The notes below the pieces were generated by a model. That model saw nothing but the letters and a program-made list of their open reading frames with translations, was not told where the DNA came from and searched no databases. From a virus (taxonomy: Duplodnaviria; Heunggongvirae; Uroviricota; Caudoviricetes), in the IMG/VR virus record IMGVR_UViG_3300003973_000001, positions 1 through 64,000 of that record: 64,000 bases of DNA; one strand, written 5' to 3'. The position numbers and the translations under genes were made by a program. Positions 1 to 64,000 of this stretch are shown one piece after another. Each line of letters opens with the position of its first letter. Positions within the stretch are counted from its first letter, which is position 1.

Positions 1-51
1 AAAGATGATATTCTAACCAGCTTAACACGAGAAGACTCCTTGGAAGAATAA
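1..51 (+). CDS. 3' end of an upstream CDS (partial)
   Basis: Open frame from position 1 to a TAA at 49-51; no start inside the window. Confidence 0.3.
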   Translation, partial: KDDILTSLTREDSLEE

Positions 52-101
52 AGTATCGCTGCTCTTATTCCCCCTTTTCGGGGGGATGGGCAAAAACACC
101 C

Positions 102-359
102 ATGATGAAGGTTACCAGACAAGTGTGTATGGCAAGTATGCGCCTTGGTAGAAATGGCACTTTTATTGAAGGGAAGAAGTACTGGTGTAGACATTCAAGA
201 TTTGGAACTTCAATTTTGATGCTAAGCGAAGAGAAACAATGGATTAGAGTAATGGATTCTAAGATGACAACAGGCATTCAGCCTATATCTTACTTCACGT
301 TTACTGACATGTTCTTTGTAAAAGACAAGAAAGAGCTGAACGAATTAATTCAAAACTAA
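102..359 (+). CDS. hypothetical protein
   Basis: ORF track; weak RBS. Confidence 0.3.
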   Translation: MMKVTRQVCMASMRLGRNGTFIEGKKYWCRHSRFGTSILMLSEEKQWIRVMDSKMTTGIQPISYFTFTDMFFVKDKKELNELIQN

Positions 360-380
360 TATAAGTAGGAGGCAGTTATT

Positions 381-644
381 ATGAGGCTAAAATTAAATGA
401 TAAAAGAGAATATATAGCTAAAAAAGGTGATGTAATTGTTTATGGCATGTACAATTATCTAATTGTTCAAGAAGGTGACGGAGATTACACGCTACTGAAT
501 CTCAATGTTGGTAATGTAATGACTAATATTAAAGCTCAGACTATACCATCGCTAATGAAAGAAGCTCAAAATATATTGGGAAACTTAGGTTTTGCAGAAC
601 TCATACCAGAAGAAGAGATAGAGATGAGACGAGTAAAGGCTTAA
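381..644 (+). CDS. hypothetical protein
   Basis: ORF with TAGGAGG RBS at 365-371. Confidence 0.55.
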   Translation: MRLKLNDKREYIAKKGDVIVYGMYNYLIVQEGDGDYTLLNLNVGNVMTNIKAQTIPSLMKEAQNILGNLGFAELIPEEEIEMRRVKA

Positions 645-685
645 TAAAATCCATATTTTAATAATTATTACGGAGGTAAAGTGAT

Positions 686-838
686 ATGACAGTTGAAGAG
701 CTTATTGAGGAGCTAAAGCAATTAAATCCTAAGGAAACGCCTTTCTGGGTTGACGAGTATGGGAATAAGCGCATTATCAGCTCTGTGTCTGAAATTGATG
801 GCGACACAATGTTTGACTTAGATTACGAAGAAGAATAA
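686..838 (+). CDS. small hypothetical protein (50 aa)
   Basis: GGAGGT RBS at 673-678, then ATG at 686. Translation MTVEELIEELKQ... Too short for the ORF track. Confidence 0.4.
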   Translation: MTVEELIEELKQLNPKETPFWVDEYGNKRIISSVSEIDGDTMFDLDYEEE

Positions 839-849
839 ATCAAATTACA

Positions 850-868
850 TTAAACAAAAGTATTGCAC
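850..868 (+). promoter_or_regulatory. 19-bp conserved motif, class A (TTAAACAAAAGTATTGCAC); its TTGCAC followed 17 bp later by TATAAT (886-891)
   Basis: Exact-word repeat; see findings. Confidence 0.6.
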
Positions 869-896
869 AAAATAACAGGAAGAGGTATAATAACTT

Positions 897-1253
897 ATGA
901 AGACAAAAGCAGAACTTAAAAGAGAGCAGATTTTAACACGATTACGCAACCGAGGAGAGGTTGGAGCTACTAATGCAGAGCTTTCACACATCTCATTACG
1001 ATATGGTGCACATCTTGGAACACTGTATCAAATGGGTTACAAAATCGAGAAGGAATCTCTTGGAGAAGGTTTATACCGCTACATTTTAAAAGAAGAGCCA
1101 GAAGAAGGATTTGCTAAGATGCCAAAAGCATTAGAAGCTCTAAAGCAACATCTATTAGGACTTGGATATCCAGTTCTAACAAGCAACCTTGACTCTATTC
1201 TTGAAGATGTCGGCATTGCAGTAAAATACAAACCAAATACTTATAACAACTAA
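897..1253 (+). CDS. hypothetical protein
   Basis: ORF preceded by the 19-bp motif (850-868), a TATAAT at 886-891 and an RBS. Confidence 0.6.
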   Translation: MKTKAELKREQILTRLRNRGEVGATNAELSHISLRYGAHLGTLYQMGYKIEKESLGEGLYRYILKEEPEEGFAKMPKALEALKQHLLGLGYPVLTSNLDSILEDVGIAVKYKPNTYNN

Positions 1254-1269
1254 TCTGGAGGATGATAGT

Positions 1270-1548
1270 ATGAAACGCACTATGGATGATTTAACTAACT
1301 GTTTTAACGAAGCAAGTGAAGCAAATTCAAATTATGTATGTGTAGTAGTCAGTATGGCAGGTTTCCCAAAAGAAGAGGTTATTATTAACCAAAGAGAGAA
1401 CTTTGAAGCGAAGCTTAAATACTATCAAAACGTGTATGACAAAGGGTTAGACCACAAGCATGCCACAGGGGTTAAAATCATTGGATTCTCTCATGGCAAC
1501 ACATTTAATCAGATTCAAAAAGAGTTAGCTTTTAAAAACTTACTCTAA
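1270..1548 (+). CDS. hypothetical protein
   Basis: ORF with GGAGG RBS. Confidence 0.6.
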   Translation: MKRTMDDLTNCFNEASEANSNYVCVVVSMAGFPKEEVIINQRENFEAKLKYYQNVYDKGLDHKHATGVKIIGFSHGNTFNQIQKELAFKNLL

Positions 1549-1564
1549 AACAAAAGTATTGCAG
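1546..1564 (+). promoter_or_regulatory. 19-bp motif class A
   Basis: taaaacaaaagtattgcag overlapping the upstream stop codon; RBS follows directly. Confidence 0.55.
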
Positions 1565-1576
1565 AAGAGGTGTAAC

Positions 1577-1706
1577 ATGTTTTCAGCATTCGTACTTCTA
1601 GTGTTATTCATACTCCTTTTAACAGGGGTATGGTACACGCTAGGCAAATTAAACGTATTTGAGAAAATCGGAAACTTTATTTTAAATCTAAAAAATCTAT
1701 TTAACG
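1577..1706 (+). CDS. small hydrophobic membrane peptide (43 aa)
   Basis: AGAGGTG RBS then ATG. Translation MFSAFVLLVLFILLLTGVWYTLGKL... has a single TM segment. Lies immediately upstream of the SPFH gene. Confidence 0.35.
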
Positions 1707-1722
1707 AAAAGGAGTAATTATT

Positions 1723-2556
1723 ATGTCAATCAAAGCAAAAGTTGGAGCAGTAGTAGTAGCAGGAGGATTATTAGCAGGTGGAGTTTTAGGGATTATGTCT
1801 TTAACAGTTATTGACCAGGGACATGCAGGTGTTATCTATTCACGTTCAACAGGTGTACAGGAGCAAACATTAGGTCAAGGATGGCACATGGTTAGCCCAT
1901 TCGAGCGTGTAACAGAGTATCCAGTAGCAACAGAAACAGTTAAGGTAGACACATTTAAGGCTCAAACGAAAGATGGTAAGGCTTTAGAAGTTAGTATGTC
2001 TTATGACTACTCAAATGAATTAGAGAAGTTGCCACACATCTACAATAAATTCAAAGGTCAAGACCCAGATACTATTGAGGAAAGTTGGTTACAAACTCGT
2101 ATTAAGAAGGCTACATTGAATGTATTCTCTAAATACTCAGTTCTAGATGTATTCCAAAAGCAAGGTGAAATTAACGCTGAAGTCGAGAAAGAGTTCCGCG
2201 ACATGGTATCTAAACATGGATTCCGAGTTGATTCTGTAACAGTTGATTCTCCAACTCCAGATAAGAAGACTCGTGAAGCTATCCAAGCAGTAGTTAATGC
2301 ACAACAAGAACTTGAGCGTTCTGAAATCAAGAAGAAACAGGCTATCATCGATGCTGAAAAATCTGTAGAAGAAGCTCGTGGACAAGCTGAATCTGAGCGT
2401 GTTAAAGCTGAAGGCACTGCAAAAGCAAACCAATTACTACGTGAGTCATTAACTCCAGAAGTAATCCAGAACAAAACTATTGAGAAGTGGGACGGTAAAT
2501 TACCACAGGTAACTGGTGGTTCAACGCCAATGATTACAGTTCCACAAGCTAAGTAA
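1723..2556 (+). CDS. SPFH/band-7 (stomatin/prohibitin/HflC-like) membrane protein
   Basis: N-terminal TM segment followed by the SPFH-type block GVIYSRSTGVQEQTLGQGWHMVSPFERV, then a coiled-coil C-terminus. Confidence 0.75.
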   Translation: MSIKAKVGAVVVAGGLLAGGVLGIMSLTVIDQGHAGVIYSRSTGVQEQTLGQGWHMVSPFERVTEYPVATETVKVDTFKAQTKDGKALEVSMSYDYSNELEKLPHIYNKFKGQDPDTIEESWLQTRIKKATLNVFSKYSVLDVFQKQGEINAEVEKEFRDMVSKHGFRVDSVTVDSPTPDKKTREAIQAVVNAQQELERSEIKKKQAIIDAEKSVEEARGQAESERVKAEGTAKANQLLRESLTPEVIQNKTIEKWDGKLPQVTGGSTPMITVPQAK

Positions 2557-2663
2557 TGAAGAAGCGTAATAAGAGAAAGGGGAGCGCCATTGGGGCGTTC
2601 TTCGAATTTCTCGGAGCAATTCTAGAAGCTATATTCGAAGGATTATTTAAGATATTCGATTGA
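2556..2663 (+). CDS. small ORF (35 aa)
   Basis: ATG overlaps the SPFH stop. Basic N-terminus then a hydrophobic stretch. Confidence 0.25.
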   Translation: MKKRNKRKGSAIGAFFEFLGAILEAIFEGLFKIFD

Positions 2664-2673
2664 GGTGATTATA

Positions 2674-2832
2674 TTGGAAAAGACAGTAACAATGCAACTT
2701 AATAAGCAGGAGATACTTATTATCTCTAAAGCTCTAACTAAGGAGCAGTTATCAAAGATGCAATTTGACCCAGAGCTAGATGAGATTACAACTAAGATGG
2801 CTGTATCATATATGGAACTAACAAAAGAATAG
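2674..2832 (+). CDS. small hypothetical protein
   Basis: GAGGTGA RBS then a TTG start; in-frame ATG at 2692. Confidence 0.3.
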   Translation: MEKTVTMQLNKQEILIISKALTKEQLSKMQFDPELDEITTKMAVSYMELTKE

Positions 2833-2850
2833 AGAAGGGAGAGGAAGGCT

Positions 2851-3420
2851 CTGAAGCAGTTTTTAATACGCTATGATGAACTTCCTCCTTCTGTAAACAG
2901 CTACATTAAACCGAGTGCAAAGGTTATGGGTGGCAAGGCGATTGTACATATGTATGAAACGTCTCAAGCAAAGGATTTTAAAAAGAGATTTCAAGCTTAT
3001 TTAAAGCGAGAAGTGGCTAAACAGGGATGGGATAAGTCATCTACTGCAGAAGGACACTTTTACTTGGATTGCGTATTCTACCAGTCCAGAACAAATCAAG
3101 ATAACAATAACTACTACAAAATACTATGTGATGCACTAACTGGAATCGTAATTGAGGATGATAAGAACATTCTAGTCCGTACCCAATGGGTTATGTACGA
3201 TGCTAAGAATCCGCGTTTTATGGCTGTATTACGACCAGTTGAATACAAAGGAATATTTAGAAACCAAGAGTCCTATGGCAGATTCTTTGAGGATAACTGC
3301 TTCAATTGTAAGAAAGATAGCGAGAAATGTGCTATTCTTCGTAAGGCAAAAGAAGGTAGGGTTCAAGAAGATATCGAACAGGATAATAAGGGGTTTGTTT
3401 GCAAAAAGAGGAAGAGATAA
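2851..3420 (+). CDS. rusA: RusA-like Holliday-junction resolvase
   Basis: Motif YYKILCDALTGIVIEDDKNI matches the RusA catalytic region. The track ORF starts at ATG 2926, but the conserved RusA N-terminal motif (ELPPSVNSYIKP) is encoded in-frame upstream without an ATG. Start uncertain: CTG at 2851 or ATG at 2926. Confidence 0.7.
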   Translation: MKQFLIRYDELPPSVNSYIKPSAKVMGGKAIVHMYETSQAKDFKKRFQAYLKREVAKQGWDKSSTAEGHFYLDCVFYQSRTNQDNNNYYKILCDALTGIVIEDDKNILVRTQWVMYDAKNPRFMAVLRPVEYKGIFRNQESYGRFFEDNCFNCKKDSEKCAILRKAKEGRVQEDIEQDNKGFVCKKRKR

Positions 3421-3510
3421 TCTTTCTCTTTTTTTTATTGACTATAGTTGATTCTTGTGTGTTAGTGTGATACTATGTAATTAGAACATGAGGTTAGGAG
3501 AGGGTGATAA

Positions 3511-4548
3511 TTGGTAACAGAAATTGAGAAGATGCTACTCATCGATAATAGAACCAAGAAGAGAATCGGTAGCAATATCTTCTCTCGTGCATCTACAAGA
3601 AAAGGTGGGACTAACCAAGCGTTAAGAACGCCATATTTATATATGTCTACAAAAGAACGTAAAGCACTAAATGGGGAGGTTAAGAGATACAATATGAATG
3701 ATATTATTTCTTACAAAGACTTTAAAACAAAAGATTTACAAGAGAAAAAGAGGTTGATGAACTACTGGAGAGCTAATTATAAAGTTATTGATATCAAGAA
3801 GCAGATGGGTGGAATCACTGACTACATTTTCTACAAAATATTAGACGAGCTTGATATGGATAGAACTCCTTCTGGAGGCGGAGACCATAGAGAGATATTA
3901 GAGATTTCTCCAGAAGAACTTGAACAATATAAGAAGGAGTTTATAGATTATGAAATGTTCAAGCATCTCTCTAGAGAGACCCAATACGAATTGTTTAGTG
4001 TTTACTACGCGAAGACACCTGTTGTTAGTGAACTTGTTAGACAGTGGGAAGGCGCAGAGGCAGGTTATTTATACAACGTTAAAAGTAAGTGGATGAAATT
4101 TATGAAGGCGCAGAAAGCTGAAAAAGATACCAAAGAAGCTCCTAAATCAGAAGGAACTCCAGTTATCAAGGAAGAGAATCCTGCCAAAGAAGAGATTAAG
4201 GAACTGGGACAATCTATTGTAGAGAAATCTCCAGAAGTCTTTGAGAAGAAACCAGAGCCAGTAGCAGTAGTAGAAGAGCTTTCAGAAGATACAGTAGAGA
4301 TAAACGAACCTATAGGTACGGAAGAATCGTCCGAACCAGTAGTAGAAGTTCCAGAAGAGAAGGTAGTTGAGCAAGAAATCAAAGAAGATAAAGAAGATAA
4401 GTCTTCTTCAAATAAGAACAAGTTATCATTTGAGTTAAAAGGAAATTACAGTACAAGTGCTATTATGAAGTGTCTTCAATTTACTTTGGAAACGCTAGAG
4501 CAAGAAGAATCATTAACAGATATAGAAATCAAGGTTAAGAAGAAATAG
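3511..4548 (+). CDS. hypothetical acidic protein (345 aa)
   Basis: TTG start after AGGAGAGGGTGA RBS. Sigma-A-like promoter upstream (TTGACT at 3437, extended -10 TGTGATACT). E/K/P-rich low-complexity C-terminus. Confidence 0.55.
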   Translation: MVTEIEKMLLIDNRTKKRIGSNIFSRASTRKGGTNQALRTPYLYMSTKERKALNGEVKRYNMNDIISYKDFKTKDLQEKKRLMNYWRANYKVIDIKKQMGGITDYIFYKILDELDMDRTPSGGGDHREILEISPEELEQYKKEFIDYEMFKHLSRETQYELFSVYYAKTPVVSELVRQWEGAEAGYLYNVKSKWMKFMKAQKAEKDTKEAPKSEGTPVIKEENPAKEEIKELGQSIVEKSPEVFEKKPEPVAVVEELSEDTVEINEPIGTEESSEPVVEVPEEKVVEQEIKEDKEDKSSSNKNKLSFELKGNYSTSAIMKCLQFTLETLEQEESLTDIEIKVKKK

Positions 4549-4557
4549 GGGATAGAT

Positions 4558-4986
4558 ATGGTTGAAATACTGAGGATGAATTATGAAGAAAGTGTTAGAG
4601 TACACGAAGAGAATGGAATAATGTTAGAAAAGAAAATGTGCTACAACAATGTATTTAATGTATTATCTTATCATACTGGAAAGTTTCGCAGTGGAGAATG
4701 GCGCGTTGCATACGGATATTGGACTGCAATAGATGGTATTATGGCTAGACATTGTTATATAGTTGATAAGGATAATAATGTAATTGACCCTACAGCACCA
4801 CTTTCTACTGACGAAAATGTCAAAGATAAGAAGTATCTCACATTCAAAATAATTGACGGTCTAGATTCATATCTAGACCTTATAAATGAACATGACAGAG
4901 AACCTGCTCTATATAGAGCTTTCCTAGAAGAAGAAAAGGAAGCTCACGAATATGCTATGAAGAATAACTTAATTCTTATAACATGA
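4558..4986 (+). CDS. hypothetical protein
   Basis: ORF track. Confidence 0.55.
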   Translation: MVEILRMNYEESVRVHEENGIMLEKKMCYNNVFNVLSYHTGKFRSGEWRVAYGYWTAIDGIMARHCYIVDKDNNVIDPTAPLSTDENVKDKKYLTFKIIDGLDSYLDLINEHDREPALYRAFLEEEKEAHEYAMKNNLILIT

Positions 4987-5113
4987 GTATCATCTGTAGT
5001 CATCAATGTCATGAAGCCTATTGTATAAGAATTGGCTTTGTGACATAATATGGTTACAGATATACTATATAGTATATACTGTTACCATTAGAGACACTAA
5101 GGAGGATACGAGT

Positions 5114-5281
5114 ATGAGTAGCAAAAAGAGAGTACTCAATCCAGTAGAAATTAAAAAAGATGTAGATTACATTCCACTAGGAAGAGCATTCGATTTCTGG
5201 AACAACGAGGGAGACGATATTTATGACGAAGTCTATGGGGAAGACAGTGAATCAGGGCGAGGTATGGATAGCAAACGTTAA
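5114..5281 (+). CDS. small acidic ORF (55 aa), antitoxin candidate
   Basis: TAAGGAGG RBS at 5098-5105, ATG at 5114. Overlaps the MazF-like gene in another frame. Acidic C-terminus (DDIYDEVYGEDSESG). Confidence 0.3.
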   Translation: MSSKKRVLNPVEIKKDVDYIPLGRAFDFWNNEGDDIYDEVYGEDSESGRGMDSKR

Positions 5282-5567
5282 GTTCGTCCAAGATAATCAA
5301 ACCAAAGTCAGACCAGTCTTAGCAATAAGCTTAGAAATCGATGGGGATGACGATGTTGTCGTCCTCCCTGTCACTTCTCAGAATCCAAGAAATGACTACG
5401 ATGTAGAAGTTTCGGATTACAAAGGGACTGGATTGTTAAAACAACCATCGTACATAAGAACATCAAAGCCATTAACAATCGAAAAGAGAGAGCTTAAAAG
5501 AAAAATAGGCGAAATCAAAGATGTTGACCTAGCGAACGCATTGGAAAAGTTTCGTTCATTATTTTAA
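5223..5567 (+). CDS. MazF/PemK-like (CcdB/MazF fold) toxin endoribonuclease
   Basis: GEVWIANVKF...TKVRPVLAIS...VVVLPVTSQ...YIRTSKPLTIEKREL matches the MazF/PemK pattern (GDI-WxxxF...KxRPxLVxS...xxPxTS). Start is ATG 5223 or ATG 5235. Confidence 0.6.
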   Translation: MTKSMGKTVNQGEVWIANVKFVQDNQTKVRPVLAISLEIDGDDDVVVLPVTSQNPRNDYDVEVSDYKGTGLLKQPSYIRTSKPLTIEKRELKRKIGEIKDVDLANALEKFRSLF

Positions 5568-5573
5568 GCAGAA

Positions 5574-5612
5574 AAGATGGAAGATTCATAGTCTTTCATC
5601 TTTTTATTTTTC
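5574..5612 (+). terminator. rho-independent terminator after the MazF-like gene
   Basis: GATGGAAGA-ttcata-GTCTTTCATC stem followed by TTTTTATTTTT. Confidence 0.55.
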
Positions 5613-5616
5613 TCTG

Positions 5617-5728
5617 ATATCTCAAAAGACAAGTATTCTCTACTCTATGAGATATGATACCAATTTCATAATTATACTTAATATCTCATAAATATAAGTA
5701 ATCTTAACTTTCTGAGATGTCTTACAAC
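5617..5728. repeat. four operator-like half-site repeats (TGAGATAT / ATATCTCA) in alternating orientation
   Basis: gatatctca (5621), tgagatatg (5649), atatctcat (5685), tgagatgtc (5716). Confidence 0.4.
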
Positions 5729-5794
5729 CTCAAAAAATGACTACCTATAATAAAGCTTATGTAAACTAACTAAAAGTAAGTAGGTAAATAAAGC

Positions 5795-5831
5795 AAAACC
5801 CTCCTGCATGAACAGGAAGGCTGTTTTAGGA
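5795..5831 (-). terminator. rho-independent terminator for the small minus-strand gene
   Basis: CCTTCCTG-ttcatg-CAGGAGGG then TTTTGCTTTATTT on the minus strand. Confidence 0.5.
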
Positions 5832-5950
5832 TTCTGTATATTTTGTTGTATATTTGTTATGTAGATTTTACATAGCTATATGCTACCAGAGCGTCCTCTG
5901 GTGTATCGATACTCCCCTATTGTACTAAATGAGAGAGCGAATATCAATAT

Positions 5951-6112
5951 CTAATTTTTAGTTGCTTTCTTAGCAATATTATTAAATTTCTTAACTTCCT
6001 CAATATTCAAATCTTTTAGTTCTACATCTCTAACAGAACCATCCGTATATATCCCTACAGGTATAAGATGACCGTTCTCGTCTTTTCTTGCTCCAATAGT
6101 TACTCTAATCAT
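5951..6112 (-). CDS. small hypothetical protein (53 aa)
   Basis: Strong AGGAGAGG RBS, ATG at 6110-6112. Own rho-independent terminator at 5795-5831. Divergent from the XRE gene. Confidence 0.45.
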   Translation of the reverse strand: MIRVTIGARKDENGHLIPVGIYTDGSVRDVELKDLNIEEVKKFNNIAKKATKN

Positions 6113-6241
6113 TTATACTTCACCTCTCCTCATTTTATATAATAGCAAAAAATAGCCTCGCTCACTAACTTAACTTTTCTTGACCAATCGGTTAAGTTTT
6201 GTTAAGATAGCCTTACTATAATTTTACAAAGGAGAATCTAC

Positions 6242-6595
6242 ATGTCCGATATTGCTCATGTCACCGCAAAAAGAGTTAAAATGTTAAGATTAAAGAAAGG
6301 ATTGACTCAAAAGAGTCTTGGGGAATTGGTTGGGGTATCTGAAGCATTTATATCCATGATAGAATCTAGGTCATCTACTAACAAGAGACCATCTGGGAAA
6401 ACTATATCTCTTATAGCAGAAGCCTTAAACGTATCAACTGATTACTTATTAGGATTATCTAATACAGAAGATTTATTACCTTACTCTGATACAAGAAGAG
6501 AATTTGAAGCAATCATTGAAAAGGTCGAGCAGTTAGATGAGGATAAGCGTGTGATGGTCATAAAGATGATTCAATCTATGGTCAAAACATTATAA
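6242..6595 (+). CDS. XRE-family helix-turn-helix transcriptional regulator (CI/Cro-like)
   Basis: HTH block LTQKSLGELVGVSEAFISMIE. Sigma-A-like promoter upstream (TTGACC-17-TAAGAT and a TATAAT at 6216). Confidence 0.8.
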   Translation: MSDIAHVTAKRVKMLRLKKGLTQKSLGELVGVSEAFISMIESRSSTNKRPSGKTISLIAEALNVSTDYLLGLSNTEDLLPYSDTRREFEAIIEKVEQLDEDKRVMVIKMIQSMVKTL

Positions 6596-6651
6596 TTGCT
6601 GTTAGCGCATAATATTACGATACAATGGCTACACTTCTATTGGAGGTGTAT

Positions 6652-6889
6652 CATGTTATTTAAGAAGAGTAAGTCCCAGAAGGAAAAGGAGTTTAAGGCA
6701 ATTGAGGATATGTTAGTTAGCTCCAAGATAAAGTACGATGCGTATACTCTCGATTTGGTTAATGTCAAACATGATGAGACAAAGGAATTACTATCCAGAG
6801 AAATCGTTCATCTAAGAGAACTAATCGACACTCTGAAAATTACATATGTGGAATATGAGAAGAAGCATTTAAAGCGCAGAGAGAAATAG
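6652..6889 (+). CDS. hypothetical coiled-coil protein
   Basis: GGAGGTG RBS then ATG 6652. The track ORF from 6596 looks over-extended. Confidence 0.45.
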
Positions 6890-6926
6890 CATGGTATAAT
6901 ATGTATGAGTCGCGTCATTTTTCATT

Positions 6927-6958
6927 GCCTTGGCTAACCCCCAAGGTTTCTTTTTAAT
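6927..6958 (+). terminator. rho-independent terminator
   Basis: CCTTGG-ctaaccc-CCAAGG followed by TTTCTTTTTAATT. Confidence 0.55.
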
Positions 6959-7021
6959 TATCCCAATATTCTGAATAATATTGAAAAATAAGGCTATTTC
7001 ACTTTCGCTTCATTCTCCTAC

Positions 7022-7040
7022 TATATAATAGGAAGAAACA
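7022..7040 (+). promoter_or_regulatory. TATATAATAGGAAGAAAC promoter-like element (copy 1, upstream of rap)
   Basis: Perfect TATAAT plus conserved downstream AGGAAGAAAC. Same 18-mer at 10261 and (one base shorter) at 55133. Confidence 0.45.
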
Positions 7041-7071
7041 TGACATATATATATGGATGAAGGAGGATACT

Positions 7072-8166
7072 ATGAACGTCCCAGTCAAAGGAAACGAAAA
7101 GATTACGCAGTTATTAAACGAATGGTACATTGAAATTCGTGCCAGACGAATTGGTCAAGCTCATAGATTGAAAGAAGAGATTGATAAAAAGATTGATAGT
7201 ATAGAAAAAGACCAAACTCTACTATTGTATTACTCTCTCTTAGACTTTCGATACCAGTACATTTTAGACAATCTAGGAGTCTCTGTTAACAGCTTTGATA
7301 AGGTTGAAGAGTTTGAGATTCCAACGAACAACTTTTTAACTTATTACTACCACTTTTTTAAGGCTATTCATGCTTCTGGTATTGGTAACTACATGATAGC
7401 AAAAGAACACTTTGACAAAGCTGAATCTCTTCTTGAATTAGTTCCAGATGAGATTGAAAAAGCTGAGTTCTACTACAAATTAGGCGCTTTCCACTATGAC
7501 ATCTACGAATCACTTAACTCAGTTAAATATACTTCAAAGGCAAAGGAAATCTTTGAGCAACATGAAAATTACGAGCGAAACATAGGTTTCTGCGAGAATC
7601 TTCTTGGAACTGCTTGTACAAAGCTAAGAGAATGGGCTTTGTCAGAAGAGCATCTTATTAAGGCTATGGATATTTTCAGTAAGCATGGAGAAGAAAAATA
7701 TGTTCTAATGGTTAGACATAACTTAGGATATATGTATTCTAGTCAGAACTTATCTCCACTAGCAATTAGATATTTATCAGAGGTGACAAACCACAATCCT
7801 AGACATCACAAAGCTTTATTCTTACAAGCTAGAGAGCATTACAAATTAGATGAGCTTGATATCGCAAAAGATTTGGCTGATAGAGGATATAGTATCTGTC
7901 TTGAGTTGGGGAATATAGAGTATAAGCACCTTTTTGCAATTCTGAAATGTCTTATCTCGAATGTGTCTAGTGATGAATTGGAGAAGGTTACAATTGAAGG
8001 AATATCTTACTTTGAAGGCGAATCATTATATGAGTATATAGAAGAGAGTCAAGAGTATATGGCTGTTAAGTTCTATGAAGAAGGCAACCATACTAAATCT
8101 AGTGAATACTTCTATCTAGCTTCAAAAACGAGACAAAAAATTAAGGAAAGGGAGTCTTTAAAATGA
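7072..8166 (+). CDS. rap: Rap-family (RNPP) TPR quorum-sensing regulator/phosphatase
   Basis: About 365 aa. N-terminus ...KITQLLNEWYIEIRARRIGQAHRLKEEIDK...LLLYYSLLDFRYQYIL resembles Bacillus Rap N-termini. TPR-like repeats throughout. AAGGAGG RBS before ATG 7072. Confidence 0.8.
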   Translation: MNVPVKGNEKITQLLNEWYIEIRARRIGQAHRLKEEIDKKIDSIEKDQTLLLYYSLLDFRYQYILDNLGVSVNSFDKVEEFEIPTNNFLTYYYHFFKAIHASGIGNYMIAKEHFDKAESLLELVPDEIEKAEFYYKLGAFHYDIYESLNSVKYTSKAKEIFEQHENYERNIGFCENLLGTACTKLREWALSEEHLIKAMDIFSKHGEEKYVLMVRHNLGYMYSSQNLSPLAIRYLSEVTNHNPRHHKALFLQAREHYKLDELDIAKDLADRGYSICLELGNIEYKHLFAILKCLISNVSSDELEKVTIEGISYFEGESLYEYIEESQEYMAVKFYEEGNHTKSSEYFYLASKTRQKIKERESLK

Positions 8167-8297
8167 AAAAAGTAGCATTGGGCTTAATGGGAATTTTAAC
8201 AGCTTTAACTATGATTGTGAGCGTTCAGTCTAATAGTGATAGTAAGCCTGCATCTCCTACTATTATGATGATGGAACATGGAGACCATGGTGGTTGA
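8163..8297 (+). CDS. phr: Phr-like secreted signalling peptide precursor (44 aa)
   Basis: ATG overlaps the rap stop (ATGA). Translation MKKVALGLMGILTALTMIVSVQSNSDSKPASPTIMMMEHGDHGG has a signal peptide plus a short polar tail. Canonical rap-phr arrangement. Confidence 0.55.
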   Translation: MKKVALGLMGILTALTMIVSVQSNSDSKPASPTIMMMEHGDHGG

Positions 8298-8313
8298 TAA
8301 GAATATAAAATGA

Positions 8314-8365
8314 AATAGCCAACCCACATTATATAGAGTGGGATTGGCTATTATTTTCCTTAAAT
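8314..8365. terminator. bidirectional terminator between phr (+) and the papain-like gene (-)
   Basis: Long hairpin AATAGCCAACCCAC-(11 nt loop)-GTGGGATTGGCTATT with T-runs on both sides. The minus-gene stop codon sits in the loop. Confidence 0.55.
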
Positions 8366-8844
8366 TTCTTTACGTATTTTATAAAATCGTATAGTTGGTT
8401 TGGGGTCATATCTATTCCACGAGTTCCGCCTCTAAGAGAAAGTTCTTTTAAAGTTCCTGCCTCTTCCAATACGACAAATACTAGCTCGGAACATATGTAA
8501 TTATTAGGATTATTAAATTTATTCTTACCCTTTAGCCTTAATAACTTGCTAATCATATACCAGATAATTTGCATATAATCGTATTTTTTACCAACCATTT
8601 TCGTTCCTATATCTACTACCCTACTTCTCTCTTCTTTGTTAAGCTCTAAATCAATTACTTCTATTATATTATATTGTTCCCTATCGAATGGGACTATAGA
8701 AACTCTTGTATCAAAATCCGCCTCCAATATATGAGTATTAGACATGGCGATTGCTACGTGACTAAATGTTCCCTTATCGAAGAATCGTACAGCTTTTGAT
8801 ATAAAGCTTTTGCCTTGTAGAAATACTACGTCACCTTGTTTCAA
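8329..8844 (-). CDS. permuted papain-like (NlpC/P60 superfamily, YiiX/DUF830-like) putative peptidase
   Basis: Pattern MKxGDVVF...SxxI...SHVAIA...YICSELV is typical of permuted papain-fold amidases. Lies in the lysis neighbourhood. Confidence 0.45.
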   Translation of the reverse strand: MKQGDVVFLQGKSFISKAVRFFDKGTFSHVAIAMSNTHILEADFDTRVSIVPFDREQYNIIEVIDLELNKEERSRVVDIGTKMVGKKYDYMQIIWYMISKLLRLKGKNKFNNPNNYICSELVFVVLEEAGTLKELSLRGGTRGIDMTPNQLYDFIKYVKKFKENNSQSHSI

Positions 8845-8858
8845 AGGAATCTCCCTTT

Positions 8859-9140
8859 CTATTTGCGCTTACGATATTTTAATAGCAATGAAAATTCAAT
8901 CGAACATAAAGTTAATGCAATCGTATTTGTAATCATAAATGCCCCTGCTGTATGAAGCACAAACCACATGTAGATAGCATAAGCCTCCATAAATGCTACA
9001 CCTAAACAGATTCCGCCTAGATAGGTTACACTAAAGTCGTCTACCGATTTTGTACGAATGAATTTAATGATTTGAGGAATGTATCCGAAACTCAATATTA
9101 ATCCACCTATTAACTGTAAAGTATTAAAAAATTCTGTCAT
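8859..9140 (-). CDS. PQ-loop (SemiSWEET-like) small membrane protein, putative holin
   Basis: 93 aa with 3 predicted TM segments. GYIPQIIKFIRTK PQ-motif. Adjacent to the endolysin. Confidence 0.45.
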   Translation of the reverse strand: MTEFFNTLQLIGGLILSFGYIPQIIKFIRTKSVDDFSVTYLGGICLGVAFMEAYAIYMWFVLHTAGAFMITNTIALTLCSIEFSLLLKYRKRK

Positions 9141-9235
9141 TATTTATATATCTCCTTATCTTTTCTTCCATTTAAAAGGTTCGAACATAGCGTTAGCTAC
9201 ATCCGAACCAATAGATTAATAAAATCTAAGTTTTA

Positions 9236-10213
9236 TTACTTAACGTGTACGTATGAAGGACTTGCAGTAATGTAGAAATACTTACATCTGTACATCTTAG
9301 AACCGTTAACTGTTAATTCCTCAAGGATTGTAAATGCTTCGCCCTTCGGAACAGTTTTTTCTTTTGCATTCCAATCTGGAGCTGAGTAGACCCATAACTC
9401 TGGAGCATCTACTACAACTAATTTCCCTACATTGCTAGTTTGTCTACGTGCAAAACGAGTGTAGCTAGGGTCTCCATATATCCACTGGTCTCCACCAAGG
9501 TTTAGCCATCCATCCTTTTCTGCCCATACAACATAGTCTTCTGGAGAGTTTAAGTAGCGAATAAATTCTCCACTTGTGCTTGGAGACTTACGCAATTTAA
9601 TGTTAGTACCTTCGATATAAACGATACCTAAACCTTGCGTTCCTGCATCCCCACCGCCAGTTGGAGGAGCGATTGTGTTACCGCCACCAGAGCCATTGCT
9701 GCCTTGAACCATACTCTTGAATCCTTCGAATCCACCAGAACGATTTAAGATTGGTCGTGGGCAATATTTACCAGACCAACGTTGGTGAGGTACTACATTT
9801 CCAATGCCGATACCAGTCTGTCCCATTAAGAACTTAACTAATTTAGCACAGTTTGCTAATGCTTTCTCAAAGTTGCCATCTGAGTTTTCAGCAGTTTCGA
9901 TACCGATTGATTGGCGATTACCTGTTCCACTGCCACCATCTCCTGCATGCCAACCATTTTCATTAAGTGGTAAATGCTGAATGATACGTTTGTCATCTAC
10001 TGTAAAGTGCCAAGACACTCCTGCCGAACCGCCACCATTGTTAACAAAGTTAGAGTGAGCTAAAGCATCTGCTCCTTTGTCAGTGTTTTCAGTTGTATGA
10101 ACTGTAATGTACTTAGCTGTCATTGCATGTGCAGGACGATTACTATTACCCTTTGGAATTTCTCTAACTTCGAAAGGTACTCCACCAATGCTTGATACGT
10201 TTAAAAATGTCAT
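9236..10213 (-). CDS. endolysin: N-acetylmuramoyl-L-alanine amidase (Amidase_2/PGRP) with SH3b-like C-terminal binding domain
   Basis: Amidase_2 signature residues (H..H...E, CPRP) in the N-terminal 160 aa. C-terminal W/Y-rich SH3-like module. Confidence 0.85.
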   Translation of the reverse strand: MTFLNVSSIGGVPFEVREIPKGNSNRPAHAMTAKYITVHTTENTDKGADALAHSNFVNNGGGSAGVSWHFTVDDKRIIQHLPLNENGWHAGDGGSGTGNRQSIGIETAENSDGNFEKALANCAKLVKFLMGQTGIGIGNVVPHQRWSGKYCPRPILNRSGGFEGFKSMVQGSNGSGGGNTIAPPTGGGDAGTQGLGIVYIEGTNIKLRKSPSTSGEFIRYLNSPEDYVVWAEKDGWLNLGGDQWIYGDPSYTRFARRQTSNVGKLVVVDAPELWVYSAPDWNAKEKTVPKGEAFTILEELTVNGSKMYRCKYFYITASPSYVHVK

Positions 10214-10260
10214 ATAAATCTCCTTCTCTTGCTCTTTGGCAAGCTCTTATTTTTGTTTTA

Positions 10261-10292
10261 TATATAATAGGAAGAAACTCGGTTTAAATCGG
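10261..10292 (+). promoter_or_regulatory. TATATAATAGGAAGAAACTCGGTTTAAATCGG element (copy 2), antisense within the minus-strand late block
   Basis: 30-bp similarity to the copy at 55133. Preceded by hairpin CTTGC-TCTTTG-GCAAG plus a T-run. Confidence 0.4.
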
Positions 10293-10310
10293 CTCTCCCT
10301 ATTGATATCT

Positions 10311-10329
10311 CTGCAATACTTTTGTTTAA
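10311..10329 (-). promoter_or_regulatory. 19-bp motif class A (upstream of endolysin)
   Basis: Plus-strand ctgcaatacttttgtttaa. Confidence 0.55.
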
Positions 10330-10333
10330 TAAT

Positions 10334-10972
10334 CTATTTTGTATAAGTGATTTTTAACTGAGGCGCACCCCAATCACCATATCCATTGAAGATACCGTAG
10401 TATTCTCCGTTACCAGTATTAGCAAATATACTAACACCTTTATAATAGCCATCTCGAATCCCATAACCTAGAGCTACTGGAAGGTTAACCCATCCTGCAC
10501 TTCCGCGATTATAGAACTTCTGATAAGCTTTACCATATTCTGAATGGCTGAATGTATTTGGCTTACTGCCATGATTGTGGAATCCTGCGACTACAGTACC
10601 ACCTGCATAATAGTACCAATGCTCATTCTGTAAATACAACTCTACCTTATCGATACGCGCTCCTTGTAATTCGTTACGGATTCTTGAACCGTCATCAAAT
10701 CCAATTAGAGAACGCATGATTCCCCAAGGCTCATAAACATATCGACCTTGACAAATCTTTTCTGAGCGATAATCGGTACGTTTTGTACCTGCTTCACGAT
10801 AAGTTTGAGTAAATGTACAACCCCACGTTTTTGTATATGTTTGAGAGGTCATATTAGACCATCCAGAGCCATTCCATTTATACACTTTAGCATCTTGCCA
10901 ACTAGAGCCATTCCATGCCTTCACGCTTGCATCGTACCATTCAGAACCGCTCCATCTTTTGATATTACTCAC
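10334..10972 (-). CDS. hypothetical W/G/Y-rich protein (tail fibre or wall-binding associated)
   Basis: ORF. Repeated WNGS-type motifs. Confidence 0.5.
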   Translation of the reverse strand: MSNIKRWSGSEWYDASVKAWNGSSWQDAKVYKWNGSGWSNMTSQTYTKTWGCTFTQTYREAGTKRTDYRSEKICQGRYVYEPWGIMRSLIGFDDGSRIRNELQGARIDKVELYLQNEHWYYYAGGTVVAGFHNHGSKPNTFSHSEYGKAYQKFYNRGSAGWVNLPVALGYGIRDGYYKGVSIFANTGNGEYYGIFNGYGDWGAPQLKITYTK

Positions 10973-10987
10973 AACAACACTCCCTCT

Positions 10988-12358
10988 CTACACTTGAATC
11001 CAAATGTCTCCATAAGAAGCGCCAGATGGGGCATCCCCTCGAATATGAAGTCTTTTACCTTGTATTCTAATCTGGTTATTGAATTCCATCATGTTTTCAT
11101 TTCTGTTTGCAGTAAAGAAGTATCTGTCGTTATTCCAGTCGTACATGCCCAATTGTTTTGTATTATTGTTCATATAGAACCCCATACCCTTGTCGCCATC
11201 ATCTGCTCGGAACTTAAGGTCAGTTTCCTTATTCTTACTATTAAATTCCATTCCATACTCTGAAGTAATTACTCCATCATGTCGAACTCTCATATCTCCA
11301 TAGAATTGAGAACGCAGAACTAAAGTTCCGTTAGAATCAACGAATACACGACCAATTTCTCCATTACCGCCTTCTGCGAATACAAGGTCTCCAGAATTCA
11401 TAGAGCCTGCAGGCGCACGAAGAACGATGTCTTTACCATCTGTCATGATAAGATTCTTTTGGAAGTTAGGCTCTTCATCAACCCTAGCAAATTGATTAGC
11501 ATGAATGCCATCTAGCTTATCTGCATCTAAGCCACTTCCACTACCCATTTTCCCTGTATGCCAAACAGAATGTTCTTCTATTCCATCGTAGAACTTTAGA
11601 GTCTTTTTAGTATTAGTGTGAATGACTGTTTGAGCGCTCGTATCACCAATGATAACTGCATTGGCTACGCTGATTCTACCGATATTTATTGCTGAGCCAC
11701 CAGTATTTTTACCAGAGATTGACTGATTGTTTGCTACTGAAAGACCACCACTTAATGAACCGCCAGATAACTTAAGATAAGTATTATCGTGGTTATGATT
11801 AGTAGAATCCTTGCCCAATTGAGCGATAGCTGTCGCATTATCAGATGCTTTCTTTAGAGCTACATCTACCTCTGTTTGAACCTCATTTACTGCGCTTACA
11901 ACGCTAGTTTTATCAGAAGTTTTTAAGCTTGCTATTGAGCCGATGCTCGCATTGATAGTAGCAATTGCATCATTTGTTTTCTTACCGCCTGCGCTCCACG
12001 CACCAACTGTGTTGCCTACGATTGCTCTTTGGTGAGTATCGTTTCCTGCATGGTCGTAAAATGTTTGTAGAGCGACTGTATCTACAGCATCCACCTTCAT
12101 AAGATAAGTAGTTGTAGTCACCATACCAGACGGAGAATTTGTACAACCTTTAACTCGGTATAATCCATTCTCTTTGACTGTATTTAGGTTAACGCCTTGT
12201 AGTAGTTTACCTAGAAGGAACATTTCATTAAAATCTGATGTGATACCGCTAGTACCAACGATTTTAACCTGTTCCGCTTGTGTTTCATAATGGAGAGTAT
12301 CATAATCTGTTCCATTATGGATTTTAGCTTTAGACTTTTTAATTACCAAGTCTATCAT
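10988..12358 (-). CDS. putative tail fibre / receptor-binding protein
   Basis: 456 aa, G/S/T/N-rich beta-type sequence. Position is distal in the tail module. Confidence 0.5.
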   Translation of the reverse strand: MIDLVIKKSKAKIHNGTDYDTLHYETQAEQVKIVGTSGITSDFNEMFLLGKLLQGVNLNTVKENGLYRVKGCTNSPSGMVTTTTYLMKVDAVDTVALQTFYDHAGNDTHQRAIVGNTVGAWSAGGKKTNDAIATINASIGSIASLKTSDKTSVVSAVNEVQTEVDVALKKASDNATAIAQLGKDSTNHNHDNTYLKLSGGSLSGGLSVANNQSISGKNTGGSAINIGRISVANAVIIGDTSAQTVIHTNTKKTLKFYDGIEEHSVWHTGKMGSGSGLDADKLDGIHANQFARVDEEPNFQKNLIMTDGKDIVLRAPAGSMNSGDLVFAEGGNGEIGRVFVDSNGTLVLRSQFYGDMRVRHDGVITSEYGMEFNSKNKETDLKFRADDGDKGMGFYMNNNTKQLGMYDWNNDRYFFTANRNENMMEFNNQIRIQGKRLHIRGDAPSGASYGDIWIQV

Positions 12359-12367
12359 TCTCCTTTC

Positions 12368-12754
12368 TTATTCAATCTCTAATATTACGTTTATTGGCAT
12401 TTGCAATTCTTCATCCCATAACTGCTCTATAGAACTTACAATTCTATTTTCAACGTCATCATAGATATGGAACATATCTTGATTAATAGATGAGATTACG
12501 CCTTGAACAATCTTCTGGGCATTGTTATTTCCGATATCCTGCACGATTACAATGTCGTCAATATCAACAAATGAAACTAGATTATGAGGTATAATACATT
12601 CAGATTCACTGCCAAATACTTCAACTACACATCGTAAACCTTTTACATCTCTTACAATGCCAGTGTATGACTTTGTAAAGTTTACATTTTTAAGTCTTTC
12701 ACCTGCTAAAATCCGTACAGTTTCTAGCAGGCTATTTTGGATATCCTTCATCAC
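12368..12754 (-). CDS. hypothetical protein (paralog of the next gene)
   Basis: ORF. Shares the C..VE..G.E..C..P..L......D.V.VQD..NN..K..VQ pattern with 12751..13026. Confidence 0.5.
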   Translation of the reverse strand: MMKDIQNSLLETVRILAGERLKNVNFTKSYTGIVRDVKGLRCVVEVFGSESECIIPHNLVSFVDIDDIVIVQDIGNNNAQKIVQGVISSINQDMFHIYDDVENRIVSSIEQLWDEELQMPINVILEIE

Positions 12755-13026
12755 TGTTTCGTACCAATCTTACTTTGCACGAATTTTTTAACACTGTTGT
12801 TATACAGGTCTTGCACAATAACAATATCTCCTACACCTATTTCCGTATGGAGATGCTCTGGTACTTTGCATGTTTCCTCATTCCCATATAACTCTACAAT
12901 GCAATCAAAGCCCATTAATTTCTTAACAAGACCAACATGAGAAGATGTGTAAGATGTACTCTTAACCGCCTCATCTACCATGATTTGAATTGCATCTATT
13001 AAACTAGTTTGTAGGTTTTTGTCCAC
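12751..13026 (-). CDS. hypothetical protein (tandem paralog)
   Basis: ORF. Overlaps the previous gene by 4 nt. Confidence 0.5.
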   Translation of the reverse strand: MDKNLQTSLIDAIQIMVDEAVKSTSYTSSHVGLVKKLMGFDCIVELYGNEETCKVPEHLHTEIGVGDIVIVQDLYNNSVKKFVQSKIGTKQ

Positions 13027-13040
13027 CTTACATCACCTCT

Positions 13041-13733
13041 TTAGTCAATAATTTCAATCCACATTAGACCTTCTTGCTGAACAGCAGGAGCAGTTTTACT
13101 TGCAATAAATCTATCAAACAAGAACCAATACGTCACATCAGTAGGCGCTTTACCTGCTGTCGTGTCTTTAGAGCAATAGAATAAGTTCCCTTGATAAGAT
13201 ACTGCATCCCCTACTTTGTAAGTAGCAGTTGCGCTGTATTGCCCACGATAATAGGTATTTAATCCAACGTCACCCTTATCACCTTTTGTAGAAACCTTTT
13301 GCCAGTAGCCAGTGTTTGTTGGAACTGTACCTGCAGGCGTATTCTTTGTACATAAGTACAGGTCGCCATTATACGTAACCATATTTTGAAACTTGTATCC
13401 TACAGATGCACTGTATACGCCTTTATGAACAAAGTCATTTACGTATGTAGCCCACTCTGCTTGCTTCGTATTAATGTATCCATCTACCTTATCTTTAAAG
13501 AACGTTTCTACATTGACGATACAATCAGCCATCTTATTAAACGTTTCTGGAGTAATAATATAGCTATTTAATTGAGATGTTAAACCATTCAATTCATTTT
13601 GCTCCGTCTGATTTAACGTAGGCTTAAGCTTTAATTCTTGATATCGCTTAGCTTGATTAAACTTACTAGGAGGCATGTCAAAAAGTTCGACAAATGAATC
13701 TACTTTACTTGGAAATTGACTTCTATTAGCCAA
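13041..13733 (-). CDS. tail-associated protein
   Basis: TTG start after AAAGGA RBS. Preceded by motif, hairpin, motif. Confidence 0.5.
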   Translation of the reverse strand: MANRSQFPSKVDSFVELFDMPPSKFNQAKRYQELKLKPTLNQTEQNELNGLTSQLNSYIITPETFNKMADCIVNVETFFKDKVDGYINTKQAEWATYVNDFVHKGVYSASVGYKFQNMVTYNGDLYLCTKNTPAGTVPTNTGYWQKVSTKGDKGDVGLNTYYRGQYSATATYKVGDAVSYQGNLFYCSKDTTAGKAPTDVTYWFLFDRFIASKTAPAVQQEGLMWIEIID

Positions 13734-13748
13734 AATACTTCATCCTTT

Positions 13749-13767
13749 CTGCAAATCTTTCGTTTAA
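13749..13767 (-). promoter_or_regulatory. 19-bp motif class B (TTAAACGAAAGATTTGCAG)
   Basis: Plus-strand ctgcaaatctttcgtttaa, 15 nt before the TTG start. Confidence 0.55.
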
Positions 13768-13826
13768 TAACCTCCATACGACACTACTTAAATGTCTACT
13801 ACCATGATATCATATATTGGAGGTTA

Positions 13827-13846
13827 TTGCAATACTTTTGTTTTAA
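13827..13846 (-). promoter_or_regulatory. 19-bp motif class A, directly after the stop of the upstream gene
   Basis: ttgcaatacttttgttttaa. Separated from the class-B copy by a 9-bp-stem hairpin (13776-13826). Confidence 0.55.
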
Positions 13847-13848
13847 AT

Positions 13849-15966
13849 TTATGGACGGTCAAAATCAACAGAAAATCCATAAGATGTGATACCATTTGCT
13901 TCACTATTTTTGAAAATATCTTCAGCATTTAATGGAATTGTTCCGCGATGGTCTGAGCCACCGATTGAACCAGTATCTAATTCGTCACCTGTTAAATTTA
14001 GCGATACGCCTGTCTTTACATAATTAACTGCATTAGCAGAGAAGTTATTTACAAAGTCTGCAAATGTTCCAAACGGTGTATGAGCCACAATGGCATCCTT
14101 AATTAATTCATTCGCCTTATAACCCTTCTTATCAGAATCCTTTATGTGCTTCATAATATCCTTCATAGTTTTACCACTAGAAAGCTTCTTATCTAAATAC
14201 TTCATGATAATGTATCCTGCTCCATAATCATCTGATAAGCTTTCCCATTGTCCACCGTTCAACAACTTTGTAGCTCTTGTAATTAAAGCATCCAGTCTCG
14301 TGTCGGAAATTTTACCGCCCTCAACAATAATAGTCTTTAATCGCTCATCAGCCCCATGAATAAACTCACCAGAACCCTCTTTAAACCATTCTTGCATATA
14401 CATCGTTTTATCCATACCGAATGAGCTATTCATAACAGCATGAACCATTTCGTGACCGAGAATACGGTCATTGTGGTCGCCTTTGCCCAGTTCGTTATCT
14501 CCACTCTCTCCTACTCCTGTGCCGAAATCTGCTAGGTCAATAGTTAAGGTTTGGATATCGAACCCTAAGTACCCAGTTACATATGCTGTAGTGCCACCTA
14601 CTGATTGATGTTCGAATCTCACAAACATCTTGGAATTATTCCCTTCTAATCCATAGAAATCTTTAACTCTCTTTTCTCCTAATGAGAGCCATCCCTTATT
14701 TTCAATACCATCGATAACTAGTTCGATAGCTTCCTTGTATTTCTCAGAGGCATCTTCCCCATCAAAAGCAGTATCATAATACATCTTATGACAGCCTATC
14801 TGCATCGTGTCGCTAACTCCTAGACCAAGAGAAATTGAATCAATAAGATATTCTTCAAGTTCTTTCGTGGCATGGTTTGTTACGAGAATAATGTTATTAG
14901 CATCTAGGTAATAGATAGGTAGCGAATCAATATTTAGCTTTTCTTGCATATTACTATTCTTAAACAACTCAAATCTAGCGCGAGATTGACATTGCTCTGG
15001 AAGACTATAATTGCCATCAGATACAACCATCTTTCTTAATCCGATTTCATCCTCATGAAAAGGAGATTCTATATTCGTAATAGACGATTCTGCCTTAGGT
15101 GCAATGCCTGTTGTACTATTTACTTGACCAACTACAACCACTTTATTTTTGACACTCTTATACGAAAATGTTTCAGAGAAGCTCGTGATTAAATCACCTT
15201 CGTCTGAGAAATTCCACATAGTAGGCTCTCCGCCTTTTCTCTGGATTTTCATCTTTCTAAAAATGAACTTACCACTTACATCGTAGAAGGCTTCCCAATC
15301 CATATATAAGTCTCTTATTTTTGTAATCATGTCTACAACGTTTTGACCTTCATTAAACTCCAATGTGTAAGGAACTGTGAGGTCTGTCCACTCTATAGAC
15401 GTATTAAATTCTCCATTCTGATTCAACACCATGCTCATTGCAATATGAATAGGTGTACCTGCAGGAATTACAACTTTATTTTCTAAAGGTGAATCTTCCC
15501 ATTTCATCATATAATCCTGTAAGTTGATTGTGATTGAGCGACTGTCATTCCCAATACTTATGCTAGGCTCTGTAATAAAGAATGTTCCTAAACAGAAATG
15601 TGTAACTGTATTATCTTGTGTTGCCAAATTCTCGACACCTGCATAAACACGAAGTTTATTCGTCATCCATAAGAGACTCTGTCTTCTTGGAAGTAGAGAA
15701 TCAAAGAGGACGAAGGACAGAGAACCTGTCCGTCTAATTAAGCTACCGCCCTCAATATTGATATTCCCACCTGTCGATAAGCCTTGAATCGTCTCAATGA
15801 CCTTATCGCTCTTATCAATCACCTCTACAGTGATATGAAGTCTTCTAATGGATTGTAAATGCAAGTTCGCATATTCGACTATCTTACTATGAACATCTTG
15901 ATTGTTCATAACGATATTTCCTTGAATATAATTGCTAGATTGCACTCTCAATCTCTCCTTCGTCAT
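13849..15966 (-). CDS. tail protein with HExxH zinc-metallopeptidase motif (Tal-like / tail endopeptidase candidate)
   Basis: 705 aa. GHEMVHAV motif. Confidence 0.55.
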   Translation of the reverse strand: MTKERLRVQSSNYIQGNIVMNNQDVHSKIVEYANLHLQSIRRLHITVEVIDKSDKVIETIQGLSTGGNINIEGGSLIRRTGSLSFVLFDSLLPRRQSLLWMTNKLRVYAGVENLATQDNTVTHFCLGTFFITEPSISIGNDSRSITINLQDYMMKWEDSPLENKVVIPAGTPIHIAMSMVLNQNGEFNTSIEWTDLTVPYTLEFNEGQNVVDMITKIRDLYMDWEAFYDVSGKFIFRKMKIQRKGGEPTMWNFSDEGDLITSFSETFSYKSVKNKVVVVGQVNSTTGIAPKAESSITNIESPFHEDEIGLRKMVVSDGNYSLPEQCQSRARFELFKNSNMQEKLNIDSLPIYYLDANNIILVTNHATKELEEYLIDSISLGLGVSDTMQIGCHKMYYDTAFDGEDASEKYKEAIELVIDGIENKGWLSLGEKRVKDFYGLEGNNSKMFVRFEHQSVGGTTAYVTGYLGFDIQTLTIDLADFGTGVGESGDNELGKGDHNDRILGHEMVHAVMNSSFGMDKTMYMQEWFKEGSGEFIHGADERLKTIIVEGGKISDTRLDALITRATKLLNGGQWESLSDDYGAGYIIMKYLDKKLSSGKTMKDIMKHIKDSDKKGYKANELIKDAIVAHTPFGTFADFVNNFSANAVNYVKTGVSLNLTGDELDTGSIGGSDHRGTIPLNAEDIFKNSEANGITSYGFSVDFDRP

Positions 15967-16888
15967 TAAATGTAAACTTGCCTAATTCAGCAGTTGAAAT
16001 CAAATCGTTCTTCAGCATATTGCCAAAGTTTAATTCGCCAATCTCTGTATAGTCAAATGATACCGATGCCAAATCTCTTAAAGCGCCTTCCTTATGTTGA
16101 GATGAAACGTTTTGCGTAGCCACCAGAATAAGAACTCCACTATCCATTCGTAATACTTTTGCTTTATGGTTATTTAAGAAGTCAAGCCAGTCTTGACGAT
16201 TGATTTGCTCTGCCAACTTATCAATTCCTCCGCCTGCCATAGCAATTGTTTCTCTAGACAATGGTAAGGTTGATAAGTTACCGCTTCTGTAATTACTGTT
16301 ACCAAATGTTACAATTGGATACGCACCATTAATAGGTTGATTTATGCTAGAAGCTTGGTTGTACGCTACATCTCCTAGTGAGATGTCGTATTCAAGTCTC
16401 TTGTTTTCTTTTCTATCAGTCAGGAAGATACCTTCGTACTCAGACTTAATCTGGTCTGATTTAAGCATATCCCCAATAACTTCATTCGCTACTGGAACAA
16501 TTGCGTACTGGTATGTAGCTCCATTCTGGACATATCTATCAATGTAGTTGTATACATTATACTCTTTGTTGTAATCGAATTGTGCGACTAAGTCCCACTT
16601 GTTACTTCCGTATACAGAGCGATATAGCTGAATGTGAGTTACTTTAAATCCTTCTGCACCAATAGAACCTGCATCTAAGTCTCCTGTAAATTTGGAGTCC
16701 ATGATAGTAGTTAGCGTCCACATAAATGGCTTCGCTGTGTCATTCGCGATTTGCGTGTTTAAATCGATATAGATTTCATCGTAAGTACCTTCGTTGATAT
16801 TTAACTCATCCATCATATCTGTACACACTGGCGTATCAAATATAGTTCCACCATGCTCATAATTGAAGAAATTATATCCAATAATCAC
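15935..16888 (-). CDS. tail protein
   Basis: ORF in the tail module. Confidence 0.5.
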   Translation of the reverse strand: MIIGYNFFNYEHGGTIFDTPVCTDMMDELNINEGTYDEIYIDLNTQIANDTAKPFMWTLTTIMDSKFTGDLDAGSIGAEGFKVTHIQLYRSVYGSNKWDLVAQFDYNKEYNVYNYIDRYVQNGATYQYAIVPVANEVIGDMLKSDQIKSEYEGIFLTDRKENKRLEYDISLGDVAYNQASSINQPINGAYPIVTFGNSNYRSGNLSTLPLSRETIAMAGGGIDKLAEQINRQDWLDFLNNHKAKVLRMDSGVLILVATQNVSSQHKEGALRDLASVSFDYTEIGELNFGNMLKNDLISTAELGKFTFNDEGEIESAI

Positions 16889-16901
16889 ATTATCACCTCT
16901 C

Positions 16902-17996
16902 TTATAAAATCTTTAATTCTACATCAATTCTATGCTCTATTACTTTTACATAAAGCATGAAAGCTGTTCCTTTAGGGATTGTTACGATATTTGAACAATA
17001 TCTAGCTCTTACTCCCTTATATTCTTTGATGGCAAGAACTCTATCTTTATACTTCCATAGTTGGATAGGAAGGTCATTTTTAACGCCCTTCTGACTTATC
17101 TCTAGAAACATTTTATCGTCTGGGATATCTTTGCACCAAACCTTCATAACGAAGTCTGAGGCGCGATTCATGCCCAATCCTTTAAACATGATTGGTCTTT
17201 CTTTTGGAACAACAATCCAATCATTGTCGAGATATTTATAGTTGTTACTATCCATACCATCGTCATCTACTTGCGGTGTACCTTCTACTTGCGTACCAAG
17301 AATCTGCTTTAAGTTGGATGCAATTCTAACGAATCCCTCTTCAGAATCGTTTCTAGTAGATATGACACCATTGATAGAAGGAACGATATATAGGGGAATG
17401 AATCTCTCTCTGTGAGAGTGGATGAACCCATTCGTAGTTTCTACGATACATTCTATAAAGTATCCTTTACTCTTCTCTAAGCCAGTTACTGTTTCCGATA
17501 GTCGATTCGGAGAATTTGTAGGCATTCTTAAAGGGAATTTCTGAATTACATCTTCATGCTCATCATATAGAATGAATCTATAATTCTTTACAGCCTCACC
17601 ATTCGCTTGTGAATACTTCGCTATGAAAGTTACGTTAGCATTGTACACATGTCCCAAACCATCAATATTATCAATGTCGAGAATAGGAGTTTTGACTGTC
17701 GCAAACACTACTTCTTGTGAATAAGGAGAGTATGTTGAATCAGAGAACTTTACTCTGATTTTTGCTACATATTTTTTACCATTTTGTAATGCCCCATCTG
17801 GTATGTGATGAACTCGCTCAAAGCTACTCCACTCATGGTCGTATACAGCCATACCTGTACTCTTGTCGTAGATATGGAGATTATTAACCATCGATTGCTG
17901 ACTTCCAGTGTATGTAAAATAAACACTAGTACCCTTGGTTGCATCAAACGGTTCTATTCTTTGTAAAAATGGTTGAATCTCTTGAACCTCTGCCAT
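16902..17996 (-). CDS. distal tail protein (Dit)-like
   Basis: Immediately downstream of the TMP. 364 aa. Confidence 0.5.
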   Translation of the reverse strand: MAEVQEIQPFLQRIEPFDATKGTSVYFTYTGSQQSMVNNLHIYDKSTGMAVYDHEWSSFERVHHIPDGALQNGKKYVAKIRVKFSDSTYSPYSQEVVFATVKTPILDIDNIDGLGHVYNANVTFIAKYSQANGEAVKNYRFILYDEHEDVIQKFPLRMPTNSPNRLSETVTGLEKSKGYFIECIVETTNGFIHSHRERFIPLYIVPSINGVISTRNDSEEGFVRIASNLKQILGTQVEGTPQVDDDGMDSNNYKYLDNDWIVVPKERPIMFKGLGMNRASDFVMKVWCKDIPDDKMFLEISQKGVKNDLPIQLWKYKDRVLAIKEYKGVRARYCSNIVTIPKGTAFMLYVKVIEHRIDVELKIL

Positions 17997-18011
17997 TTAA
18001 ACACCCTTTCT

Positions 18012-18030
18012 CTGCAAATCTTTTGCTTAA
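18012..18030 (-). promoter_or_regulatory. 19-bp motif class B (upstream of the Dit-like gene)
   Basis: ctgcaaatcttttgcttaa; RBS begins immediately after. Confidence 0.55.
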
Positions 18031-18060
18031 GAGGAGTGATTAAACTCCCCTAAGCATCAA

Positions 18061-21000
18061 TTATAGTTTATTCTTGCTTTTTTGTAAAGCAATTTGTGGA
18101 AGAGATAGAATCGCATCCTTAATTCCGTCAGCAGTCTTAATATTAGGGAATTCAATATTGTCGATAGTGATTTGAGTTGGAGAACTCGCAACACTTCTAG
18201 ATACCGCCTGTCCATTAAATGTGTTCGGCATTCGAGAAAGTAATGCATCCGCGAACACTTTCCCTAGCTCACTGCTGATTTCAGTAAATGTCTTTTTCAA
18301 TTCATTGTTAAAGTCATTAGAAATAGGCTTCATAATGTCTTTTACTGGTAATTTAGACAATACATCTTCGTTGCCTTTGATATACTTAGAATACGCATCT
18401 ACCAGTTCTTTAACATAGTCTGATTGGATTTGTGGAAAGTCTCCTAAGATAGACTCAAATGCATCTCCAAGTTTTCCAATTGCATCTTCAAACTCTTTAA
18501 CAGATTCGTAGTCGCCCTCTTTAGCATTAGAAAGAATCTTATCTAACTGACTCAAGTAATCCTCTTTTGCCTTCTCCTCCATTTTCTGAAGTTCTAGCTG
18601 AGCTTTCTCAAGGTCTTCTTTAGCCTTATCAAGTTCCTTCTGGTCTGCTTCATAAACCCAGTCCCATTGACCCAATTCATTCTGCTTTAACGTCTGAACT
18701 TTCTTCTCTTGGTTAAGATTATTAATCTTATTCTGAAGCTCAACAATATCAAGCTGTTTGTTTAGATAGTCCATTTCGAACTTGCTTAGCTTTTCCTGCT
18801 TGTCAAGAAGTGCTAATTTATCCTCGTTAATACTAGTGCCAAGGTCAGCCATTCTCTTATACATTTTCTCTAATGCAATTTCTCGTTCTAAACCTTCTAT
18901 CCATAATTCTTGATGTTGCTTCCAAGCCTTCTGAGTCTTGCCTCCGAAGAACTCTTTCTCCATTCTTCCAGTGATATTATCGAATGAGTTATCCATAATA
19001 CTCTTGTTAATCTGAAGCAGTTCTTTATTACTATCATTAAGTTGCTTATTGTATTGCTCAACTTGTGCATTGATTAGATTCCACTCGAAACTTCCTTTTT
19101 CATACAGACCAAGCTGTTGATTCAAGTAGTTTAGGGATTTTTTAATTTCAGCATTCTTGTTTTGCTCCACATTAAGCTGTTCGCCTAGAATAGTACCCTT
19201 TGTTGCTGTATTATTCTTGTCTAGTAAGTTAACGATACTTGTGAGGTAATCTAGACTAGCAGATGCCTTGTCATACTCTTTAACAGCTTTGCTAAGTAAA
19301 CTAAATTCAAATTCAAATCGCTTTTTAATAGAATCTTTGATACTATTTTGAGCGCCTACATTATCCTTTTCATAATTAACAATTTGCTGTTTAATTTTCT
19401 CTACTTGGTCATCTGTTAAACTTGTATCTTGTAACTGACGATTTAACTCTTCAATTGCCTCATTATTGCCCATAATATTAGCTCTCAGATACTTTTCTTG
19501 TATCTTCATACTATCGATAATATATTTGTTTGTAAGGGATTCTTTGTCATCTGGGCTGAAAGCTGAGGCAAGATTGCGCTCATACTCTTTTAAAAGTGAC
19601 GATTGCTCTTTCTGAACCTCTTTTATATACTTCGTAAGCTGTCCTGCTACAAGAGTACCGTAGCCTCTATCAATCTTATTAATGTCTCCCATATCTCCTA
19701 GTACTGAATATGATATTTTTGACATCGAGAAGTCTTGACCATTCTTATAGGCATTCTCTAAGCTTAAAAGTTGATTATACATTTGTTTGTTGATATCCAA
19801 TGTAGAATTGGCAACCCACTCTGTTCTCTCAACGTTTTTCTTAGCATATCCTGCCAATGCTTCTTGGACTTCTTTTTCAAGATTAATGCGCTCTATAGCC
19901 ATCTGCTGAAGTCTATTGTCTCTAGATAGGTCAAGCTCAGTAATATTGGAGCTATATAAGTCTCCAACTCCTGTTCTGCTTAAAAGACCATCTTGCAAGT
20001 TCTTTACAACATTATCAATCTTAGAGTTATTTTCATCGATTGCAGAATTAAATTTAGTCATATCTTCAGTAACACGACTAATTTCAATATCATTCATCGC
20101 TTGACGATACTTCATAACAGCATCTGCCTGAGCTAGAATTGCAGAACTAACCTTCTGTAGCTGAGACTGAATTGTAGAGCCATTCTCCTTGAATTGTACC
20201 GACATGGTAGATAATCGATTGAACTCATTAATCAATTCAGACATGTTCTGCTTAGACTCATTTAAAGCTCTTGCATTAAGATGTAGAGCAAGCTCCTTAT
20301 CTTGTGAACCAACGAATCCAAGCTTCTTAGAAGTTATAGTGTCAGAGTTTGTTACTTTTGTAAGTACCGCATCTACTCTCTTCATTACAGGTTCAAGTTT
20401 TTTCAGTTCTTCAGCGATTCTAGATTTTTCAATCGTGTCATCTAAGCCTTTTATATTAGAGTTTAGAGTAGCAATTGTATCTTGTAAGCCATTCATCTCC
20501 CCAAACAAAGACTTCCATCTATTAAGAAGTTCCTCAGCCTTTTGAGCCGACTCCCCTTTGAGACCTCTAGCATGGTCAAGGTTATTGATTTTATTAGAGT
20601 TTGTATCTACTGAGAACCCATAACCTCTAAGCTTATTAAGGATATCATTCATCTCATTATCTTTACTGCTATATAAAGATTGATTATAAGAGATTTGTTG
20701 ACGCATCAGAGATTGCTGTTGTTTATAAAGCTGAATAAGTTTCGTTTGGTCGTCTTTTGCATCAGTGATTGCACGAGTAAGCTCTTTTAATTGCTTCTCA
20801 AGGTCTCCACCTCTATATGTTTCTTGCCCCCAGTAGCGCCAAACAGCTTCGCTCACCGTAGCATTCTCATTCGCAGAGTTATCTCTGTCTGAATTATATT
20901 TAGAAACACCAGATACGCTTCTACCAACGCCTTTTACTGGAACTCCATTGGCGCTTATAGAAGAGCTTCGACTAGAAGAGACATTTGCTACACTTGAAGA

Positions 21001-24000
21001 TTTACCTTGCTCTGGAGTAGCTGATACAGACTTGTCAACTTTCGCACCAGTTCCACTTCCTGCAACTTTGTCCAACCAACTCTTAGCCGATTTAGCCTGT
21101 TCGATTATCCAGTCAAGACCTTTAGCAACAACGGTAGTTACAACTTCTTTAGGAATTTCACCGTACTTTGTATTAAGAATACCAATCTTCTTTTCTGTTT
21201 CTGAGGCTTGCTTTCCGCTTCCCTTAATTTCCGCTTGAACCTCTTTCTCCGCACCTATATGATTACCAATGGCTATAAGAGCTTCTTCAGCAGTCTTAAT
21301 AGTTGTGCCTTTTTCTTTTATCTTAGCATCAATATTATTCTGAATTTCTTTTTGTAAATTTTTGTCAGCCGCGATTTTCTCTGGAGCAATACCTGCATAT
21401 TGTTGAAGTTCCGCACCTAAAAGTTCGGTTTCTTCTTTAGAAAGTGCAGTTCCTTCAGCAACCTTTTTCTGAACATTAGCTAAATCATCAGAAGATTTAC
21501 GCATATTGCGGTACTGAGCAATCATGGCAGGATAAACCGTAGTAGCTTGCTCTGCTGTTAAGTTAGAAGCCTTCATATTCTTACCTTGTTTTAAAAGTGC
21601 TTCCGCAGATGCATTGATAGAATGTTGTGCAGTTTCATATTCTTTACCTGCAGTGTTGATTTTCTTACCTAATCCATCGTATTCACCTTGCAAAGTCTTA
21701 AGTGTTGCTTGCCACATTTTACGCTTTTGGTCATCTTCTGGAGACGTTCCTAACTTGCCCATAGCCTCTTCAATCTCATTCATCTTCTTCTTGACGTTAT
21801 CTTGCTCACCTTTTAACTCTGCAATAGTTTGCTTGGATGTTTCAAGCTTTTCCCAGTCTCCAGTCATCTGGGAAACGATTTCAACAGTAGATTTCTCAGC
21901 TAACTTATCTTTTCTCTTTTGCAACTCATCTATCTTAGACTGAATTTCATCGTAGTTGTTAAATGTAAGCTTAATATCTATCCCAAGGTCTTGACCTTGT
22001 TTTTCTATCTCTTCTTTAATTTTCACAAACTCATCTTGTTCCAACCAAGATTGCGTACCTTCTTGGTTAGGGTCTTTATCGGTTTGTCTTGCCTTGTCTA
22101 GCTTCTCTTGTAACTTATCAAGGTTGGCTTGAGTCTTTTCAATCATACCGTTGACAATAAAGTTTGTTGCTTCGAATTTCTTAACCGACTGGTCGTACTC
22201 TAGAGCTTGTTTTTCAGCGCTCTTAAATAGGTTGTCGTAAGCCTTACCCATATTTTCAAATACAGGAACTCCAACGAAATCTAGTAATAGCAAGGCATCC
22301 CCAACTAAAGGAATCATGCCAAGTACCTTACCAATCCCCTTACCTACTGCAGAAATCTTGCTACTGGTCGCATCCAACGCTGTACTTGCATTTGTTGCGC
22401 TTTGAACAGCATTTCTAGTACCATTATTTCTGTCAGCATCAGCGTTGTTGTTACTATTATTATTTCTGCCACCAGAGTTAACGTTTCTTGAACCGCCATT
22501 ATTAATATCTACAGTAGATACATTGGCTAATCTTGCCTCTTGATTATATCTCCGCTGTGCATTTGTTGCATCGCCAATTTTACCTGTAAGAGTTCCAAAG
22601 TAATTACCTACTTGAGACAGGTCTCTCATAATATTACCTGCACCAGTTCTCATAGTGTCTGTTAACTGTCTCATACCATTGCTCATAGCATGGATACCAA
22701 CAGCAAATGCAGTGAACTTTAAAGCTTCCATGAACTTCTCATTCGTTGCTACATCTGCAAGCTTTTGAAGTGCCACAGTTACAGCATCAACTAATCCTGT
22801 AAGACCTGTAGAATTTCCGATATTATTCATTAATTCCATCCAAGCGTTCTTTAACTCTACTAACTTGAACTTAAGAGATGATGCCTGTTTCGCATGCTCT
22901 AGGTATGCAGAACCATTTGTACCTTGACCAAGTTGGTTATTCGTTTCTCCTGCAACCTGTTCAACTCGTTCCCATTGGTCGATGATACCACCAAGAATTT
23001 CGGCATGCTCCTTACCTGCTAGATAGAATTTTGCAGTACCTTTTTGTTCTTGAGAAAGAGAATCCCACTTTTTAACTAGGTCTCCTAAGATTGCATCACC
23101 TTCACGCATCTGACCATTAGAATCTTTAAAGTCTACTCCGATTTGTTTGAACCATCCAAATTTCTTTTGAGTATCTGGAGTCAACTGAGAAGTGATATTA
23201 GTCATGTTCATGGCAATCGTCTTAATACCTGTACCAATACGTTCCCCACCCTTACGAGTAGCCTCCTGCGCTCCTGTAATCATACCTGTTAAGTATCCAA
23301 AGTCGATACCAGTATCTTTTGCAGTATTTGCAGAACGAACATAAGCTTTCCCAAGGTCATCCATTTCGATGGCATGGTTATTGGCAGTTTCGTTCATTAC
23401 GTTGATTACGTCATTGGTTTCAAGACCCTGCTTTTTGAACGCGTTTAATGGAACTGACATGTATTTAACCATGTCGTCTGGCTTTAAGTTACCTACGAAA
23501 GAACCGACTAGCGATACTTTCGCTTTCTCTTGAGCCTGCATAAATGTCTCACCAGATGTTACCCACGTTTCTACAGCCTTCATATAATCAGAGGCAGTTA
23601 CCCCTAAAGTAGAACCTACATCAAAGGCTGTATCTTTAAAGCTATTTAAATCGGCTTCTGATGCCTGTGCAACCTTAGACACACCAATAAACGCTTCATC
23701 AAGCTCTTTCATTGGCTCTATAATAGCTCGAATAGCTTGCTCGGCATTTGCATATGCAGAATAGAAATCAATAACACCATGAGCATCGTTACTCATTCTA
23801 TCTCTCTCTCTGGCTTCCGAGCGAAGACGATTTAATCTTTGTTGGGCATCTTGAGCCTGTTCAATAGCATGAATTTCTCTCATTCGTTCTTGCACAAGTG
23901 AATTTTGGGCTGACAGTGATGCTTTCATTGCTTCAGCTTTTGACTTTTCTCCAGAAAGCGCTCTTTCAATCTCAGCTCTTTCTCTTGTGCCTGCGAAAGC

Positions 24001-25563
24001 TAAATCTCTACTAAGCTGATTAATGTTTCGCATTACAGTTTCATATTCTTTAAGTTTAGCAGTAACCGCATCTTGCTCTGCTCTATGTTTAGCTGTAATT
24101 TGGCTACGTTCCATCTCTCGCTGATTAATCTTGCCTGTCTCAGTTAATTGCTTCTGCATTTCGCGAGTAACAAGCTGAACACTTTCAAACATTTGTCTGT
24201 TTGCCTGTTGGTTTCGTTCTGCCAGTACAAGTTGTTCACGCAATGCTCTTAATTGAGAATTCTCTGCAACGCCTGCGTTCCCCATACTCTTTTTAGTATC
24301 TAACTCAGCAATTTTCATCTTTAAGCGATGAACATCTTGAAGGTCTGCTTTCATAACAGCTAGAGCTTCTTTTTGTTCCTGTTTGGTTTTTCTTTCTTCT
24401 TCAGTAAGCTTCTTGGCATCAGCCAATGCTTGCTTTTTAGCTTCAGCTTGTTGGACTTGCAACATACCAATCGTTCTGAGATTGTCCATCTCATCTTTTT
24501 GAGCAGAGGTCATCTTATCTTGGAGATTATGTTTCTCTTTAATCTTATTTTGAGCCTTCTCATAATAACCGAACAACTCTTGCTGAGAAGCCTTTTCTTT
24601 CTCTGTCGCATTAACCATTTGTACAGCAAGAGCATTTTTCTTAGCTTCTAATTGAGCAATTTTTGATACAGCCTGTGCAATTTCATTATTAGCTTGCTTC
24701 TCCTGTTGTTTTAACGCCAATAGCATCTTGGTTTCTAACGCAACCTCTTGTTGACGTTTAAGCTCCGCCATAGAGCCATGCTGAAGGTCGAGTGCGCCAT
24801 ACTGATATTTCTGTTTGAATTGGTCTGACAAGATTCCCAATTGCTCTTTTTGAATACCGCGTTCTCTCTCAAGTATTTGGAAATGTTTCCCTTGTGCGTT
24901 TACCTGTTCCATCTCAATCTGATGGATTCTTCTAGCAACACCTTCAAGTTCTTTCATGGCTTTTAATCTATCTTCAACAACCTTTACGTCACTTGTTCCA
25001 TCTGGTTTATTAGTTGTCGTCTTGGATACGCCAGAGCCAACATTCTCTGTTACAACTTTTGTTTTTAACGTTGTAGTACTGCCATCTTGATTTCTAACCT
25101 GTCTAGACAGAGTACTAATTTTTGCCCATGCGCCTGCTTGCTCTTTTAACGCTTCCGTTTCGCCCTTAGTTTTAGACTTAAGGCTGTCCATAGCATCATT
25201 CATTCGTTTTGCGTCACTAAGAACTTCTTTTAGAGGAGCGTCTAAATCAATGCCTTTGACATCTATTTTTAATTCACGCTTCTTGGTTAGCTCTTGGTCG
25301 AGCTGTTTCAACTCTCTATGGAAAGTGTTTACAGCTTTTAAAGCATCGCTAACATCTGCCTTTAATTTAATTTCAAAGGCATCTTCTTTCAAAGCTGTTT
25401 TAATTTTAGCTCTTGCACTTTTTAGACTATTACCATCAATGTCAATGTTAATCTTACCTTCGAAACCATTCTTAACTTTTGCCCATTTCTGAGCTAATTG
25501 AGCCTGTAGTTCTCCAACCGTAGGGAATTCGACACCGACTTCAATTCCTATCTTATTTGACAC
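18061..25563 (-). CDS. tail tape-measure protein (about 2500 aa)
   Basis: Giant coiled-coil Q/E/K-rich protein with a central hydrophobic/glycine region. The track start (TTG at 25590) lies inside the 19-bp motif. A GTG at 25561-63, 10 nt after an AGGAAGG RBS, is more plausible. Confidence 0.85.
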   Translation of the reverse strand: MSNKIGIEVGVEFPTVGELQAQLAQKWAKVKNGFEGKINIDIDGNSLKSARAKIKTALKEDAFEIKLKADVSDALKAVNTFHRELKQLDQELTKKRELKIDVKGIDLDAPLKEVLSDAKRMNDAMDSLKSKTKGETEALKEQAGAWAKISTLSRQVRNQDGSTTTLKTKVVTENVGSGVSKTTTNKPDGTSDVKVVEDRLKAMKELEGVARRIHQIEMEQVNAQGKHFQILERERGIQKEQLGILSDQFKQKYQYGALDLQHGSMAELKRQQEVALETKMLLALKQQEKQANNEIAQAVSKIAQLEAKKNALAVQMVNATEKEKASQQELFGYYEKAQNKIKEKHNLQDKMTSAQKDEMDNLRTIGMLQVQQAEAKKQALADAKKLTEEERKTKQEQKEALAVMKADLQDVHRLKMKIAELDTKKSMGNAGVAENSQLRALREQLVLAERNQQANRQMFESVQLVTREMQKQLTETGKINQREMERSQITAKHRAEQDAVTAKLKEYETVMRNINQLSRDLAFAGTRERAEIERALSGEKSKAEAMKASLSAQNSLVQERMREIHAIEQAQDAQQRLNRLRSEARERDRMSNDAHGVIDFYSAYANAEQAIRAIIEPMKELDEAFIGVSKVAQASEADLNSFKDTAFDVGSTLGVTASDYMKAVETWVTSGETFMQAQEKAKVSLVGSFVGNLKPDDMVKYMSVPLNAFKKQGLETNDVINVMNETANNHAIEMDDLGKAYVRSANTAKDTGIDFGYLTGMITGAQEATRKGGERIGTGIKTIAMNMTNITSQLTPDTQKKFGWFKQIGVDFKDSNGQMREGDAILGDLVKKWDSLSQEQKGTAKFYLAGKEHAEILGGIIDQWERVEQVAGETNNQLGQGTNGSAYLEHAKQASSLKFKLVELKNAWMELMNNIGNSTGLTGLVDAVTVALQKLADVATNEKFMEALKFTAFAVGIHAMSNGMRQLTDTMRTGAGNIMRDLSQVGNYFGTLTGKIGDATNAQRRYNQEARLANVSTVDINNGGSRNVNSGGRNNNSNNNADADRNNGTRNAVQSATNASTALDATSSKISAVGKGIGKVLGMIPLVGDALLLLDFVGVPVFENMGKAYDNLFKSAEKQALEYDQSVKKFEATNFIVNGMIEKTQANLDKLQEKLDKARQTDKDPNQEGTQSWLEQDEFVKIKEEIEKQGQDLGIDIKLTFNNYDEIQSKIDELQKRKDKLAEKSTVEIVSQMTGDWEKLETSKQTIAELKGEQDNVKKKMNEIEEAMGKLGTSPEDDQKRKMWQATLKTLQGEYDGLGKKINTAGKEYETAQHSINASAEALLKQGKNMKASNLTAEQATTVYPAMIAQYRNMRKSSDDLANVQKKVAEGTALSKEETELLGAELQQYAGIAPEKIAADKNLQKEIQNNIDAKIKEKGTTIKTAEEALIAIGNHIGAEKEVQAEIKGSGKQASETEKKIGILNTKYGEIPKEVVTTVVAKGLDWIIEQAKSAKSWLDKVAGSGTGAKVDKSVSATPEQGKSSSVANVSSSRSSSISANGVPVKGVGRSVSGVSKYNSDRDNSANENATVSEAVWRYWGQETYRGGDLEKQLKELTRAITDAKDDQTKLIQLYKQQQSLMRQQISYNQSLYSSKDNEMNDILNKLRGYGFSVDTNSNKINNLDHARGLKGESAQKAEELLNRWKSLFGEMNGLQDTIATLNSNIKGLDDTIEKSRIAEELKKLEPVMKRVDAVLTKVTNSDTITSKKLGFVGSQDKELALHLNARALNESKQNMSELINEFNRLSTMSVQFKENGSTIQSQLQKVSSAILAQADAVMKYRQAMNDIEISRVTEDMTKFNSAIDENNSKIDNVVKNLQDGLLSRTGVGDLYSSNITELDLSRDNRLQQMAIERINLEKEVQEALAGYAKKNVERTEWVANSTLDINKQMYNQLLSLENAYKNGQDFSMSKISYSVLGDMGDINKIDRGYGTLVAGQLTKYIKEVQKEQSSLLKEYERNLASAFSPDDKESLTNKYIIDSMKIQEKYLRANIMGNNEAIEELNRQLQDTSLTDDQVEKIKQQIVNYEKDNVGAQNSIKDSIKKRFEFEFSLLSKAVKEYDKASASLDYLTSIVNLLDKNNTATKGTILGEQLNVEQNKNAEIKKSLNYLNQQLGLYEKGSFEWNLINAQVEQYNKQLNDSNKELLQINKSIMDNSFDNITGRMEKEFFGGKTQKAWKQHQELWIEGLEREIALEKMYKRMADLGTSINEDKLALLDKQEKLSKFEMDYLNKQLDIVELQNKINNLNQEKKVQTLKQNELGQWDWVYEADQKELDKAKEDLEKAQLELQKMEEKAKEDYLSQLDKILSNAKEGDYESVKEFEDAIGKLGDAFESILGDFPQIQSDYVKELVDAYSKYIKGNEDVLSKLPVKDIMKPISNDFNNELKKTFTEISSELGKVFADALLSRMPNTFNGQAVSRSVASSPTQITIDNIEFPNIKTADGIKDAILSLPQIALQKSKNKL

Positions 25564-25584
25564 TAAGCTAACACCTTCCTTTTT

Positions 25585-25603
25585 CTGCAATACTTTAGTT
25601 TAA
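25585..25603 (-). promoter_or_regulatory. 19-bp motif class A variant (upstream of TMP)
   Basis: ctgcaatactttagtttaa. Confidence 0.5.
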
Positions 25604-25612
25604 GAGAGGATA

Positions 25613-26644
25613 TTACTCCTCCCTGTTTTTCTCTCTGAGCTTCTTCATCTTATCGCGAATCTCAGCCTTAGACTTAGGTTTCACATAATGTTTTTGAGTT
25701 GTGCTAACATCGGAATGGTTAAGAAATTCCTGAGCTAATGTTAAATCCCCTGTTTCATCAACGATTCTATTTCCTGCTGTTTTACGAAGACAGTGAGGGT
25801 GTAAGTCTGGTAATCCTAAGATAGTACCAATCTTTCTAACTCGCATATAAATTGAAGTCTGAGACATCTTTTTATATTCTCCATCTTTCTTAACAAGGAA
25901 AATTCCATCGCATTCTAGATTATCCATAGACTCACGTTTTACCTTCCACTCTTCTAGCAACTTAGCAGAACCTTCTTCAAAAGCAACCTCTACCATCTTA
26001 CCGCGCTTCTCTCTGATATCTAAGAACATCATATTCTCGGCATCTAAACTAGACCACGTAAGCTTAGAAATAGCTCCATTTCGGTTTCCACTTTCAATCA
26101 TGATATGCCAGATTAATAGGTCTTGAATATCAAACTTTCTTCCCTTTTCTTTCTGGTAATCTTCATGAAGATATTTTGTTACAACATCAATCTGCTCTTG
26201 ATTTAAGAAGTAGTGGTTAATAAGCTTTTCATCATTAGCACCCTTCATTCTGTCTAGCTTTCTATCAAATGGATGAGCCTCGATAATACCTCGCTTCATA
26301 GCCCATAAGTAGTAACTAGATACAGCAGAAAGCTTTGTGTTAATTACTTTCTTGTTATTACCAAGCGTATCTTGACAGAAGCCAATGTACCCTTCCATAA
26401 TATCTACAGCATTTTCCATATACTCTTCATCATGAATGAAAATGTTTTCCCATTCCTCTTCCATGTATACAAGGAATTGATTGAAGTAATTTTGGTAAAC
26501 CTTGTAAGTTGTCTCTTTCACATCTTTGTTCTTAATAATGTTGGAGCGAAGGTATTTTTCATAAGCTTTAACACTCTTCTGATTAACCTTTGCCAACTTA
26601 TCTTTTGTAAAATAACGTTTATAAACTCGTTTCTGAGCCATCAA
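25613..26644 (-). CDS. tyrosine site-specific recombinase/integrase
   Basis: Catalytic signature: R (GNRNGA), HxxR (LHPHCLRK), H...Y (QKHY). Confidence 0.8.
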   Translation of the reverse strand: MMAQKRVYKRYFTKDKLAKVNQKSVKAYEKYLRSNIIKNKDVKETTYKVYQNYFNQFLVYMEEEWENIFIHDEEYMENAVDIMEGYIGFCQDTLGNNKKVINTKLSAVSSYYLWAMKRGIIEAHPFDRKLDRMKGANDEKLINHYFLNQEQIDVVTKYLHEDYQKEKGRKFDIQDLLIWHIMIESGNRNGAISKLTWSSLDAENMMFLDIREKRGKMVEVAFEEGSAKLLEEWKVKRESMDNLECDGIFLVKKDGEYKKMSQTSIYMRVRKIGTILGLPDLHPHCLRKTAGNRIVDETGDLTLAQEFLNHSDVSTTQKHYVKPKSKAEIRDKMKKLREKNREE

Positions 26645-26685
26645 TACACCTCTATTCTTGAGTAGTATGATAGCCTCCTAAATTC

Positions 26686-27189
26686 CTAAAATACCTTTAC
26701 GTCCCATCCTTCTCTACGAAGAGCCATTGCTAACTCTTTAGGAATGTCAGCGTCTAATTTATGGTAAGATTTCTCCATATAATGAGCGCCATCTCTATCC
26801 CATAAAGAACCACTTGTACCTTCTTCAACCCACATTGGAATGTATTCGCTAGTATCTTCTGTATATGAAACATCCGCATGGGCATTCCATCCGACTCCAC
26901 CAAAAGCTCCATTTCTGTTATGAGCATTGATTTTATCTGTATCCATAATGATTTCAAATGTAGCGAATTTAGTTCCAATTTTCAGATTATCGATGGTCAC
27001 ACTATTCATTAATTCGAACGTTCTATCATAGGCGTATTCACCTTGAGGCACATACGTGTCATAAACATTCTTCTTTACATTCTCCTGCACAACTTTGATG
27101 CAGATGTTTGTAATCTGATTCTGTATAGTATCGATAATGGAACGTTTTAGGTGAGCATGAAGAGCAGAGACACTATCGAACTTCCGCAC
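26686..27189 (-). CDS. hypothetical protein
   Basis: GTG start with GAGGTA RBS. Overlaps the upstream gene by 17 nt. Confidence 0.5.
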   Translation of the reverse strand: MRKFDSVSALHAHLKRSIIDTIQNQITNICIKVVQENVKKNVYDTYVPQGEYAYDRTFELMNSVTIDNLKIGTKFATFEIIMDTDKINAHNRNGAFGGVGWNAHADVSYTEDTSEYIPMWVEEGTSGSLWDRDGAHYMEKSYHKLDADIPKELAMALRREGWDVKVF

Positions 27190-27820
27190 CGTCTGCTACC
27201 TCATATTCTGTTTTCCCAGTTTTTAATTGAATTGTATCTTCCATTTGAGTAATGCTTGATTCTGCATTTTTCAACTCTTCTTCTCTTCTTAACATCTCTG
27301 TTTTTGCAAGATTCTCAATGTCTTGTGTAGTCTTTTCAATCTTATCTAAGTTTTCTTTTACCTTTGGATTGTAATTAGCATGGTTTAATAATGCTGAAGG
27401 GATAGAATTGATTAGTTCTGATTGAGCCAAGATGCTATCTGCGCTTATGATTTCAGACTTCATATTTTCAGCATAAAGCTTATTAATCTCTGAGATAATT
27501 TGAGCTACGATATTTTGTGCAATCAATAGGTGAACTGAAGGATTGTCAATTGTCTTATTAATCTCTTCATCCGACATATCGCTAACGTCAATATTCGTTA
27601 GTAATGGGAATACATCTTTCATCATTGTCATTCCATCGAATATGATTTTGTCATTTTCTAAACCCATTCCTTTTGCGTTCTGCAAATCGATGATTGCATT
27701 CGCATCAACTAAAGTTGGTTCATAAATTTCAATATTTCCTTGTGGAGCGTTAACGTATTCGCGAATCTTTCGAACTCCCTCTTGAGCTACTTGAAGTGAA
27801 TCTAATTTAATTTTTGTCAT
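27173..27820 (-). CDS. hypothetical protein
   Basis: AGGAGG RBS. Preceded by a motif copy. Confidence 0.5.
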   Translation of the reverse strand: MTKIKLDSLQVAQEGVRKIREYVNAPQGNIEIYEPTLVDANAIIDLQNAKGMGLENDKIIFDGMTMMKDVFPLLTNIDVSDMSDEEINKTIDNPSVHLLIAQNIVAQIISEINKLYAENMKSEIISADSILAQSELINSIPSALLNHANYNPKVKENLDKIEKTTQDIENLAKTEMLRREEELKNAESSITQMEDTIQLKTGKTEYEVADGAEVR

Positions 27821-27839
27821 AATTATGTATCCTCCTTGT

Positions 27840-27858
27840 TTGCAAATCTTTTGCTTAA
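27840..27858 (-). promoter_or_regulatory. 19-bp motif class B
   Basis: ttgcaaatcttttgcttaa upstream of 27173..27820. Confidence 0.55.
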
Positions 27859-27917
27859 TTAAATAATATCAAAAAAGATGGCATGCGTCAACACATACCA
27901 CCAAACTTTTTGATATT

Positions 27918-27936
27918 CTGCAAATCTTTTGTTCAA
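27918..27936 (-). promoter_or_regulatory. 19-bp motif class B variant
   Basis: ctgcaaatcttttgttcaa. A terminator-like hairpin plus T-run (27860-27900) lies between the two copies. Confidence 0.5.
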
Positions 27937-28058
27937 CCTAACAGCTTACAACGCTCACCATAGTTCGCGCTTGGGTTTTCCCATATGTAATGAGGCAGGG
28001 TTACTGGTTTGTCGAACTACTAATACTAACCCTTTTTCGTAATAAAACCGCTCTTTTA

Positions 28059-28514
28059 TTAATTCTTATCGTTCATAGAATCAAATTTGCCATCTTTAAA
28101 ATTGGCGCGGTCTCCACCTTTTCCTTTAACCTGTGACAATCTGTCAACAATACCTTGAGGAATTGGAACTCCTAAAGACGCTAGGTTTTCTAATACAGAT
28201 ACTCCCTCTACGAAGATATAGAACCATACAGCAACTGTTCTAAGCAGTGGCGCGGTCTCTGGCATTAAACCATCGAACATTGTAGCTAACATAATTACAA
28301 TGAAGTATCCAATTTTAGTTGTGAATCCTTCTCTCATTCTTTGGCTAGAGAAACTCTTATCTCTCCATCCTTTTAGCATTCCTGTTAAAATATCCAGAAT
28401 AACACAAGCAACAATTACCTGTAATGGTTTATCCCATCCTCCAAGTAATGCTGTTAATCCTGTCATACCGCCTGCAAAAATAACAGATACCTCATTTAAG
28501 TTTTCGAACTTCAA
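28059..28514 (-). CDS. holin (3-TM Bacillus phage holin type)
   Basis: 151 aa. Three hydrophobic segments and a charged C-terminus. Confidence 0.65.
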   Translation of the reverse strand: MKFENLNEVSVIFAGGMTGLTALLGGWDKPLQVIVACVILDILTGMLKGWRDKSFSSQRMREGFTTKIGYFIVIMLATMFDGLMPETAPLLRTVAVWFYIFVEGVSVLENLASLGVPIPQGIVDRLSQVKGKGGDRANFKDGKFDSMNDKN

Positions 28515-28776
28515 ATCATAACACCCTTCCGTTTTATAATAACCATTTATCTCTTAATGGATATTAATGATTGCAGGGTCTCCTATATCTCGTTTACTTG
28601 CTACCGTTCTTTAATTGCTCAATCTCTTGTTGCTGTGTAAAGATAACCGCATCTTTAACAGCATTGTCTCTAGTCAATTCTGCAATCTTTACGCTTAAAT
28701 TTTCAACCACTACAGCAAGGTCAACATTCATATTCATCTGCACCTACGTCACCACCTTTCTGTTTTAAGGAAACTA

Positions 28777-29325
28777 CTATTCAGACTTCGTTAGAACTGC
28801 TTCCTTTTTCTCTTCTTCTTTCTTTGGTGGCTCATTCCAGTTGATAAGAACTATTTCTGCATGAGTTGTTGCATTGTTGATTTTTGTCTTGCGCTCGCTA
28901 TACTTAAATAACTGAGTTTTCTTATGCATAAACGCCTCTCTATACACGTTATTCAACCACTCGTCTCTTGAATGTTCAATGTAGTCAACATCTTCGGTTA
29001 GCCAAGGGATTACTTGAGTTTCTTTGTCGAAGAAGATTAGCTCATGAGCTTGCCCTATGAAGTTAATTTGGTCTTCATTTTTCATTCTATATGTGTGTCC
29101 ATTAGTGGACTTAAATCCCTTTACAATAGCATCGTCACATATTTCAGACAACATTTCACTCTTTAGCTTTTTATGATGATTTAATATATATCCTTCTGTG
29201 ATTTGTGAGAGGACTGCGCCCTCCTTTCTTGCCAGTGTCGTAATAAGTTCATTCTTTTGCTCCATTGTCATTCTATCGAATCCAATGTCTACTAGTGTCT
29301 TTTCAATCTGAGAATCGAACAACAC
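28777..29325 (-). CDS. hypothetical protein
   Basis: ORF. Confidence 0.5.
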   Translation of the reverse strand: MLFDSQIEKTLVDIGFDRMTMEQKNELITTLARKEGAVLSQITEGYILNHHKKLKSEMLSEICDDAIVKGFKSTNGHTYRMKNEDQINFIGQAHELIFFDKETQVIPWLTEDVDYIEHSRDEWLNNVYREAFMHKKTQLFKYSERKTKINNATTHAEIVLINWNEPPKKEEEKKEAVLTKSE

Positions 29326-29337
29326 TTAATCATCTCC

Positions 29338-32300
29338 TTATCTGTTGTTTAATTGGTTTTTAAGGTATCTCACCTGCTCCGAAAGCTCTTGTATTGCCTT
29401 CCAAGCTAATGTTGTCATCCCATAACCATCTACTGTTTTACCATCTTTCCCTTGAATTAATTTAGGTGCTTCTTCTGCAATTAATCCAATGTTCAACTTT
29501 TCACTGTCATCTTGACTATTGTAGTGGTATAGCCTAGCCTTAGAAGCATTGATTATATCTAATGCACTTCTTTCAAAAGCCGAGATATTCTTCTTATAAT
29601 CTCTAGAAGAAGTATTCTCTATAATACCTGCTAATCTCGCCCAATCAGTATCATTCCCATTACGAGTTTCAAAGCGACCCATAGTTTGTTGATACTTGAA
29701 GATTGCATGAGTGCCATACTGTTGCATGTAGTTAGCCCCTTGAATCCAATAACCCATTAAACGGCTTCCATTTTGGTTAAAAGATATACCGCCACCATAT
29801 GCGTTTATTTCAGTTGACTGGTCTGCATTCTTGCCAATACCAGTTAAGAACTTAACACGACCATTTGCATCCTTAATCGACCAAGTTGCATATTTATCTG
29901 AATTGGGATTACCTACAATATTTCCCCAACCATTAATAATTGCTGATTGATAGCTTTGAAATTGAATAGCAGGTTCGTCCGCATTCTTGCCATGAATCTC
30001 GATTCCTGATTCAGTGGTAAACATTAATCCTGCGCCCGAACCATTTGATAAACCTTGAAACTCAACCGTAGACTTTACAGACCCAACGCTAAATTCAAGA
30101 ATTGACGGAAAGACCTTCGTGTTTCGACTACCATGCGTAACAGTCATTACTGAAGGCTGTATAGCAGTACCTTTATCACCAAAAGGCGAGCCACTTTCAG
30201 CCATTTCAAAGACCTTAACAAGACCTTCTTTTAACTCAGCGTAGTTCTGCTTCGTACCATCAGAAGCACCGTAACTTTTAAATGTGTTACCCTCAATGAC
30301 AGCCTTAATTTTAGGATTTGAAGCGTTAATACTTTGATAAGTAACACCCTTAATCGTACCACCGACAACTTTATCACCACTGATATTCTGAGATTTAAGA
30401 TTATTGATAAAAGCAGTATGAGCGAATAGGCTTGCTACATCTAACTGTTGAGCCTTAATAGAGCCATCAACAATTAATTCTCCAGTGTATCGTTTGCGAA
30501 CTTCTATATCTCTAATATAGTAATATCCACTAGTTCCACCATCTTTTTCAAAGAATAATTGGATACGAGAAATTGTCTTCGTGTCATCTGGAGCAGTCGT
30601 AATCTTAAGGTTCTTAATTACACGAGTGTCTGCTGTTGTAGGAAGAGCAGATATCGCCCCTGCATTTACCCAAGTACCATCAGTGTAATGATATCGCATA
30701 ATTAGATTAAGACTTGTTACACCTGCATCACGATACCCATTGAAGGCAATGTAATACTCATCGTTAACCTTAAACTCAACATAAGTATTGTCCATTATTG
30801 TAAGTGAAGCATAAGCTCCATTCCCAATTTTGAAGAATCTCTTATTGCTTAATAGAACCGTAGGATATCCATTAGGATTTTTCTCTTCGTTAATCTGAGA
30901 CAAGTTAGTAAAGTCGCCAATCGCAATCTGCTGAGCGAAGATTGTATTTGTGGCAATTTTTCCACCATTGATTAACGTTGTCCCTGATTTCCAAGAGTCT
31001 AGTAGGCTCTTTGCACCATTCCAGTTAGAAGCAGAAGAGATTTGTGCATCAAGGATAGTTCCACTTAACTTACTTGAGTTAAATGTTCCATTAGAGTTGA
31101 TATTAGAAGCTCTGTCCCATGTAGCCTTGTTACTATTGATAGCATTGTTTGCTGTGTTTGCTGTATTATTTGCCGTATTGGCAGTTCCTTGAGCGCCATC
31201 AGCTAATGACTTAGCTTTCTGATTAATTACCTTGACTAACTGTGCTTTCTTATCATAATAGTCATCAAATTGACCTCGGAATGTAGCGCCAGTAACAGCA
31301 GAAGTCGTTGTCATATTCGTTAGAATACCGCCAGTACCATTAAGAACAGTGTTTAGAGTGTTATAGGAATTAACAAAGTTTGTCTTCTCTGTTGTGATAC
31401 CATATGTTGTAGCCAATACTTCGTACTGAGGTTTCTCAGAAAGCATTACAGCCCACTCTTTCTTCAATTGAACTTTTTCCACTGGAGTAATCTTACTGTC
31501 AGAAGACATGTCTGCGATAGAGTTTTTAGCCTCTTGAGCTTTTGCATCTGCCCCAGTTCCAATACTTCTAGACAATTCATTAATCTTTCTAACCAGTTGA
31601 GCCTTCTTATCATAGTAGTCATCAAACGTATTTCTAAATGTTTGACCATTGACATCGCTTGTTATAGTAATGTTAGAGATAAGAGGTGAAAGGAGAGTAT
31701 TTAACGCATTATAAGAATTAACGTAATTTGTCTTTTCAGTAGTGATGCCGAAAGTATTTGACAATGCCTCATACTGAGGTTTCTCTGCTGAAATCGTTGC
31801 CCACTCTTTTTTTAACTGTTGCTTCTCAAGTGGAGTTAACTTATTATCATTTGACATATCTGTGATAGAGTAGTCATAGTCTGTAGCATCAATAACTGTC
31901 GCGTATGCAACATGCCAAGTTAAAGGTAATGTTCCACCTTCTAGGTTGAAGAAGTTCGTTGAACTGAAAGTTCCTGCTGAACCGCATTCTATTCTAAATA
32001 AGTATTCTTCCCACTTACCTGTACCTGCTGTTGGAGTTAACCACTCTTGCTTACCGCCTGTTCCAGTTGAATTACTAGCAAATACAAGCTTAGAACCAAC
32101 AGGTATTTTCGCGACAATTCTAGTTATAAAAATAGCATTTGCTCTAGAAGCAGTTTGGAATGAGAACCCACCGTAAGCAGGAGAGATAGGTAATGCAAGA
32201 GATTTTATCTCCAAGACATGTGTTGAATTCGTTGGAGCATCACTTGGCTTAGCAACCCTAGTTACTGTTACGTTTGTATTAGCTGAGTTGTTATATACTT

Positions 32301-35300
32301 TAACGTCATTAAGTCCATTCTTAAACATTGGGTCGCTGTATAAGACTTTCCCATTTAACCCTTGAGTTAATGTTCTCGACAACTCATTAATCTTTCTGAC
32401 TAATTGAGATTTTCTATCGTAGTAATCATCAAACTGCGCTCTAAACGTTGCACCAGTTACACTAGAAGTTGTCGTCATGTTTGTAAGTATTCCGCCACTT
32501 CCATTTAATGCTGTATTCAGAGTGTTGTACGCGTTAACGTAATTATTCTTTTCGGTAGTAACACCAAATCCATTCCCCAAAGCTTCGAATTGAGGCTTCT
32601 CGGCGACCATCACAGCCCATTCCTTTTTAAGCTGAACCTTTTCTACAGGAGTGATTTTGCTATCGCTAGACATATCTGCAATAGAGTTCTGAGCTGTTTG
32701 AGCTTTACTGTCCGCATTAGTACCAATCGTTCTAGCTAGTTCATTAATCTTTTTAACCAATTGTGACATCTTGTCGTAATAATCATCAAATGTATTTCTG
32801 AATGTCGCTCCGTTGATATCACTAGTCACTGTTGTATTAGCGATGATAGGAGTAACTGCTGTATTCAAAGTATTATAAGCATTGACATAGTTCGTTTTCT
32901 CAGTAGTAATTCCATAGATAGTAGCAAGTGCTTCATACTGTGGCTTTTCCGCTACGATTGTCGCCCATTCCTTTTTCAACTGTTGTTTTTCTAAAGGAGT
33001 AGCTTTATTGTCGTTTGACATATCGGCAATAGCACTTTGACTACTTTGAGCCTTTTTATCAACGTCAGCAACTAACTTATCGTAATCCTCTGGAGCTAAA
33101 GTGAAATCAGTTTTTCTGTTACCTTTTTCGAGTTTCATTCTCTTAACATAGAATTCTACTCCATTAGCAAGTGCTGTCGTATAGAAGATGACTGTTCCAT
33201 TTCCTACACCAGTCCCCTTGAATGTATGAGAATATTCTCTCCAAGTAGTGTCAACGTCTACTGTTTTAACGTCAATACTCTCTGCGCCAATGTGAAGCTT
33301 ATGATTTCCTGTACTAGCCTTCATCATTACGCTAACAGTGTACTCTTGGTCTTTCTCAAATACTTTAGTAGCAGAAGAACCGCCACCCAATCTCTGATAA
33401 ATACCTGCTCTTCCTGCTCCAGTGTTAGGAGTAAACTTGAAAGCCTTATCCTCTCCATCGTCTACAACTGCAGTTTGAGCCACGTTTGAATACCAGTTAG
33501 TAGCACCTTGAAGCAATCCTGCATTTAGGAATATGTTCCTACCACCGACAGACATGTTGTCGAGATTTCCTTGAACTCTGGCAATAGCCTCATCAATATC
33601 CTCTTGAGCCAAGCTGTAATCTGTAACTACGTTTCCTAGCTCACCTTTTACATTTCTTATTTTAAACGTAACAGGCGCACCGCTATTATTAACTAATCCA
33701 ATGTTAGATTGGTCGTATAAATCACTAGTGTAGTTATCCTTGTTCTTCCAAGTAAACCAACATTTAGTCCACGTATTAGCTTTTAAGCTTTTGCTAGAAG
33801 TCTGTCTCAATGCAGTATCGTCATTATCATTAGATGTGGACGTTCCAGTCACAGGGAAGTTATTTACATCAGCATTCCAAGTAGTATCGATAGGAGAATA
33901 AATCTCAAAGCTAACCGCGAACCAACTCCCAATAGGAACTACAGAAGTTTTATCGATTATTCTTACGCCTGCACCCCATGAACCACCTGCTCCACTATTA
34001 GCAGTTAAAGTCCAAGTATTTGTAGCTTCATCATATGATGAAGAGGTTACGTTTATAGGAGATATCTGTTTCTTTCTAACAATGTTTTTCGCACCGAATT
34101 GCATTCCATCGATTTTATCCTTAGCATCAGTACCTGCGTTAACTTTACCTTGCATAGCAGGGTCTAAGCTTTGGAATGTAACAGCTCCTGTGATATCAAG
34201 ATGTTTGCCAAGGATTTTAACACCTTCTGCACTAGCGTTGATAGAAGTTTTTACATTACCCTTCTTAACAACATTGATAGCAATCTCTTCAGCGGTTTGT
34301 TTAATTTGAGTTCCTTGAGATTCAACAGTTGTTTTCATACCGTCTACATCTTTTTTAACATCAGTAACAGTCTGTGAAATCCCCTTAGTAGTAACTTCGA
34401 TTTCTGATTTCAACTTAGTCGCAGATTCAGTAATCTTCCCATTTGCTTGCTCTATCGTATATACTTTATCAGCTTCAGCTTTAAGTGCAATACTTTTGTT
34501 TAATAATGTAATAGATGTATTATGCTCTTCAATAGCTGTTCCTTGTTGTGTAACAGACTTACTTAAATCCGTTACGGACTGCCTAATCTTTCCTGCGTCC
34601 TGTTCGATTGCTGTTGTTTTCTTTCCTAAATTATCTAATTCAGTTACGGTAAGTGAAATTTTATCATTCGCGACTTTAAGTGCGCCTTCTGCAACTTCGA
34701 CTCTTCCGTTTAGTTTGTCAACTTTTTCATCAGATGCCTTAAGTTCAATAGATTCGTCTAGTTGCTCTAATTTTGTTTGTTGTGTAGAGTATTTATCATT
34801 CAACTCATCAAAGTCTTTTTTCTCTACCGTATTAACTATCTTACCTTCTAAAATTTCAACGCTAGATTCCGCAGTCTCTAATCTATTAGAGTACTCATTA
34901 AATCTTTCCGTTTCTACTTTGGATTTAATAGCATCGCTTAATACCTCCATAGAAGATGATTGTGACTCCACTTTATTACCTAGCTCTGTCACTTCATCTT
35001 TTGTAGCCATAAGCTTAATACTATCTTCTGTCTGTTTGAGAGATGTTTCAGCCTCTCTTAGTCGAGCATCATTCTTGTCCCCAACGCCAATCACTGCAGT
35101 TAGCTTATCGACCTGCGTAGATAATTTAACGCCTAGATTCATAACTGGCGCTCCTGTGCGATTCCCATGGAGAATATCCACTGTATTCCATCCTGCATTA
35201 AATCCAAGAGCAACTTTAGTTCCAATAGTACTCATATGAGCATTTTCGTATATTTTAGCTCCATTCATATAGATGGTCAAACTATCTTCATGAACAACAT

Positions 35301-35988
35301 TAAAGTATACGGTTTTTCTATCTTTTAAATTTACGTTAGTAAAATAATGAGTGATAATATTGTCACCTGCGAAAGCTACCATACTTGAAGCATCTGGGGA
35401 TTCATTTACTTCCTTTGCGTTAAGACCTTTGATTAAGGAAAAAGATGGAGCTGTATTATCGAAATCAGTTCCTGCAACTTCATATTTTGAAGCAACCCAC
35501 TTGTTTAAGCCTAAATCATGCTCATATGTAGTTCTACTTACCTTTTGCTCAAGCGCTCCATTAATATTCTCGACAGATACATTTAAATTATCAACATCTT
35601 TCCCTACTTTTTGAAACTCTGTTAAGTCAGCCTTGTCTCTTAACTTACTTGTTACGTCTTCATATTCTTTCTCGTAATCCTCAACGTTAACCTTACTGCC
35701 AATCTCTGACTCCATATCCGCAACTTTTCCTTTTAGCTCGTTCCCAACTGTCGATATAGCTTCAACTTCATTATTCAAGGTATTAATTAGGTCTTGTGCG
35801 GTTTTAATGAGTTCGGCTTGTTTAATTTGCTCATCTACTACATCAGCCATTCCACCATCAATTAATGAATTAATTGCTGTTACCACATCAGTCTTTGCTA
35901 ATGTTTTGAGTTTAGATATGTCTCCAACATCTTTTACTGAAGCGTACTTCCATTCATTATTTTCTTTGTAACGAATATAACGTGACAT
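29338..35988 (-). CDS. giant tail fibre (2216 aa) with C-terminal intramolecular-chaperone (S74-like) domain
   Basis: Four internal repeats of about 125 aa (DMSNDNKxTPLEKQQLKKEWA...YGITTEKTNYVN...). C-terminal ...GLIAEEAP...YGMTTLAWKAIQEL matches the self-cleaving chaperone domain. Confidence 0.75.
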   Translation of the reverse strand: MSRYIRYKENNEWKYASVKDVGDISKLKTLAKTDVVTAINSLIDGGMADVVDEQIKQAELIKTAQDLINTLNNEVEAISTVGNELKGKVADMESEIGSKVNVEDYEKEYEDVTSKLRDKADLTEFQKVGKDVDNLNVSVENINGALEQKVSRTTYEHDLGLNKWVASKYEVAGTDFDNTAPSFSLIKGLNAKEVNESPDASSMVAFAGDNIITHYFTNVNLKDRKTVYFNVVHEDSLTIYMNGAKIYENAHMSTIGTKVALGFNAGWNTVDILHGNRTGAPVMNLGVKLSTQVDKLTAVIGVGDKNDARLREAETSLKQTEDSIKLMATKDEVTELGNKVESQSSSMEVLSDAIKSKVETERFNEYSNRLETAESSVEILEGKIVNTVEKKDFDELNDKYSTQQTKLEQLDESIELKASDEKVDKLNGRVEVAEGALKVANDKISLTVTELDNLGKKTTAIEQDAGKIRQSVTDLSKSVTQQGTAIEEHNTSITLLNKSIALKAEADKVYTIEQANGKITESATKLKSEIEVTTKGISQTVTDVKKDVDGMKTTVESQGTQIKQTAEEIAINVVKKGNVKTSINASAEGVKILGKHLDITGAVTFQSLDPAMQGKVNAGTDAKDKIDGMQFGAKNIVRKKQISPINVTSSSYDEATNTWTLTANSGAGGSWGAGVRIIDKTSVVPIGSWFAVSFEIYSPIDTTWNADVNNFPVTGTSTSNDNDDTALRQTSSKSLKANTWTKCWFTWKNKDNYTSDLYDQSNIGLVNNSGAPVTFKIRNVKGELGNVVTDYSLAQEDIDEAIARVQGNLDNMSVGGRNIFLNAGLLQGATNWYSNVAQTAVVDDGEDKAFKFTPNTGAGRAGIYQRLGGGSSATKVFEKDQEYTVSVMMKASTGNHKLHIGAESIDVKTVDVDTTWREYSHTFKGTGVGNGTVIFYTTALANGVEFYVKRMKLEKGNRKTDFTLAPEDYDKLVADVDKKAQSSQSAIADMSNDNKATPLEKQQLKKEWATIVAEKPQYEALATIYGITTEKTNYVNAYNTLNTAVTPIIANTTVTSDINGATFRNTFDDYYDKMSQLVKKINELARTIGTNADSKAQTAQNSIADMSSDSKITPVEKVQLKKEWAVMVAEKPQFEALGNGFGVTTEKNNYVNAYNTLNTALNGSGGILTNMTTTSSVTGATFRAQFDDYYDRKSQLVRKINELSRTLTQGLNGKVLYSDPMFKNGLNDVKVYNNSANTNVTVTRVAKPSDAPTNSTHVLEIKSLALPISPAYGGFSFQTASRANAIFITRIVAKIPVGSKLVFASNSTGTGGKQEWLTPTAGTGKWEEYLFRIECGSAGTFSSTNFFNLEGGTLPLTWHVAYATVIDATDYDYSITDMSNDNKLTPLEKQQLKKEWATISAEKPQYEALSNTFGITTEKTNYVNSYNALNTLLSPLISNITITSDVNGQTFRNTFDDYYDKKAQLVRKINELSRSIGTGADAKAQEAKNSIADMSSDSKITPVEKVQLKKEWAVMLSEKPQYEVLATTYGITTEKTNFVNSYNTLNTVLNGTGGILTNMTTTSAVTGATFRGQFDDYYDKKAQLVKVINQKAKSLADGAQGTANTANNTANTANNAINSNKATWDRASNINSNGTFNSSKLSGTILDAQISSASNWNGAKSLLDSWKSGTTLINGGKIATNTIFAQQIAIGDFTNLSQINEEKNPNGYPTVLLSNKRFFKIGNGAYASLTIMDNTYVEFKVNDEYYIAFNGYRDAGVTSLNLIMRYHYTDGTWVNAGAISALPTTADTRVIKNLKITTAPDDTKTISRIQLFFEKDGGTSGYYYIRDIEVRKRYTGELIVDGSIKAQQLDVASLFAHTAFINNLKSQNISGDKVVGGTIKGVTYQSINASNPKIKAVIEGNTFKSYGASDGTKQNYAELKEGLVKVFEMAESGSPFGDKGTAIQPSVMTVTHGSRNTKVFPSILEFSVGSVKSTVEFQGLSNGSGAGLMFTTESGIEIHGKNADEPAIQFQSYQSAIINGWGNIVGNPNSDKYATWSIKDANGRVKFLTGIGKNADQSTEINAYGGGISFNQNGSRLMGYWIQGANYMQQYGTHAIFKYQQTMGRFETRNGNDTDWARLAGIIENTSSRDYKKNISAFERSALDIINASKARLYHYNSQDDSEKLNIGLIAEEAPKLIQGKDGKTVDGYGMTTLAWKAIQELSEQVRYLKNQLNNR

Positions 35989-36073
35989 CTTATAGCATTC
36001 CTCCTTTTCGATATTTTACGTGGACGAAAGTCCCATATATTCATATATTCATTATAGCAGTCTGACAAAGTTA

Positions 36074-36092
36074 CTGCAATACTTTTGTTTAA
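36074..36092 (-). promoter_or_regulatory. 19-bp motif class A (upstream of the giant fibre); TTGCAG-17-TATAAT
   Basis: ctgcaatacttttgtttaa. On the gene strand TTGCAG is followed by 17 nt then TATAAT. Confidence 0.6.
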
Positions 36093-36123
36093 TAAAATTC
36101 AGATTTTATTAGGTCAATATGAT

Positions 36124-36160
36124 ACAAAAAAAATTGGGAAGACACATTATTATGTCTTCC
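36124..36160 (-). terminator. rho-independent terminator after the major-tail-protein extension
   Basis: GGGAAGACA-taataatg-TGTCTTCCC then A-ATTTTTTTT on the minus strand. Confidence 0.6.
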
Positions 36161-36335
36161 CAAAATCCTACTTATCTTCAGTAATAATTGATTCTTTTTC
36201 GGATGCGGTTTTTACACCACCAGAATTCTCTTCCCCACTCGTATCAGAACCAGTTTCTGGCTCTGAAGGAGTAGTTTCCTCCTCTTCGATTGGTGGAGGA
36301 GTCGGAATTACAGGAGGAGAGACTGGCTCATCCTC

Positions 36336-37094
36336 TCATTCACCGATGATTTTGTAAGTAGCCATATTCTTGTCTTTATCTGGGAACAAGTCAAATGTTA
36401 CTTCAAGCTTTGTAGGCTCTGTAGCAGACATTGTGATTGTAAAGTTAGATTGTGGACGAGCGTTTGGATACTCAATTTGTACGAACTCATCAGTTCCAGT
36501 TTCTTTTTCACGCATTAAAGCATCAGCAACAATGCGGTAAGCTTTAGGGAACTTATCTGCTGAGATAGAGATAGTACGAGCTTGAGCGTCTTTTACTAAG
36601 TAGTAAATAGCGTAAGCGTCACCTACAACTGCATCTGTAGCGAAAGTGATGTCAGAACCAGTGATAGTGAACTGACCTGCTGTTGGAGAAGCAGTAACCT
36701 TGTTTAAAGGCTCATCGATATGCTCGATTTGGTCTCCACCAACTTTGATAATTGTTACAGAATCAGCTACTGGAGCGCCTGCTAATGTAACTTTCTTAGT
36801 AGAAGGAATACGCACAACTTCACGTTTAGCGATGTTAGTTTCACCCTTAACAATTTCTGAACCTGCTACCATAGCTAACCATTGTAGTTCGAATACTTCC
36901 ATTTCAACTTTTAACGTACCTTGACGGTCAGCGTCCCAAGCGATAGAACGTACTCCTTTTGCGTTTGCGAATACACGCTCTGCTTGCCATTCGTTAGTAG
37001 CAACGTTAGCATAGTCAGAGAATACTGCAGGTTTTCCTGTTGCTAATTCAAAAAGACTTAAATTAGCGCAATCTTTAATACCGTAAATAGCCAC
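36336..37094 (-). CDS. major tail (tube) protein
   Basis: GTG start with AGAGGTG RBS. 252 aa, beta-rich. Position between the head-tail genes and the tail. An open in-frame extension follows its TGA stop (see findings). Confidence 0.65.
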   Translation of the reverse strand: MAIYGIKDCANLSLFELATGKPAVFSDYANVATNEWQAERVFANAKGVRSIAWDADRQGTLKVEMEVFELQWLAMVAGSEIVKGETNIAKREVVRIPSTKKVTLAGAPVADSVTIIKVGGDQIEHIDEPLNKVTASPTAGQFTITGSDITFATDAVVGDAYAIYYLVKDAQARTISISADKFPKAYRIVADALMREKETGTDEFVQIEYPNARPQSNFTITMSATEPTKLEVTFDLFPDKDKNMATYKIIGE

Positions 37095-37131
37095 GAAACA
37101 ACACCTCTTGTTTTCTTATAATTTTTAGCTT

Positions 37132-37150
37132 CTGCAAATCTTTTGCTTAA
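37132..37150 (-). promoter_or_regulatory. 19-bp motif class B (upstream of the major tail protein)
   Basis: ctgcaaatcttttgcttaa. Confidence 0.55.
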
Positions 37151-37180
37151 GCGTTTATATAATAAAAGACATATAGTCTT

Positions 37181-37939
37181 TTACTTTCCGATTTTCAATG
37201 TTTCTGTCCAGTGTTTGATAGTATCTTTCATATCAAACTTTTGACTTAATTTGTAGCTCATATTAATGTTGAAAGAATCTAATCCTACAACACTCTTATA
37301 AGCGTTCTGCAATTGATAATAAGTCATAATATCAATCTGTGTGAGCGGTATAAATGTCGAACCGCCAAAAGCAGTAAAGTTTATAATATCTTGAAGATAT
37401 ATAGCTTCCCTTTCGGCTTTTCTTCTTCTACCCTTTTGAAGTTTATCCCAAATATCTTTCTGTCTAGGAGTCATATTTTTAGGAGGCTTTTCAACCTCAA
37501 TATCTTTACGCCCCACAACACTTTGAATAGCATTCCGAACTGTGTTAAACTCAGCCTCATCAATTAGATAAGAATTGTTAACAATTATCTTCATTCTATT
37601 CTCTAATATTTCGATATCGTCAGTCTTAAAGAAGAATTGAAGACTTTCTTTAAGTACGCCCAAAGCGCTCTTCCCATCAAAAATACCATCTAGAAATCCA
37701 CCCTCTTCAGTCTTAGCAAAGAATAACTGAAATACAGTAAACTTCTCTATTAACTCTTCTTCATTCTCAACGCCACTAAATATAGCATCTAGAGTCAAAG
37801 TGTAAGGCATAATATATTCACTAAAACCTTTTTCTCCAATGTCAACAACATCGCTGATTAATGGTTGGTGAATAAATATATTATGCTCTTCACTTACAGA
37901 GATAGGTCTTCCCATCAATAACTTTAACTTATCCATCAC
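37181..37939 (-). CDS. hypothetical head-tail/tail protein
   Basis: ORF. Confidence 0.5.
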   Translation of the reverse strand: MMDKLKLLMGRPISVSEEHNIFIHQPLISDVVDIGEKGFSEYIMPYTLTLDAIFSGVENEEELIEKFTVFQLFFAKTEEGGFLDGIFDGKSALGVLKESLQFFFKTDDIEILENRMKIIVNNSYLIDEAEFNTVRNAIQSVVGRKDIEVEKPPKNMTPRQKDIWDKLQKGRRRKAEREAIYLQDIINFTAFGGSTFIPLTQIDIMTYYQLQNAYKSVVGLDSFNINMSYKLSQKFDMKDTIKHWTETLKIGK

Positions 37940-37944
37940 ATCAC

Positions 37945-38460
37945 CTACTTAAAGTCAGTAACAGTGAATGCAATAGAGTAACCGCCAAACTTGTTATTAT
38001 GCATCCATAGTTCATTTACATATCGCATTTTTAGTTCGCCCATTCCTAGACCTTTCGTTCCTTCGAACATTTTAACGATTTCACCAAGCATTAAATCTTG
38101 TCTAACACCAGTGTCTGTACGCATTAAGTCGTGATGAGTAAATAAGTAGAAATATAGCTCTCCACTCAGATAGTCATCGAAGGTTTTAAATCCCTCTTGA
38201 TGTCGCCTAAAACCGTTAACACCCAACGTTAAAAACGTCTTCTGTTCATCAACGGTAGCAGGGACAAATCGATAAGGGAATACGTGCGTATGCATTAATT
38301 CGTATGGGTCTTCTAAACTAGGTTTGAATAAAGCATCTCTAGTGCTGTACTTTATTAATTTTGTCAATTTATCAGATTCAAGTACGCGATTTAAGATTTC
38401 CATCTTGTACTCGCTAAGTTTTTCAACTGTTGATAATCCAAGCTTTGTCAACTTTTTCAC
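37945..38460 (-). CDS. hypothetical head-tail protein
   Basis: ORF. Confidence 0.5.
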   Translation of the reverse strand: MKKLTKLGLSTVEKLSEYKMEILNRVLESDKLTKLIKYSTRDALFKPSLEDPYELMHTHVFPYRFVPATVDEQKTFLTLGVNGFRRHQEGFKTFDDYLSGELYFYLFTHHDLMRTDTGVRQDLMLGEIVKMFEGTKGLGMGELKMRYVNELWMHNNKFGGYSIAFTVTDFK

Positions 38461-38468
38461 CCTTTCTA

Positions 38469-39467
38469 CTAATATGGACTAACGATTCGAACCGTCTTAG
38501 AGCCAACTGTACCGTCCTTAGATGTGGCAACTACGTTAATAGTTAAGCCAACTTTTCTAAAGTCTTTGACAATTCTAAGCTTGATACTATTCGCTGTCTG
38601 CTCAACTATTTCAGCAGATGAATCTATATCGGCAATTGTCCAATCGACTTCTTCCTCGACCTCTTTTCCATCATGGAAAACCTTAGCCTCATACTGTACA
38701 AGAGCGCCTATTCTAGCATTGTCCGCACCACTAACAATAACTTCTTTAGCTACGTTAGAAGGCTTTTCCTCTACATCCTTATCTGGATTAACAACATCGT
38801 AATAATCCGCAATTTCAAGTTCAACATTATCTCTACTAGGATTAACGAAGTCTTGCTCTAAAAGATAGTTGATTAAACCTTTACGAGAAACATAATCTTT
38901 GAACATTACTTGGAACACCATGCCACCAATAAAGATACGTTGACCAATTTTAATAGCCATCGTTTCCGCATTGTTCTGCATGTACATCATCATCTTTCCG
39001 TTTACAATCCAAGAGTAGTAACCACTTGTACTAACCCCTAATGTGTATAGAGTCTGGTTCTGAATGAACGCAGGAACGCCACTACCATTACCACAAACTT
39101 TTCCATCGACCATCCATTTGATGACTTGGTTAGAAGACTTCATCTTCCCTTGCTTGTGTGAGTTAATAGTTTTATATTCTTCTGTGAAGACCATCCAAGT
39201 TTTATCTCGCCAATCAACATAAGAGCCAACTTTCATATTACTATCGTTTTCAGTGATGATATATTTATCATCCGACAGGTCTTTATTGTTGTTCTGGTTG
39301 ACATCTTGGAAAACAGCAGGTTGCTCAATCCCATCGATTCTAACCAATTCTCTATTAATTGTATTTTCGAAATATAGCCCAAATTCTCTTTTCTGTTGAT
39401 TTAAACTTCTTTCAAATGCAGTATTACCCTTAAGACTCATTCTCTTTCTAAAAGTAGAATAAGACAT
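38469..39467 (-). CDS. structural protein with C-terminal Ig-like domain
   Basis: C-terminal about 90 aa (VVSGADNARIGALVQYEAKV...VVATSKDGTVGSKTV) resembles bacterial Ig-like Big_2 domains. Confidence 0.5.
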   Translation of the reverse strand: MSYSTFRKRMSLKGNTAFERSLNQQKREFGLYFENTINRELVRIDGIEQPAVFQDVNQNNNKDLSDDKYIITENDSNMKVGSYVDWRDKTWMVFTEEYKTINSHKQGKMKSSNQVIKWMVDGKVCGNGSGVPAFIQNQTLYTLGVSTSGYYSWIVNGKMMMYMQNNAETMAIKIGQRIFIGGMVFQVMFKDYVSRKGLINYLLEQDFVNPSRDNVELEIADYYDVVNPDKDVEEKPSNVAKEVIVSGADNARIGALVQYEAKVFHDGKEVEEEVDWTIADIDSSAEIVEQTANSIKLRIVKDFRKVGLTINVVATSKDGTVGSKTVRIVSPY

Positions 39468-39468
39468 A

Positions 39469-39903
39469 TTACCACCCCTCTAGTGAGAAGTTTTTATATG
39501 TGTACTCAACTGCGTATCTACGAACCTCATCTTCCATGTCTTTATCAAGTTTAGATAGTTCCTTTAAATACGTAGTACCTTGCACAGCCTTAAAGTCTCT
39601 GTCGCCAACCGTTTTACTCATTAAGTCGGCACTATTCTTCTTAGTAGATAACCAAGCTCTTTTCATGCCAAGTGCTAAAATAAATTGCTCTTGAGAACTT
39701 AAATCCTCTGCAAATTCACCTATACCATTTTCTTCAACAATGTTTTCTAGGTCTTTTTTGCATTGAGGAAAATACAAGCTTCTAGCCGTATCAAGAAAAC
39801 CAAAGAGAACTTCGCTCAACTCAGCATCACCAAGCAAGCCAAATTCATAGTCATCGATAGAGCCTAGAAACTTGTCATAAATAGAATCAAAAGATGTCGC
39901 CAC
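39469..39903 (-). CDS. hypothetical head-tail connector-type protein
   Basis: ORF. Confidence 0.5.
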   Translation of the reverse strand: MATSFDSIYDKFLGSIDDYEFGLLGDAELSEVLFGFLDTARSLYFPQCKKDLENIVEENGIGEFAEDLSSQEQFILALGMKRAWLSTKKNSADLMSKTVGDRDFKAVQGTTYLKELSKLDKDMEDEVRRYAVEYTYKNFSLEGW

Positions 39904-39917
39904 TGCAACACCCCCTA

Positions 39918-40553
39918 TTAAATTTCAATTTCATCATCGATTTCAGTTTCTTCTGCATCATCGAATAGGTCTTCGTTAACATATTCTTCGATTACTTTCA
40001 TCTTTGTGTAATCTCCGAACTCATCAAGTTTGAATAGTTTAACAGATGTTTCAATAACTTTAGCGCGTAATTTAGGACTCATAGACTCCATGACTTCCTT
40101 AAATTTCTTCGCACTTGTTCTCTGAATGAAGTTTTTGATAGCGTCTGGGTCAGCATCTCCATTAGACAGTGCATATAGCTCATCGTATACTTTAGTCAAT
40201 CCAAGGTATCCAAGGACATCCTCTAACGTATATTCTGGGTCTAGCACCTCTGTAATAATGATTGAGAAACCTTCCAAGTTTTTTCTACCAGAGTTAACCA
40301 ATGCTCGTAAATCGCCTACTGAAACTTCTGTTTCATCACCATGTTTCTCCATATCAATTCGTTCAGTCATTCTAGCATTCTCATAGAAGAATTGACCAAA
40401 TGAATTGTTCACGACAATACACATAGTATCTCGGTCTACATTTACGCGTCTTCGAACTGGTTTCTTTTCTAATAGTTCACGATTCTGTCTTTCATTTGAT
40501 TGAAAGCGCCCTTTCGGCTTACTTTTATTGTTGCTATAATTACGTTTTTCCAT
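39918..40553 (-). CDS. hypothetical protein
   Basis: Start moved to ATG 40551-40553 (MEKRNYS), downstream of the motif copy and an AGAGGGAGAG RBS. The track start at 40580 lies inside the motif. Confidence 0.5.
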   Translation of the reverse strand: MEKRNYSNNKSKPKGRFQSNERQNRELLEKKPVRRRVNVDRDTMCIVVNNSFGQFFYENARMTERIDMEKHGDETEVSVGDLRALVNSGRKNLEGFSIIITEVLDPEYTLEDVLGYLGLTKVYDELYALSNGDADPDAIKNFIQRTSAKKFKEVMESMSPKLRAKVIETSVKLFKLDEFGDYTKMKVIEEYVNEDLFDDAEETEIDDEIEI

Positions 40554-40574
40554 AACACAACTCTCCCTCTCTTT

Positions 40575-40593
40575 GTGCAATACTTTTGTTTAA
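40575..40593 (-). promoter_or_regulatory. 19-bp motif class A
   Basis: gtgcaatacttttgtttaa, 21 nt before ATG 40553. Confidence 0.55.
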
Positions 40594-40652
40594 ATATAGA
40601 GGGGCTGTATTGTTTAACCCCTCTATGATAGAATACCACAAACTTTCAAAGC

Positions 40653-40671
40653 CTGCAATACTTTTGTTTAA
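40653..40671 (-). promoter_or_regulatory. 19-bp motif class A, 2 nt after the MCP stop
   Basis: ctgcaatacttttgtttaa. Hairpin 40597-40625 lies between the two copies. Confidence 0.55.
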
Positions 40672-40673
40672 AA

Positions 40674-41657
40674 CTATTGGATTTTGTACATTCCGTAAAC
40701 TGCAGAACGAACTACACCAAGACCGAATTTCTTCATTAATTGGTGTTCCATTTGTTGGTCGTTACGCGCTCCTGCTTCAGCAGTTTCAAGCATAATAGAC
40801 TCACCCTCAACAACAACCTTGATTAATTTTTCCCCTTGAGGAACAACTAATAGCATATTGTCGTCTACAGCGAATTCTTCTGTACCAACTTTGTAAGCTT
40901 GTGGAAGCAAGATTAAATCAGTTCCAGAGAAAGTACCAATGTAACCAACTTGGTTCATTTTATCTTTCATACCGTCTGAAAGGTCTAACGCTTTAGAAAT
41001 CTTACGTAAAGCTTTCTTAGTTCCCATTACAACAGCTTTCTTCCCTGACTTCGTTTCAACGTGTTGAATCATGTTGAATAACTTGTCTTCATCGTAAGCT
41101 CCAGTTACACCGAAAGTAGCATTTAGTGTAGTGTAAGACTTAGCGATACCTTCATAGATACGAGTACCCATGTCGTTAACGTAAGATTGAGCAATACGGT
41201 CAACCATAGCAGTCCAATCAACTAAACCTGCGATGAACATCTCAAGTTCAGAGTAGATTTTCGTACCGAACCAGTCAGTGTCTACAGTGAAGTTACCGTT
41301 TAGTAATTTCTGTCTACGGAAGTCGTTGTTTCCGCCTGCTACACGCGAGATACGGAATAGAGATTTATCTTCCACAGTAAATACTAATTTGTCGCCAGTA
41401 GCGATATTACGTACTTCTGCTAAGCTATCAAATTGATTTGTTACAATGATTCCAGTTACTACGTCTACTGCTTCCGTGATAACGCGGAATAATTTGTATT
41501 TGTTTTCTTGGTAGTTGTAGAAGTTAAATTCTCCACCTACTGCGTCAAGAATAATATTGCGAAGTGCATCTTCGCCTGTTACATCATTAAATTTAACGTT
41601 TTTGCCTTGATATACATCTAAAGCTAAGCGCTGTAATTCAGTCATTTTTGCTTTCAT
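40674..41657 (-). CDS. major capsid protein (HK97-fold type)
   Basis: 327 aa. Position after the protease-scaffold and a decoration-like gene. Confidence 0.7.
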   Translation of the reverse strand: MKAKMTELQRLALDVYQGKNVKFNDVTGEDALRNIILDAVGGEFNFYNYQENKYKLFRVITEAVDVVTGIIVTNQFDSLAEVRNIATGDKLVFTVEDKSLFRISRVAGGNNDFRRQKLLNGNFTVDTDWFGTKIYSELEMFIAGLVDWTAMVDRIAQSYVNDMGTRIYEGIAKSYTTLNATFGVTGAYDEDKLFNMIQHVETKSGKKAVVMGTKKALRKISKALDLSDGMKDKMNQVGYIGTFSGTDLILLPQAYKVGTEEFAVDDNMLLVVPQGEKLIKVVVEGESIMLETAEAGARNDQQMEHQLMKKFGLGVVRSAVYGMYKIQ

Positions 41658-41767
41658 AAAGCGTATTCACCTTCCGTTGTTAAATATAGTTTTATTATTT
41701 TTTTACAGGAGTTACCCCAAACCTACTATTCTTTCACTTCTGGAGGAGTAGTAGGTTCTTCAGTAAT

Positions 41768-42211
41768 TCACTTAGTAGAAATGCGGATAACAGCCATTTC
41801 TCCTGCATACATGTCTTTATCGATAGCGATAACTTCACCATGTAAGCCTGCAGGTGTACCAACTTTGAATCCATTAGCATCTGGAACTACAAGAGCGCCT
41901 TTTGCTAGAGCGCCAGAAACGCCTTTCTTCTCAATAGAGATAACGTCTCCTTCTTCAAGAACGAACGCACGACCAACTTTTCCTTTTTCAAGAACGAAGT
42001 CTAGTTCATTTTGGCGTTCCCAGTAAGTTAATGGTACAGAAACGTGGAATACTAATTTCTTAGTAACATCTCCAGATGGAGTAACTTTGCGAGCCTCTCC
42101 GTCAGCTTCTAATGCTCCAAGAGCAAGGAATTGACCATTCACTAAATCTGTATCAGCGATAACAGACTCGATGTGGGCAGTTGATTTAATCTTGTCTAAA
42201 ATTACGTACAC
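41768..42211 (-). CDS. hypothetical head protein (decoration/auxiliary)
   Basis: ORF between the scaffold and the MCP. Confidence 0.45.
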   Translation of the reverse strand: MYVILDKIKSTAHIESVIADTDLVNGQFLALGALEADGEARKVTPSGDVTKKLVFHVSVPLTYWERQNELDFVLEKGKVGRAFVLEEGDVISIEKKGVSGALAKGALVVPDANGFKVGTPAGLHGEVIAIDKDMYAGEMAVIRISTK

Positions 42212-42239
42212 TAATATGCACCCTTTCTAATCTTCTAAA

Positions 42240-43631
42240 TTATTTTGTGAAATATGTTGATAGCGAACCATACGGTTGATTTGCATCTGTATTAGTCGCA
42301 TGAACACGATTTCGAGTCTCTTGCGTATTAGCAGAGAATTTATCTTTCTTAAGAAGCATGAATCCAATTTCTTTCTCGATTTCTACCATAGAGAAAGTAG
42401 CTAGATTTGCTTCAATTGCCTCAAACTCATCCTTAGATAAAGCAGACGCATAACTAGCAAGCTTGTCTTTCTTCTCAGCCAATTCAACATTAGCTTTGAA
42501 GGTACGAAGTTCATTAGCTTCGTCCGTTAAAGTCTGATACTTAGCTTTTAAATCAGCTAATTCAGTCTCTACAGCTTCAAACTTTTTCTTCTCTTCGTCT
42601 TCTTTAGACTTGTCAGCCTTAGACTTTTTCTCGTCCTCATCTTCCTCATCGTCAGAAGCAAACTTTTTCTTTTCGTCCTCATCTTCGTCCTCAGACTCAT
42701 TAGATTTAGAAGCTTTTTTAGCCTCTTTATCTTTCTCGTCTTCGTCATCATCAGCAAACTTTTTCTTAGCCTTCTCTTTTTCTTTTTCTTCTTCCTCTTT
42801 TGCTTTAGCTTTCGCTTCTTCTTCATCGGAATTAGCTTCTGGAGATTTAGCTTTGGCTTTCTCAGCCTCTAATTTTTTCTTTTCTTCCTCATCCTTCGTA
42901 GTGAAGTCTGGGTTAGTATTCAGTTTTGTCAAAGTTACACCACCTTCGGAATTGTTATTTGCAGAGAAGTGACTATTAAACTCTGCAAGAAGTTCTTTCA
43001 TCTCAGATTTAACATTGTTAGCAACTGAGAATCGCTCAACGGTACTTGATACCATTGCAGGAGTAACACCTTCACCCAAAATGCAAGCGCCTTCAAACTT
43101 AGCTTGTGTAAACACAAATAAGCCTTCATCATCAACGTAACCTTTGATGCTTGAAGGAGATAACTCCATTGACTGTGACTTTAAGCCACCGTCTCTATCA
43201 AAAATCTCAGATACCTCTTTGAATTTGTTCCAAAGAACTCCATCAACAACAAGGTATTCTCTTTCAATGCCATCTTCACCATATTTGGTTTCAAATCTAG
43301 CATTGTTTGCCTCTGGAATTACACCGTAGGCATGACCGACATATTTGATGTGAAACTCTCCACCTTCTATTACAAGTCGCTCTTCGTGACCTGCAAAATC
43401 AGTGCCAATCTCCTCTGTTGAAGTTAAATATCCAAGAATAGGAGTATTGGCGAGGGATGGAATCATAGATTCTAAAACCTGCTTTGAGAAGATGGAATTG
43501 TTTCTGTTTTCACCAACATGTGCAATCCAAATTTTCACTGTCATGAATCTGTCATCTAGAACATTTTTCATCTGTTCAAATTTAATTGGTAGACTAGTAT
43601 TAACTAATTTCACCATTTCACCACCCTTCAC
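42240..43631 (-). CDS. prohead protease fused to scaffold-like coiled-coil/KE-rich domain
   Basis: N-terminal about 180 aa resemble HK97-family prohead proteases. The rest is extremely acidic/lysine-rich low complexity plus coiled coil. Confidence 0.6.
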   Translation of the reverse strand: MKGGEMVKLVNTSLPIKFEQMKNVLDDRFMTVKIWIAHVGENRNNSIFSKQVLESMIPSLANTPILGYLTSTEEIGTDFAGHEERLVIEGGEFHIKYVGHAYGVIPEANNARFETKYGEDGIEREYLVVDGVLWNKFKEVSEIFDRDGGLKSQSMELSPSSIKGYVDDEGLFVFTQAKFEGACILGEGVTPAMVSSTVERFSVANNVKSEMKELLAEFNSHFSANNNSEGGVTLTKLNTNPDFTTKDEEEKKKLEAEKAKAKSPEANSDEEEAKAKAKEEEEKEKEKAKKKFADDDEDEKDKEAKKASKSNESEDEDEDEKKKFASDDEEDEDEKKSKADKSKEDEEKKKFEAVETELADLKAKYQTLTDEANELRTFKANVELAEKKDKLASYASALSKDEFEAIEANLATFSMVEIEKEIGFMLLKKDKFSANTQETRNRVHATNTDANQPYGSLSTYFTK

Positions 43632-45163
43632 TATTCGGCATCTTTAATACGAACAGTGGTATCAGTTGGCTTTTCTGATTGCGGTCTTCCCTTCTCTTTT
43701 TCTTGAGCTTCGTTTCCGCTCATTGTATGAGAAGTCTGTTTCGCAATCATAAGGTCATCAATCGTTAGAACTTGCTGTTCAAAGACTAATATCATAGCAA
43801 ATTCTATTGGAGTCATTCCGCAATAAGCTAAGTACTCCATACGAGAACCACCAAATGAAAGTTGGTCTTTAGCAGTCTTAATTGCTTCATCTCTATCGAA
43901 GTGTGAAATATTTAAGAATTTCGTTTTCCAAGTGACTGACTTTTTGCTTGCCTTCTTCAGTTCATAATTGTAATAATTAGTAAACATAGGAAGCAGGAAA
44001 CTGTACAGCCATTGGCAATCTACTTGAATAGAACGTTCTAAAGCTTGAGAGCTAGAGTTGTCGTCCGCGAATAACTGAGGTGATACACCTGCACCCTTAT
44101 AAAGTTGCTCAGATGTTTTATCTAGCAACGAGAATTTACCGTCTTTACCAGTTCCGTTAAGCGTAATACCTCTCGTATCGAAAGGATTCGTAATCGCTAC
44201 AGAACCTTCTGGTAAACTCTTTTTAAGAGCATTATGATATTCGTGAACTACTGGAAGCTCCATTAAAGGTCTTCCCTTGTCATCGGTCTCAATTTTAGAA
44301 TGAACAATTTTGGAATTATCCAGTTTATCTGTATCTTCCATTTTGTCTTTTGCATTCTCAATCTTGATTGCATCGATAAGAGCGTTGGCAATCGGTGGCA
44401 AAGCCATACCTCCGTTAGCTAAAACATCGGTATCGATTGTGAATGCTACACCTTTATCCGATACTTGATACCATCGTCCTTCAATCAACTTTTCAGTTTG
44501 ACCGTTTTTGTAAGACGTATAAGCATTCTGTAGCTCTTTTGGAAATACTTCAAAAGTAGCATCAGAAATCTTTGTTACGTCAAATTGGAATCGATATACG
44601 CCATCTTCCACGTATCCAACGCGACAGAAAGCAGGAGCAATATCTTGATAAACAACACCCTTTGAATCTTCCAATTTATACTGATATGTAACACCAGTAG
44701 TAAACAGTTTTTCTGTAAAGATTGGAAGATTGTACTTAGGGTTTAATCTATCTAAATAGACTGCTGTATTAACAAATGATTCCTGCGTTTTCTTCATATC
44801 GCTAGATTTAATCTTCATAGGATTCGTAAGAATTGGGTAAAGCACATGGTCAAATGTTAGCAAGCTACTCATATACTTTATGATTCTCTTGTACATACCA
44901 TTGACCTGTTTCATAGAAGACGATAGCCCTGCAACTTGCACAGCACTCTTAGCAGGGTCTTGAAGCATTGTCTTGAGACGAGATTCGCTCATACCTCTTG
45001 CTCCGTTATTACCACCACTAGAGCCTTTAAAGTTTGCTGAGGCTGATGCGAACTTAGAATGTTCTAGCACCGAATTCGGCTTCTCGCTATTATTCTTGCG
45101 TCTTCGCTTGTAATAATTGTTAGTATTACGATTATTCAACGCTTCTTCACCTACCATAAGCAA
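43631..45163 (-). CDS. portal protein
   Basis: 510 aa, immediately downstream of TerL. Confidence 0.65.
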   Translation of the reverse strand: MLMVGEEALNNRNTNNYYKRRRKNNSEKPNSVLEHSKFASASANFKGSSGGNNGARGMSESRLKTMLQDPAKSAVQVAGLSSSMKQVNGMYKRIIKYMSSLLTFDHVLYPILTNPMKIKSSDMKKTQESFVNTAVYLDRLNPKYNLPIFTEKLFTTGVTYQYKLEDSKGVVYQDIAPAFCRVGYVEDGVYRFQFDVTKISDATFEVFPKELQNAYTSYKNGQTEKLIEGRWYQVSDKGVAFTIDTDVLANGGMALPPIANALIDAIKIENAKDKMEDTDKLDNSKIVHSKIETDDKGRPLMELPVVHEYHNALKKSLPEGSVAITNPFDTRGITLNGTGKDGKFSLLDKTSEQLYKGAGVSPQLFADDNSSSQALERSIQVDCQWLYSFLLPMFTNYYNYELKKASKKSVTWKTKFLNISHFDRDEAIKTAKDQLSFGGSRMEYLAYCGMTPIEFAMILVFEQQVLTIDDLMIAKQTSHTMSGNEAQEKEKGRPQSEKPTDTTVRIKDAE

Positions 45164-46902
45164 TATTGAAGTAAGTCATCGTTTCCACCAGTTTTTAAGA
45201 TGTCATTCTCTAATAGAGTCGCTACATAGTTTCCATATCCAATAGAGGAGTATCTATCCTTTGTAGTTGTTCCGACTTCTTTAATCTTGATGTAACCATT
45301 TCTAACTTCGTATACAAGGTTAACTAGCTCGTTCGTTAAAGCAGTTGTCTGCATAAACGGTCTTAGCATGTGAACCTGTTCTTCCGTTGTTTTCTTCATA
45401 TAACCCTTGCGCTCGATTAAATCTTCTTTCGCTTCAATATCATTGATAAGTAAGCGAATTTTGCGCTTCTCAAAAGCAATTCGTAATCCTGTAGCAACCT
45501 TATGGTTTAACTCAGAATTACCTTTAATGGAATAGATGATTGGAATGGCGTTAGCGTCAATTTTACGCTCATCCATTGCCTCATCATTAATTACTGTCCA
45601 AGCAGGATATTCTTCATCTCTATCTTTGTCATAGAGTATTTTTGTACAAGAATCATAGATTGCTATACCATTACCATTTGTATCCATGCCAACAAAGTCA
45701 GCTTCGAAATCATAGAATAGTTGTTTTAATCTAATTGCTTGAAGTTCAGCATGTTGTCCTGCCATACTCTCTAAGTAAACTACGTCGCGTCTAAATTCTT
45801 CGCCTTGTGGCAATAATCTCATTAACGTGAAAGCAGTTGTATCATTTCTAACCGATTTACTGCTACCCATTAAGGCAATATCCATACTTACAATACGGAT
45901 TTCTCCTGCCTGTTTAGGCATGTTCGTAAGTTTCTTCCTACTACCCTTGTTTTCTACAAACTCTCGGTCTGTAGGAGGATAGAAAGGTTTAGGAAGTGTT
46001 CTACACTTCTGAATATCATCTAATTTGTAGTAAGCGTTCTCATTTTCACCAACGAAAAGCGCCTCATATTCCATGTCCCAGCTCATCTGGTCAAAGTCTT
46101 CTTCTGTTCTTTGCTGTTCTACACGCTTCTTAGATAAGAGCTTGTGATACACAGATAACTGCCAAGGCAGTACAGCAACGAAGTAATCTTTGCCTGCCAT
46201 CATTTGTTTTATATACGAATTGAAAGATTCATATATCCAATGATTTTTATACCACGCTGAAGAGATATAAATTTCCTTATTCTCTTCTTCTAAGTGTTGG
46301 TATTTTGGATTTGCTAAGTACGGTGGAGTACGGTTTACGTTCAAGAATGGACGTAAAATAGTATCGATTGTTTCTTTTGATATCAACCTAAACTCGTCAA
46401 CTATTAATATATTAGCGCGGTATCCGCGAGCTGAGTCGCCTGACGTTACGGCTGTAATTTTAGAGCCATTAAAGAAGACTACGTAACATTCGTTAGCACT
46501 AGTCTTGAATTCTTTTATTTCTCGCTCAACATTTTTAGAGTTGTTTTTAAGAGCGAATATCTTCTCTGTGATTATTAATCTCGCTTGTCCTTTTGTACCA
46601 GATGCAAGCACGATATTAGAGCCTGGGAAAAGTATAGCCCTAATTACACAGTAAACTGCGATTAGGTAAGACTTCCCTTGTCCGCGCGCCGCCAAATACA
46701 TAAAGAAACCATAGTGGTTCATCGCCCACAATAGAATCTTCTGATATAGAAACAAGTGTATTCCGAGATAATCCTTTGCAAATCGTTGTGGATTTGCTCT
46801 ATAGAACGATGTCCATAATTTAAAGCCATCTCTCAGCTTATCTGTTTTTGTTTTAGTTTCTTGGGAATTTTTAGTAACCTTAGACATATCAGTCTTCACC
46901 AT
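45151..46902 (-). CDS. terL: terminase large subunit
   Basis: Walker A (AARGQGKS), ATPase then nuclease domain order. 583 aa. Confidence 0.85.
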   Translation of the reverse strand: MVKTDMSKVTKNSQETKTKTDKLRDGFKLWTSFYRANPQRFAKDYLGIHLFLYQKILLWAMNHYGFFMYLAARGQGKSYLIAVYCVIRAILFPGSNIVLASGTKGQARLIITEKIFALKNNSKNVEREIKEFKTSANECYVVFFNGSKITAVTSGDSARGYRANILIVDEFRLISKETIDTILRPFLNVNRTPPYLANPKYQHLEEENKEIYISSAWYKNHWIYESFNSYIKQMMAGKDYFVAVLPWQLSVYHKLLSKKRVEQQRTEEDFDQMSWDMEYEALFVGENENAYYKLDDIQKCRTLPKPFYPPTDREFVENKGSRKKLTNMPKQAGEIRIVSMDIALMGSSKSVRNDTTAFTLMRLLPQGEEFRRDVVYLESMAGQHAELQAIRLKQLFYDFEADFVGMDTNGNGIAIYDSCTKILYDKDRDEEYPAWTVINDEAMDERKIDANAIPIIYSIKGNSELNHKVATGLRIAFEKRKIRLLINDIEAKEDLIERKGYMKKTTEEQVHMLRPFMQTTALTNELVNLVYEVRNGYIKIKEVGTTTKDRYSSIGYGNYVATLLENDILKTGGNDDLLQYCLW

Positions 46903-47725
46903 CTAGCTTAACTATGTCTTCATCTTTAATTAATCCGAATACACGCTTGATTTGCGTTACGAACCATCGGTCAACGTATTTCTTAATACCGTCAACATCT
47001 CTTAGGTCTTCGGATGCTTCTGGAATAGGCTCGGTTTCCTCAATTTTCTTTACCCAAGAACCCCAGTCATTCAGTCCACTATCTTGAGCGTTACCTGTAT
47101 CTTGAACTGGTTTTAAGTTAGCATCATTCATCTGCTTCGATAAAGTATTCATTAACTTCTCGAACTTGCTTACGTCACCGTCATCTAGTGCGGTGTTAGC
47201 TAACCATTGAGTGCGTGCCATATTCTTATAGATGTTCTCTTGGATTGGGGTATCACATCCATATGCGATTGCGAGTCTATCGAACTCTTCTTGTAAGAAC
47301 ATATAATCGTCCTTTTGCAAGTTTCTTCCCCATCTCTTGACAATAGTTTCGGTTACCTCGAAATCTTTATATTCGATTTCGGTCAGTTCGGCTCTATTTG
47401 TTCTTCCTGTTAAATCATCACTATCTTTGAATCTCTTTTCTTGATTCTGTTTCAGTGAATTGATATTTTTGAAGTAAGTGCCGACTGTCTCTGTACTAGC
47501 GTCATTCGCTACTTTCCATTGTGATTTGAAATACGGAATATCCATTGTCCGTAAGAAATCAACCATTGTGTCCATGTCGTCTAAATCGACATTCTCTTTC
47601 ACACATTTTTTACAGAATCCAAATTGTTCATTTATTAACGGATTCCTGTGTGAATAAAACGAAGAAACCGCATATTCTTTACCGCATTTCAAACAAGTCT
47701 TTTTTTCTGATGGCTGTCGTGCCAT
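46889..47725 (-). CDS. putative terminase small subunit / zinc-ribbon DNA-binding protein
   Basis: CxxC...CxxC N-terminus. Sits directly upstream of TerL. Confidence 0.4.
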   Translation of the reverse strand: MARQPSEKKTCLKCGKEYAVSSFYSHRNPLINEQFGFCKKCVKENVDLDDMDTMVDFLRTMDIPYFKSQWKVANDASTETVGTYFKNINSLKQNQEKRFKDSDDLTGRTNRAELTEIEYKDFEVTETIVKRWGRNLQKDDYMFLQEEFDRLAIAYGCDTPIQENIYKNMARTQWLANTALDDGDVSKFEKLMNTLSKQMNDANLKPVQDTGNAQDSGLNDWGSWVKKIEETEPIPEASEDLRDVDGIKKYVDRWFVTQIKRVFGLIKDEDIVKLDGED

Positions 47726-47779
47726 ACTATCACCGCCTTGTGAAACACGAATAAAAAGAAAGGAGATTACTCCCCTTCC

Positions 47780-48220
47780 TTAAATGTTTTCTGAAATATT
47801 TATTACATCTGTTAATGCTTCATAAACAGATTCTAGTTTTAATTCAATTCTAAATTTACTACCACTACCAAAGTGTTCTTTAACCTCTTGCGGTAAGTAA
47901 TGCGGTAGAATCATAATGTCTGACTCATGGTCAATGTATTTCTTGTTAACGCCTTTGATATCATCTGCGTAAAAGGCATTGCCTTCTTCTCCAATATCAG
48001 AGGTAACAAGAAAGTATTCTTTAGCGCCTAAGTCAATAGCCTTTTCATCATATAATGATAGGTCGATTACTTTTAAAAGCTCAAGCGTATCATTCTTATC
48101 TAAGACGATTGCAATATTGCGCTTTGTTTCTCCATATGGATGTCCACCAATGAAGTAAGCGATATGTTCCATCGCTATTTTATGTGAGTCTACTGGCATT
48201 TCATATTTAACTTGGTTCAC
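47780..48220 (-). CDS. hypothetical protein
   Basis: ORF. Confidence 0.5.
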   Translation of the reverse strand: MNQVKYEMPVDSHKIAMEHIAYFIGGHPYGETKRNIAIVLDKNDTLELLKVIDLSLYDEKAIDLGAKEYFLVTSDIGEEGNAFYADDIKGVNKKYIDHESDIMILPHYLPQEVKEHFGSGSKFRIELKLESVYEALTDVINISENI

Positions 48221-48410
48221 CGTTAAGTAACCTCCCTGCTTCTAAATGATAAGAAGATTCTGCAATATTTTTCTGCATTTCAACATATCGTTGCATATCA
48301 GAGATTTGTTTAATATCAATGTTTTCGTGACTCTTAATGTCATTAATTTTCTCTTGAACGAATTCCCAGTTTGAATCTAGGGACTCTTTTTTTGTTTTAA
48401 TGTCTTTCAT
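48207..48410 (-). CDS. hypothetical protein
   Basis: ORF. Confidence 0.4.
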   Translation of the reverse strand: MKDIKTKKESLDSNWEFVQEKINDIKSHENIDIKQISDMQRYVEMQKNIAESSYHLEAGRLLNGEPS

Positions 48411-48429
48411 GTCTGTGTTCCCTCTCTCT

Positions 48430-48660
48430 CAATAAGACATTTCTACAGTGCGTTAGGCTGTGAAGCACGAGACTTCACAAGATAAACACAAAGGAGTGTG
48501 CGAGAATAACGAGTGCAACTAAAGATAAATAACTTAAATACACAAAGGATTGGTGTACTACACACCCTAACGCACTGCAGAATGCTTTGGTCTAATACGA
48601 TTTAAAAGACCCAGATAATAAGACCTCTCTTGGAGGAATTCAAAGCACCGCATAGCAGTG
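48430..48660. other. structured non-coding region between the late operon and the tRNA island
   Basis: 12-bp long-range inverted repeat CAGTGCGTTAGG (48446) / CCTAACGCACTG (48567) enclosing local hairpins (TGTGAAG-cacgaga-CTTCACA, GGTGT-actac-ACACC) and repeated ACACAAAGGA words. Confidence 0.35.
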
Positions 48661-48682
48661 CAACATAATATTTAGTTGTCAA

Positions 48683-48753
48683 CAGGGGTTGTAGGAATCG
48701 AACCCACACTGGAGGTTTTGGAGACCTCTGTTCTACCGTTAAACTAAACCCCT
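48683..48753 (-). tRNA. tRNA-Trp (anticodon CCA)
   Basis: Hand-folded cloverleaf. Acceptor AGGGGTT/AACCCCT, anticodon loop CTCCAAA, T-loop GGTTCGATTCC. CCA not encoded. Confidence 0.75.
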
Positions 48754-48757
48754 AAGA

Positions 48758-48834
48758 TGGCATCCCATACAGGATTCGAACCTGCGAATGCTCGATAGAA
48801 AGTCGAGTGTGTTAGCCAATTTCACCAATGGGAC
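48758..48834 (-). tRNA. tRNA-Glu (anticodon TTC), CCA encoded
   Basis: Cloverleaf with anticodon stem CTCGA/TCGAG and loop CTTTCTA. Position 37 is U, which is unusual. Confidence 0.6.
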
Positions 48835-48965
48835 ATAAAGCACAAGGGTTGTTTACGTTTTTTGTTTTGGACACCCAAGAAACATAAAACTTTCTATAAT
48901 TAGTGACGAATCAAGGCATTGCCTTTGCGTTTTTTTGAATAGAAAGAAACGTATTAAGTCCATAA

Positions 48966-49039
48966 TGCCGACTGTAGGAATCGAACCCACGACCTGTTGC
49001 TTACAAGGCAACCGCTCTAACCTGCTGAGCTAAGTCGGC
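48966..49039 (-). tRNA. tRNA-Thr (anticodon TGT)
   Basis: Acceptor GCCGACT/AGTCGGC. Anticodon stem-loop GTTGC CTTGTAA GCAAC. Confidence 0.75.
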
Positions 49040-49094
49040 AAAACTGAGGACTAGCCTCAGAAATCATAGTAAGGAGGGCTTACAAATGAATAAA

Positions 49095-49166
49095 AGGGAC
49101 ATGAGGGAATCGAACCCTCGTCATCTGGTTGGAAGCCAGAGATAATAGCCTCTATACGAATGCCCC
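49095..49166 (-). tRNA. tRNA-Gly (anticodon TCC)
   Basis: Anticodon stem-loop TCTGG CTTCCAA CCAGA. T-loop GGTTCGATTCC. Confidence 0.7.
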
Positions 49167-49167
49167 A

Positions 49168-49244
49168 TGGAGGAGAGAGTGAGATTCAAACTCACGAATA
49201 ATAGGGTTGCAACCTATCGCGTTAAGCCACTTCGCCATCTCTCC
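49168..49244 (-). tRNA. tRNA-Cys (anticodon GCA), CCA encoded
   Basis: Acceptor GGAGAGA/TCTCTCC. Anticodon stem-loop ATAGG TTGCAAC CCTAT. Confidence 0.7.
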
Positions 49245-49247
49245 ATA

Positions 49248-49334
49248 TGGTGGGAAAGGTAGGATTCGAACCTACGAAACTTGTAAGGTAACAGATTTAC
49301 AGTCTGCCTGCTTTAACCCCTTGCATACTCGCCC
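49248..49334 (-). tRNA. tRNA-Tyr (anticodon GTA), long variable arm, CCA encoded
   Basis: Anticodon loop CTGTAAA. 87 nt, class II. Confidence 0.7.
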
Positions 49335-49342
49335 AAATAAAA

Positions 49343-49372
49343 TAGCGCCCATATTTCAGAGCGCTGTTATGT
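49343..49372 (-). terminator. hairpin terminator after 49374..49637, immediately upstream of tRNA-Tyr
   Basis: AGCGC-(12 nt)-GCGCT followed by ATTTTATTT. Confidence 0.45.
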
Positions 49373-49373
49373 T

Positions 49374-49637
49374 TTAATCTAATTCTACAAATTTATTAAT
49401 CTTGGCTTTAAATCGAGCATTTTGCTCTTTGCCTGCTTTTGCACTATTTACAGAAGATTGAAGTTTATCAATTTCGGCTTGCTTCTTGGCGATTTCGCCT
49501 TGGGCATCCTTAATAATAACGTCAAATTCAGCATCTGATTTATCTACTGATGCAATCGCATCTGCAAAAACCGTTTGTGCATTTTTAAAAGTATTTTCTG
49601 CTTTCGCAATCTTTTGTTCATGATTCATCTTTAGCAT
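49374..49637 (-). CDS. hypothetical coiled-coil protein embedded in the tRNA island
   Basis: ORF with a downstream hairpin terminator (49343-49372). Confidence 0.5.
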   Translation of the reverse strand: MLKMNHEQKIAKAENTFKNAQTVFADAIASVDKSDAEFDVIIKDAQGEIAKKQAEIDKLQSSVNSAKAGKEQNARFKAKINKFVELD

Positions 49638-49660
49638 AACTCTCTCATTCTCCCTTGTTT

Positions 49661-49735
49661 GCTAATTTAATGGTACAGGTGGCAGGATTTGAACCTGCGT
49701 GACCTCCGCCCCAAACGGAGTGACTGACCTCTAGC
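49661..49735 (-). tRNA. tRNA-Pro (anticodon TGG), CCA encoded
   Basis: Anticodon stem-loop CTCCG TTTGGGG CGGAG. Acceptor has two G-U pairs. Confidence 0.6.
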
Positions 49736-49851
49736 CTACACCCATATAATAAAAGCTACCGTTATTTTAAGCTTCTATAGTCCTCTTAATAAGAGTCCAG
49801 AAGTGTGCTTTCATGAGAACCGTAGCGAAACTCAGTGTGTGTGAAAAATAT

Positions 49852-49938
49852 AAGTAAGGAAAGGAGAATACAGGATTCGAACCTGTGGGAGCATTCAGTC
49901 TCCACTTCTTTAGCAAAGAAGCACAATAAGCCACTCTG
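49852..49938 (-). tRNA. tRNA-Ser (anticodon GCT), class II
   Basis: Acceptor GGAGAAT/ATTCTCC. Anticodon stem-loop CTTCT TTGCTAA AGAAG. Long variable arm. Confidence 0.7.
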
Positions 49939-50017
49939 ACAATTCTCCACGTTGGTACTCGTTTTATTCGGAACACGAGTATACATTCCACTCATCGATG
50001 ACAATGCTAGGTGAGCA

Positions 50018-50091
50018 ATCGCATAAGCTTCGGAGGAAGGGGTCGAACCTCCACGTTCTTGGGTCAAAGCCAAGTGACTTTACCAATTTGT
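50018..50091 (-). tRNA. tRNA-Gln (anticodon TTG)
   Basis: Acceptor TTCGGAG/CTCCGAA. Anticodon stem-loop CTTGG CTTTGAC CCAAG. Confidence 0.65.
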
Positions 50092-50097
50092 CTACTC

Positions 50098-50187
50098 CGA
50101 AATAATGTGGCGGAGAGTGAGGGACTTGAACCCCCATCGGCTTTCACACCTACGCTAGTTTTCAAGACTAGTCTCTTACCAATTAGA
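50098..50187 (-). tRNA. tRNA-Ser (anticodon TGA), class II, CCA encoded
   Basis: Acceptor GGAGAGT/ACTCTCC. Anticodon stem-loop CTAGT CTTGAAA ACTAG. Confidence 0.7.
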
Positions 50188-50192
50188 GTAAC

Positions 50193-50267
50193 TCTCCACA
50201 TTTGGCGAGGATAACGAGATTCGAACTCGTGCTACATGGTAGACAGCCATGTGTGTTGACCACTACA
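50193..50267 (-). tRNA. tRNA-Asp (anticodon GTC), CCA encoded
   Basis: Acceptor GGGGATA/TATCCTC. Anticodon stem-loop CATGG CTGTCTA CCATG (U37 again). Confidence 0.65.
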
Positions 50268-50374
50268 CTATATCCCCAAAGCTGTTCTAGCCACCACAGC
50301 TAGAACAGGAGGTAGGAGGTTTTAAAATGAACCAAGATTTAGGTGTTTATAGATTGGATTTAACCAATGCCTAA

Positions 50375-50455
50375 ACATATTAAGAGCCGAGTGCAGGAAT
50401 CGAACCTGCGACCAAAAGTCTGTTACTGAGCGCTCCTTATCGCTTTACCACTAAG
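50375..50455 (-). pseudogene. tRNA-like element (81 nt) lacking a canonical anticodon arm
   Basis: Perfect acceptor GCCGAGT/ACTCGGC, D-arm GCTT/AAGC and T-arm GCAGG-TTCGATT-CCTGC. The 31 nt between them contain a GAGCGCTC palindrome and no 5-7-5 anticodon hairpin. Confidence 0.4.
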
Positions 50456-50521
50456 CTAACTCGGCATAATGTGGAGCAGGAAGTGAGGGACGACCTCATA
50501 GACAATCGTTAATTGCAACCT

Positions 50522-50618
50522 GCATATGGAGTTCTGTAGGTGGGAGTCGAACCCACATGACAAATACTTGACCCTTTCTTTCCCATTTGGGATTACTCGA
50601 ACCTTTCAATATCGCTGA
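50522..50618 (-). ncRNA. oversized tRNA-like element (about 97-100 nt)
   Basis: Acceptor-type terminal pairing GTTCTGT(G)/(C)ACAGAAC and perfect T-arm GTGGG-TTCGACT-CCCAC (the selC-type T-loop). The internal region is too long for a standard tRNA and I could not fold it by eye. Confidence 0.35.
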
Positions 50619-50624
50619 CCTTCA

Positions 50625-50701
50625 CAGAACATAATGGCGTGTCTAGATGGACTTGAACCAACGACCCTCCGCTTAACAGGCGGATGCTCTAACCAACTGA
50701 G
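50625..50701 (-). tRNA. tRNA-Asn (anticodon GTT), CCA encoded
   Basis: D-arm GCTCAGTTGGTTAGAGC. Anticodon stem-loop TCCGC CTGTTAA GCGGA. Confidence 0.7.
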
Positions 50702-50921
50702 CTACAGACACAAATTTGAGGATAGTACCGTTCCTATCCTCAATAACATATATAGTAGGAGGAAAATACATGTCGAGAAAAACAAGCAGGTTGTAACTGG
50801 ATTTGCACCAGTCATCATCCATCTAGGACAACCATGAAAAGAAGCCACGCCAATCAGCATGACTCCTTGGGTATGTTTTGGGGAGTAGCTATCGCATTTC
50901 CCCAGTTATGTTTGTTTTAAA

Positions 50922-51191
50922 TTAGAATTTACGTAATGATTTTGCTAATTTAGCAGATGCTTTACGGTGAGCAGGAACAGTGATTGCTTCGCCAGTTTGT
51001 GGATTACGACCAGTGCCTTCAGCAACTTCTTTTGATACGAATGAAGCTAAACCTTTAAGTTCTACATCTTCTCCGCGAGTTACAGCGCCAACAATTACTT
51101 CTTTAAAAGCATCGAAATGTGCCTTCGCGTCTTTCTTAGTTCCACCTGTAATTTCTGCCATTGCGTTTACTACTTCTGTTGTTTTCATCAT
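50922..51191 (-). CDS. HU/IHF-family histone-like DNA-binding protein (SPO1 TF1-like)
   Basis: MMKTTEVVNAMAEITGGTKKDAKAHFDAFKEVI...GRNPQTGEAITVPA matches the HU fold signature (GRNPQTGE). Start set at ATG 51189-91 after an AAAGGGAGAT RBS. Confidence 0.8.
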   Translation of the reverse strand: MMKTTEVVNAMAEITGGTKKDAKAHFDAFKEVIVGAVTRGEDVELKGLASFVSKEVAEGTGRNPQTGEAITVPAHRKASAKLAKSLRKF

Positions 51192-51275
51192 AATTTGATA
51201 TCTCCCTTTCTCTCTCATTCCATTATGAGATTTAATAAAATATTTGTTTTATTAGTTTTGTAATAATTTTGTTTG

Positions 51276-51346
51276 AGCCGAAGGTGGGAATCGAACCCAC
51301 TCTACCACCTTGCGATGATAAGCTTTCCATATACTTCTCTTTCGGC
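51276..51346 (-). pseudogene. tRNA-like element (71 nt) with a degenerate anticodon arm
   Basis: Acceptor GCCGAAA/CTTCGGC and T-arm GTGGG-TTCGATT-CCCAC are intact. No convincing D or anticodon stems. Confidence 0.35.
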
Positions 51347-51445
51347 ATAATAAGAAGCCCAAGCTAGGAGACTTGGGCAAATTTGAGATACAACGATTTA
51401 GGAGGCAATCATTAATTGCTAAGTTTTTAAATCCATTAACCACTT

Positions 51446-51464
51446 CTGCAAATCTTTTGCTTAG
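51446..51464 (-). promoter_or_regulatory. 19-bp motif class B variant (downstream of the sigma gene, upstream of the tRNA/HU unit)
   Basis: ctgcaaatcttttgcttag. Confidence 0.5.
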
Positions 51465-51525
51465 TGGCTTACACTATATATAGCAGTAGCCTCCAAAATA
51501 GTTCGTATCATTTCTCATATTTTTT

Positions 51526-52584
51526 TTATTTATTTTTGATGGCGATTTTATAAAGCTCTTTAACGTAGAATTCTGCTGACTTTTTAGCGATTCGTGTAAT
51601 CGTCTCTGAAACAGTATTCTTCTTGATTCCCAGTAATTCCTCTAGTTCTTCTTGTGCATATCCCTGTCTGAATAAGTCAACAATACTTTGCTCACGAACA
51701 GTCAGAACCATTCTATCTAGCATTCTATTGTAGTCATATATAATGATTCCTAATCCATCTTCATCCATCATATCTTCTCTATTAAGCATTCTGAGAAGCT
51801 CTTTGTTATTTACAATATCAGCGAAATCAATAACATCTAACTTGTTTGCCACACCCTCATCCTTAAGTAGATTCTTAAATTCGATAGGACGCTTGATAGC
51901 TTTCTTGATAGCAATCTGATTATCTTTCGCCTCGCGAATCCAACGAGTTACATAGCCTTTGACGTTTTTGCGAATCTTTAGGAGCTTCGCACGAGCCTCT
52001 TCTTCCATTATAATAGGAAGAGATGCGTCAATTCGATTTTCAATCATCTTCACAAACGAGTCGTCTCCTGCCTTTTCGACTAAGTCTTGCAGTCTGCCAA
52101 TCTCTACTATTTCTCTAATATCCTTAGAAAGTATACTCATACCCTTGACTAGCTTCTGATTTTTATCTTCATTAGAATAGAACATATCGAATACTTCTAC
52201 TTCTGAATTGCCATCTCCACTTTCAAATGCTGAAGCTACAACGTTCTCAGACTCTTTATATTGCTTGAACTCTCTCTCACTCTTCCAAAATCGGTACTCT
52301 ACCTTTCTGTTAGTGTCGATATCTTTTGCATTAAGAAGATATGTACCTAGCATCTCTAACGTTCGGCATACAGCATCCTGCTCAGCCATCCAACCTTGTT
52401 GCGTTGGGCTTACATCGTAATATTCACCAAAGTATGCAGAGAAGAATTCATGTACATTCCCTTCTCCATCACCAATCACTTCATTTATTACCTCTAATCT
52501 ATCATGAAACTTCTCAACTGAATAATCCTGCTGTTGGAAATCCACCAATTTTTTACCTGCAATTGAACTACTGAAGTACTTCAC
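51526..52584 (-). CDS. phage-encoded sigma-70-family sigma factor
   Basis: C-terminal region-4 HTH (QSIVDLFRQGYAQEELEELLGIKKNTVSETITRIAKK). 352 aa. Confidence 0.6.
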   Translation of the reverse strand: MKYFSSSIAGKKLVDFQQQDYSVEKFHDRLEVINEVIGDGEGNVHEFFSAYFGEYYDVSPTQQGWMAEQDAVCRTLEMLGTYLLNAKDIDTNRKVEYRFWKSEREFKQYKESENVVASAFESGDGNSEVEVFDMFYSNEDKNQKLVKGMSILSKDIREIVEIGRLQDLVEKAGDDSFVKMIENRIDASLPIIMEEEARAKLLKIRKNVKGYVTRWIREAKDNQIAIKKAIKRPIEFKNLLKDEGVANKLDVIDFADIVNNKELLRMLNREDMMDEDGLGIIIYDYNRMLDRMVLTVREQSIVDLFRQGYAQEELEELLGIKKNTVSETITRIAKKSAEFYVKELYKIAIKNK

Positions 52585-52789
52585 GTTTCATCTCTCCTTG
52601 TGCTTTTCTATATGTTTTCATCTTTGTAATAAATCTAGCTGTTGCTTGTAGTTGTTTTTCTCGCTCAATATCGTCATACATTTTATCTAGCTCTCCACTA
52701 AGATATAATTCATTCATCTCATCTGGTGACAATGTCCCTAGATAGTTCTCTAATGGTATGTATGAACCAAACTCTCTCATCATTTCCAT
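52568..52789 (-). CDS. hypothetical protein
   Basis: ORF overlapping the sigma start by 17 nt. Confidence 0.4.
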   Translation of the reverse strand: MEMMREFGSYIPLENYLGTLSPDEMNELYLSGELDKMYDDIEREKQLQATARFITKMKTYRKAQGEMKREVLQ

Positions 52790-52871
52790 ACTTTTGTTTA
52801 ACTCCTTTGTTTAAAATTCACCTTTGTTTTATTCGCCTTTGTGTGTACATTATATAACGTTTCTTTAATTT

Positions 52872-52890
52872 CTGCAATACTTTTGTTTAA
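52872..52890 (-). promoter_or_regulatory. 19-bp motif class A
   Basis: ctgcaatacttttgtttaa. Confidence 0.55.
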
Positions 52891-52926
52891 GGTGAAACTA
52901 GCCAGAAGCTCAAGGCTTCTATAGGC

Positions 52927-53313
52927 TTATTTCATCTTCGGTTCTTTAAGAATTCCCATCTCTTTAAGCTGTTCAGTAGATTTTAGATATGTCTCTCTAT
53001 CCATTCTAAGCTCTTTATGGAACATTTCTTTACCATACTCATCTCTCTTAACAGATTTATTCGTATTCTTATCTGTAGAACGGTAAGCGAAAATCATTTC
53101 GTACATTCTCTCAGTTGGTGTCTGTATATATTCAATCAACTTTTGTACTAGCACTCCACTTGGCGCACTTCTGTTCCCAATACAGTTCATATAGTAGTTA
53201 TAGTTAACCTCGAAAACGTCAGTAAACTCTCTCTTAGATACGTTTTCTGCAGTACGTTTAATTTCTCCTAATCGAAGAATTTCTCTTCCATCCATTGTTT
53301 CTAGTAAGTTCAT
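52927..53313 (-). CDS. hypothetical protein
   Basis: ORF. Confidence 0.5.
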   Translation of the reverse strand: MNLLETMDGREILRLGEIKRTAENVSKREFTDVFEVNYNYYMNCIGNRSAPSGVLVQKLIEYIQTPTERMYEMIFAYRSTDKNTNKSVKRDEYGKEMFHKELRMDRETYLKSTEQLKEMGILKEPKMK

Positions 53314-53372
53314 TTGTAATTCCTCCGTTAACCTTATGTGTTATAGTGTTAGTGTAACACAATCACACTAGA

Positions 53373-53822
53373 TTAACAACTGCTTTTTTGGATTACTTTT
53401 CTTAATTCCTCAATTTCTTTCTCGCGGTTCTTTATTTCCTTCTCAGCTTTAACCTTAATTCCTTTTAATATAATGAATCTAAGATTCTCCATTATATATA
53501 GAAACTTCTCGTCATCAAGGAAACTAGCATATATCTCATTAGCAATGATATGACTAACCTTATGAAGAATGAAATCATCTTTACTATTATGGTAAGGAAG
53601 CTCCTCATAATCTTCTCTAGACATTGGATATACGGAATCTACAAATTCATAAAATCCGTCTTCCATATCGTATACGCCTGCAAGGTCGATAATTTCAAAT
53701 ACACGTTTAACTCGTGTATCTTTTAGGTCTCGATATTCGTCCATGAAAGTTGTCCATAGTTCTAATATCTCACCTTTCTTCTGTTTATATTGCTTTGTCG
53801 TTCCATTTTTAATTACTGCCAA
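53373..53822 (-). CDS. hypothetical protein
   Basis: ORF. Confidence 0.5.
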   Translation of the reverse strand: MAVIKNGTTKQYKQKKGEILELWTTFMDEYRDLKDTRVKRVFEIIDLAGVYDMEDGFYEFVDSVYPMSREDYEELPYHNSKDDFILHKVSHIIANEIYASFLDDEKFLYIMENLRFIILKGIKVKAEKEIKNREKEIEELRKVIQKSSC

Positions 53823-54593
53823 CTATTCCACCTCATTAATAGGATTGTTATTTCTATCTAATACTTGGATATAATGAGTCTCATTACTATAGCCCAGTTT
53901 ATCCATAGCATCTTGAATATAGATAAAAATTGATTTTGCACTATCCCCTACTCTCCAGTAGAAGTTGTGCGTCTTAGAAATGCTCTTGCCTTTAATTTGC
54001 TTCTTGGCTGTAAATCTCATCTTTCTAAAGTCAATGACACTGAGTTCATCTTTTAATATGTAGATGTACTTTGATACGGTTTTGTCACTAATGCCTGTTT
54101 CAAACTGAATTGTTCCTTGAGAAATCCAAGACACCTTGCAACTTGATTCGCTCTCGAATATAGGAGATACGATACTAGCATATACAGAGAATACTCCAAA
54201 CTTCTTCTTCTTATCCAACGTCATGAACTTCTTGATAATATCCACATCAAACATTGTGAAGTATCCACCCTTGTTAGGCTCTACCATTTTAATAAAGTAT
54301 AGTGTAGAAGGTCTCATCTTAGATGCCTCTATCCTGCACATTTCCGCTTGGTCTTCGTATACTTCAATAAATTGATGAACTTCTAGATTAGTAACGAATC
54401 CTTTCATCTTAGATTTATTTCTACTGTCCGAATGATTCATTCCCATCTGTTTGAGAAGATTTGTAATACTAACCGTTGCAGAGCCAGTTGGATTATTGGC
54501 TCGAATGACAGCGTATGTAAATTTCTCTTCTGATGTAATTACTTCGTGTTTAATTAGGGAGTCGCTAATTTTAATAAAGTTATTATTTTTCAA
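53823..54593 (-). CDS. hypothetical protein adjacent to the iteron region (possible DNA-binding/replication function)
   Basis: ORF. Motif copy 14 nt upstream. Confidence 0.5.
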   Translation of the reverse strand: MKNNNFIKISDSLIKHEVITSEEKFTYAVIRANNPTGSATVSITNLLKQMGMNHSDSRNKSKMKGFVTNLEVHQFIEVYEDQAEMCRIEASKMRPSTLYFIKMVEPNKGGYFTMFDVDIIKKFMTLDKKKKFGVFSVYASIVSPIFESESSCKVSWISQGTIQFETGISDKTVSKYIYILKDELSVIDFRKMRFTAKKQIKGKSISKTHNFYWRVGDSAKSIFIYIQDAMDKLGYSNETHYIQVLDRNNNPINEVE

Positions 54594-54613
54594 ATTCTAT
54601 CATATTCTCCTTC

Positions 54614-54632
54614 CTGCAATACTTTTATTTAA
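54614..54632 (-). promoter_or_regulatory. 19-bp motif class A variant
   Basis: ctgcaatacttttatttaa, 20 nt before the start of 53823..54593. Confidence 0.55.
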
Positions 54633-54649
54633 TGAAGTGTGTGAAAGTC

Positions 54650-54740
54650 GAAAGCGCCACTGCGCGCGACCACCCACTTATCTCTCTCTTCTTAATATGG
54701 TTCTTTTCTGCTTAAATGGTTCTCTTTTATTAGACCCCCA
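54650..54740. repeat. GC-rich segment (GCGCCACTGCGCGCGACCACCCAC...TTAGACCCCCA) duplicated at 54948-55016
   Basis: About 80-bp imperfect direct repeat preceding each iteron array. GC-rich, unlike the flanking AT-rich DNA. Confidence 0.5.
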
Positions 54741-54862
54741 GATTTACACCAATAGGGGGTGTGTATTTCCGTATACCTGTCGGAGATTTACACCCCCTAT
54801 TGGTGTAAAAATCCGTATACCCTCGGAGATATACACTAGCAGGGGGTGTAAATCTCCGTATA
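54741..54862. repeat. iteron array 1: at least 3 copies of a ~22-bp unit TATACGGAGATTTACACCCCCT (some as inverted pairs)
   Basis: Direct and inverted copies of GGTGTAAATCTCCGTAT / TACACCCCCTATTGGTGTA. Confidence 0.6.
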
Positions 54863-54903
54863 CTTTAACTCATGGATAAATTTTAACAGAGAATAAGAAA
54901 TAC

Positions 54904-54922
54904 TGCAATACTTTTGTTTAAA
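54904..54922 (-). promoter_or_regulatory. 19-bp motif class A heading the first iteron unit
   Basis: ctgcaatacttttgtttaa. Confidence 0.55.
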
Positions 54923-55016
54923 GGAATACGTTTCAGTAGTGGGAAAAGAGCGCCACCGCGCGACCCCACTACTATCTCTCTCTGCTTCGTCTGGTTCTCT
55001 TATTATTAGACCCCCA

Positions 55017-55094
55017 CATTTACACCCCCTAGTGGTGTAAATCTCCGTATGGTATGCGGAAATACGCACCCCTAGAGGGTGTAAATCTCCGTAT
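55017..55094. repeat. iteron array 2: 2-3 copies of the same unit
   Basis: atttacaccccctagtggtgtaaatctccgtat ... agagggtgtaaatctccgtat. Confidence 0.6.
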
Positions 55095-55132
55095 CAGTGA
55101 GATGTATAGAAATTTGGGTGAGTGATTTTTGC

Positions 55133-55165
55133 TATATAATAGAAGAAACTCGATTTGAATCGAAT
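55133..55165 (+). promoter_or_regulatory. TGCTATATAATAGAAGAAACTCGATTTGAATCGA element (copy 3), upstream of the winged-helix gene
   Basis: Extended -10-like TGCTATATAAT plus a hairpin TCGATT-TG-AATCGA. Confidence 0.45.
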
Positions 55166-55410
55166 GAACCAGAAATTTATTGTCAGATTGAAGGGGATTC
55201 TGCTACAATGAATACAACAAACAAATCTTGAAAAAGCAAAAACGCCCTATCCTTTGTAAGTTTGGCGACCTGCAAGGATAAAGCGTTCGAAAGATAAAAC
55301 ATAGAATTCAGTTTTTTGTTACCTCAATAATATCATACATATAATATGTATGCAAAGGAATTCTATGATTTTTTCTTCCTGCTTTTTCTATAAAAATGGG
55401 GGAATTGAAT

Positions 55411-56445
55411 ATGGCTAGACCAGATGGTTATGATGTAGAAGGTTACATCCACTTTATTAAGAAGAGAGTAGATGGGACTCATTGGGTTGGCAAAGGAGAG
55501 AGTGCTAGAGAGATGCCTAATAAAGAAGCGTATGAAGTGCCTTTTGAATCTATCGAAAACTTAGACCTTAATAGGATTGGTAATGAGATTTCTTATCTTA
55601 ATAGCAATGTCTGGAATGTAGAAAGATATATGGCTTATTTCTGGAAGCAAATAATGGATGCTGATTCTATTTTCGTTTGGAAGCATCTGTGGGAATATGC
55701 AAATGAAGCAGAGAATATTGATATGTGTTATCCGAAAATGTCTGAATTGATGCAGAGATGCGGATTATCGAGACCCACCCTAATTGACAAGATAAAGAAA
55801 CTGGAAGAGAACAACTTCCTTATTCAAATACATAGATTAAACAAGAAGTCCGATAATAAAAAAGAAGACAGCCCATTATTCAAATTAAGAAGAACTATAC
55901 CTCTGCTGTCGAAAGAACAGGTTGAAAAGCTTACTCCTTTTATGAAGAAAAAGCATGACGATTACATGAATAAGTTTGCTAGTAAATCTAGTCTAGAATG
56001 GTTCTCTGCGAGCGGTAAAGAAACTGTTGATAATCTTATAGAGACTTCTGGAGACAGAATCGTATCTAGCAAGGCAAGACAGGAAATCAAGAATCTGCTA
56101 AAGAACGAGGAAGAAGAAGGTTATATAATTGTGAACCTCCCTCCTCATATGCAGGACACATTAAAAGATTCTAATTCACTACATGAGGCTCTTATGAAGA
56201 ACGGATTTAGTAAACCGTCAGTAGAATTGCTATTTGGAGACGTAATGTCTACATATGATAGTGAGACATCTACTGCACATATTATTACCAGAAAAAGTTC
56301 TCAGAAAGAGTATTATGAGAAAAATATGGAAGATAAGTATAAAGACATGCTATTCTCATCACTAATTGAAATGTACGATTCTGTTGGAGATATAAAGTAC
56401 TTCACTACAGAACAATATATAATTACAATTCTGAAGGGCAAATAA
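55411..56445 (+). CDS. winged-helix DNA-binding protein flanked by repeat arrays (replication initiator / origin-binding candidate)
   Basis: HTH-like segment PKMSELMQRCGLSRPTLIDKIKKLEENNFL. Iterons upstream, DnaA-box/palindrome array downstream. Start moved to ATG 55411 (GGGGGA RBS). Confidence 0.55.
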   Translation: MARPDGYDVEGYIHFIKKRVDGTHWVGKGESAREMPNKEAYEVPFESIENLDLNRIGNEISYLNSNVWNVERYMAYFWKQIMDADSIFVWKHLWEYANEAENIDMCYPKMSELMQRCGLSRPTLIDKIKKLEENNFLIQIHRLNKKSDNKKEDSPLFKLRRTIPLLSKEQVEKLTPFMKKKHDDYMNKFASKSSLEWFSASGKETVDNLIETSGDRIVSSKARQEIKNLLKNEEEEGYIIVNLPPHMQDTLKDSNSLHEALMKNGFSKPSVELLFGDVMSTYDSETSTAHIITRKSSQKEYYEKNMEDKYKDMLFSSLIEMYDSVGDIKYFTTEQYIITILKGK

Positions 56446-56493
56446 GCCCTTCTTTTTTTTATCTATTTTCGTTCACATTTTAGACACATTTGG

Positions 56494-56720
56494 TTATCCG
56501 CCTAGTGTAAAGAAATTTTATACTATGATTTTCGCCTAGTATAAAGAAATTTTATACTATACCATAAAGAAATTTTATACTATAGTGTAAAGAAATTTTA
56601 CACTATAGAAACACTCACTTATCCCCAGATTCTGTGGATAACCTAGTATAAAGTTTTTTTATACTATAAAACCCTAGTGTAAAATTTCTTTATAGTCCCC
56701 CTAAAGAATCTTTACACCCT
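56494..56720. repeat. array of at least 6 palindromic 24-bp repeats (TAGTRTAAAGAAATTTTATACTAT) flanked by three DnaA-box-like 9-mers
   Basis: TTATCCGCC at 56494, TTATCCCCA at 56619, perfect TTATCCACA (complement) at 56634-56642. Each repeat is itself an inverted repeat TAGTATAAA/TTTATACTA. Confidence 0.6.
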
Positions 56721-56979
56721 ATATCTTTATGATTCTATATATCTTTTTATTATTAATTAATATAAGATTCCATAAGAATCATTAGTGTAGAATTTTCAGA
56801 AAATACAAGTCTCCAGAAATACGAATCTCGAATCGGTAGACATATAGACCCTCCAGAATACTCCTCTCACCTCCATACTGACTCACTGACACGTTCTACG
56901 AACGAAGTAATCCAAATATATCTGTAAAAATAGCCCCTCCCCTACGGAGCGCTACCTATCTTAAAATTTATTATTTTTA

Positions 56980-56998
56980 TTAAACAAAAGTATTGCAA
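56980..56998 (+). promoter_or_regulatory. 19-bp motif class A (upstream of the antirepressor)
   Basis: ttaaacaaaagtattgcaa. Confidence 0.55.
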
Positions 56999-57053
56999 AG
57001 ATATAGGGTTATGGTGTAGTATGAAAACAACAACAAAACACAGGAGGTTCTAT

Positions 57054-57818
57054 ATGGACAAATTACAAGTATTCAACAATGACGAACTCGGACAGGTTCG
57101 AACGGTTACTATCGGAGAGGAAGCTTGGTTCGTAGCGAAAGATGTTTGCGATGTCTTATCAATCGGCAATATTACAAAAACGATTTCGCGACTGGATGAA
57201 GATGAGTTTACTACTAGTAAAGTCACCGATTCTACAGGAAGAAACCAAGATACATTCGTTGTAAACGAAAGTGGTCTTTACTCTATTATTATGACTAGTC
57301 GTAAACCGCAGGCAAAAGTATTTAAGAAGTGGGTTACATCAGAAGTGTTGCCGATGATTCGCAAAACTGGCGGTTACGTAAATAACGATGAGATATTCGT
57401 TAATACATATCTGGCTCATGCGGATGAAATGACAAAGACATTATTTAAATCAACATTAGAAACGGTGCGTAAGCAAAACGAAAAGATTGCTGTACTAGAA
57501 CCGAAAGCCGAATATCACGACAATGTACTTGATAGCAAAAACTCATTTACAATCACAGAGATTGCTAATGACTTGGGAATGACAGCTCGTAAATTGAACT
57601 CCCTACTACACCAATTAGGAGTGCAGAGAAAAGTTGGGGCAACATGGGTGTTGTACGCGGAACATCAGAATAAAGGCTACATCGATACAAAGACTTATGT
57701 ATATGATGGCGGTAACGAAGGATTCCAAACAGCCATGCATACACGATGGACTCAGAAAGGTCGCAAGTTCATTATTGATTTAATGACTGAGATGGGTCTT
57801 CAAAAAACATTTTACTAA
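57054..57818 (+). CDS. antirepressor (Bro-N N-terminal domain + KilA-C/ANT C-terminal domain)
   Basis: Bro-N-like LQVFNNDELGQVRTV...WFVAKDVCDVL...ESGLYSIIM...KVFKKWVTSEVLP. C-terminal TITEIANDLGMTARKLNSLL. AGGAGG RBS before ATG 57054. Confidence 0.75.
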   Translation: MDKLQVFNNDELGQVRTVTIGEEAWFVAKDVCDVLSIGNITKTISRLDEDEFTTSKVTDSTGRNQDTFVVNESGLYSIIMTSRKPQAKVFKKWVTSEVLPMIRKTGGYVNNDEIFVNTYLAHADEMTKTLFKSTLETVRKQNEKIAVLEPKAEYHDNVLDSKNSFTITEIANDLGMTARKLNSLLHQLGVQRKVGATWVLYAEHQNKGYIDTKTYVYDGGNEGFQTAMHTRWTQKGRKFIIDLMTEMGLQKTFY

Positions 57819-57833
57819 ACAAAAGTATTGCAG
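57815..57833 (+). promoter_or_regulatory. 19-bp motif class A overlapping the antirepressor stop (upstream of the helicase)
   Basis: ctaaacaaaagtattgcag. Confidence 0.55.
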
Positions 57834-57885
57834 AAAATGTGACGATGTGTTAGTATAACATTAACGATAACTAGGAGGAATCATT

Positions 57886-59850
57886 ATGAAATTAACAACA
57901 GAACAACAATTGGCAGTAGATACTATTGACGGAAACGTTTGTACAATCGCGAGTGCAGGCTCTGGAAAAACTAGCGCCTTCACTACTCGTATTGCGAACA
58001 TGGTAAACAATCACTATATCAATCCTACATGTATTCTAGGAATCACGTTTACGAAGAAGGCATCCGAGGAAATGCAGAAGCGACTTGCCAAGCTTATTGG
58101 TAAGGAAACAGCAAAGAAGGTCGTGCTTAGTACATTCCACAGCATCGCTTACCGATTACTAAAGGTTTTAGATTCAGAGTTTGATAAATTACAAATTGCC
58201 CCAGATTGGTGGAAGATGTCGCGCCTTAACGACTTGTGTAAGCCTCGCGATGAGCGAAACCATTTAGGTATGAATCTAGGAATCAAGGCAGGCGAACTTG
58301 CCCAGTTTATTTCTTACCAGAAAGCGAATATGGTGAAGCCGACTGACAATCTCATTATCAATGAGCAAGTCGAATTTGTAGACGGAGTGTCAGAACCACT
58401 TCTCAGAGAGGCATACGCCACGTATGAGCGACTTAAAACAGAATCTAGACAAGTAGACTTCGATGACATGTTATTGCGATTCTACGAGAAACTGAGAGAC
58501 GACAGCGTATTCCGTTCTCGCATTGCTAAACAGTATCAGTACATCATGATAGACGAATACCAAGATACTTCAACTATCGTGCTTGAAATTGTTAAGCTTA
58601 TCAACTCTCGAAACGTATTCGTAGTTGGCGATTTCCGCCAATCCATCTATGCATTCATCAATGCGAATGTTGAGAATATCCTTAACTTCAAAGATGAATT
58701 TGAGAATGTTAAGCTAATTGAATTGAACAAAAATTTCCGCTCAACGCAGAATATTGTTCACCTATCAAACAAAATTATTGAAAACAGTTCGATTGAAAAA
58801 TACAAGCAATTCAAGCCATCCGAGAGTGTTGGCGAAGTTGGAGATAAAGTTAAGTTTTCTCTATACCAAGACGAAGGAAAACAGATTCTTGGAATCGCTA
58901 ATCAGATTCAAGATTTAGTAGATGGCGGTATGCCATATAAGGAGATTGCTATTCTAGTTCGCGCAAATGCGGATACAGCAATCATTGAGGAAGTACTGGC
59001 AGATAAGGATATTCCTTACGATGTATCCAAATCCCTATCCTTCTTCGACAGAAAGGAAATCTTAGATTTACTAAGCTACGGAAGACTTGTAGTAGATAGC
59101 GAAGACGACAGCAGTTTCCGCAGAATCATCAATTCACCGAATCGATATTTAGGAAAGCAGTTTGTCGAGGAACTGGAGCGATTTGCAGGTTCGCACGATA
59201 TGAACTTAATGCAGGCGCTACGCGTAACTCCTCAGAATGGTGAGTGGAAATTCAAGCGAGGAATCGATAACTTCACTAAGATTATTAGCGATTTGCACTA
59301 TCAATCTAATTCTAGTACGAATGCAGGGCGATTCCTTCGCAATGTAATTAAAGCGACTCGCTACATTGAGTTTGTGAATGAGACGACTCCTAACGCATCT
59401 TCTATTGATGAGAAATTGGAATCTATCGAAAAGCTTTGCACTATGGCTTCTAAATTCCCTAATATCAAAGCGTTCTTGGCTCACGTTTCTACCATTAAAG
59501 ACAAACAAGCGAAGTCTAAAGGTAAAGATGCGGTGCAGGTAATGACTAGCCATGCATCTAAAGGATTGGAATTTGACGCGGTATTCGTTCCGAATGCTAA
59601 TGAAGGGCTTATTCCTCACAAGATGAATCCAGACGAGGAAGAAGAGCGAAGACTGTTTTACGTATCATGTTCTCGCCCTCGTAAGCACCTATATATCAGT
59701 TGGTTCTTTTACGATGCCGAAGCCATGCTTCAAAATGAGAGTATCTTCGTACAGGAATTGCTTGGAGAAGATACGATTCTAGAAATGAAGAAAGACCTCT
59801 TCCGAGGCAAATCGGAGACCCATGTGTGGTATCCTTCAAAAACTAGCTAA
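57886..59850 (+). CDS. UvrD/PcrA-like superfamily-1 DNA helicase
   Basis: Walker A AGSGKT. Motif II DEYQD. 654 aa. Confidence 0.8.
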   Translation: MKLTTEQQLAVDTIDGNVCTIASAGSGKTSAFTTRIANMVNNHYINPTCILGITFTKKASEEMQKRLAKLIGKETAKKVVLSTFHSIAYRLLKVLDSEFDKLQIAPDWWKMSRLNDLCKPRDERNHLGMNLGIKAGELAQFISYQKANMVKPTDNLIINEQVEFVDGVSEPLLREAYATYERLKTESRQVDFDDMLLRFYEKLRDDSVFRSRIAKQYQYIMIDEYQDTSTIVLEIVKLINSRNVFVVGDFRQSIYAFINANVENILNFKDEFENVKLIELNKNFRSTQNIVHLSNKIIENSSIEKYKQFKPSESVGEVGDKVKFSLYQDEGKQILGIANQIQDLVDGGMPYKEIAILVRANADTAIIEEVLADKDIPYDVSKSLSFFDRKEILDLLSYGRLVVDSEDDSSFRRIINSPNRYLGKQFVEELERFAGSHDMNLMQALRVTPQNGEWKFKRGIDNFTKIISDLHYQSNSSTNAGRFLRNVIKATRYIEFVNETTPNASSIDEKLESIEKLCTMASKFPNIKAFLAHVSTIKDKQAKSKGKDAVQVMTSHASKGLEFDAVFVPNANEGLIPHKMNPDEEEERRLFYVSCSRPRKHLYISWFFYDAEAMLQNESIFVQELLGEDTILEMKKDLFRGKSETHVWYPSKTS

Positions 59851-59866
59851 AACAAAAGTATTGCAC
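59847..59866 (+). promoter_or_regulatory. 19-bp motif class A overlapping the helicase stop
   Basis: ctaaaacaaaagtattgcac. Confidence 0.55.
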
Positions 59867-59883
59867 AAGAAAAGGAGAATCGC

Positions 59884-60130
59884 TATGAAAATTATTCCAG
59901 TGTTAGCGCCAAGCTACCAAGAGTTCAGATATTTTGTTCAAGACAATCAATTGAAGTTTCAGCAATTTGCTTATATCACAACGGAAGATAACCTTAGAGG
60001 ATATGGCGGTATCGTCATAGTTCTACCTAATTGGAAGAGAAATGATAAGTATGACGTAAACTTCAGACGTAGGCTGATTGAAATGGAAGTATTAAAACAT
60101 ATCTTTTTATCGAGACATGTAGAAATCTAG
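59884..60130 (+). CDS. hypothetical protein
   Basis: AAGGAGA RBS then ATG 59884. The track start at 59822 lies inside the upstream gene/motif. Confidence 0.5.
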
Positions 60131-60196
60131 GGAGGTGTGGGCAATTCGCCCTCCCCTGTCCTTCAATACTTTTGCTCTATAAATCTCTATTTTTTG

Positions 60197-60247
60197 GACG
60201 AAAGTATTGCGAGGCATTTTATACAATTAAACTAAACTATTGCGAGG
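60197..60247 (+). promoter_or_regulatory. two degenerate tandem motif copies (GACGAAAGTATTGCGAGG and AAACTAAACTATTGCGAGG)
   Basis: Upstream of 60257..60520. Confidence 0.35.
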
Positions 60248-60256
60248 ACTGATAGA

Positions 60257-60520
60257 ATGGAAACGACAAAAAATATAATGATGACAGCTATATTAGTAGA
60301 TGGTAGAAATGTAGTAATACGCCCATCCCCTACTAGCAATGAAGAAATGCTATGGAGATTTACGAATGGATTTGACGATGAAGAGAATGCAGGCATTGCA
60401 TTTATCTATCAATGGAACAAAGCTAAAATCATGGGCAAGGCTAAGGTATTTAAGAATACTACAACCTGCTACATTGAAATTAAAGGCAACAATATCGTAC
60501 TTAACTTGCTAGAGGACTAG
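60257..60520 (+). CDS. hypothetical protein
   Basis: ORF. Confidence 0.5.
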   Translation: METTKNIMMTAILVDGRNVVIRPSPTSNEEMLWRFTNGFDDEENAGIAFIYQWNKAKIMGKAKVFKNTTTCYIEIKGNNIVLNLLED

Positions 60521-60711
60521 AAATAGTCTTCTTTTTTATTTTGTACCACTTTTAGACCAATAATTGGTACATAGGGTGGTCAATCTATTATTTTTTCTAT
60601 ATTTTTTTCATCTATCAAACTCTTCAGTACCAAGGCTTGGCACTGAGGGTGGTCTAATTTCTGTCTTTCGGGTATTGCAAAGTAGAGAAATGCGTGATTT
60701 AATATAGACAA
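60521..60711. repeat. repeat sites upstream of the ParM-like gene: two palindromes each followed by AGGGTGGTC(A/T)AAT
   Basis: GACCAATAATTGGTACATAGGGTGGTCAATC and ACCAAGGCTTGGCACTGAGGGTGGTCTAATTTC. Confidence 0.45.
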
Positions 60712-60738
60712 ATGGTAAATGAAGGAGAGATTGGCAAA

Positions 60739-61878
60739 ATGGTCAAGAAAACTGCGTTAAAAGTTACTATGAAATACGATAGAGTTATTGGAATCGACTT
60801 AGGTAACGGTCTTGTAAAGATTAGAAGTGTTTACAAAAGCGGTGAATTATATGAACTGACTCTTCCAAGCGCATTCGGAAAACTGATTGATGTAGGGAAC
60901 AGTGTTGGGGGAGAAGAGCTAGATTTAGATACATATAGAATTAATGGCATCGATTATGTATGGGGAGAAGATATCACTAGACTTCGAGACAAGATGAAGC
61001 CTTGCTACGGTCATCAAGGAAGATATGAATCTGAAGCATATAAGATTATGGCTCAAATCGCTATGTCTAGAGTTGTAAAGGATTTAGGAATCGATGCAAC
61101 GGAAAAGGTTTTAGTAGTAACTGGAGTTCCTTCTATTGAAACTGATACAGAGTGCGAGACTGATATAGCGAATGCTTTCTATGGAGAAAGCTCTGGATTC
61201 TTCGAAACAGTAGTAAATGGACAAGAGTACAGCTACAGATTAGCTCACGTACAGGTTACAGCACAGGCTCTGGCAACTGTAATTGGAAGATATATAGATG
61301 AGGTTGGAAGAGTATTAAATTCGGATTATGAGAAGATTAAGGTAGCTGTAGTTGATATCGGTGCAGGCACAACGGATTTAGATGCTGTATTTGAGCTTCG
61401 TAGACAATCGAACTACCATAGTATCCAACGAGGATTCAGAGATGTTTATGAGGATATCAGAACGTATATTAGAAAGTATCATCCTTCTCATGTTGTTACG
61501 GACTACGATATCTTAGAAATCATCGAAGAAGTAGGGGATATGAGGAAGAGGCAGGAACTTGAAGCTTCTATTAGCAAGAAGAAGAAAGAGGATATTCGAT
61601 ATGAATACACTCCTTCAAAGAGAAGCGCACCAGTAGATTTCACTGATGTATTCCTTAATTCATTATATGAGCTTGCAATGGATATTCAGCAGGCTATACT
61701 TGATAAGTGGAAGAATACACTTGAATTTGATGAAATATTAATCGTTGGAGGAAGCGCAGAACACTTCTCTGACATGATGTTAAAGATTGTTAAGGATGCA
61801 ATTATCCCAGAGAACAATGGAGATAGTAACGTAGAGGGTTATTACAGATTGGGCGTAAGTATCGCACTGGCAGGATAA
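60739..61878 (+). CDS. ParM/StbA-like actin-fold partition ATPase
   Basis: N-terminal phosphate-1 motif VIGIDLGNGLVKI. DIGAGTTD phosphate-2 motif. GAAGGAGAG RBS then ATG 60739. Confidence 0.7.
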   Translation: MVKKTALKVTMKYDRVIGIDLGNGLVKIRSVYKSGELYELTLPSAFGKLIDVGNSVGGEELDLDTYRINGIDYVWGEDITRLRDKMKPCYGHQGRYESEAYKIMAQIAMSRVVKDLGIDATEKVLVVTGVPSIETDTECETDIANAFYGESSGFFETVVNGQEYSYRLAHVQVTAQALATVIGRYIDEVGRVLNSDYEKIKVAVVDIGAGTTDLDAVFELRRQSNYHSIQRGFRDVYEDIRTYIRKYHPSHVVTDYDILEIIEEVGDMRKRQELEASISKKKKEDIRYEYTPSKRSAPVDFTDVFLNSLYELAMDIQQAILDKWKNTLEFDEILIVGGSAEHFSDMMLKIVKDAIIPENNGDSNVEGYYRLGVSIALAG

Positions 61879-61890
61879 GGAGTGTAAAGA

Positions 61891-62178
61891 ATGTCTATAT
61901 ATAAGCTACCATTAGATGATGATGTTGATGTGGATATACAGAAGTGGATGGACAAGATACCTAGAAACAAGAAGGCTGAAGTTATACGACACGCTATAAG
62001 GCTGTATAAGAGCCAACTGAAAGAAGGGGAATTCTTCTATTATCCTACTGGAGAAGGCGTGTATAAGGTCAATAATACGCAAGAGGAAGTTATTGAAGAG
62101 GAAGAGATAGAAGAAGAGAGACCGATGGCTAATCCTGCATTCTTAGCTAGTATGCACAAGGCGAAGGGTGATAAATAA
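61891..62178 (+). CDS. ParR-like ribbon-helix-helix adaptor (putative)
   Basis: 95 aa. KKAEVIRHAIRLY RHH-like N-terminus, acidic C-terminus. Immediately downstream of the ParM-like gene. Confidence 0.45.
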   Translation: MSIYKLPLDDDVDVDIQKWMDKIPRNKKAEVIRHAIRLYKSQLKEGEFFYYPTGEGVYKVNNTQEEVIEEEEIEEERPMANPAFLASMHKAKGDK

Positions 62179-62384
62179 TGAGAAGAGTCTTTTATGAAAT
62201 GAACGTTATGACCAAGGGTGAGACGTTCACTAAGAAATTCTCTATAGAATACGATAGGGAAGAGTACGATAGTAATTCTGAGAATTTAGATGCTGAGATT
62301 ATTTCATATAAATGGAGCGAACTAGTTAAGGAGTACGGTATAGATGCATTTCTAGTTAGCTATTCAATAGAAAGAGAACTTTAA
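62178..62384 (+). CDS. hypothetical protein
   Basis: ORF. ATG overlaps the upstream stop. Terminator hairpin at 62388-62420. Confidence 0.45.
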   Translation: MRRVFYEMNVMTKGETFTKKFSIEYDREEYDSNSENLDAEIISYKWSELVKEYGIDAFLVSYSIEREL

Positions 62385-62387
62385 GTC

Positions 62388-62420
62388 GAGTAGAGATACT
62401 CGGCTTTTGTTTATGTTTGG
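62388..62420 (+). terminator. rho-independent terminator
   Basis: CGAGTA-gaga-TACTCG followed by GCTTTTGTTTATGTTT. Confidence 0.55.
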
Positions 62421-62478
62421 ATATATTTGGGTAGTATAAATAATGCGATTTATATAATGAAAAAGGGGAGGGATTTAC

Positions 62479-62739
62479 TTGCTTAGCGATAAGGAGATAG
62501 TGATTGCAAACTTTGCATTTAATGATATTCGCAAGAATTGTTTTGAGGAAGATAGTCCTATGACTGCATACGCAGGCGAGAAATTGATAAAGGACTTGTG
62601 TAATTCGTTATTTAAAAGAGGTGCTACAGTAGAAGAGATAGAGATTATTATGAAAAATAATGGATTCGACATGATAATAAATGTTAAAGATGTAGATGAG
62701 TTAACAATGAAAAGGTTGAAGAAGACAGAGGAGATGTAG
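62479..62739 (+). CDS. hypothetical protein
   Basis: TTG start after GGGGAGGGA RBS. Confidence 0.45.
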   Translation: MLSDKEIVIANFAFNDIRKNCFEEDSPMTAYAGEKLIKDLCNSLFKRGATVEEIEIIMKNNGFDMIINVKDVDELTMKRLKKTEEM

Positions 62740-62741
62740 GT

Positions 62742-62990
62742 ATGAATTTTCCAGTTGGTCTTACAAGTGGGGCTAAATATCTATTAGAACTTTACACTGA
62801 CAGAAATAGAGATAAGATGGATATCTCTCTAGCTGAGTTGGTGGGTAAGTATTATGATGGAGAATCTGCGATGGATTACTCTGCGGTGATGCTTGGAAAT
62901 CATGTCTTGGTAGGGTATGAGAACAAAGAAGGCAAGTTTATGGCTGAAACTCTTGATGAAATTGTAATGAGAATGAAGGAAACTGGCTAA
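62742..62990 (+). CDS. hypothetical protein
   Basis: ORF. Confidence 0.45.
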   Translation: MNFPVGLTSGAKYLLELYTDRNRDKMDISLAELVGKYYDGESAMDYSAVMLGNHVLVGYENKEGKFMAETLDEIVMRMKETG

Positions 62991-62999
62991 AATATAGCA

Positions 63000-64000
63000 A
63001 ACCGAGACGATTTTGTGGTAAAATTGTAGCAAATAATGCTGTGATAAGCCCAGATTCGTCTTATTTTTGTTATTATGAGTCGAAACAGGGTTAAAAAGGT
63101 GTAAAAGCGTGACAAAAGTGCTAAATAACGCTTAATAAGGCTTATTTATGGCTTATTATAGGCGTATCGGTGAATATATGATGAAATATCGTTAAAATAG
63201 CTTTCGAACGACCTTAACGTACAGAGGTAGATGGTAGAAGGGGTTAGTTGTATTTAAGTACCTATTTTATGTCGTAAATAACCCCTCTGGATGGTTAAAT
63301 AGGGTAGGGGAAGTAAGGATGTTGACGAGACGCTTTACGAGAGGGATAAAATAGCAAAAAAGTCAATGGTTGGTAAGATTAGGGTAGGATTAGTGGAGAT
63401 TCGTATCGGAATCGGTAAAATATTTGTGGTGTGTGGATGAGGGTACATAGGTCGGTTGGCTAGGAAAAGTCCCCCTAATATGTGGTAAATAGCCCCCCTA
63501 CGCCTGTCATCCTATTTCCTATTAGTGCGACACGTACACGCCACACATGCAGGCAGGCGCACACATACGCGCACACGTACACGCGCGAGCGCATGGAAGG
63601 AAATGGAAAAGTTGAGAGACTCCTTACAATGGGAATCATTTACTATACATTGTTTATGCATACGCTGAATAGCGCGCAGGAGGAGAGGGAAAATTCCACC
63701 GACCCAATAGGGATAGGCTTCTCGGTAAGGAATGCATGCGGTGTGGAACATGGAGCTACCATACATATTTATTCATTCTTACCACTCACCACGACACCAT
63801 ACAACCTCAATTAATCCCACGCTTTCCAACACCACAAACCCACTAATACCAATACTTCAACCACTATGACAACATACCATACAACTAACATCAATCACCA
63901 CTGTATAAACACTGCATATACAACGTTATACATTCCAACAATTACCAACAAGACTATATCAACTATACAACCTACTTGTATACATGGCATCATCGAATAC
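63000..64000. other. ORF-free region with extreme, polarity-switching strand composition and a (CA/CG)n core
   Basis: 63000-63500 is C-poor and G/T/A-rich on the plus strand. 63520-63600 has CACGTACACGC/CACACATACGCGCACACG microsatellite-like words. 63780-64000 is almost G-free and C/A-rich. No credible ORF. Confidence 0.5.

Follow-up and report, generated by a model that had tools for sequence, protein, structure and literature searches.

The locus at positions 7072..8297 of the viral DNA analysed here raises the question of whether it encodes a functional Rap-Phr quorum-sensing cassette and, if so, whether the pair acts on the development of the bacterial host or on a regulator of the phage itself. 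An earlier note had described a phage-encoded Rap-Phr pair at this site. In the following, the window denotes the whole stretch of 64,000 nucleotides that was analysed. The features discussed are listed in Table 1.

Table 1. Features of the rap-phr cassette and its immediate surroundings in the window
Feature	Position	Strand	Remarks
Terminator-like hairpin	6927..6947	+	dG -8.9, z -2.5, followed by TTTCTTTTT; ends the upstream XRE operon
Upstream block AATATTCTGAATAATATTGAAAAAT	6965..6989	+	Partly palindromic; kept 5' of rap
Candidate -10 TATAAT	7024..7029	+	TATAAT or TATTAT in relatives
rap ribosome-binding site AGGAGG	7061-7066	+	5 nt before the ATG; kept in all aligned relatives
rap	7072..8166	+	364-aa Rap receptor with N-terminal 3-helix bundle and 7 TPRs
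phr ribosome-binding site GGGAG	8150-8154	+	Within the 3' end of rap; read from the sequence
phr	8163..8297	+	44-aa pre-pro-peptide ORF, MKKVALGLMGILTALTMIVSVQSNSDSKPASPTIMMMEHGDHGG
Putative Sec signal peptide MKKVALGLMGILTALTMIVSVQS	8163..8231	+	Cleavage predicted after VQS, on a heuristic basis
Predicted mature pheromone region EHGDHGG	8274..8294	+	Pentapeptide GDHGG at 8280..8294
Bidirectional intrinsic terminator	8314..8359	both	Hairpin 8314..8352; on each strand a U-rich tract follows

The rap gene and its product

The product of 7072..8166 is a full-length Rap protein. It matched the Pfam family RapH_N (PF18801) over residues 7-66 with E=1.8e-23 and 82.7 bits (cut-off 27), and TPR_12 was also matched in the Pfam search. 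A phmmer search of the PDB returned RapF, RapI, RapJ, RapH, Rap3T and Rap105, with full-length matches and a best E-value of 9e-35 (RapF). The profile search that the earlier note had proposed as a check on its Rap/TPR protein therefore gave a match, and the Rap identity stands, whereas the length of 365 aa stated there has to be corrected to 364 aa. The homologues all begin with MNV and all have 364 aa. An alternative ATG of rap at 7057 has no ribosome-binding site.

The AlphaFold (AF2) model of the protein, with a pLDDT of 93.6, consists of three N-terminal helices (residues 9-23, 27-44 and 48-65) and 14 further helices spanning residues 87-362. When the model was compared with known structures using Foldseek, TM scores of 0.85 to RapF-PhrF (4i9c), 0.81 to RapJ-PhrC (4gyo) and 0.81-0.82 to Rap3T were obtained; for the structures 8rst, 8rsv and 8rte of the phi3T and phi105 Rap proteins, the scores were 0.77-0.82. 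The fold also resembles those of the pLS20 Rap and RapI, while matches to NprR ranked far below the Rap matches. No HTH family was found among the Pfam matches at E<=1. The absence of a DNA-binding HTH domain sets Rap proteins apart from NprR, PlcR, PrgX, Rgg and AimR.

Two residues are of predicted functional importance. N217 aligns with N225 of RapH and is invariant in 25 of 25 relatives from the B. cereus group. A conserved Asn (N226 in Rap3T, N220 in Rap105) anchors the backbone of the Phr peptide (PMC11343458), and N217 is predicted to be the peptide anchor here. Q48 aligns with Q47 of RapH, the position at which Rap proteins with Spo0F~P phosphatase activity need a catalytic Gln or Glu (PMC3035606), and is the predicted catalytic residue.

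The phr gene and its predicted pheromone

In the Phr position, rap is followed by a 44-aa ORF, the ATG of which (8163-8165) overlaps the TGA of rap (8164-8166) as ATGA. This arrangement, already described in the earlier note, is common among relatives, since an equivalent small ORF is located downstream of rap in 83 of 86 homologous loci. The sequence AAAGGGAGTC.TTTAAAATGA around the ribosome-binding site of phr is kept in loci L001-L005.

The N-terminus of the encoded peptide features two lysines and an 18-residue hydrophobic core with a mean Kyte-Doolittle value of 2.29. The core is followed by V-Q-S|N, which fits the -3/-1 rule, and by a hydrophilic tail of 21 residues. By these heuristics, the ORF is signal-peptide-like, in line with what had been proposed for it. 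The NCBIfam model Phr_nterm (TIGR04429) matched it with 19 bits (E=0.0014), which is below the curated cut-off of 25, and matched 15 of the 24 small ORFs of relatives at E<=0.01 (best 3e-7). The absence of a Rap/TPR profile match or of a predicted signal peptide had been named as evidence against the assignment; the profile match was found, and the small ORF has heuristic features of a signal peptide.

The C-terminal MEHGDHGG is invariant across relatives with Rap proteins that are 73-95% identical, and the middle of the propeptide varies. The C-terminus reads xHG[DN]xGG in the wider clade; in the remaining clades, different C-termini or internal repeats occur. Locus L019 encodes exactly BXA0205Phr, which belongs to the same C-terminal xHGxxGG series as EHGDHGG of the window. 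By analogy with the active C-terminal peptides GHTGG of BXA0205Phr and YAHGKDI of Phr8, the mature pheromone is predicted to be the C-terminal part of the propeptide, with a processed length that would range from GDHGG to EHGDHGG. Given the E-values and the conservation, the features of the cassette do not result from chance.

An arbitrium-type (AimR-AimP) system for communication between phages is almost certainly not what the locus encodes. Large SPbeta-like phages often carry arbitrium, and many arbitrium peptides end in GG. The capsid-like protein of the window is similar to its counterparts in large SPbeta-like and phiCD211-like siphoviruses, and the propeptide of ~44 aa likewise ends in GG. 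However, the best sequence and fold matches are all Rap proteins, and what comes after phr is not an aimX-like unit but a terminator and then a convergent gene. Identity with AimR was rejected because the receptor has the three-helix bundle of RapH_N and matched no AimR or HTH family even at E<=1. Phage phi3T carries arbitrium in addition to its Rap-Phr pair, whereas no arbitrium was seen within the 64-kb window.

Transcription signals

The cassette had been credited with a TATAAT promoter of its own. The -10 element is indeed conserved, but it lacks an acceptable -35 element, and a sigma-70 consensus scan called no promoter on the + strand in the region 6950-7056. The block at 6965..6989 is kept in phage, megaplasmid and chromosomal contexts despite otherwise unrelated flanks; this conservation suggests that it probably serves the cassette as an operator or promoter element. 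A CodY box at the block (AATTTTCWGAAAATT, 3 mismatches) is not claimed because the window contains 10 matches of this quality, against 10.6 expected by chance.

The hairpin at 6927..6947 is terminator-like and would insulate rap-phr as a transcription unit of its own. At the other end of the cassette, the bidirectional terminator reported earlier was corroborated by folding energies of -19.2 and -19.6 kcal/mol on the two strands (z -6.7 and -5.9), with 0 of 200 shuffles as good. It is common to rap-phr on the + strand and the convergent hydrolase/lysis genes on the - strand, and overlaps the final codons of the gene at 8329..8844 (-).

Phage setting and neighbouring genes

Among the phage genes of the window are those for packaging, head and tail (terminase, portal, a capsid-like protein, tape measure and tail proteins), together with an amidase, an antirepressor (57021..57818) and a helicase. 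The cassette also occurs at this site in IMG/VR viral genomes of 120-137 kb, and one of the IMG/VR UViGs (L087) is collinear with positions 684-18164 of the window at 89%. These observations agree with the original assignment of the cassette to a phage. The carrier is a real phage of ~130 kb, in the best explanation a temperate and probably plasmid-borne siphovirus of the B. cereus group.

The cassette lies where the rightward accessory arm meets the lysis/tail block, which runs leftward. It had been placed in the early arm beside an XRE repressor; the XRE neighbour was confirmed (6242..6595, HTH_3, E=2e-13), but the position at the arm junction is not one within an early operon. The XRE gene belongs to an XRE/RstR-like repressor operon (6242..6889) directly upstream of the cassette, in which the ORF 6596/6653..6889 yielded no Pfam or PHROG match. 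No ImmA-like gene was found beside rap in the window by Pfam.

With a repressor operon directly upstream, it is conceivable, albeit unlikely, that Rap targets one of the mobile element's own regulators and sets induction or the lysis-lysogeny decision by the density of lysogens. Precedents exist: in ICEBs1, RapI activates ImmA to destroy ImmR, and the Rap of pLS20 sequesters the conjugation repressor. Both are Rap-Phr pairs of mobile elements located near repressor genes of the element, and their fold is that of the Rap model. At two loci with a Rap protein 87% identical to that of the window (L002 and L003), the cassette follows directly after XRE and ImmA-like (Peptidase_M78) genes in the same orientation. 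However, the cassette and the XRE module are not linked: in a syntenic phage of B. gaemokensis (L006/L089), rap-phr occupies the same spot but XRE and MazF are missing, and near-identical cassettes with the same peptide occur outside phages at sites where no repressor lies close by (L004, B. thuringiensis megaplasmids). In the window, no ImmA-like gene adjoins rap, and the terminator at 6927-6947 separates the XRE unit from rap-phr. The Rap proteins of ICEBs1 and pLS20 govern the transfer of their own element through ImmA/ImmR or Rco, whereas no evidence of such control was found in the window, since rap has no ImmA neighbour and XRE is unlinked in relatives.

Distribution and selection

In a small sample of related phages, the cassette was present in the window, L087, L086, L091 and L089/L006, and absent from L085, a related phage-plasmid of B. 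wiedmannii SR52. Sampling of the lineage via the neighbouring hydrolase and tail protein retrieved only the two closest viral contigs. Phages, B. thuringiensis megaplasmids and prophage-like regions of chromosomes all carry cassettes with the same mature-peptide region, and across unrelated contexts homology is confined to about 6950/7040..8300. The occurrence of the same cassette between unrelated flanks fits a target that is supplied by the host and not by the phage.

No Rap protein of more than 33% identity was found in the 50,697 deposited phage genomes searched. Megablast searches with the cassette and with the structural region against deposited phages gave no match, and searching public assemblies for the exact sequence of the Rap protein was equally unsuccessful.

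Comparison of the homologous genes yielded dN/dS values of 0.04-0.10 for rap, at dS values of up to 0.7, and of 0.11-0.25 for phr. The values for rap indicate strong purifying selection. Its absence from the B. wiedmannii phage-plasmid and its weak promoter could be taken to mean that the cassette is a decaying passenger without current function. This is very unlikely, as both ORFs are intact, their ribosome-binding sites are conserved, the dN/dS of rap is low at dS values of up to 0.7 and the mature-peptide region does not vary within the lineage. In addition, the cassette is conserved at 87% in L086 and L091, versus 66-76% for the flanks.

Target of the Rap protein

The interface with Spo0F was assessed by alignment with RapH, using a reference sequence that is 100% identical to 3q15_A. 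Residues D46, Q47, L50, L55 and F58 of RapH are kept as D47, Q48, L51, L56 and F59 in the protein of the window, and D134, E137 and Y175 as D126, E129 and Y167. The roles of the RapH interface residues are known from mutagenesis (PMC3035606). Seven of the nine functionally tested residues are kept, Q47 included; without the catalytic Gln, six of the eight (E45, D46, L50, F58, L96, D134, E137 and Y175) are identical. The two differing positions are E45, which is replaced by K46 in a reversal of charge, and L96, which is replaced by F88. In RapH, the exchange E45A led to a loss of activity in vivo (PMC3035606). K46 and T49 are confined to the phage lineage, which reads IEKDQT around the catalytic Gln, while BXA0205-like and Rap8-like proteins read IEEDQN.

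Based on these results, the locus probably represents a functional Rap-Phr quorum-sensing cassette, the Rap of which would act as a Phr-inhibited Spo0F~P phosphatase that delays sporulation of the host. As part of the same best explanation, the cassette would be an accessory ('moron') transcription unit of the phage. Host sporulation and competence as well as lysis-lysogeny had been suggested as outputs in the earlier note; the evidence points to the sporulation phosphorelay, and none of the results supports lysis-lysogeny or competence. For the phage protein Rap3T, repression of reporters of both sporulation and competence has been shown in B. subtilis (PMC11343458).

The catalytic Gln is necessary but not sufficient, since RapF keeps it without being a Spo0F phosphatase and targets ComA (PMC3035606). 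This case would also fit a Rap that inhibits another response regulator or transcription factor of the host without phosphatase activity, and so controls a trait other than sporulation. Proteases, spreading or other public goods would be affected, and lysogens would 'cheat' at low density. Some Rap proteins of the B. cereus group alter protease production or spreading and not sporulation, and several B. thuringiensis Rap proteins lower these traits when overexpressed, some of them without the catalytic Gln (bioRxiv 10.1101/784611). K46, moreover, stands in place of a conserved Glu of the pocket that holds Tyr84 of Spo0F. We nevertheless regard this explanation as improbable. The clade with C-terminal xGxxGG peptides (BXA0205, RapK and RapF of B. 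thuringiensis 407) comprises shown or proposed Spo0F phosphatases and gives the strongest sporulation phenotypes, and most of the tested interface is kept.

The derived residues K46 and T49 beside the catalytic Gln would also suit an action on the element's own regulator, against which the largely preserved Spo0F interface again argues. The change to IEKDQT could weaken Spo0F binding and re-target Rap to a phage or plasmid regulator, which would make the cassette a Rap-based functional analogue of arbitrium; we give this little credence. Candidate regulators would be the XRE/RstR-like repressor next to the cassette and the antirepressor pathway. If true, the re-targeted pair would constitute the phage's own density-dependent switch for induction or lysis-lysogeny.

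For the favoured function in host sporulation, the following mechanism is proposed. Both genes would be co-transcribed from a weak promoter at ~6965-7029, with transcription ending at 8314-8352. Cytoplasmic Rap would bind Spo0F~P of the host, the presumed target, and strip off the phosphate via Gln48. The phosphorelay would thereby be drained, and Spo0A-dependent sporulation and biofilm formation would be held back in phage-carrying cells. The pre-pro-Phr would be exported via the Sec pathway, trimmed outside the cell to a peptide between GDHGG and EHGDHGG, and re-imported by the oligopeptide permease. Anchored by Asn217 in the TPR pocket, the peptide would close Rap into an inactive form, and the delay would therefore end only at a high density of phage-carrying cells. 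Such a delay would presumably benefit the phage.

Comparison with known Rap-Phr systems

The closest characterised Rap is BXA0205 of B. anthracis plasmid pXO1, which belongs to the same B. cereus-group clade and is 54.9% identical over the full length. BXA0205 acts as a phosphatase on Spo0F~P, and the pentapeptide GHTGG from the C-terminal end of its Phr inhibits it (PMC4147580). The two systems share the gene order, the catalytic Gln and an extrachromosomal carrier, as well as a propeptide of ~44-46 aa with the active part at its extreme C-terminus and an HGxxGG motif (GHTGG in BXA0205Phr, GDHGG here). RapK-PhrK and RapF-PhrF, encoded on plasmids of B. thuringiensis 407, are related to BXA0205. 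The carrier of BXA0205 is a virulence/toxin plasmid, whereas that of the cassette of the window is a phage. Glu and Asn, found beside the catalytic Gln in BXA0205-like proteins, are replaced by K46 and T49. Two of the five residues differ between the pentapeptides (D and H in the window in place of H and T), and the peptide therefore probably represents a separate pherotype.

Phages phi3T (Rap3T/Rapphi) and phi105 (Rap105) also carry accessory Rap-Phr cassettes with the same fold, and their TPR pocket is likewise closed by the peptide around the conserved Asn (PMC11343458). However, these phages infect a different host group (B. subtilis), their Rap proteins show only 23-30% sequence identity to that of the window, and their peptides (RRGHTA/SRGHTS and ERPVGT) are unrelated to GDHGG. 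Another difference is that phr of the window has no internal pheromone repeats. [quoted passage not shown]

Rap8-Phr8 (pHT8_1) and Rap63-Phr63 (pAW63) of B. thuringiensis HD73 have Rap proteins with 46.7% and 43% identity to that of the window, respectively. Both pairs are borne by mobile elements and control sporulation, and the active form of Phr8 is the C-terminal heptapeptide YAHGKDI (bioRxiv 10.1101/784611), which is also encoded at loci L078 and L084. They differ from the cassette of the window in their pherogroup (HGKDI) and in being carried by plasmids and not by a phage.

Significance

That a phage-borne Rap-Phr pair makes a developmental decision of the host, such as sporulation or biofilm formation, depend on the density of virus-carrying cells is an established idea. 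Catalogues list about 330 prophage-borne Rap-Phr systems and 1,531 on mobile elements (PMC8027211, PMC10075063), and the structures of the Rap proteins of phi3T and phi105 have been solved (PMC11343458). Since hundreds of (pro)phage systems have been described, the cassette is not new in type. It adds modestly to them as a clean example from the B. cereus group on a large, probably plasmid-borne phage. Its BXA0205-type pheromone points to an exchange of one cassette between phages and the toxin/virulence megaplasmids of B. thuringiensis. The timing of sporulation matters for the production of B. thuringiensis biopesticides and for the persistence of B. cereus-group bacteria, and a prophage that delays it, if this is what the cassette does, would be worth knowing in both respects.

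Genomic setting and host

The rap-phr cassette lies in a phage genome, at the junction of two blocks (see table): a rightward accessory arm with RusA, Band7, MazF-like toxin and XRE, and a leftward block of lysis and tail genes. The scanned ORFs of the window revealed no integrase. The presence of replication and partition genes, together with a related circular 'plasmid' of Bacillus wiedmannii SR52 (NZ_CP032366, 137.6 kb) that shares the tail and lysis genes, suggests a plasmid-prophage lifestyle. All close homologues of the Rap come from the B. cereus group, which fixes the host as a member of this group.

The PQ-loop membrane protein, encoded between amidase and hydrolase, occupies the site expected for a holin. 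The sigma-family protein has no Pfam match; a phage sigma factor beside a Rap in the phage of a spore-former may merit attention.

Features of the cassette and its phage setting in the window
Feature	Position	Strand	Remarks
RusA	2926-3420
Small ORF overlapping toxin start	5021..5281	+	candidate antitoxin
MazF/PemK-like toxin	5223..5567	+	Pfam PemK_toxin, E=4e-15
XRE/RstR-like repressor module	6242..6947	+	117-aa repressor, abutting 78-97-aa ORF, own terminator
Terminator-like hairpin	6927-6947	+	closes XRE operon upstream of rap
Conserved block, ~25 nt	6965-6989	+	AATATTCTGAATAATATTGAAAAAT; partly palindromic; sensitive alignment
TATAAT element	7024-7029
rap ORF	7072..8166	+	364 aa
phr ORF	8163..8297	+	44 aa; ATG overlaps rap TGA
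Hairpin	8314-8352		U-tracts on both sides
YiiX/C92-type hydrolase	8329-8844
PQ-loop membrane protein	8859-9140	-	93 aa
Amidase	9236-10213
Tape measure protein	18061-25590	-	2,509 aa
Tail protein	29338-35988	-	2,216 aa; multi-domain; matches host-range/adsorption and glycerophosphodiesterase-type families
Capsid-like protein	40674-41657		about 35% identity to Brevibacillus phage Sundance, phiCD211, SPbeta-like staphylococcal phages
Portal	43631-45163
Terminase large subunit	45151-46902
Sigma factor	51526-52584	-	352 aa; phrog_5767, E=1e-36
Replication initiator	55396-56445	+
Bro/KilAC antirepressor	57021-57818
Helicase	57886-59850
Alp7A-like actin-type partition protein	60712-61878	+

The Rap receptor

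The larger protein of the cassette is a Rap. Its ORF was found where the earlier note had placed it, but the translation has 364 aa and not 365; all homologues share this length and begin with MNV. AGGAGG is located 5 nt upstream of the start codon, and an in-frame ATG at 7057 lacks a ribosome-binding site. The expected Rap/TPR profile match was obtained, with Pfam RapH_N covering residues 7-66 (E=1.8e-23, 82.7 bits; gathering score 27) and an additional match of TPR_12. Full-length matches were returned by phmmer against PDB sequences, RapF being first (9e-35), followed by RapI, RapJ, Rap105 of phage phi105, RapH, Rap3T of phage phi3T and the Rap of plasmid pLS20.

AlphaFold2, with 25 relatives as input, gave a model (mean pLDDT 93.6, pTM 0.90) in which three N-terminal helices and a short linker helix precede 14 helices that form seven TPRs. 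With this model, Foldseek found peptide-bound RapF (TM 0.85), RapJ (0.81) and Rap3T (0.81-0.82), while NprR ranked far below the Raps. An arbitrium receptor had been suspected from the GG end of the peptide and the SPbeta-like phage. It was ruled out since a Pfam search at a limit of E<=1 yielded no helix-turn-helix family in the window Rap, and arbitrium signalling is effectively excluded, with a vanishingly small probability.

The Phr precursor and its predicted pheromone

The start of the 44-aa ORF overlaps the rap stop codon as proposed (ATGA at 8163-8166) and is preceded by GGGAG. A predicted signal peptide is supported by two N-terminal lysines, a hydrophobic core of 18 residues with a mean Kyte-Doolittle value of 2.29 and a predicted cleavage site, V-Q-S↓N, consistent with the -3/-1 rule, behind which a hydrophilic tail of 21 residues remains. 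The NCBIfam profile Phr_nterm scores 19 bits (E=0.0014), which is under the curated 25 bits; 15 of 24 relatives match it at E<=0.01 (best 3e-7). In 83 of the 86 rap homologues that were gathered for comparison from genomes, plasmids and assemblies, the gene is followed by an ORF on the same strand that overlaps its stop codon or abuts it and encodes a basic-then-hydrophobic N-terminus. This comparative evidence weighs more than the sequence features and the profile score, and the small ORF is assigned as Phr.

All relatives with Raps 73-95% identical share the invariant propeptide end MEHGDHGG, with a freely variable middle part, and propeptides of the wider clade terminate in xHG[DN]xGG. Locus L019 encodes the exact published sequence of BXA0205Phr from Bacillus anthracis plasmid pXO1, the active form of which is the C-terminal pentapeptide GHTGG (PMC4147580). 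The propeptides of L078 and L084 end with YAHGKDI, the proven Phr8 heptapeptide (bioRxiv 10.1101/784611). By analogy, we infer that the mature signal, including its exact length, would be the C-terminal GDHGG, possibly up to EHGDHGG.

The assemblies behind L019, L078 and protein P0040 bear the names Flavobacteriaceae bacterium CP2B, Sphingobium lactosutens and Microbacteriaceae bacterium 4G12. Their rap-phr genes are typical of the B. cereus group, and these assemblies are likely contaminated or mislabelled.

Ratios of dN/dS against the three phage copies nearest to the window are 0.04-0.10 for rap, over a dS range of 0.29-0.70, and 0.11-0.25 for phr. Judged by these low ratios, both genes are maintained by selection; that the cassette is a decaying passenger is very improbable and effectively excluded.

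Transcription signals

The bidirectional terminator postulated earlier was confirmed as a hairpin (dG about -19 kcal/mol, z -6.7 and -5.9) that ends both rap-phr and the convergent hydrolase gene, the stop codon of which lies inside it. The proposed promoter was borne out in part: the TATAAT is present and conserved in relatives, but it has no good -35 and a consensus promoter scan made no call there. Together with this -10, the block at its 5' side travels with the cassette in phage, megaplasmid and chromosomal copies with otherwise unrelated flanks, and is regarded only as a conserved element. It resembles a CodY box with three mismatches, although matches of this quality occur at chance frequency in the window.

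Distribution of the cassette

In IMG/VR, six viral genomes of 120-153 kb encode Raps 70-95% identical to that of the window. One of them, L087 (126.4 kb), is collinear with positions 684-18164 at 89%. In the viral genomes L086 and L091, identity to the window reaches 87% over the cassette (6947..8300) but only 66-76% in the flanking phage genes, which suggests that the cassette was exchanged between phages or is under far stronger constraint than its neighbours.

In L089 (the B. gaemokensis contig L006), rap-phr occupies the same position beside the genes for hydrolase, holin and amidase, and the MazF and XRE modules are missing. The B. wiedmannii phage-plasmid keeps the MazF/PemK-like module, in which the small ORF could be the antitoxin, and has no rap-phr; just one small unrelated gene lies between MazF and hydrolase. 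Copies of the same cassette reside on B. thuringiensis megaplasmids (among them YBT-1520, HD-1 and CT-43) and in further contexts. Non-phage copies show about 85% nucleotide and up to 91% protein identity, with homology limited to about 7033/7044..8295/8300.

Predicted function

An alignment was made of RapH (its sequence checked as 100% identical to 3q15_A), the window Rap and 24 relatives. Of the Spo0F-interface residues of RapH for which function was tested (PMC3035606), D46, catalytic Q47, L50, L55, F58, D134, E137 and Y175 are kept as D47, Q48, L51, L56, F59, D126, E129 and Y167, while E45 and L96 are changed to K46 and F88. The peptide-anchoring Asn (N217) is invariant. BXA0205 of pXO1 (54.9% identity) is the closest relative that has been characterised; it is proven to dephosphorylate Spo0F~P and is inhibited by its C-terminal pentapeptide (PMC4147580). 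Overexpression of RapK and RapF of Bt407, which belong to the same pherogroup, abolishes sporulation (bioRxiv 10.1101/784611). From the kept residues and these relatives, we consider it rather probable, and the most likely function, that the window Rap is a Phr-inhibited Spo0F~P phosphatase, which in lysogens would delay sporulation and the formation of biofilms. Presence of the same cassette on phages, plasmids and chromosomes speaks for a target supplied by the host.

Residues 46-49 (7207..7218) belong to a motif that reads IEKDQT in the window, L086, L087 and L091 but IEEDQN in BXA0205-like and Rap8-like proteins and in the majority of other B. cereus-group Raps. The reversal of charge brought about by Lys46 is confined to this phage lineage; the corresponding RapH residue, Glu45, lines the pocket holding Spo0F Tyr84, and RapH-E45A is strongly impaired in vivo (PMC3035606). 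RapF also has the Gln and is no Spo0F phosphatase, which shows that this residue alone does not suffice (PMC3035606). Both points are a caveat on the Spo0F reading. Another host target is unlikely, and less likely still would be a shift of Rap towards a phage regulator through the lineage-specific changes beside the catalytic Gln, making the cassette a Rap-based induction switch.

Action of Rap on the element's own repressor, as for RapI or the pLS20 Rap, is about as unlikely as another host target. An XRE gene adjoins the cassette in the window, and a Rap-Phr pair 87% identical lies directly 3' of an XRE and ImmA-like (Peptidase_M78) pair in the same orientation in L002 (8802..11229) and L003 (2750..5177). 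However, the window has no ImmA, and the XRE module is unlinked to the cassette in relatives: it is present in L087, partly in L086, and absent from L006/L089 and L085 (B. wiedmannii SR52). This patchy presence marks it as a separate variable unit outside the Rap-Phr cassette. The 78-97-aa ORF abutting the repressor has no family match. L002 is from Bacillus sp. RC251, with L003 as a second assembly, and the arrangement recalls the ImmR/ImmA-RapI logic of ICEBs1.

Relation to known phage-borne systems

Bernard et al. (PMC8027211) reported 333 prophage-borne Rap-Phr systems, and Rapphi-Phrphi of phi3T was described in the same study. RRNPP_detector located Rap-Phr on 1,531 mobile elements, with a polyphyletic distribution among phages (PMC10075063; bioRxiv 10.1101/2021.07.15.452460), and structures and reporter phenotypes are available for Rap3T and Rap105 (PMC11343458). 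Among the 50,697 deposited phage genomes searched, no Rap was >33% identical to the window Rap, and all 33 matches belonged to B. subtilis-group phages.

Phage-borne Rap-Phr systems are thus already well described. Based on sequence comparison, the window cassette is their B. cereus-group phage version, with a predicted BXA0205-type pheromone, and appears to have been exchanged with B. thuringiensis megaplasmids.

Follow-up and report, generated by a model that had tools for sequence, protein, structure and literature searches.

A conserved tyrosine recombinase gene beside the tape measure gene of an SPbeta-related Bacillus phage-plasmid

Among the tail genes of this phage lies a tyrosine recombinase gene that, with good support, is inherited vertically in the long-tailed siphophages of the Bacillota related to SPbeta, in which it stands fixed between the YomO/YomN-type genes and the gene of the tape measure protein (TMP). 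It occupies positions 25613..26641 (− strand) of the window, by which we mean the whole 64,000-nucleotide stretch of DNA that was analysed, and its assignment as a simple two-domain Cre/Xer-like recombinase, built without an arm-binding domain, is likewise well supported; synteny together with superfamily-level similarity places it in the YomM family. The YomM family is itself already known but uncharacterised, and the present protein is a fresh member of it. By analogy with Cre of phage P1, the best joint explanation, which we hold with slightly less than even confidence, is that this inherited enzyme may serve the topology of the phage genome, through the resolution of multimers, through cyclisation or through both.

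The recombinase protein

The open reading frame extends to 26644, with the ATG at 26641 as the likely start, and gives the 342-residue protein that gene callers also report. Residues 149-323 match the Pfam family PF00589 with 77.7 bits against a cut-off of 27.1 (E = 1.2e-21), and the N-terminus gives a weak match to a SAM-like core-binding domain (PF13102); these are the only Pfam matches, and an arm-binding domain is not detected. The protein also matches PHROG integrase families, and it is the only recombinase detected within the window. The sequence-only reading had described a complete tyrosine recombinase with R, HxxR and H...Y residues, and the PDB alignments bear this out: R187, K212, H283-x-x-R286, H309 and Y319 align with the catalytic residues of XerA/XerC-like structures. 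In alignments of the relatives the R-K-H-R-H-Y set is invariant down to 19-25% identity, with the sole exception of SPbeta, where Arg-II is replaced by Lys. The gene is real, and judged by these residues its product looks enzymatically intact.

The Xer equivalog cut-offs of NCBIfam are not reached (XerC 91 against 335 bits, XerA 90 against 220, XerD 65 against 330, XerS 51 against 267), and the NCBIfam models of tyrosine-type DNA invertases score 32 and 26 bits against cut-offs of about 221. Pairwise BLAST against YomM of SPbeta gives a weak match (27% over 109 amino acids, E = 2e-5; tblastn E = 0.003), and the full-length alignment has 18-19% identity with every motif aligned, the link to YomM being one of synteny together with superfamily-level similarity.

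Genes around the recombinase

The recombinase, two small genes, the TMP gene, the holin, the fibre genes and the tube gene all lie on the (−) strand of the open reading frame map, which also confirms that the recombinase sits between two overlapping small genes and the TMP gene, as had been noticed from the sequence. Downstream, a giant open reading frame (18061..25590) has its likely GTG start at 25563, with an AGGAAGG ribosome-binding site ahead of it, and the gene callers place the start at the equivalent position. The resulting product of about 2,500 residues (18061..25563, −) contains a PhageMin_Tail domain and is therefore taken to be the TMP, the positional equivalent of SPbeta YomI; by tblastn the reading frame is 23% identical to the yomI region.

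Directly upstream of the recombinase, 26686..27189 (−) encodes a YomN-family protein of 167 residues (precomputed match to PF27376) with weak similarity to SPbeta YomN (E = 3e-5). Its reading frame overlaps by 17 nt that of a 215-residue protein in the YomO position (27173..27820, −). From size and position the two had been read as tail-assembly chaperones. The chaperone position is indeed occupied, but the G/GT-type frameshift signature that was looked for between the two frames is absent, since the second frame has its own GTG and is closed two codons upstream. One source labels a YomN homologue 'HK97 gp10 family', and in WRP3 and Sophrita the counterparts of the small genes bear the annotation of virion structural proteins; given these names, the chaperone identity stays a candidate, and the 167-residue protein is a probable virion or tail-assembly component. 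Its AF2 model is of moderate confidence (pLDDT 65), and a fold search with this model gave no significant PDB match and weak viral matches only. The 215-residue protein has no match in the Pfam, PHROG and NCBIfam family searches and no significant similarity to SPbeta YomO, and its single-sequence model (pLDDT 46) is unusable.

Further upstream lies a fibre/holin block (28059..35988, −), which comprises a holin (28059..28514, −; Phage_holin_4_1), an open reading frame of 47-49 residues, a fibre protein with a DUF4376 domain match (28777..29325, −) and a giant fibre of 2,216 residues with a C-terminal Peptidase_S74 domain (29338..35988, −). The block has terminator and promoter-like boundaries of its own, with a terminator at 36134-36163 on one side and a hairpin at 27877-27902 on the other. 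Beyond it stands the gene of the 252-residue tail tube protein (36336..37094, −), which belongs to the YomU_Tube family (precomputed PF27173) and matches phrog_2729, a virion structural protein, at 1e-69.

The host element

The window is part of an SPbeta-related phage-plasmid of the Bacillus cereus group, about 128 kb in size. Domain and repeat searches delineate a plasmid-maintenance region at 54700..61878 (+), with palindromic repeats (54700-55100), a RepA-like HTH_36 protein (55396..56445, +), iteron-like repeats (56490-56720), a UvrD-type helicase (57886..59850, +) and an Alp7A-type actin for partition (60712..61878, +). The equivalent of the RepA-like gene in a circular 137.6-kb plasmid of B. 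wiedmannii is annotated 'replication initiator protein A', and the relatives of the element are circular plasmids or contigs of about 115-140 kb. The window is 99.7-99.8% identical to contigs on record but not identical to them, and two exact-protein look-ups aimed at circular permutation of the contig gave no match.

A fixed place in related phages

Megablast with the recombinase region returned no match among phage records and only one match, of 11%, among plasmids; its relatives emerged from protein comparisons. The sequence-only reading had taken the place of the recombinase to be unusual, as if a mobile or lysogeny cassette had entered the tail operon. Comparison with relatives indicates that this place is the family norm instead. 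The order in SPbeta is yomU (tube), a fibre block, yomO, yomN, yomM (the recombinase), cargo genes and yomI (the TMP). The succession of small gene, small gene, recombinase and TMP is found also in Sundance, LC76P1, KKP_3916, Sophrita and Lactococcus phage WRP3, and a recombinase fills the same slot in the B. wiedmannii plasmid, in an L. reuteri plasmid and in chromosomal prophages of several Bacillales genera. A same-strand downstream reading frame of at least 1,000 residues (or open-ended and of at least 400) follows in 36 of the 47 non-gut IMG/VR loci and in 13 of the 15 loci from representative genomes. A gene order shared across the family is what the sequence-only reading had itself named as the finding that would speak against an insertion.

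Where the TMP is 38-43% and the small genes are 41-60% identical, the recombinase reaches 75-82% identity, and its conservation equals that of the major structural proteins. No compositional break is present at the locus. With the slot conserved, the gene better conserved than its neighbours and the composition unbroken, insertion of a cassette into the tail operon is not supported. Synteny had been proposed as the way to decide whether the recombinase, or the whole stretch from 26.7 to 36 kb, is an indel, and the comparison separates the two: the recombinase is constant, and the variable element between relatives is the fibre/holin block (28059..35988), an indel that is absent at this position from Sundance, LC76P1, Sophrita and WRP3, all of which keep the recombinase in its slot.

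Candidate recombination sites

No non-coding attP adjoins the recombinase gene, the gaps being only 22-50 bp downstream and 41 bp upstream. The features of a lambda-type integrase are likewise not those found here: the protein has the SAM-like and catalytic domains only, and its gene lies inside the tail module, on an element equipped with genes for plasmid replication and partition. Switching of the tail fibre or host range, which had also been suggested, finds no support either. Between 17500 and 37500 no significant inverted repeats flank the fibre block or lie inside it (the best pairs, of 16-30 nt with 70-94% complementarity, are scattered and at chance level), and the repeats found within the fibre gene are all direct.

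A search for palindromes of the lox or dif kind (arms of 10-11 bp, spacer of 5-9 bp) returned none common to the window and the B. wiedmannii plasmid; the window is half of the element, and the search in the window covers that half. A perfect palindrome at 56580-56608 forms a single unit of the iteron-like array beside the RepA-like gene, and the palindromes found in the window are iteron or terminator elements. Across about 95 loci, no palindrome near the recombinase is positionally conserved, and a single dif sequence, that of B. subtilis, had no match in the window at up to 3 mismatches. Integron-like capture of variable DNA downstream of the recombinase was considered as a separate candidate and rejected, as the DNA found there in relatives encodes GIY-YIG/HNH homing endonucleases, split TMP genes, beta-helix depolymerase-like proteins and a Wzy-like protein.

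A proposed transcription unit and a repeated motif

The recombinase appears to be co-transcribed with both small genes as one unit. The upstream limit of this unit would be set by a terminator-like hairpin and two promoter- or operator-like motif copies, and the downstream limit by a further motif copy before the TMP gene. The two upstream copies, at 27839..27937 (−) just ahead of the three genes, are of a genome-wide motif of 16-21 nt of the AAGCAAAAGATTTGCA type. The terminator-like hairpin with its T-run (27877..27902, −) marks the end of the fibre/holin unit and overlaps a promoter-like TTGACG-17-TATTAT site. A weaker motif copy (25584..25604, −) follows the stop codon of the recombinase and precedes the start of the TMP gene. 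The window holds 22 co-oriented copies of the 16-nt motif in total, two of them ahead of the recombinase unit and one right after it. The motif is also written as AAACAAAAGTATTGCA. In a promoter scan, sigma-70-like sites were no more numerous than in shuffled sequence. The same motif stands ahead of early genes too, so its presence upstream of the recombinase unit is no proof of late timing.

A possible role in genome topology

The recombinase would act site-specifically on the phage's own DNA, as Cre does for P1, and would convert multimeric circles to monomers, letting a low-copy plasmid prophage segregate; it may also cyclise or monomerise a terminally redundant genome during infection. Genome resolution had been one of the roles raised by the sequence-only reading, and it is the one now favoured; because no recombination site was found, we infer it rather than conclude it. 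Circular plasmid prophages usually carry Xer-like recombinases, which are thought to resolve dimers (PMC8026635), and the present gene has the profile of the Cre-like recombinases of phage-plasmids: the enzyme is of the simple type, and the plasmid prophage that encodes it brings a partition system of its own. Phages like SPbeta begin headful packaging at a pac site, 'as in P1' (bioRxiv 10.1101/2021.11.22.469490). The B. wiedmannii relative has a second tyrosine recombinase near an HTH regulator region, and this enzyme could be the resolvase instead.

The recombinase is probably not the prophage integrase of this family, nor a recent cassette, nor a tail-fibre invertase. In SPbeta, the annotated integrase yokA is at the attachment-site end, far from yomM. 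Integration of phage Perkons was carried out by a serine integrase, and its tyrosine recombinase ORF195, reported to be homologous to E3 gp28 and Tsamsa gp227, showed no integrase role (PMC13245101). Both E3 gp28 and Tsamsa gp227 are YomM homologues.

Homologues that are catalytically intact by their residues occur in integrated prophages, for instance in an Oceanobacillus chromosome and on a 1.77-Mb Paenibacillus scaffold, and such homologues are also carried by the Lactococcus 949 group (WRP3) and by Staphylococcus 6ec, which are regarded as virulent. Plasmid dimer resolution alone therefore cannot explain why the gene is retained across the family, and active-site residues kept in presumably virulent phages suggest a role in the lytic cycle. 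Its slot inside the structural block also suits a late function better than plasmid maintenance, which must act during lysogeny.

An enzyme of the lytic cycle, independent of lysogeny, is a possibility that we judge somewhat unlikely. It would be produced late, together with the tail proteins, and might even travel in the virion. Its substrate would be DNA that is replicating, packaged or injected, and it could, for instance, cyclise an incoming genome at a terminal-redundancy site, process intermediates of replication ahead of headful packaging or relieve torsion in the manner of a type IB topoisomerase. The location within the structural block, with apparent co-transcription with virion or assembly genes, is consistent with such an enzyme, as is a degree of conservation like that of the major structural proteins. 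The full catalytic set is kept in gp155 of the presumably virulent WRP3 and in Sophrita gp209, each in the same slot. A gut-metagenome clade at 50% identity has the gene about 4 kb upstream of the terminase and portal genes, beside HU-like and endonuclease VII-like proteins. On the other side, the proteome bands of Tsamsa in the available excerpts of PMC3903500 do not include gp227, the palindrome searches in the window and the relative yielded no recombination site, and the upstream motif, shared with early genes, leaves late timing unproved. The deposited sequence of Alicyclobacillus phage KKP_3916 has a frameshift in the recombinase gene, which, if genuine, would argue against an essential role.

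The authors of the Tsamsa and Perkons studies put forward the idea of an 'arsenal of integrases' (PMC3903500 and PMC13245101), from which the protein would be an auxiliary or alternative integrase for a second attachment site or for other hosts. Such a role accords with the presence of homologues in integrated prophages and with the nearest small-phage relatives, those of Fusobacterium phages phiRTG5 and Funu1 (36% identity), which are annotated integrases at genome ends. It is nevertheless improbable for a protein that has neither an arm-binding domain nor, between its narrow intergenic gaps, an adjacent non-coding attP, and whose gene lies inside the tail module and not at a prophage end. 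The gene is kept, moreover, in plasmid prophages and in phages presumed virulent, and it is much more conserved than is usual for integrases tracking different attB sites. In Perkons, the active integrase is the serine enzyme (PMC13245101).

Low probability attaches also to a recombinase-derived DNA-binding regulator or architectural protein, which, by analogy with SPbeta MrpR (YopR), could bind the repeated motif. The precedent exists in SPbeta itself, where MrpR retains the tyrosine-recombinase fold, has lost catalysis along with most catalytic residues, and binds SPBRE repeats (PMC10516654). The motif copies on both sides of the recombinase unit would fit such a protein, and so would the Lys that SPbeta YomM has for Arg-II. 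Apart from that one substitution, however, the six catalytic residues are invariant in very divergent homologues, whereas MrpR lost most of them, and this invariance implies selection for chemistry and not for binding alone.

A recent mobile or lysogeny cassette, or an invertase switching the tail fibre, could appeal to the nearby giant fibre gene and holin and to the very weak NCBIfam invertase match (32 bits against a cut-off of 221), but is most improbable and largely refuted by the deeply conserved position, the unbroken composition, the lack of inverted repeats of any note in or near the fibre block and the recombinase kept in its slot by phages that lack this block (Sundance, LC76P1, Sophrita and WRP3).

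Relation to known recombinases

SPbeta YomM (SPBc2p036) is annotated 'site-specific integrase', and its homologues are found in phi3T, Goe12, Geobacillus E3 (gp28, as named in PMC13245101), Tsamsa (gp227), Sophrita (gp209) and WRP3 (gp155). Searches of the literature with yomM and related names found no experiment on yomM. The window recombinase shares with this group the slot after the YomO/YomN-type genes and before the giant TMP gene, a length of 333-343 residues, the two domains and the catalytic residues, in phages with genomes over 100 kb and very long non-contractile tails. It is only 18-25% identical to the group, and it differs from SPbeta YomM in having Arg at the Arg-II position. 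The TMP gene follows directly in the window, whereas SPbeta has the cargo genes yomL, yomK and yomJ between yomM and yomI, and the host element is a plasmid prophage, unlike the integrated SPbeta.

Like P1 Cre, the protein is a simple tyrosine recombinase of about 340 residues without an arm-binding domain; its element, like P1, presumably persists as a low-copy plasmid prophage and encodes the means of its own partition, and the related SPbeta phages use headful packaging. In contrast with Cre, to which no sequence similarity was detected (Cre is missing from the PDB matches at E ≤ 0.001), it has its gene within a tail module, and no lox-like site was found to be shared by the window and the B. 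wiedmannii plasmid or conserved near the gene in the roughly 95 loci. The chromosomal Xer proteins (XerC/XerD, XerS, XerH and archaeal XerA) give the best profile and structure matches, with aligned active-site motifs, but the scores fall far under every curated cut-off, a B. subtilis-type dif was not found, signs of a partnership with FtsK are absent and the gene is phage-borne.

The Xer-like recombinases of the clostridial phages c-st and phiCD211 are 24-29% identical over about 90% of the length, have the same catalytic residues and come from large siphophages of 130-186 kb, c-st being an experimentally proven plasmid prophage (PMC8026635). Unlike the window gene, theirs lie after the lysis genes, beside regulators and outside the tail module. 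MrpR belongs to the same phage group and fold class, and re-use of this fold is known in the SPbeta family; MrpR has lost most catalytic residues and is encoded in an early or regulatory region, whereas the window protein keeps them all and is encoded among tail genes.

Implications for long-tailed Bacillota siphophages

A wider proposal, which we consider unlikely, is that the YomM-type recombinase is a catalytically active enzyme on which lytic growth depends throughout the Bacillota siphophages with very long tails, be they temperate, plasmid-borne or virulent. It would be produced alongside the tail proteins, might enter the cell with the virion, and would cyclise the large genome with its terminal redundancy or process it in some other way. 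If this were true, a site-specific recombinase would be a core function of morphogenesis or infection and not a function of lysogeny. Genome annotators and lifestyle predictors take 'integrase' as a temperate sign, and the Tsamsa paper explicitly took an integrase as the sign of a temperate phage (PMC3903500). In this family the recombinase of the tail module occurs irrespective of lifestyle and was not the active integrase where tested, and it is thus unfit as evidence for integration; should a lytic-cycle role prove true, the widespread practice of reading the gene as a temperate marker would be an error in this group. In SPbeta, a model open to genetic work, the function of yomM can be addressed, and the phage-plasmid of about 128 kb from the B. 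cereus group could provide a counterpart to P1 among Gram-positive bacteria.

Gene order around the recombinase

All the genes named in the sequence-only reading lie on the minus strand of the window's ORF map, and the coordinates and gene calls proved correct. Followed along transcription, the order opens with a 252-aa YomU_Tube protein (37094 to 36336; a precomputed Pfam match on near-identical contigs) and a 2,216-aa fibre (35988 to 29338) with a C-terminal Peptidase_S74 domain, an intramolecular chaperone of the kind usual in fibres and spikes. Then come a 182-aa protein (29325 to 28777), found by profile searches to match DUF4376 and a PHROG 'tail fiber protein', a 47-49-aa ORF proposed by gene callers and a 151-aa holin (28514 to 28059; Phage_holin_4_1). 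Two small genes follow, encoding a 215-aa protein (27820 to 27173; ORF map) and a 167-aa YomN protein (27189 to 26686; precomputed Pfam match on near-identical contigs), with an overlap of 17 nt. The tyrosine recombinase itself (26641 to 25613; PF00589, E = 1.2e-21) also matches integrase families of PHROG, and a weak SAM-like domain is seen at its N-terminus. The giant gene on its 3′ side (25563 to 18061, ∼2,500 aa) is identified as the tape measure protein (TMP) because it carries a PhageMin_Tail domain; the predicted start, a GTG at 25563, has the ribosome-binding site AGGAAGG. Within the fibre gene, a ∼350-nt direct repeat occurs four times (31342-33035, 66-75% identity), probably as repeated shaft domains.

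The two small genes are conserved partners upstream of the recombinase. They had been likened to tail-assembly chaperones: the conserved position stands, but there is no frameshift signature between them and a chaperone identity is putative. One source calls a YomN homologue 'HK97 gp10 family', a positional homologue has a weak PHROG 'tail completion or Neck1' match, and the annotation of the homologues in phages WRP3 and Sophrita is virion structural protein. A fold search with the AF2 model of the YomN protein (pLDDT 65) gave no significant match, and no signs were seen of the small genes as DNA-binding accessory factors of the recombinase.

A conserved slot beside a variable fibre block

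The SPbeta record has the order yomU - youA/yomT/S/R/Q/P - yomO - yomN - yomM - yomL/K/J - yomI, where yomU is annotated as a virion structural protein, youA to yomP as XkdV/W/X-type fibre genes, yomM (333 aa) as a 'site-specific integrase' and yomI as the TMP. This matches the layout of the window, down to a fibre block that separates the tube gene from the small genes. A core order (structural protein, two small genes, recombinase, zero or one small ORF, giant TMP) recurs in Brevibacillus phage Sundance, Lysinibacillus phage LC76P1, Alicyclobacillus phage KKP_3916, the Tsamsa relative Sophrita of B. anthracis and Lactococcus phage WRP3 of the 949 group. The 80 IMG/VR loci include 47 outside the gut-metagenome clade; a big downstream ORF (at least 1,000 aa, or open-ended and at least 400 aa) follows on the same strand at 36 of these, and several of the other 11 merely lack sequence there. 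The same holds at 13 of the 15 loci from representative genomes, among them a complete Oceanobacillus chromosome, a 1.77-Mb Paenibacillus scaffold and the 138.5-kb Lactobacillus reuteri plasmid p53608_1. Judged by gene order, the placement, at first thought unusual, is the family norm.

In relatives the recombinase is 75-82% identical, compared with 38-43% for the TMP, 41-60% for the two small proteins and 48-56% for the holin; its conservation is comparable to that of the tube protein (58-84%). No compositional discontinuity was seen. The note had asked whether the recombinase or the whole 26.7-36 kb block is an indel: the fibre/holin block (28059-35988) does vary, since Sundance, LC76P1, Sophrita and WRP3 lack it here, while the recombinase stays. 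The borders of this block in the window are, on one side, a strong terminator (36134-36163) with a promoter-like site after it and, on the other, a terminator-like hairpin (27877-27902). From these comparisons, the indel between relatives is the fibre block, and the recombinase is apparently a vertically inherited, conserved YomM-family member in its normal place, a conclusion that is well supported.

Related loci show further features. In many relatives (loci L095, L096, L098, L100, L105 and L106) the TMP gene is divided among two or three ORFs, an ORF end cuts the PhageMin_Tail domain, and the pieces are separated or accompanied by homing-endonuclease genes of GIY-YIG, HNH_repeat or DUF723 type, which suggests introns or inteins in the family's TMP genes. 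Others carry beta-helix depolymerase-like and Wzy-like cargo downstream of the recombinase. The YomM-like gene of KKP_3916 (locus L013, 9001-9961) is frameshifted after ∼residue 245; the C-terminal part retains HxxR, H and Y in another frame, and the annotated CDS has only 250 aa. Possible explanations are an error in sequencing, a pseudogene and programmed frameshifting.

Catalytic residues and class

Aligned with relatives and with solved structures of Xer type, the protein shows R187 (Arg-I), K212 (hairpin Lys), H283-x-x-R286, H309 and the nucleophile Y319, bearing out the early description of a complete recombinase. These positions are unchanged across 12 sequences (relatives at 50-80%). 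They are also constant in an 11-sequence alignment reaching down to 19-25% identity (SPbeta, Sophrita, WRP3, Staphylococcus 6ec, c-st and phiCD211 included), with the single exception of SPbeta YomM, where Arg-II is Lys. The enzyme is probably catalytically competent. A Pfam search found no arm-binding domain in it, and the NCBIfam models nearest to it are Xer models, with scores far under every curated cut-off; on domain content it is a Xer/Cre-like 'simple' recombinase. An orthologue of XerC, XerD, XerS or XerA was rejected on those same scores. No other recombinase was detected within the window.

A large phage-plasmid

An identical recombinase occurs on Bacillus cereus contigs of 127.6-128.0 kb, and dozens of homologues (75-95% identical) lie on ∼115-140 kb contigs of the B. 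cereus group and other Bacillaceae. The circular plasmid of B. wiedmannii SR52 (137,592 bp) has the gene order of the window and an 80% identical recombinase, along with genes for a 'replication initiator protein A', a helicase and nucleotide metabolism and a complete virion module. In the window, a RepA-like HTH_36 protein (55396-56445) is flanked by palindromic repeat arrays at 54700-55100 and 56490-56720, one of type GAGATTTACACCCCCTA..GGTGTAAA and the other TAGTGTAAAGAAATTTTATACTA, with the look of iterons, of an origin or of a centromere. On the 3′ side lie an Alp7A-type actin (60712-61878) and a 95-aa ORF, and the whole resembles a plasmid replication/partition module. The window also encodes a UvrD-type helicase, an antirepressor and an amidase. 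By gene content, the element is a phage-plasmid of large size, related to SPbeta.

A Rap-like protein in which RapH_N and TPR_12 domains are recognised (7057-8166, plus strand, opposite to the lysis genes) could be a Rap/AimR-type peptide-signalling receptor in the lysis-lysogeny decision. Thirteen tRNA genes (Trp, Glu, Thr, Gly, Cys, Tyr, Pro, two Ser, Gln, Asp, Ala, Asn) occupy 48682-50711 on the minus strand, upstream of the packaging and head genes, and account for a local rise in GC. Near its HTH regulator region, the B. wiedmannii plasmid carries another tyrosine-recombinase-like gene, unrelated to the first (locus L009, 40504-41556; NZ_CP032366, 90504-91556) with Lys at the Arg-II position (HSLK), which could be an MrpR-type repressor or a true dimer resolvase; the counterpart of this region falls outside the window.

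A 16-nt motif, AAACAAAAGTATTGCA or AAGCAAAAGATTTGCA, occurs in 22 copies per 64 kb (0-1 in shuffled sequence), starting at 852, 1548, 3725, 10312, 13750, 13828, 18013, 25586, 27841, 27919, 34486, 36075, 37133, 40576, 40654, 51447, 52873, 54615, 54904, 56982, 57817 and 59850. All are co-oriented with the local genes and precede early-type and structural genes alike. Some provide a -35-like TTGCA with TATAAT 17 nt on; others lack a -10 element and lie 14-37 nt ahead of a start codon. A variant ending TTGAA occurs 18 times in the B. wiedmannii plasmid. The motif may be a phage-specific promoter element or the counterpart of the SPbeta operator SPBRE, which is bound by the recombinase-fold repressor MrpR (PMC10516654). 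With two copies upstream and one downstream, the unit of recombinase and two small genes may have its own regulation.

Function of the recombinase

The protein is probably not a prophage integrase. In SPbeta, the annotated integrase yokA adjoins the attachment site at the prophage end, and the SPbeta literature credits integration to the serine recombinase SprA. The active enzyme of Psychrobacillus phage Perkons is a serine integrase, and its tyrosine recombinase ORF195, with no demonstrated role, is reported to be homologous to E3 gp28 and Tsamsa gp227 (PMC13245101). YomM is 82% identical to a protein of E3 and 32% to one of Tsamsa.

Homologues with intact catalytic residues occur in circular plasmids, in chromosomal prophages, and in phages regarded as virulent such as the Lactococcus 949 group and 6ec: the recombinase is kept whatever the phage lifestyle. 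In c-st, phiCD211 and 6ec it comes after the lysis genes. In the gut clade (L061-L093, IMG/VR contigs of 80-210 kb), where the protein shares 49-51% identity with that of the window, the gene is upstream of the terminase; an HU-like DNA-binding protein flanks it on one side and an endonuclease VII-like protein on the other (e.g. L071, 7700-18650), with the endonuclease VII-like protein, large terminase and portal ∼4 kb beyond. The position shifts in distant clades, yet is beside late genes throughout.

SPbeta-like phages package by headful from a pac site and have been compared with P1 by the authors concerned (bioRxiv 10.1101/2021.11.22.469490); plasmid prophages commonly encode Xer-like recombinases, assumed to be dimer resolvers (PMC8026635). 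The lifestyle of the window's phage resembles that of P1. No paper mentioning yomM was found in the searchable literature. We tentatively infer that the recombinase would act on the phage's own genome in a Cre-like manner, resolving multimers of the plasmid prophage and/or cyclising or monomerising the genome during infection.

Searches for dif-like or lox-like sites found none in the window, none that it shares with the B. wiedmannii plasmid and none whose position is conserved across ∼95 loci, and the palindromes of the window are parts of iteron arrays or terminators. In the large clostridial phages c-st and phiCD211, perfect palindromes with 10-bp arms lie close to the recombinase gene: ∼560 bp upstream and ∼520 bp downstream in c-st, and 96 bp upstream in phiCD211. 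They are CTAG-rich with AT-rich spacers of 6-8 bp (e.g. GACCTCTAGT-GTTAAATT-ACTAGAGGTC) and possibly represent candidate recombination sites; half-site orientation differs between the two phages.

The main rival to Cre-like action, a strictly lytic-cycle role in which the protein may be virion-associated, draws on retention in phages regarded as virulent and on the structural-module context, and is rather unlikely. An auxiliary integrase is improbable: the gaps beside the gene (41 bp and 22-50 bp) leave no room for an arm-type attP. A recombinase-derived regulator of the MrpR kind is likewise improbable for this gene with its full catalytic set. Insertion as a cassette, contradicted by conserved position, high identity and even composition, and fibre or host-range switching, in a 20-kb region with no inverted repeats above chance and only direct, in-frame domain repeats in the fibre gene, are both highly improbable.

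The YomM family and its position have been visible ever since the SPbeta genome was annotated, and were remarked on in the Tsamsa paper (PMC3903500) and the Perkons paper (PMC13245101), so the recombinase of the window is a further member of a known family. Of moderate interest is why the tail module of an entire assemblage of phages, virulent members apparently among them, has a catalytically intact site-specific recombinase as a fixed component.

What the first reader, a model, noticed from the sequence alone, without database searches (positions are those of the whole stretch)
36124..36338. Major tail protein: 55-codon in-frame open extension beyond the TGA stop, with the terminator placed after the extension
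The major tail protein ORF ends with TGA at 36336-36338. The same reading frame then stays open for 55 more codons (EDEPVSPPVIPTPPPIEEEETTPSEPETGSDTSGEENSGGVKTASEKESIITEDK) until TAG at 36168-36170. This stretch is GC-richer than its surroundings, as coding sequence would be. The strong rho-independent terminator of the transcription unit (36124-36160) lies just after the extension, not after the TGA. SPP1-like siphoviruses make a minor C-terminally extended major tail protein by recoding. Here the mechanism would be UGA read-through (UGA is the leakiest stop and the phage carries its own tRNA-Trp CCA), or a suppressor among the aberrant tRNA-like genes. A sequencing error is the trivial alternative.
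Basis: seen in the sequence. Interest (0 to 1): 0.6.

Follow-up and report, generated by a model that had tools for sequence, protein, structure and literature searches.

The report
Conserved read-through tail on tube protein
In a group of Bacillus cereus phages the tail tube gene ends in a leaky TGA stop, followed by a conserved in-frame stretch of 55-57 codons that evolves like coding sequence, so a small share of tube subunits probably carries an acidic, floppy C-terminal tail made by reading through the stop; no protein data confirm this yet.

Summary
The tube gene (37094..36336, minus strand; YomU-type tail tube protein of an SPbeta-like B. cereus phage) ends in TGA. Then come 55 open in-frame codons, a TAG, and 4 nt later the terminator.

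In one genome that openness is unremarkable; the comparative data matter. At least 30 independent assemblies give 10 distinct alleles. All keep GAA-TGA-GAGGATGAR, 55, 56 or 57 open codons, TAG and the terminator. All alignment gaps are multiples of 3. Of 67 substitutions, 28 are synonymous in the tube frame against 18.5 expected (P=0.003). Sequencing error is excluded. Relatives at 73% identity or less use TAA, with the terminator directly after it.

The peptide is acidic and Pro/Ser/Thr-rich, with no start codon, no domain and no database match. No suppressor tRNA exists; the phage tRNA-Trp(CCA) is ordinary.

New here: a conserved 19-bp long-range RNA helix starts 2 nt after the UGA and has two compensatory pairs.

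Best reading (about 0.55): low-level UGA decoding, or a GAA-to-GAG stop-hop, makes a minor extended tube subunit. It is functionally analogous to the frameshift-made SPP1 gp17.1* and lactococcal MTP-TpeX, but in frame and without a folded domain. Main rival: a structured, untranslated 3'UTR. No protein evidence exists.

The parts
36336..37094 (-). Tail tube (major tail) protein gene, 252 aa, GTG start, TGA stop; YomU_Tube family
   Evidence: ORF list. PHROG 2729, E=1e-69. Precomputed Pfam PF27173 YomU_Tube, with YomV/YomW/YomX/YonB neighbours. Profile hit to solved tail tube proteins 8k98/9jgh, E about 3e-11. About 100 homologues end at the same ...YKIIGE C-terminus.
36336..36338 (-). UGA stop codon in the invariant context GAA-UGA-GAG-GAU-GAR-CCA; proposed recoding site (near-cognate decoding, or a tRNA-Glu hop from GAA to GAG)
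   Evidence: Identical in all 10 alleles from at least 30 assemblies. All 13 relatives at 73% identity or less that I examined use TAA. TGA is the rarest stop in the window, 5 of 47 ORFs.
36171..36335 (-). In-frame extension of 55 codons; no ATG/GTG/TTG; acidic, Pro/Ser/Thr-rich peptide (16 D+E, 3 K+R, 9 P, 14 S+T)
   Evidence: Translation. Open in all alleles at 55/56/57 codons. Gaps of 6, 3, 6 and 3 nt. Synonymous excess P=0.003 in this frame, and P=0.02 outside the helix arms. Omega about 0.46. No Pfam or PHROG hit and no match in the protein database.
36168..36170 (-). TAG that closes the extension, 4 nt before the terminator stem
   Evidence: conserved in all alleles.
36313..36333 (-). 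5' arm of the long-range RNA helix (GGAUGAGCCAGUCUCUCCUCC), starting 2 nt after the UGA
   Evidence: RNAalifold consensus. Helices 1+2 have 19 pairs, 97.5% and 99.1% paired in 8 alleles, with two compensatory pairs, G-C/A-U and C-G/U-A. Fold z-score is -3.4 without the terminator.
36201..36236 (-). 3' arm of the long-range helix (GGGGAAGAGAAUUCUGGUGG...GCAUCC), including a small internal 3-bp hairpin
   Evidence: coordinates mapped.
36245..36265 (-). Local 9-bp hairpin (CAGAGCCAG-AAA-CUGGUUCUG) in the variable middle of the extension
   Evidence: MFE fold. Helix 4 is 92% paired across alleles but has no compensatory change.
36124..36163 (-). Rho-independent terminator of the tube transcription unit (13-bp stem, 4-nt loop, T8)
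   Evidence: Conserved in all alleles, including those with a different downstream gene module.
36051..36079 (-). Probable promoter of the next gene (TTGCAG-17 nt-TATAAT with TG upstream of the -10), read by eye
   Evidence: Sequence. Nearly invariant in relatives that share this downstream gene. Not reported by the consensus scan because the -35 matches only 3 of 6.
48682..48754 (-). Phage tRNA-Trp(CCA), candidate near-cognate decoder of UGA; normal 5-bp anticodon stem; U11:A24 pair in the D stem
   Evidence: Retained in a second extension-bearing lineage, L056/L058. Absent from the part of the no-extension relative NZ_CP069392.1 that I examined.

Best explanation
The tube gene ends in a leaky UGA. 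Most ribosomes terminate there and make the 252-aa tube protein. A minority continue in frame for 55-57 codons to a UAG placed just before the terminator. They do so either because tRNA-Trp(CCA), from host or phage, reads the UGA, or because peptidyl-tRNA-Glu hops from GAA over the UGA to the adjacent GAG. The product is a minor tube subunit with an acidic, proline-rich, probably disordered C-terminal tail, which would decorate the tail at low stoichiometry. Shown here: the ORF, its conservation, its coding-type evolution, the invariant stop context and the conserved RNA helix. Inferred: that the extension is translated, at what level, by which decoding event, whether the helix modulates decoding, that the tail is disordered, and that the extended subunit is built into virions.
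For: 1. There are 10 distinct alleles from at least 30 independent B. cereus-group assemblies. All have TGA, 55/56/57 open codons, TAG and the terminator.
2. Nucleotide-level alignments place gaps of 6, 3, 6 and 3 nt, all multiples of 3.
3. Of 67 parsimony substitutions, 28 are synonymous in the tube frame against 18.5+-3.4 expected (P=0.003). Four other frames show no excess. The excess persists outside the RNA helix arms (P=0.02). Omega is about 0.46, against 0.18-0.22 for the tube gene.
4. The four non-mirror frames carry 1.7-4.6 stops per allele, while the tube frame carries none.
5. The extension has no start codon, so it can be expressed only through the tube gene.
6. The extension and terminator travel with the tube gene even where the downstream module is different.
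7. Relatives at 73% identity or less use TAA, with the terminator directly after it.
8. UGA readthrough of 6% is reported in wild-type B. subtilis (PMC7918605, citing Karow 1998).
9. The phage tRNA-Trp has U11:A24, the pair created by the Hirsh G24A suppressor mutation (comparison with E. coli tRNA-Trp is from memory; Hirsh mutation cited in PMC13092985).
10. C-terminally extended major tail proteins made by recoding are established: SPP1, 936 TpeX and Listeria phages (PMC4759559, PMC5009743).
Against: There is no proteomic, ribosome-profiling or reporter evidence. The openness alone is not significant (P=0.18). All alleles come from one clade, so the statistics rest on 67 substitutions and about 4 indel events. 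Some indels lie in triplet or hexamer repeats (GAG GAG; CAGAGC CAGAGC), where slippage gives 3n lengths regardless of coding. The peptide has no recognisable domain and no homologue anywhere, so no function can be assigned. UGA-G is not the leakiest tetranucleotide in E. coli (from memory). The most conserved parts of the 'peptide' coincide with the arms of a conserved RNA helix, so their conservation could be RNA-level. No lineage has a sense codon at the stop, which also fits an extension that is never needed.
Confidence: 0.55

Rival explanations
1. Structured, untranslated 3'UTR. On this view the 170 nt between the stop and the terminator are an RNA element, for example an mRNA stabiliser, an RNase target or a 3'UTR-derived small RNA with CUCCUCC anti-Shine-Dalgarno-like motifs. 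The open frame is a leftover or a side effect of purine-rich and pyrimidine-rich tracts.
For: A conserved 19-bp long-range helix has two compensatory pairs; helices 1 and 2 are 97.5% and 99.1% paired, against 39-56% for the whole structure when the 3' partners are slid. Fold z-score is -3.4 without the terminator. The best-conserved segments are exactly the helix arms. The element shares the terminator, as 3'UTR-derived sRNAs do. Two CCUCC motifs are present.
Against: It does not explain why all gaps are multiples of 3 and lie in the non-helical middle. It does not explain the synonymous excess specific to the tube frame, which persists outside the helix arms. It does not explain why only this frame and its mirror lack stops. 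There is no Rfam match. Covariation rests on essentially two clades, so it is weak evidence. Pairing between Pro-codon and Glu-codon tracts is expected for such a peptide. The two readings are not exclusive.
Confidence: 0.2
2. Decaying relic or chance. An ancestral insertion, or a former C-terminal linker, was cut off by a nonsense mutation. The extension has no present function, and occasional readthrough is merely tolerated.
For: Linker-like, low-complexity composition. Openness alone is not significant. Omega of 0.46 is relaxed compared with the tube gene. No homologue or domain.
Against: Post-divergence substitutions still favour synonymous sites (P=0.003). Four gap positions all preserve the frame. 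Length varies 55/56/57 without one frameshift in 10 alleles. No relative has the putative un-truncated ancestor.
Confidence: 0.12
3. Antisense gene. The real coding sequence is the plus-strand ORF 36085..36357 (90 aa, Ser/Gly-rich), whose third codon positions coincide with those of the extension. Gene callers called it in two relatives.
For: This frame is also open in all alleles and shows a synonymous excess (P=0.012). It was called as an 80-85-aa gene in L037 and L038. A weak plus-strand promoter-like site lies at 36021-36049.
Against: Its N-terminus is not conserved: the open stretch is 69 to 101 codons and begins inside the terminator loop in three alleles. In the window the TTG start has no Shine-Dalgarno sequence. 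It would run through the tube terminator and into the tube gene. The mirror frame is automatically stop-free whenever the sense peptide lacks Tyr, His and Gln codons, as here (direct reading). The statistical signal is weaker than for the sense frame. No PHROG match. The promoter-like site is within chance expectation.
Confidence: 0.03
4. Assembly or sequencing error, genetic-code reassignment of TGA, or selenocysteine insertion.
For: None beyond the bare presence of an in-frame TGA.
Against: The same TGA occurs in at least 30 independent assemblies and 10 alleles. Under the standard bacterial code the window has long intact ORFs, including one of 2216 aa, and four other TGA-terminated ORFs followed by only 2-13 open codons. 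There is no tRNA with a UCA anticodon and no tRNA-Sec. The downstream structure is a long-range helix, not a local SECIS-type hairpin.
Confidence: 0.01

Closest known systems
Bacillus phage SPP1 gp17.1 / gp17.1* (major tail protein and its C-terminally extended form)
   Same: A Bacillus siphovirus. A minor, C-terminally extended version of the tube protein is made from the same gene by recoding at its 3' end, giving a mixed tube with surface decoration (PMC4759559 discussion; PMC6316719; PMC7666168).
   Different: SPP1 uses a +1 frameshift into another frame and adds a mass of about 9 kDa that is a folded Ig/FN3-like domain (domain type from memory). Here the extension is in the zero frame behind UGA, is about 6 kDa, has no domain match and looks disordered. 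The tube proteins belong to different sequence families: YomU_Tube here.
Lactococcal 936-group MTP-TpeX fusion
   Same: The extension ORF lies directly after the mtp gene and is expressed only as a fusion. Both MTP and MTP-TpeX are present in virions, and the extension decorates the tail (PMC4759559).
   Different: The mechanism is a +1 frameshift at a 'shifty stop', CCC.UAG. TpeX is a 22.6-kDa protein with a predicted carbohydrate-binding domain (PMC4759559). Here there is no frameshift site and no domain.
Listeria phages PSA, A118 and A500: second product of the major tail protein gene
   Same: [quoted passage not shown]
   Different: They use +1 frameshifting, not in-frame stop readthrough (PMC5009743).
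RNA phage Qbeta A1 (read-through) protein
   Same: On the proposed model: a leaky UGA at the end of the major structural gene, read by tRNA-Trp at a few percent, giving a minor in-frame extended structural protein in the virion (Qbeta facts from my own knowledge). This is the closest match in mechanism.
   Different: Qbeta is an ssRNA leviphage and the protein is the capsid coat. Its extension is about 200 aa, folded and essential. Here the virus is a dsDNA siphovirus, the protein is the tail tube, the extension is 55-57 disordered residues, and there is no experimental proof.
Retroviral and plant-viral readthrough with a 3' RNA stimulator (e.g. MuLV gag-pol pseudoknot)
   Same: An in-frame stop followed closely by a conserved RNA structure (PMC5009743).
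   Different: Those are eukaryotic systems with a compact pseudoknot or defined long-range pairing shown to stimulate readthrough. Here any stimulatory role of the helix is untested, and I know of no bacterial precedent.

Membership tests
YomU-type siphovirus tail tube protein (Pfam PF27173) | Sequence match to the family over the full length | tested here: met
   PHROG 2729, E=1e-69, covering residues 3-250 of 252. All database homologues carry precomputed PF27173, named YomU_Tube. My local Pfam copy lacks this model and gave no hit.
YomU-type siphovirus tail tube protein (Pfam PF27173) | Position in the SPbeta-type structural module (YonB, YomX, YomW, YomV, then YomU) | tested here: met
   The gene order in the window's exact counterparts and in relatives shows these Pfam families directly upstream.
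YomU-type siphovirus tail tube protein (Pfam PF27173) | Homology to experimentally solved tail tube proteins | tested here: met
   Profile of alignment A1 against PDB: 8k98 and 9jgh 'tail tube protein', E=2.6e-11 and 3e-11, covering profile positions 6-245.
Recoding-derived extended major tail proteins (SPP1 gp17.1*, 936 MTP-TpeX, Listeria Tsh) | The extension ORF abuts the mtp 3' end and has no translation start of its own | tested here: met
   No ATG, GTG or TTG among the 55 codons; the extension starts at the codon after the stop.
Recoding-derived extended major tail proteins (SPP1 gp17.1*, 936 MTP-TpeX, Listeria Tsh) | The extension lies in the +1 or -1 frame and is reached at a slippery or shifty-stop site | tested here: not met
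   The extension is in the zero frame. The +1 and +2 frames carry 2.3 and 4.6 stops per allele. There is no CCC.UAG-type or X XXY YYZ site at the gene end.
Recoding-derived extended major tail proteins (SPP1 gp17.1*, 936 MTP-TpeX, Listeria Tsh) | The extension encodes a folded Ig-like, FN3 or carbohydrate-binding domain | tested here: not met
   No Pfam or PHROG hit. No homologue in 5.8 billion protein clusters or in phage genomes. The composition is 29% D+E, 16% P, 25% S+T.
Recoding-derived extended major tail proteins (SPP1 gp17.1*, 936 MTP-TpeX, Listeria Tsh) | Two size forms of the tail protein present in virions | not testable with these tools
   Needs SDS-PAGE, Western blot or mass spectrometry of virions.
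Programmed stop-codon readthrough (Qbeta A1 type) | In-frame ORF after a UGA stop, conserved among relatives and carrying a protein-coding evolutionary signature | tested here: met
   10 alleles, all open. Gaps are 3n. Synonymous excess P=0.003 in this frame only (plus its mirror)..
Programmed stop-codon readthrough (Qbeta A1 type) | Conserved stop codon identity and context | tested here: met
   GAA-TGA-GAG-GAT-GAR-CCA is invariant in 10 alleles. The examined relatives without the extension all use TAA. Caveat: this is a single clade, so the conservation is not statistically independent.
Programmed stop-codon readthrough (Qbeta A1 type) | Measured readthrough and an extended protein in particles | not testable with these tools
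   No expression data are available. Only the general Bacillus UGA leakiness is documented (PMC7918605).
Suppressor-tRNA-mediated decoding or TGA reassignment | A tRNA with a UCA anticodon, or a structurally altered tRNA-Trp, and in-frame TGAs in other genes | tested here: not met
   13 tRNAs, none with UCA. Relaxed ARAGORN gives only antisense or giant-intron artefacts. tRNA-Trp has a normal 5-bp anticodon stem. The other TGA-terminated ORFs have 2-13 open codons after the stop.
Selenocysteine insertion | A local SECIS hairpin just 3' of the UGA, plus tRNA-Sec and SelB | tested here: not met
   No tRNA-Sec in the window. The structure after the UGA is a long-range helix enclosing about 85 nt. 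Host sel genes were not examined.
Known structured RNA family (Rfam) | Match to a curated covariance model | tested here: not met
   No match at gathering score. Only chance-level matches at E=0.15-0.35, far below gathering scores.

The most novel reading that the evidence does not exclude
A dsDNA phage uses genuinely programmed UGA readthrough. A conserved long-range RNA helix starting 2 nt after the stop, possibly helped by the phage's own tRNA-Trp, would set the fraction of tail tube subunits that receive an acidic disordered tail. I know of no other structure-assisted stop-codon readthrough in a bacterial system, and no other readthrough-made tail decoration.
Probability: 0.15. Interest if true: 0.75.

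Novelty: new variant of a known kind. Interest (0 to 1): 0.55.

Why it matters
Minor extended forms of phage tail and capsid proteins are a recurring theme. In the dsDNA phage examples I found or recall they are made by frameshifting and carry folded adhesion domains. In-frame readthrough is established for RNA phages such as Qbeta. A conserved zero-frame extension behind a UGA in a tail tube gene would add stop-codon readthrough to the recoding repertoire of tailed phages. It would be a natural example of Bacillus UGA leakiness being put to use. It would also raise the question of what a short acidic disordered tail does on a tail tube. The extension appears in no protein entry of a collection with 5.8 billion clusters, so gene callers appear to miss it systematically. 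The case is easy to test, because the element sits in sequenced B. cereus-group strains on roughly 127-kb SPbeta-like contigs.

Tried and rejected
- DNA searches of the phage collection and the plasmid collection gave nothing close. Relatives came from protein-based look-ups instead.
- The single genome-contig scan returned only one locus.
- The metagenome pattern scan gave five chance matches unrelated to tube genes.
- Searching the 55-aa peptide found nothing in the big protein database, the phage genomes or the window itself. So no donor sequence, no fused version and no paralogue is known.
- An exact-match scan for the tRNA-Trp in viral contigs did not hit the one extension-bearing IMG/VR contig. 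This is uninformative, because a single mismatch defeats the scan.
- A look-up for cluster member P0113 found no contig.
- One literature search on 'TpeX' alone was swamped by unrelated papers.
- A second TGA-terminated gene (41768-42211) followed by a Glu/Pro/Thr-rich 13-codon stretch looked similar. It is just the spacer and ribosome-binding site of the capsid gene.
- Codon-position counts alone ([22, 16, 29]) look only weakly skewed (my rough chi-square, about P=0.15), so I used the synonymous/non-synonymous relocation test instead.
- Frameshift readings were rejected because the +1 and +2 frames are closed.
Full report
**1. What is there**

On the minus strand an ORF runs from GTG at 37094 to TGA at 36338-36336 and encodes 252 aa. 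The same frame then stays open for 55 codons (EDEPVSPPVIPTPPPIEEEETTPSEPETGSDTSGEENSGGVKTASEKESIITEDK) to TAG at 36170-36168.

Four nucleotides later begins a 13-bp, T8-tailed terminator at 36163-36124. It is the only terminator-like site in 35800-37300. GC content is 45.5% in the extension, 40.6% in the gene and 29.1% in the intergenic DNA that follows.

**2. What the gene is**

The protein matches PHROG 2729, 'virion structural protein' (E=1e-69). All its database relatives carry Pfam PF27173, YomU_Tube. The upstream genes are YonB (capsid), YomX, YomW and YomV types. A profile of the family hits solved tail tube proteins 8k98 and 9jgh at E about 3e-11.

Annotated phage relatives at 30-36% identity are large siphoviruses, and several are labelled major tail or tail tube protein. 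They include Clostridium c-st, Geobacillus E3, Tsamsa-like Bacillus phages and lactococcal phiL47/WRP3.

The window is therefore an SPbeta-like phage of the B. cereus group. The identical protein is deposited as B. cereus HDR7066861.1 on contigs of about 128 kb. About 100 homologues end at the same ...YKIIGE position. So the TGA marks the family's normal C-terminus, not a premature stop.

**3. Is the open extension more than chance?**

In this genome alone, hardly. Seven of 46 long ORFs have at least 55 open codons after their stop. A simulation gives P=0.18 for no stop arising in the frame. The decisive evidence is comparative.

- *Sampling.* Exact-protein look-ups for the window protein and its 90%-identity cluster mates returned at least 30 independent assemblies from NCBI genomes, SRA-derived Logan assemblies and IMG/VR. 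They contain 10 distinct nucleotide alleles of the region.
- *Conserved layout.* Every allele has GAA-TGA-GAG-GAT-GAR-CCA, an open frame of 55, 56 or 57 codons, TAG, and the terminator 4-5 nt later.
- *Indels.* Nucleotide-level MAFFT alignments, not forced by codons, place gaps of 6, 3, 6 and 3 nt. All lie in the variable middle.
- *Substitutions.* On a neighbour-joining tree there are 67 parsimony substitutions. In the tube frame 28 are synonymous. Moving the same changes to random sites with the same starting base gives 18.5+-3.4 (P=0.003). The wobble-sharing mirror frame on the other strand gives P=0.012, and the other four frames give P>0.5.
- *Outside the helix.* Outside the RNA helix arms described in section 6, the excess remains: 21 observed against 14.4 expected (P=0.02).
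- *Omega and stops.* Omega is about 0.46, against 0.18-0.22 for the tube gene. The four non-mirror frames carry 1.7-4.6 stops per allele.
- *Linkage.* In alleles L036-L038 and L041 the genes after the terminator are a different module (136 aa, 127 aa and a 912-aa Laminin_G_3 protein, instead of the giant Peptidase_S74-ended protein). The extension and terminator are nevertheless retained. The extension therefore belongs to the tube gene.
- *More distant relatives.* At 73% identity or less (B. gaemokensis, B. velezensis and B. wiedmannii plasmid-phages, IMG/VR contigs, c-st, E3), relatives end in TAA. At most 25 open codons follow, and where I looked a terminator sits directly after the stop.

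This excludes a sequencing error. It also argues that the frame has been under protein-level constraint since these lineages split.

**4. How could it be expressed?**

The 55 codons contain no ATG, GTG or TTG. The +1 and +2 frames are closed. Only zero-frame continuation past the UGA can express the extension.

Code reassignment is excluded. The window has long intact ORFs under the standard bacterial code, and four other TGA-terminated ORFs are followed by only 2-13 open codons.

No suppressor exists. The 13 tRNAs found by ARAGORN and Rfam include none with a UCA anticodon. Relaxed searches give only antisense or giant-intron artefacts. The aberrant 82-nt tRNA-like gene at 50384-50465 has no UCA reading either.

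Two mechanisms remain.

- *Near-cognate decoding of UGA by tRNA-Trp(CCA).* A catA86-TGA reporter is read through at 6% in wild-type B. subtilis (PMC7918605, citing Karow et al. 1998). The phage's tRNA-Trp has a normal 5-bp anticodon stem, unlike the 4-bp-stem tRNA-Trp variants that read UGA efficiently (PMC13092985). It does have U11:A24 in the D stem. That is the pair created by the Hirsh G24A suppressor mutation of E. coli tRNA-Trp (comparison from memory; the mutation is cited in PMC13092985).
- *A 'stop-hop'.* Peptidyl-tRNA-Glu would move from GAA over UGA to the adjacent GAG. This triplet arrangement is invariant in all alleles. The product would be two residues shorter. The recoding review notes that such hops could underlie apparent readthrough and that no natural case is known (PMC5009743).

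The tRNA-Trp is retained in a second extension-bearing lineage (L056/L058). It is absent from the examined 40 kb of the extension-less B. velezensis relative, which carries six other tRNAs. This is two lineages against one, so it is only suggestive.

**5. The peptide**

The extension has 13-18 Asp+Glu, 3-6 Lys+Arg, 8-11 Pro, 11-15 Ser+Thr and only 7-9 hydrophobic residues. It has no Pfam or PHROG match. It has no match in a protein collection of 5.8 billion clusters even at E<=10, none in 50,697 phage genomes, and no paralogue in the window.

Its ends are conserved (EDEPVSPP(V/I)(I/V)P... and ...SGEE(N/S)SGGVKTxSEKExTIxE(G/D)K). The middle varies in sequence and length.

I infer an intrinsically disordered acidic tail. 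No relative has a sense codon in place of the TGA.

**6.

The 21 nt starting 2 nt after the UGA (GGAUGAGCCAGUCUCUCCUCC, 36333-36313) pair with 36236-36201 (GGGGAAGAGAAUUCUGGUGG...GCAUCC). Together they enclose the variable middle.

- Without the terminator the region folds with a z-score of -3.4.
- In 8 alleles the two helices (19 pairs) are 97.5% and 99.1% paired. Two pairs change on both sides, G-C to A-U and C-G to U-A, and the window allele shows the G-U intermediate. When the 3' partners are slid by 1-3 columns, pairing over the whole 36-pair structure falls from 95.8% to 39-56%.
- Only 4 of 500 column shuffles reach the observed covariation score. However, the alleles form essentially two clades, so this is weak evidence.
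- Pro-codon tracts (CCU/CUC) will pair with Glu-codon tracts (GAG/GAA) for purely compositional reasons.

The helix arms coincide with the conserved ends of the peptide, so part of that conservation may be RNA-level. With the UGA in the A site, the first ~10 nt of the 5' arm would lie inside the ribosome and the rest of the helix at the mRNA entrance. This is my own geometric estimate. A modulatory role in termination versus readthrough is therefore conceivable but untested.

The helix also supports the main rival, a structured 3'UTR or a 3'UTR-derived RNA. There is no Rfam match.

**7. Rivals weighed**

- *Structured untranslated 3'UTR (0.2).* It explains the helix. It does not explain the 3n gaps, the frame-specific synonymous excess outside the helix, or the frame-specific lack of stops.
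- *Relic or chance (0.12).* It fits the linker-like composition and relaxed omega. It does not fit the continued synonymous bias and frame preservation.
- *Antisense gene (0.03), the plus-strand ORF 36085-36357.* It was called by gene finders in two relatives.
  - Its N-terminus is not conserved: the open stretch is 69-101 codons and begins inside the terminator loop in three alleles.
  - It has no ribosome-binding site.
  - Its statistical signal is weaker than the sense frame's.
  - The mirror frame is automatically stop-free when the sense peptide lacks Tyr, His and Gln codons, as here.
- *Sequencing error, reassignment or selenocysteine (0.01).* Excluded or unsupported, as described in sections 3 and 4.

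**8. Comparison with known systems**

Functionally this resembles the minor extended major tail proteins of SPP1 (gp17.1*), the lactococcal 936 group (MTP-TpeX, shifty stop CCC.UAG, decorating the tail) and Listeria phages PSA/A118/A500 (PMC4759559, PMC5009743, PMC6316719). It fails two defining features of that group: a frameshift site and a folded appended domain.

Mechanistically the closest precedent is the A1 readthrough protein of RNA phage Qbeta, made by UGA readthrough via tRNA-Trp to give a minor structural protein (from my own knowledge). Other members of this tube family decorate themselves differently, with an FN3 domain inserted mid-protein (P0087 and others).

I therefore rate it a new variant of a known kind. 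In the literature I could search, I found no dsDNA-phage tail protein extended by in-frame stop readthrough. That is absence of evidence in a limited library, not proof of novelty.

**9. Verdict**

The extension behaves as coding sequence and can be reached only by recoding at the UGA. However, translation, its level, the decoding event, the role of the helix and any function are all inferred.

| Item | Value |
|---|---|
| Confidence in a translated, selected readthrough extension | about 0.55 |
| Interest | 0.55 |
| Most novel reading not excluded | helix-assisted programmed readthrough using the phage tRNA-Trp |
| Probability of that reading | about 0.15 |

Noticed in passing
window 50384-50465 (-); also L056 1094-1175: Aberrant 82-nt tRNA-like gene with about 10 extra nt in the anticodon arm. 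Rfam scores it as tRNA at 52 bits. ARAGORN calls it Ala(agc), or Cys(aca) with a 10-nt intron. It is conserved in a second phage lineage. No UCA anticodon reading.
   Followed up: partly
window 50531-50626 (-): A second tRNA-like element with an intact 7-bp acceptor stem and T arm but a long insertion between them. ARAGORN detects it only at a low threshold, as Gly(tcc).
   Followed up: partly
window 49406-49636 (-): A 76-codon ORF with a Shine-Dalgarno-like sequence upstream sits inside the tRNA cluster, between tRNA-Pro and tRNA-Tyr. Its translation is rich in K, A, E and Q (read).
   Followed up: no
window 29338-35988 (-); L036-L038, L041, L044-L045: A giant 2216-aa protein with internally repeated segments and a Peptidase_S74-type C-terminus follows the tube terminator under its own promoter. 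Its length ranges from about 1340 to 2890 aa in close relatives. In some relatives it is replaced by a 136-aa + 127-aa + 912-aa Laminin_G_3 module. This looks like a recombination hotspot for host-recognition genes directly after the tube gene.
   Followed up: partly
window 36309-36332 (-): A 7-codon mini-ORF (ATG AGC CAG TCT CTC CTC CTG TAA, MSQSLLL) lies in the +1 frame and starts 4 nt after the UGA, with GGTGA 8 nt upstream. It is kept in all alleles, with the second and fourth residues varying. Probably a by-product of the conserved sequence.
   Followed up: no
proteins P0087, P0090, P0092, P0095, P0100-P0102 (tube homologues of 367-373 aa): Distant members of the same tube family carry a fibronectin type III domain inserted in the middle of the protein (fn3 at residues 145-218 of P0087). 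This is a different route to decorating the tube.
   Followed up: partly
L055 (NZ_CP069392.1, B. velezensis plasmid-phage) 7131-8285 versus window 48682-50711: The tRNA repertoire differs between relatives. The examined region of the extension-less B. velezensis phage has 6 tRNAs (Asn, Pro, Asp, Tyr, Gly, Arg) and no tRNA-Trp. The window and L056/L058 have 13, including Trp.
   Followed up: partly
window 41729-41767 (-): The TGA stop of the 147-aa gene upstream of the capsid gene is followed in frame by ITEEPTTPPEVKE and then two stops. It superficially resembles the tube extension, but it is only 13 codons long and contains the capsid gene's ribosome-binding site.
   Followed up: yes
window 36021-36049 (+): A promoter-like site (TGGACG-17 nt-TATATT) lies on the plus strand just upstream of the antisense ORF 36085-36357. 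The number of such sites in the region is within chance expectation: 3 found against 4.3 expected.
   Followed up: partly
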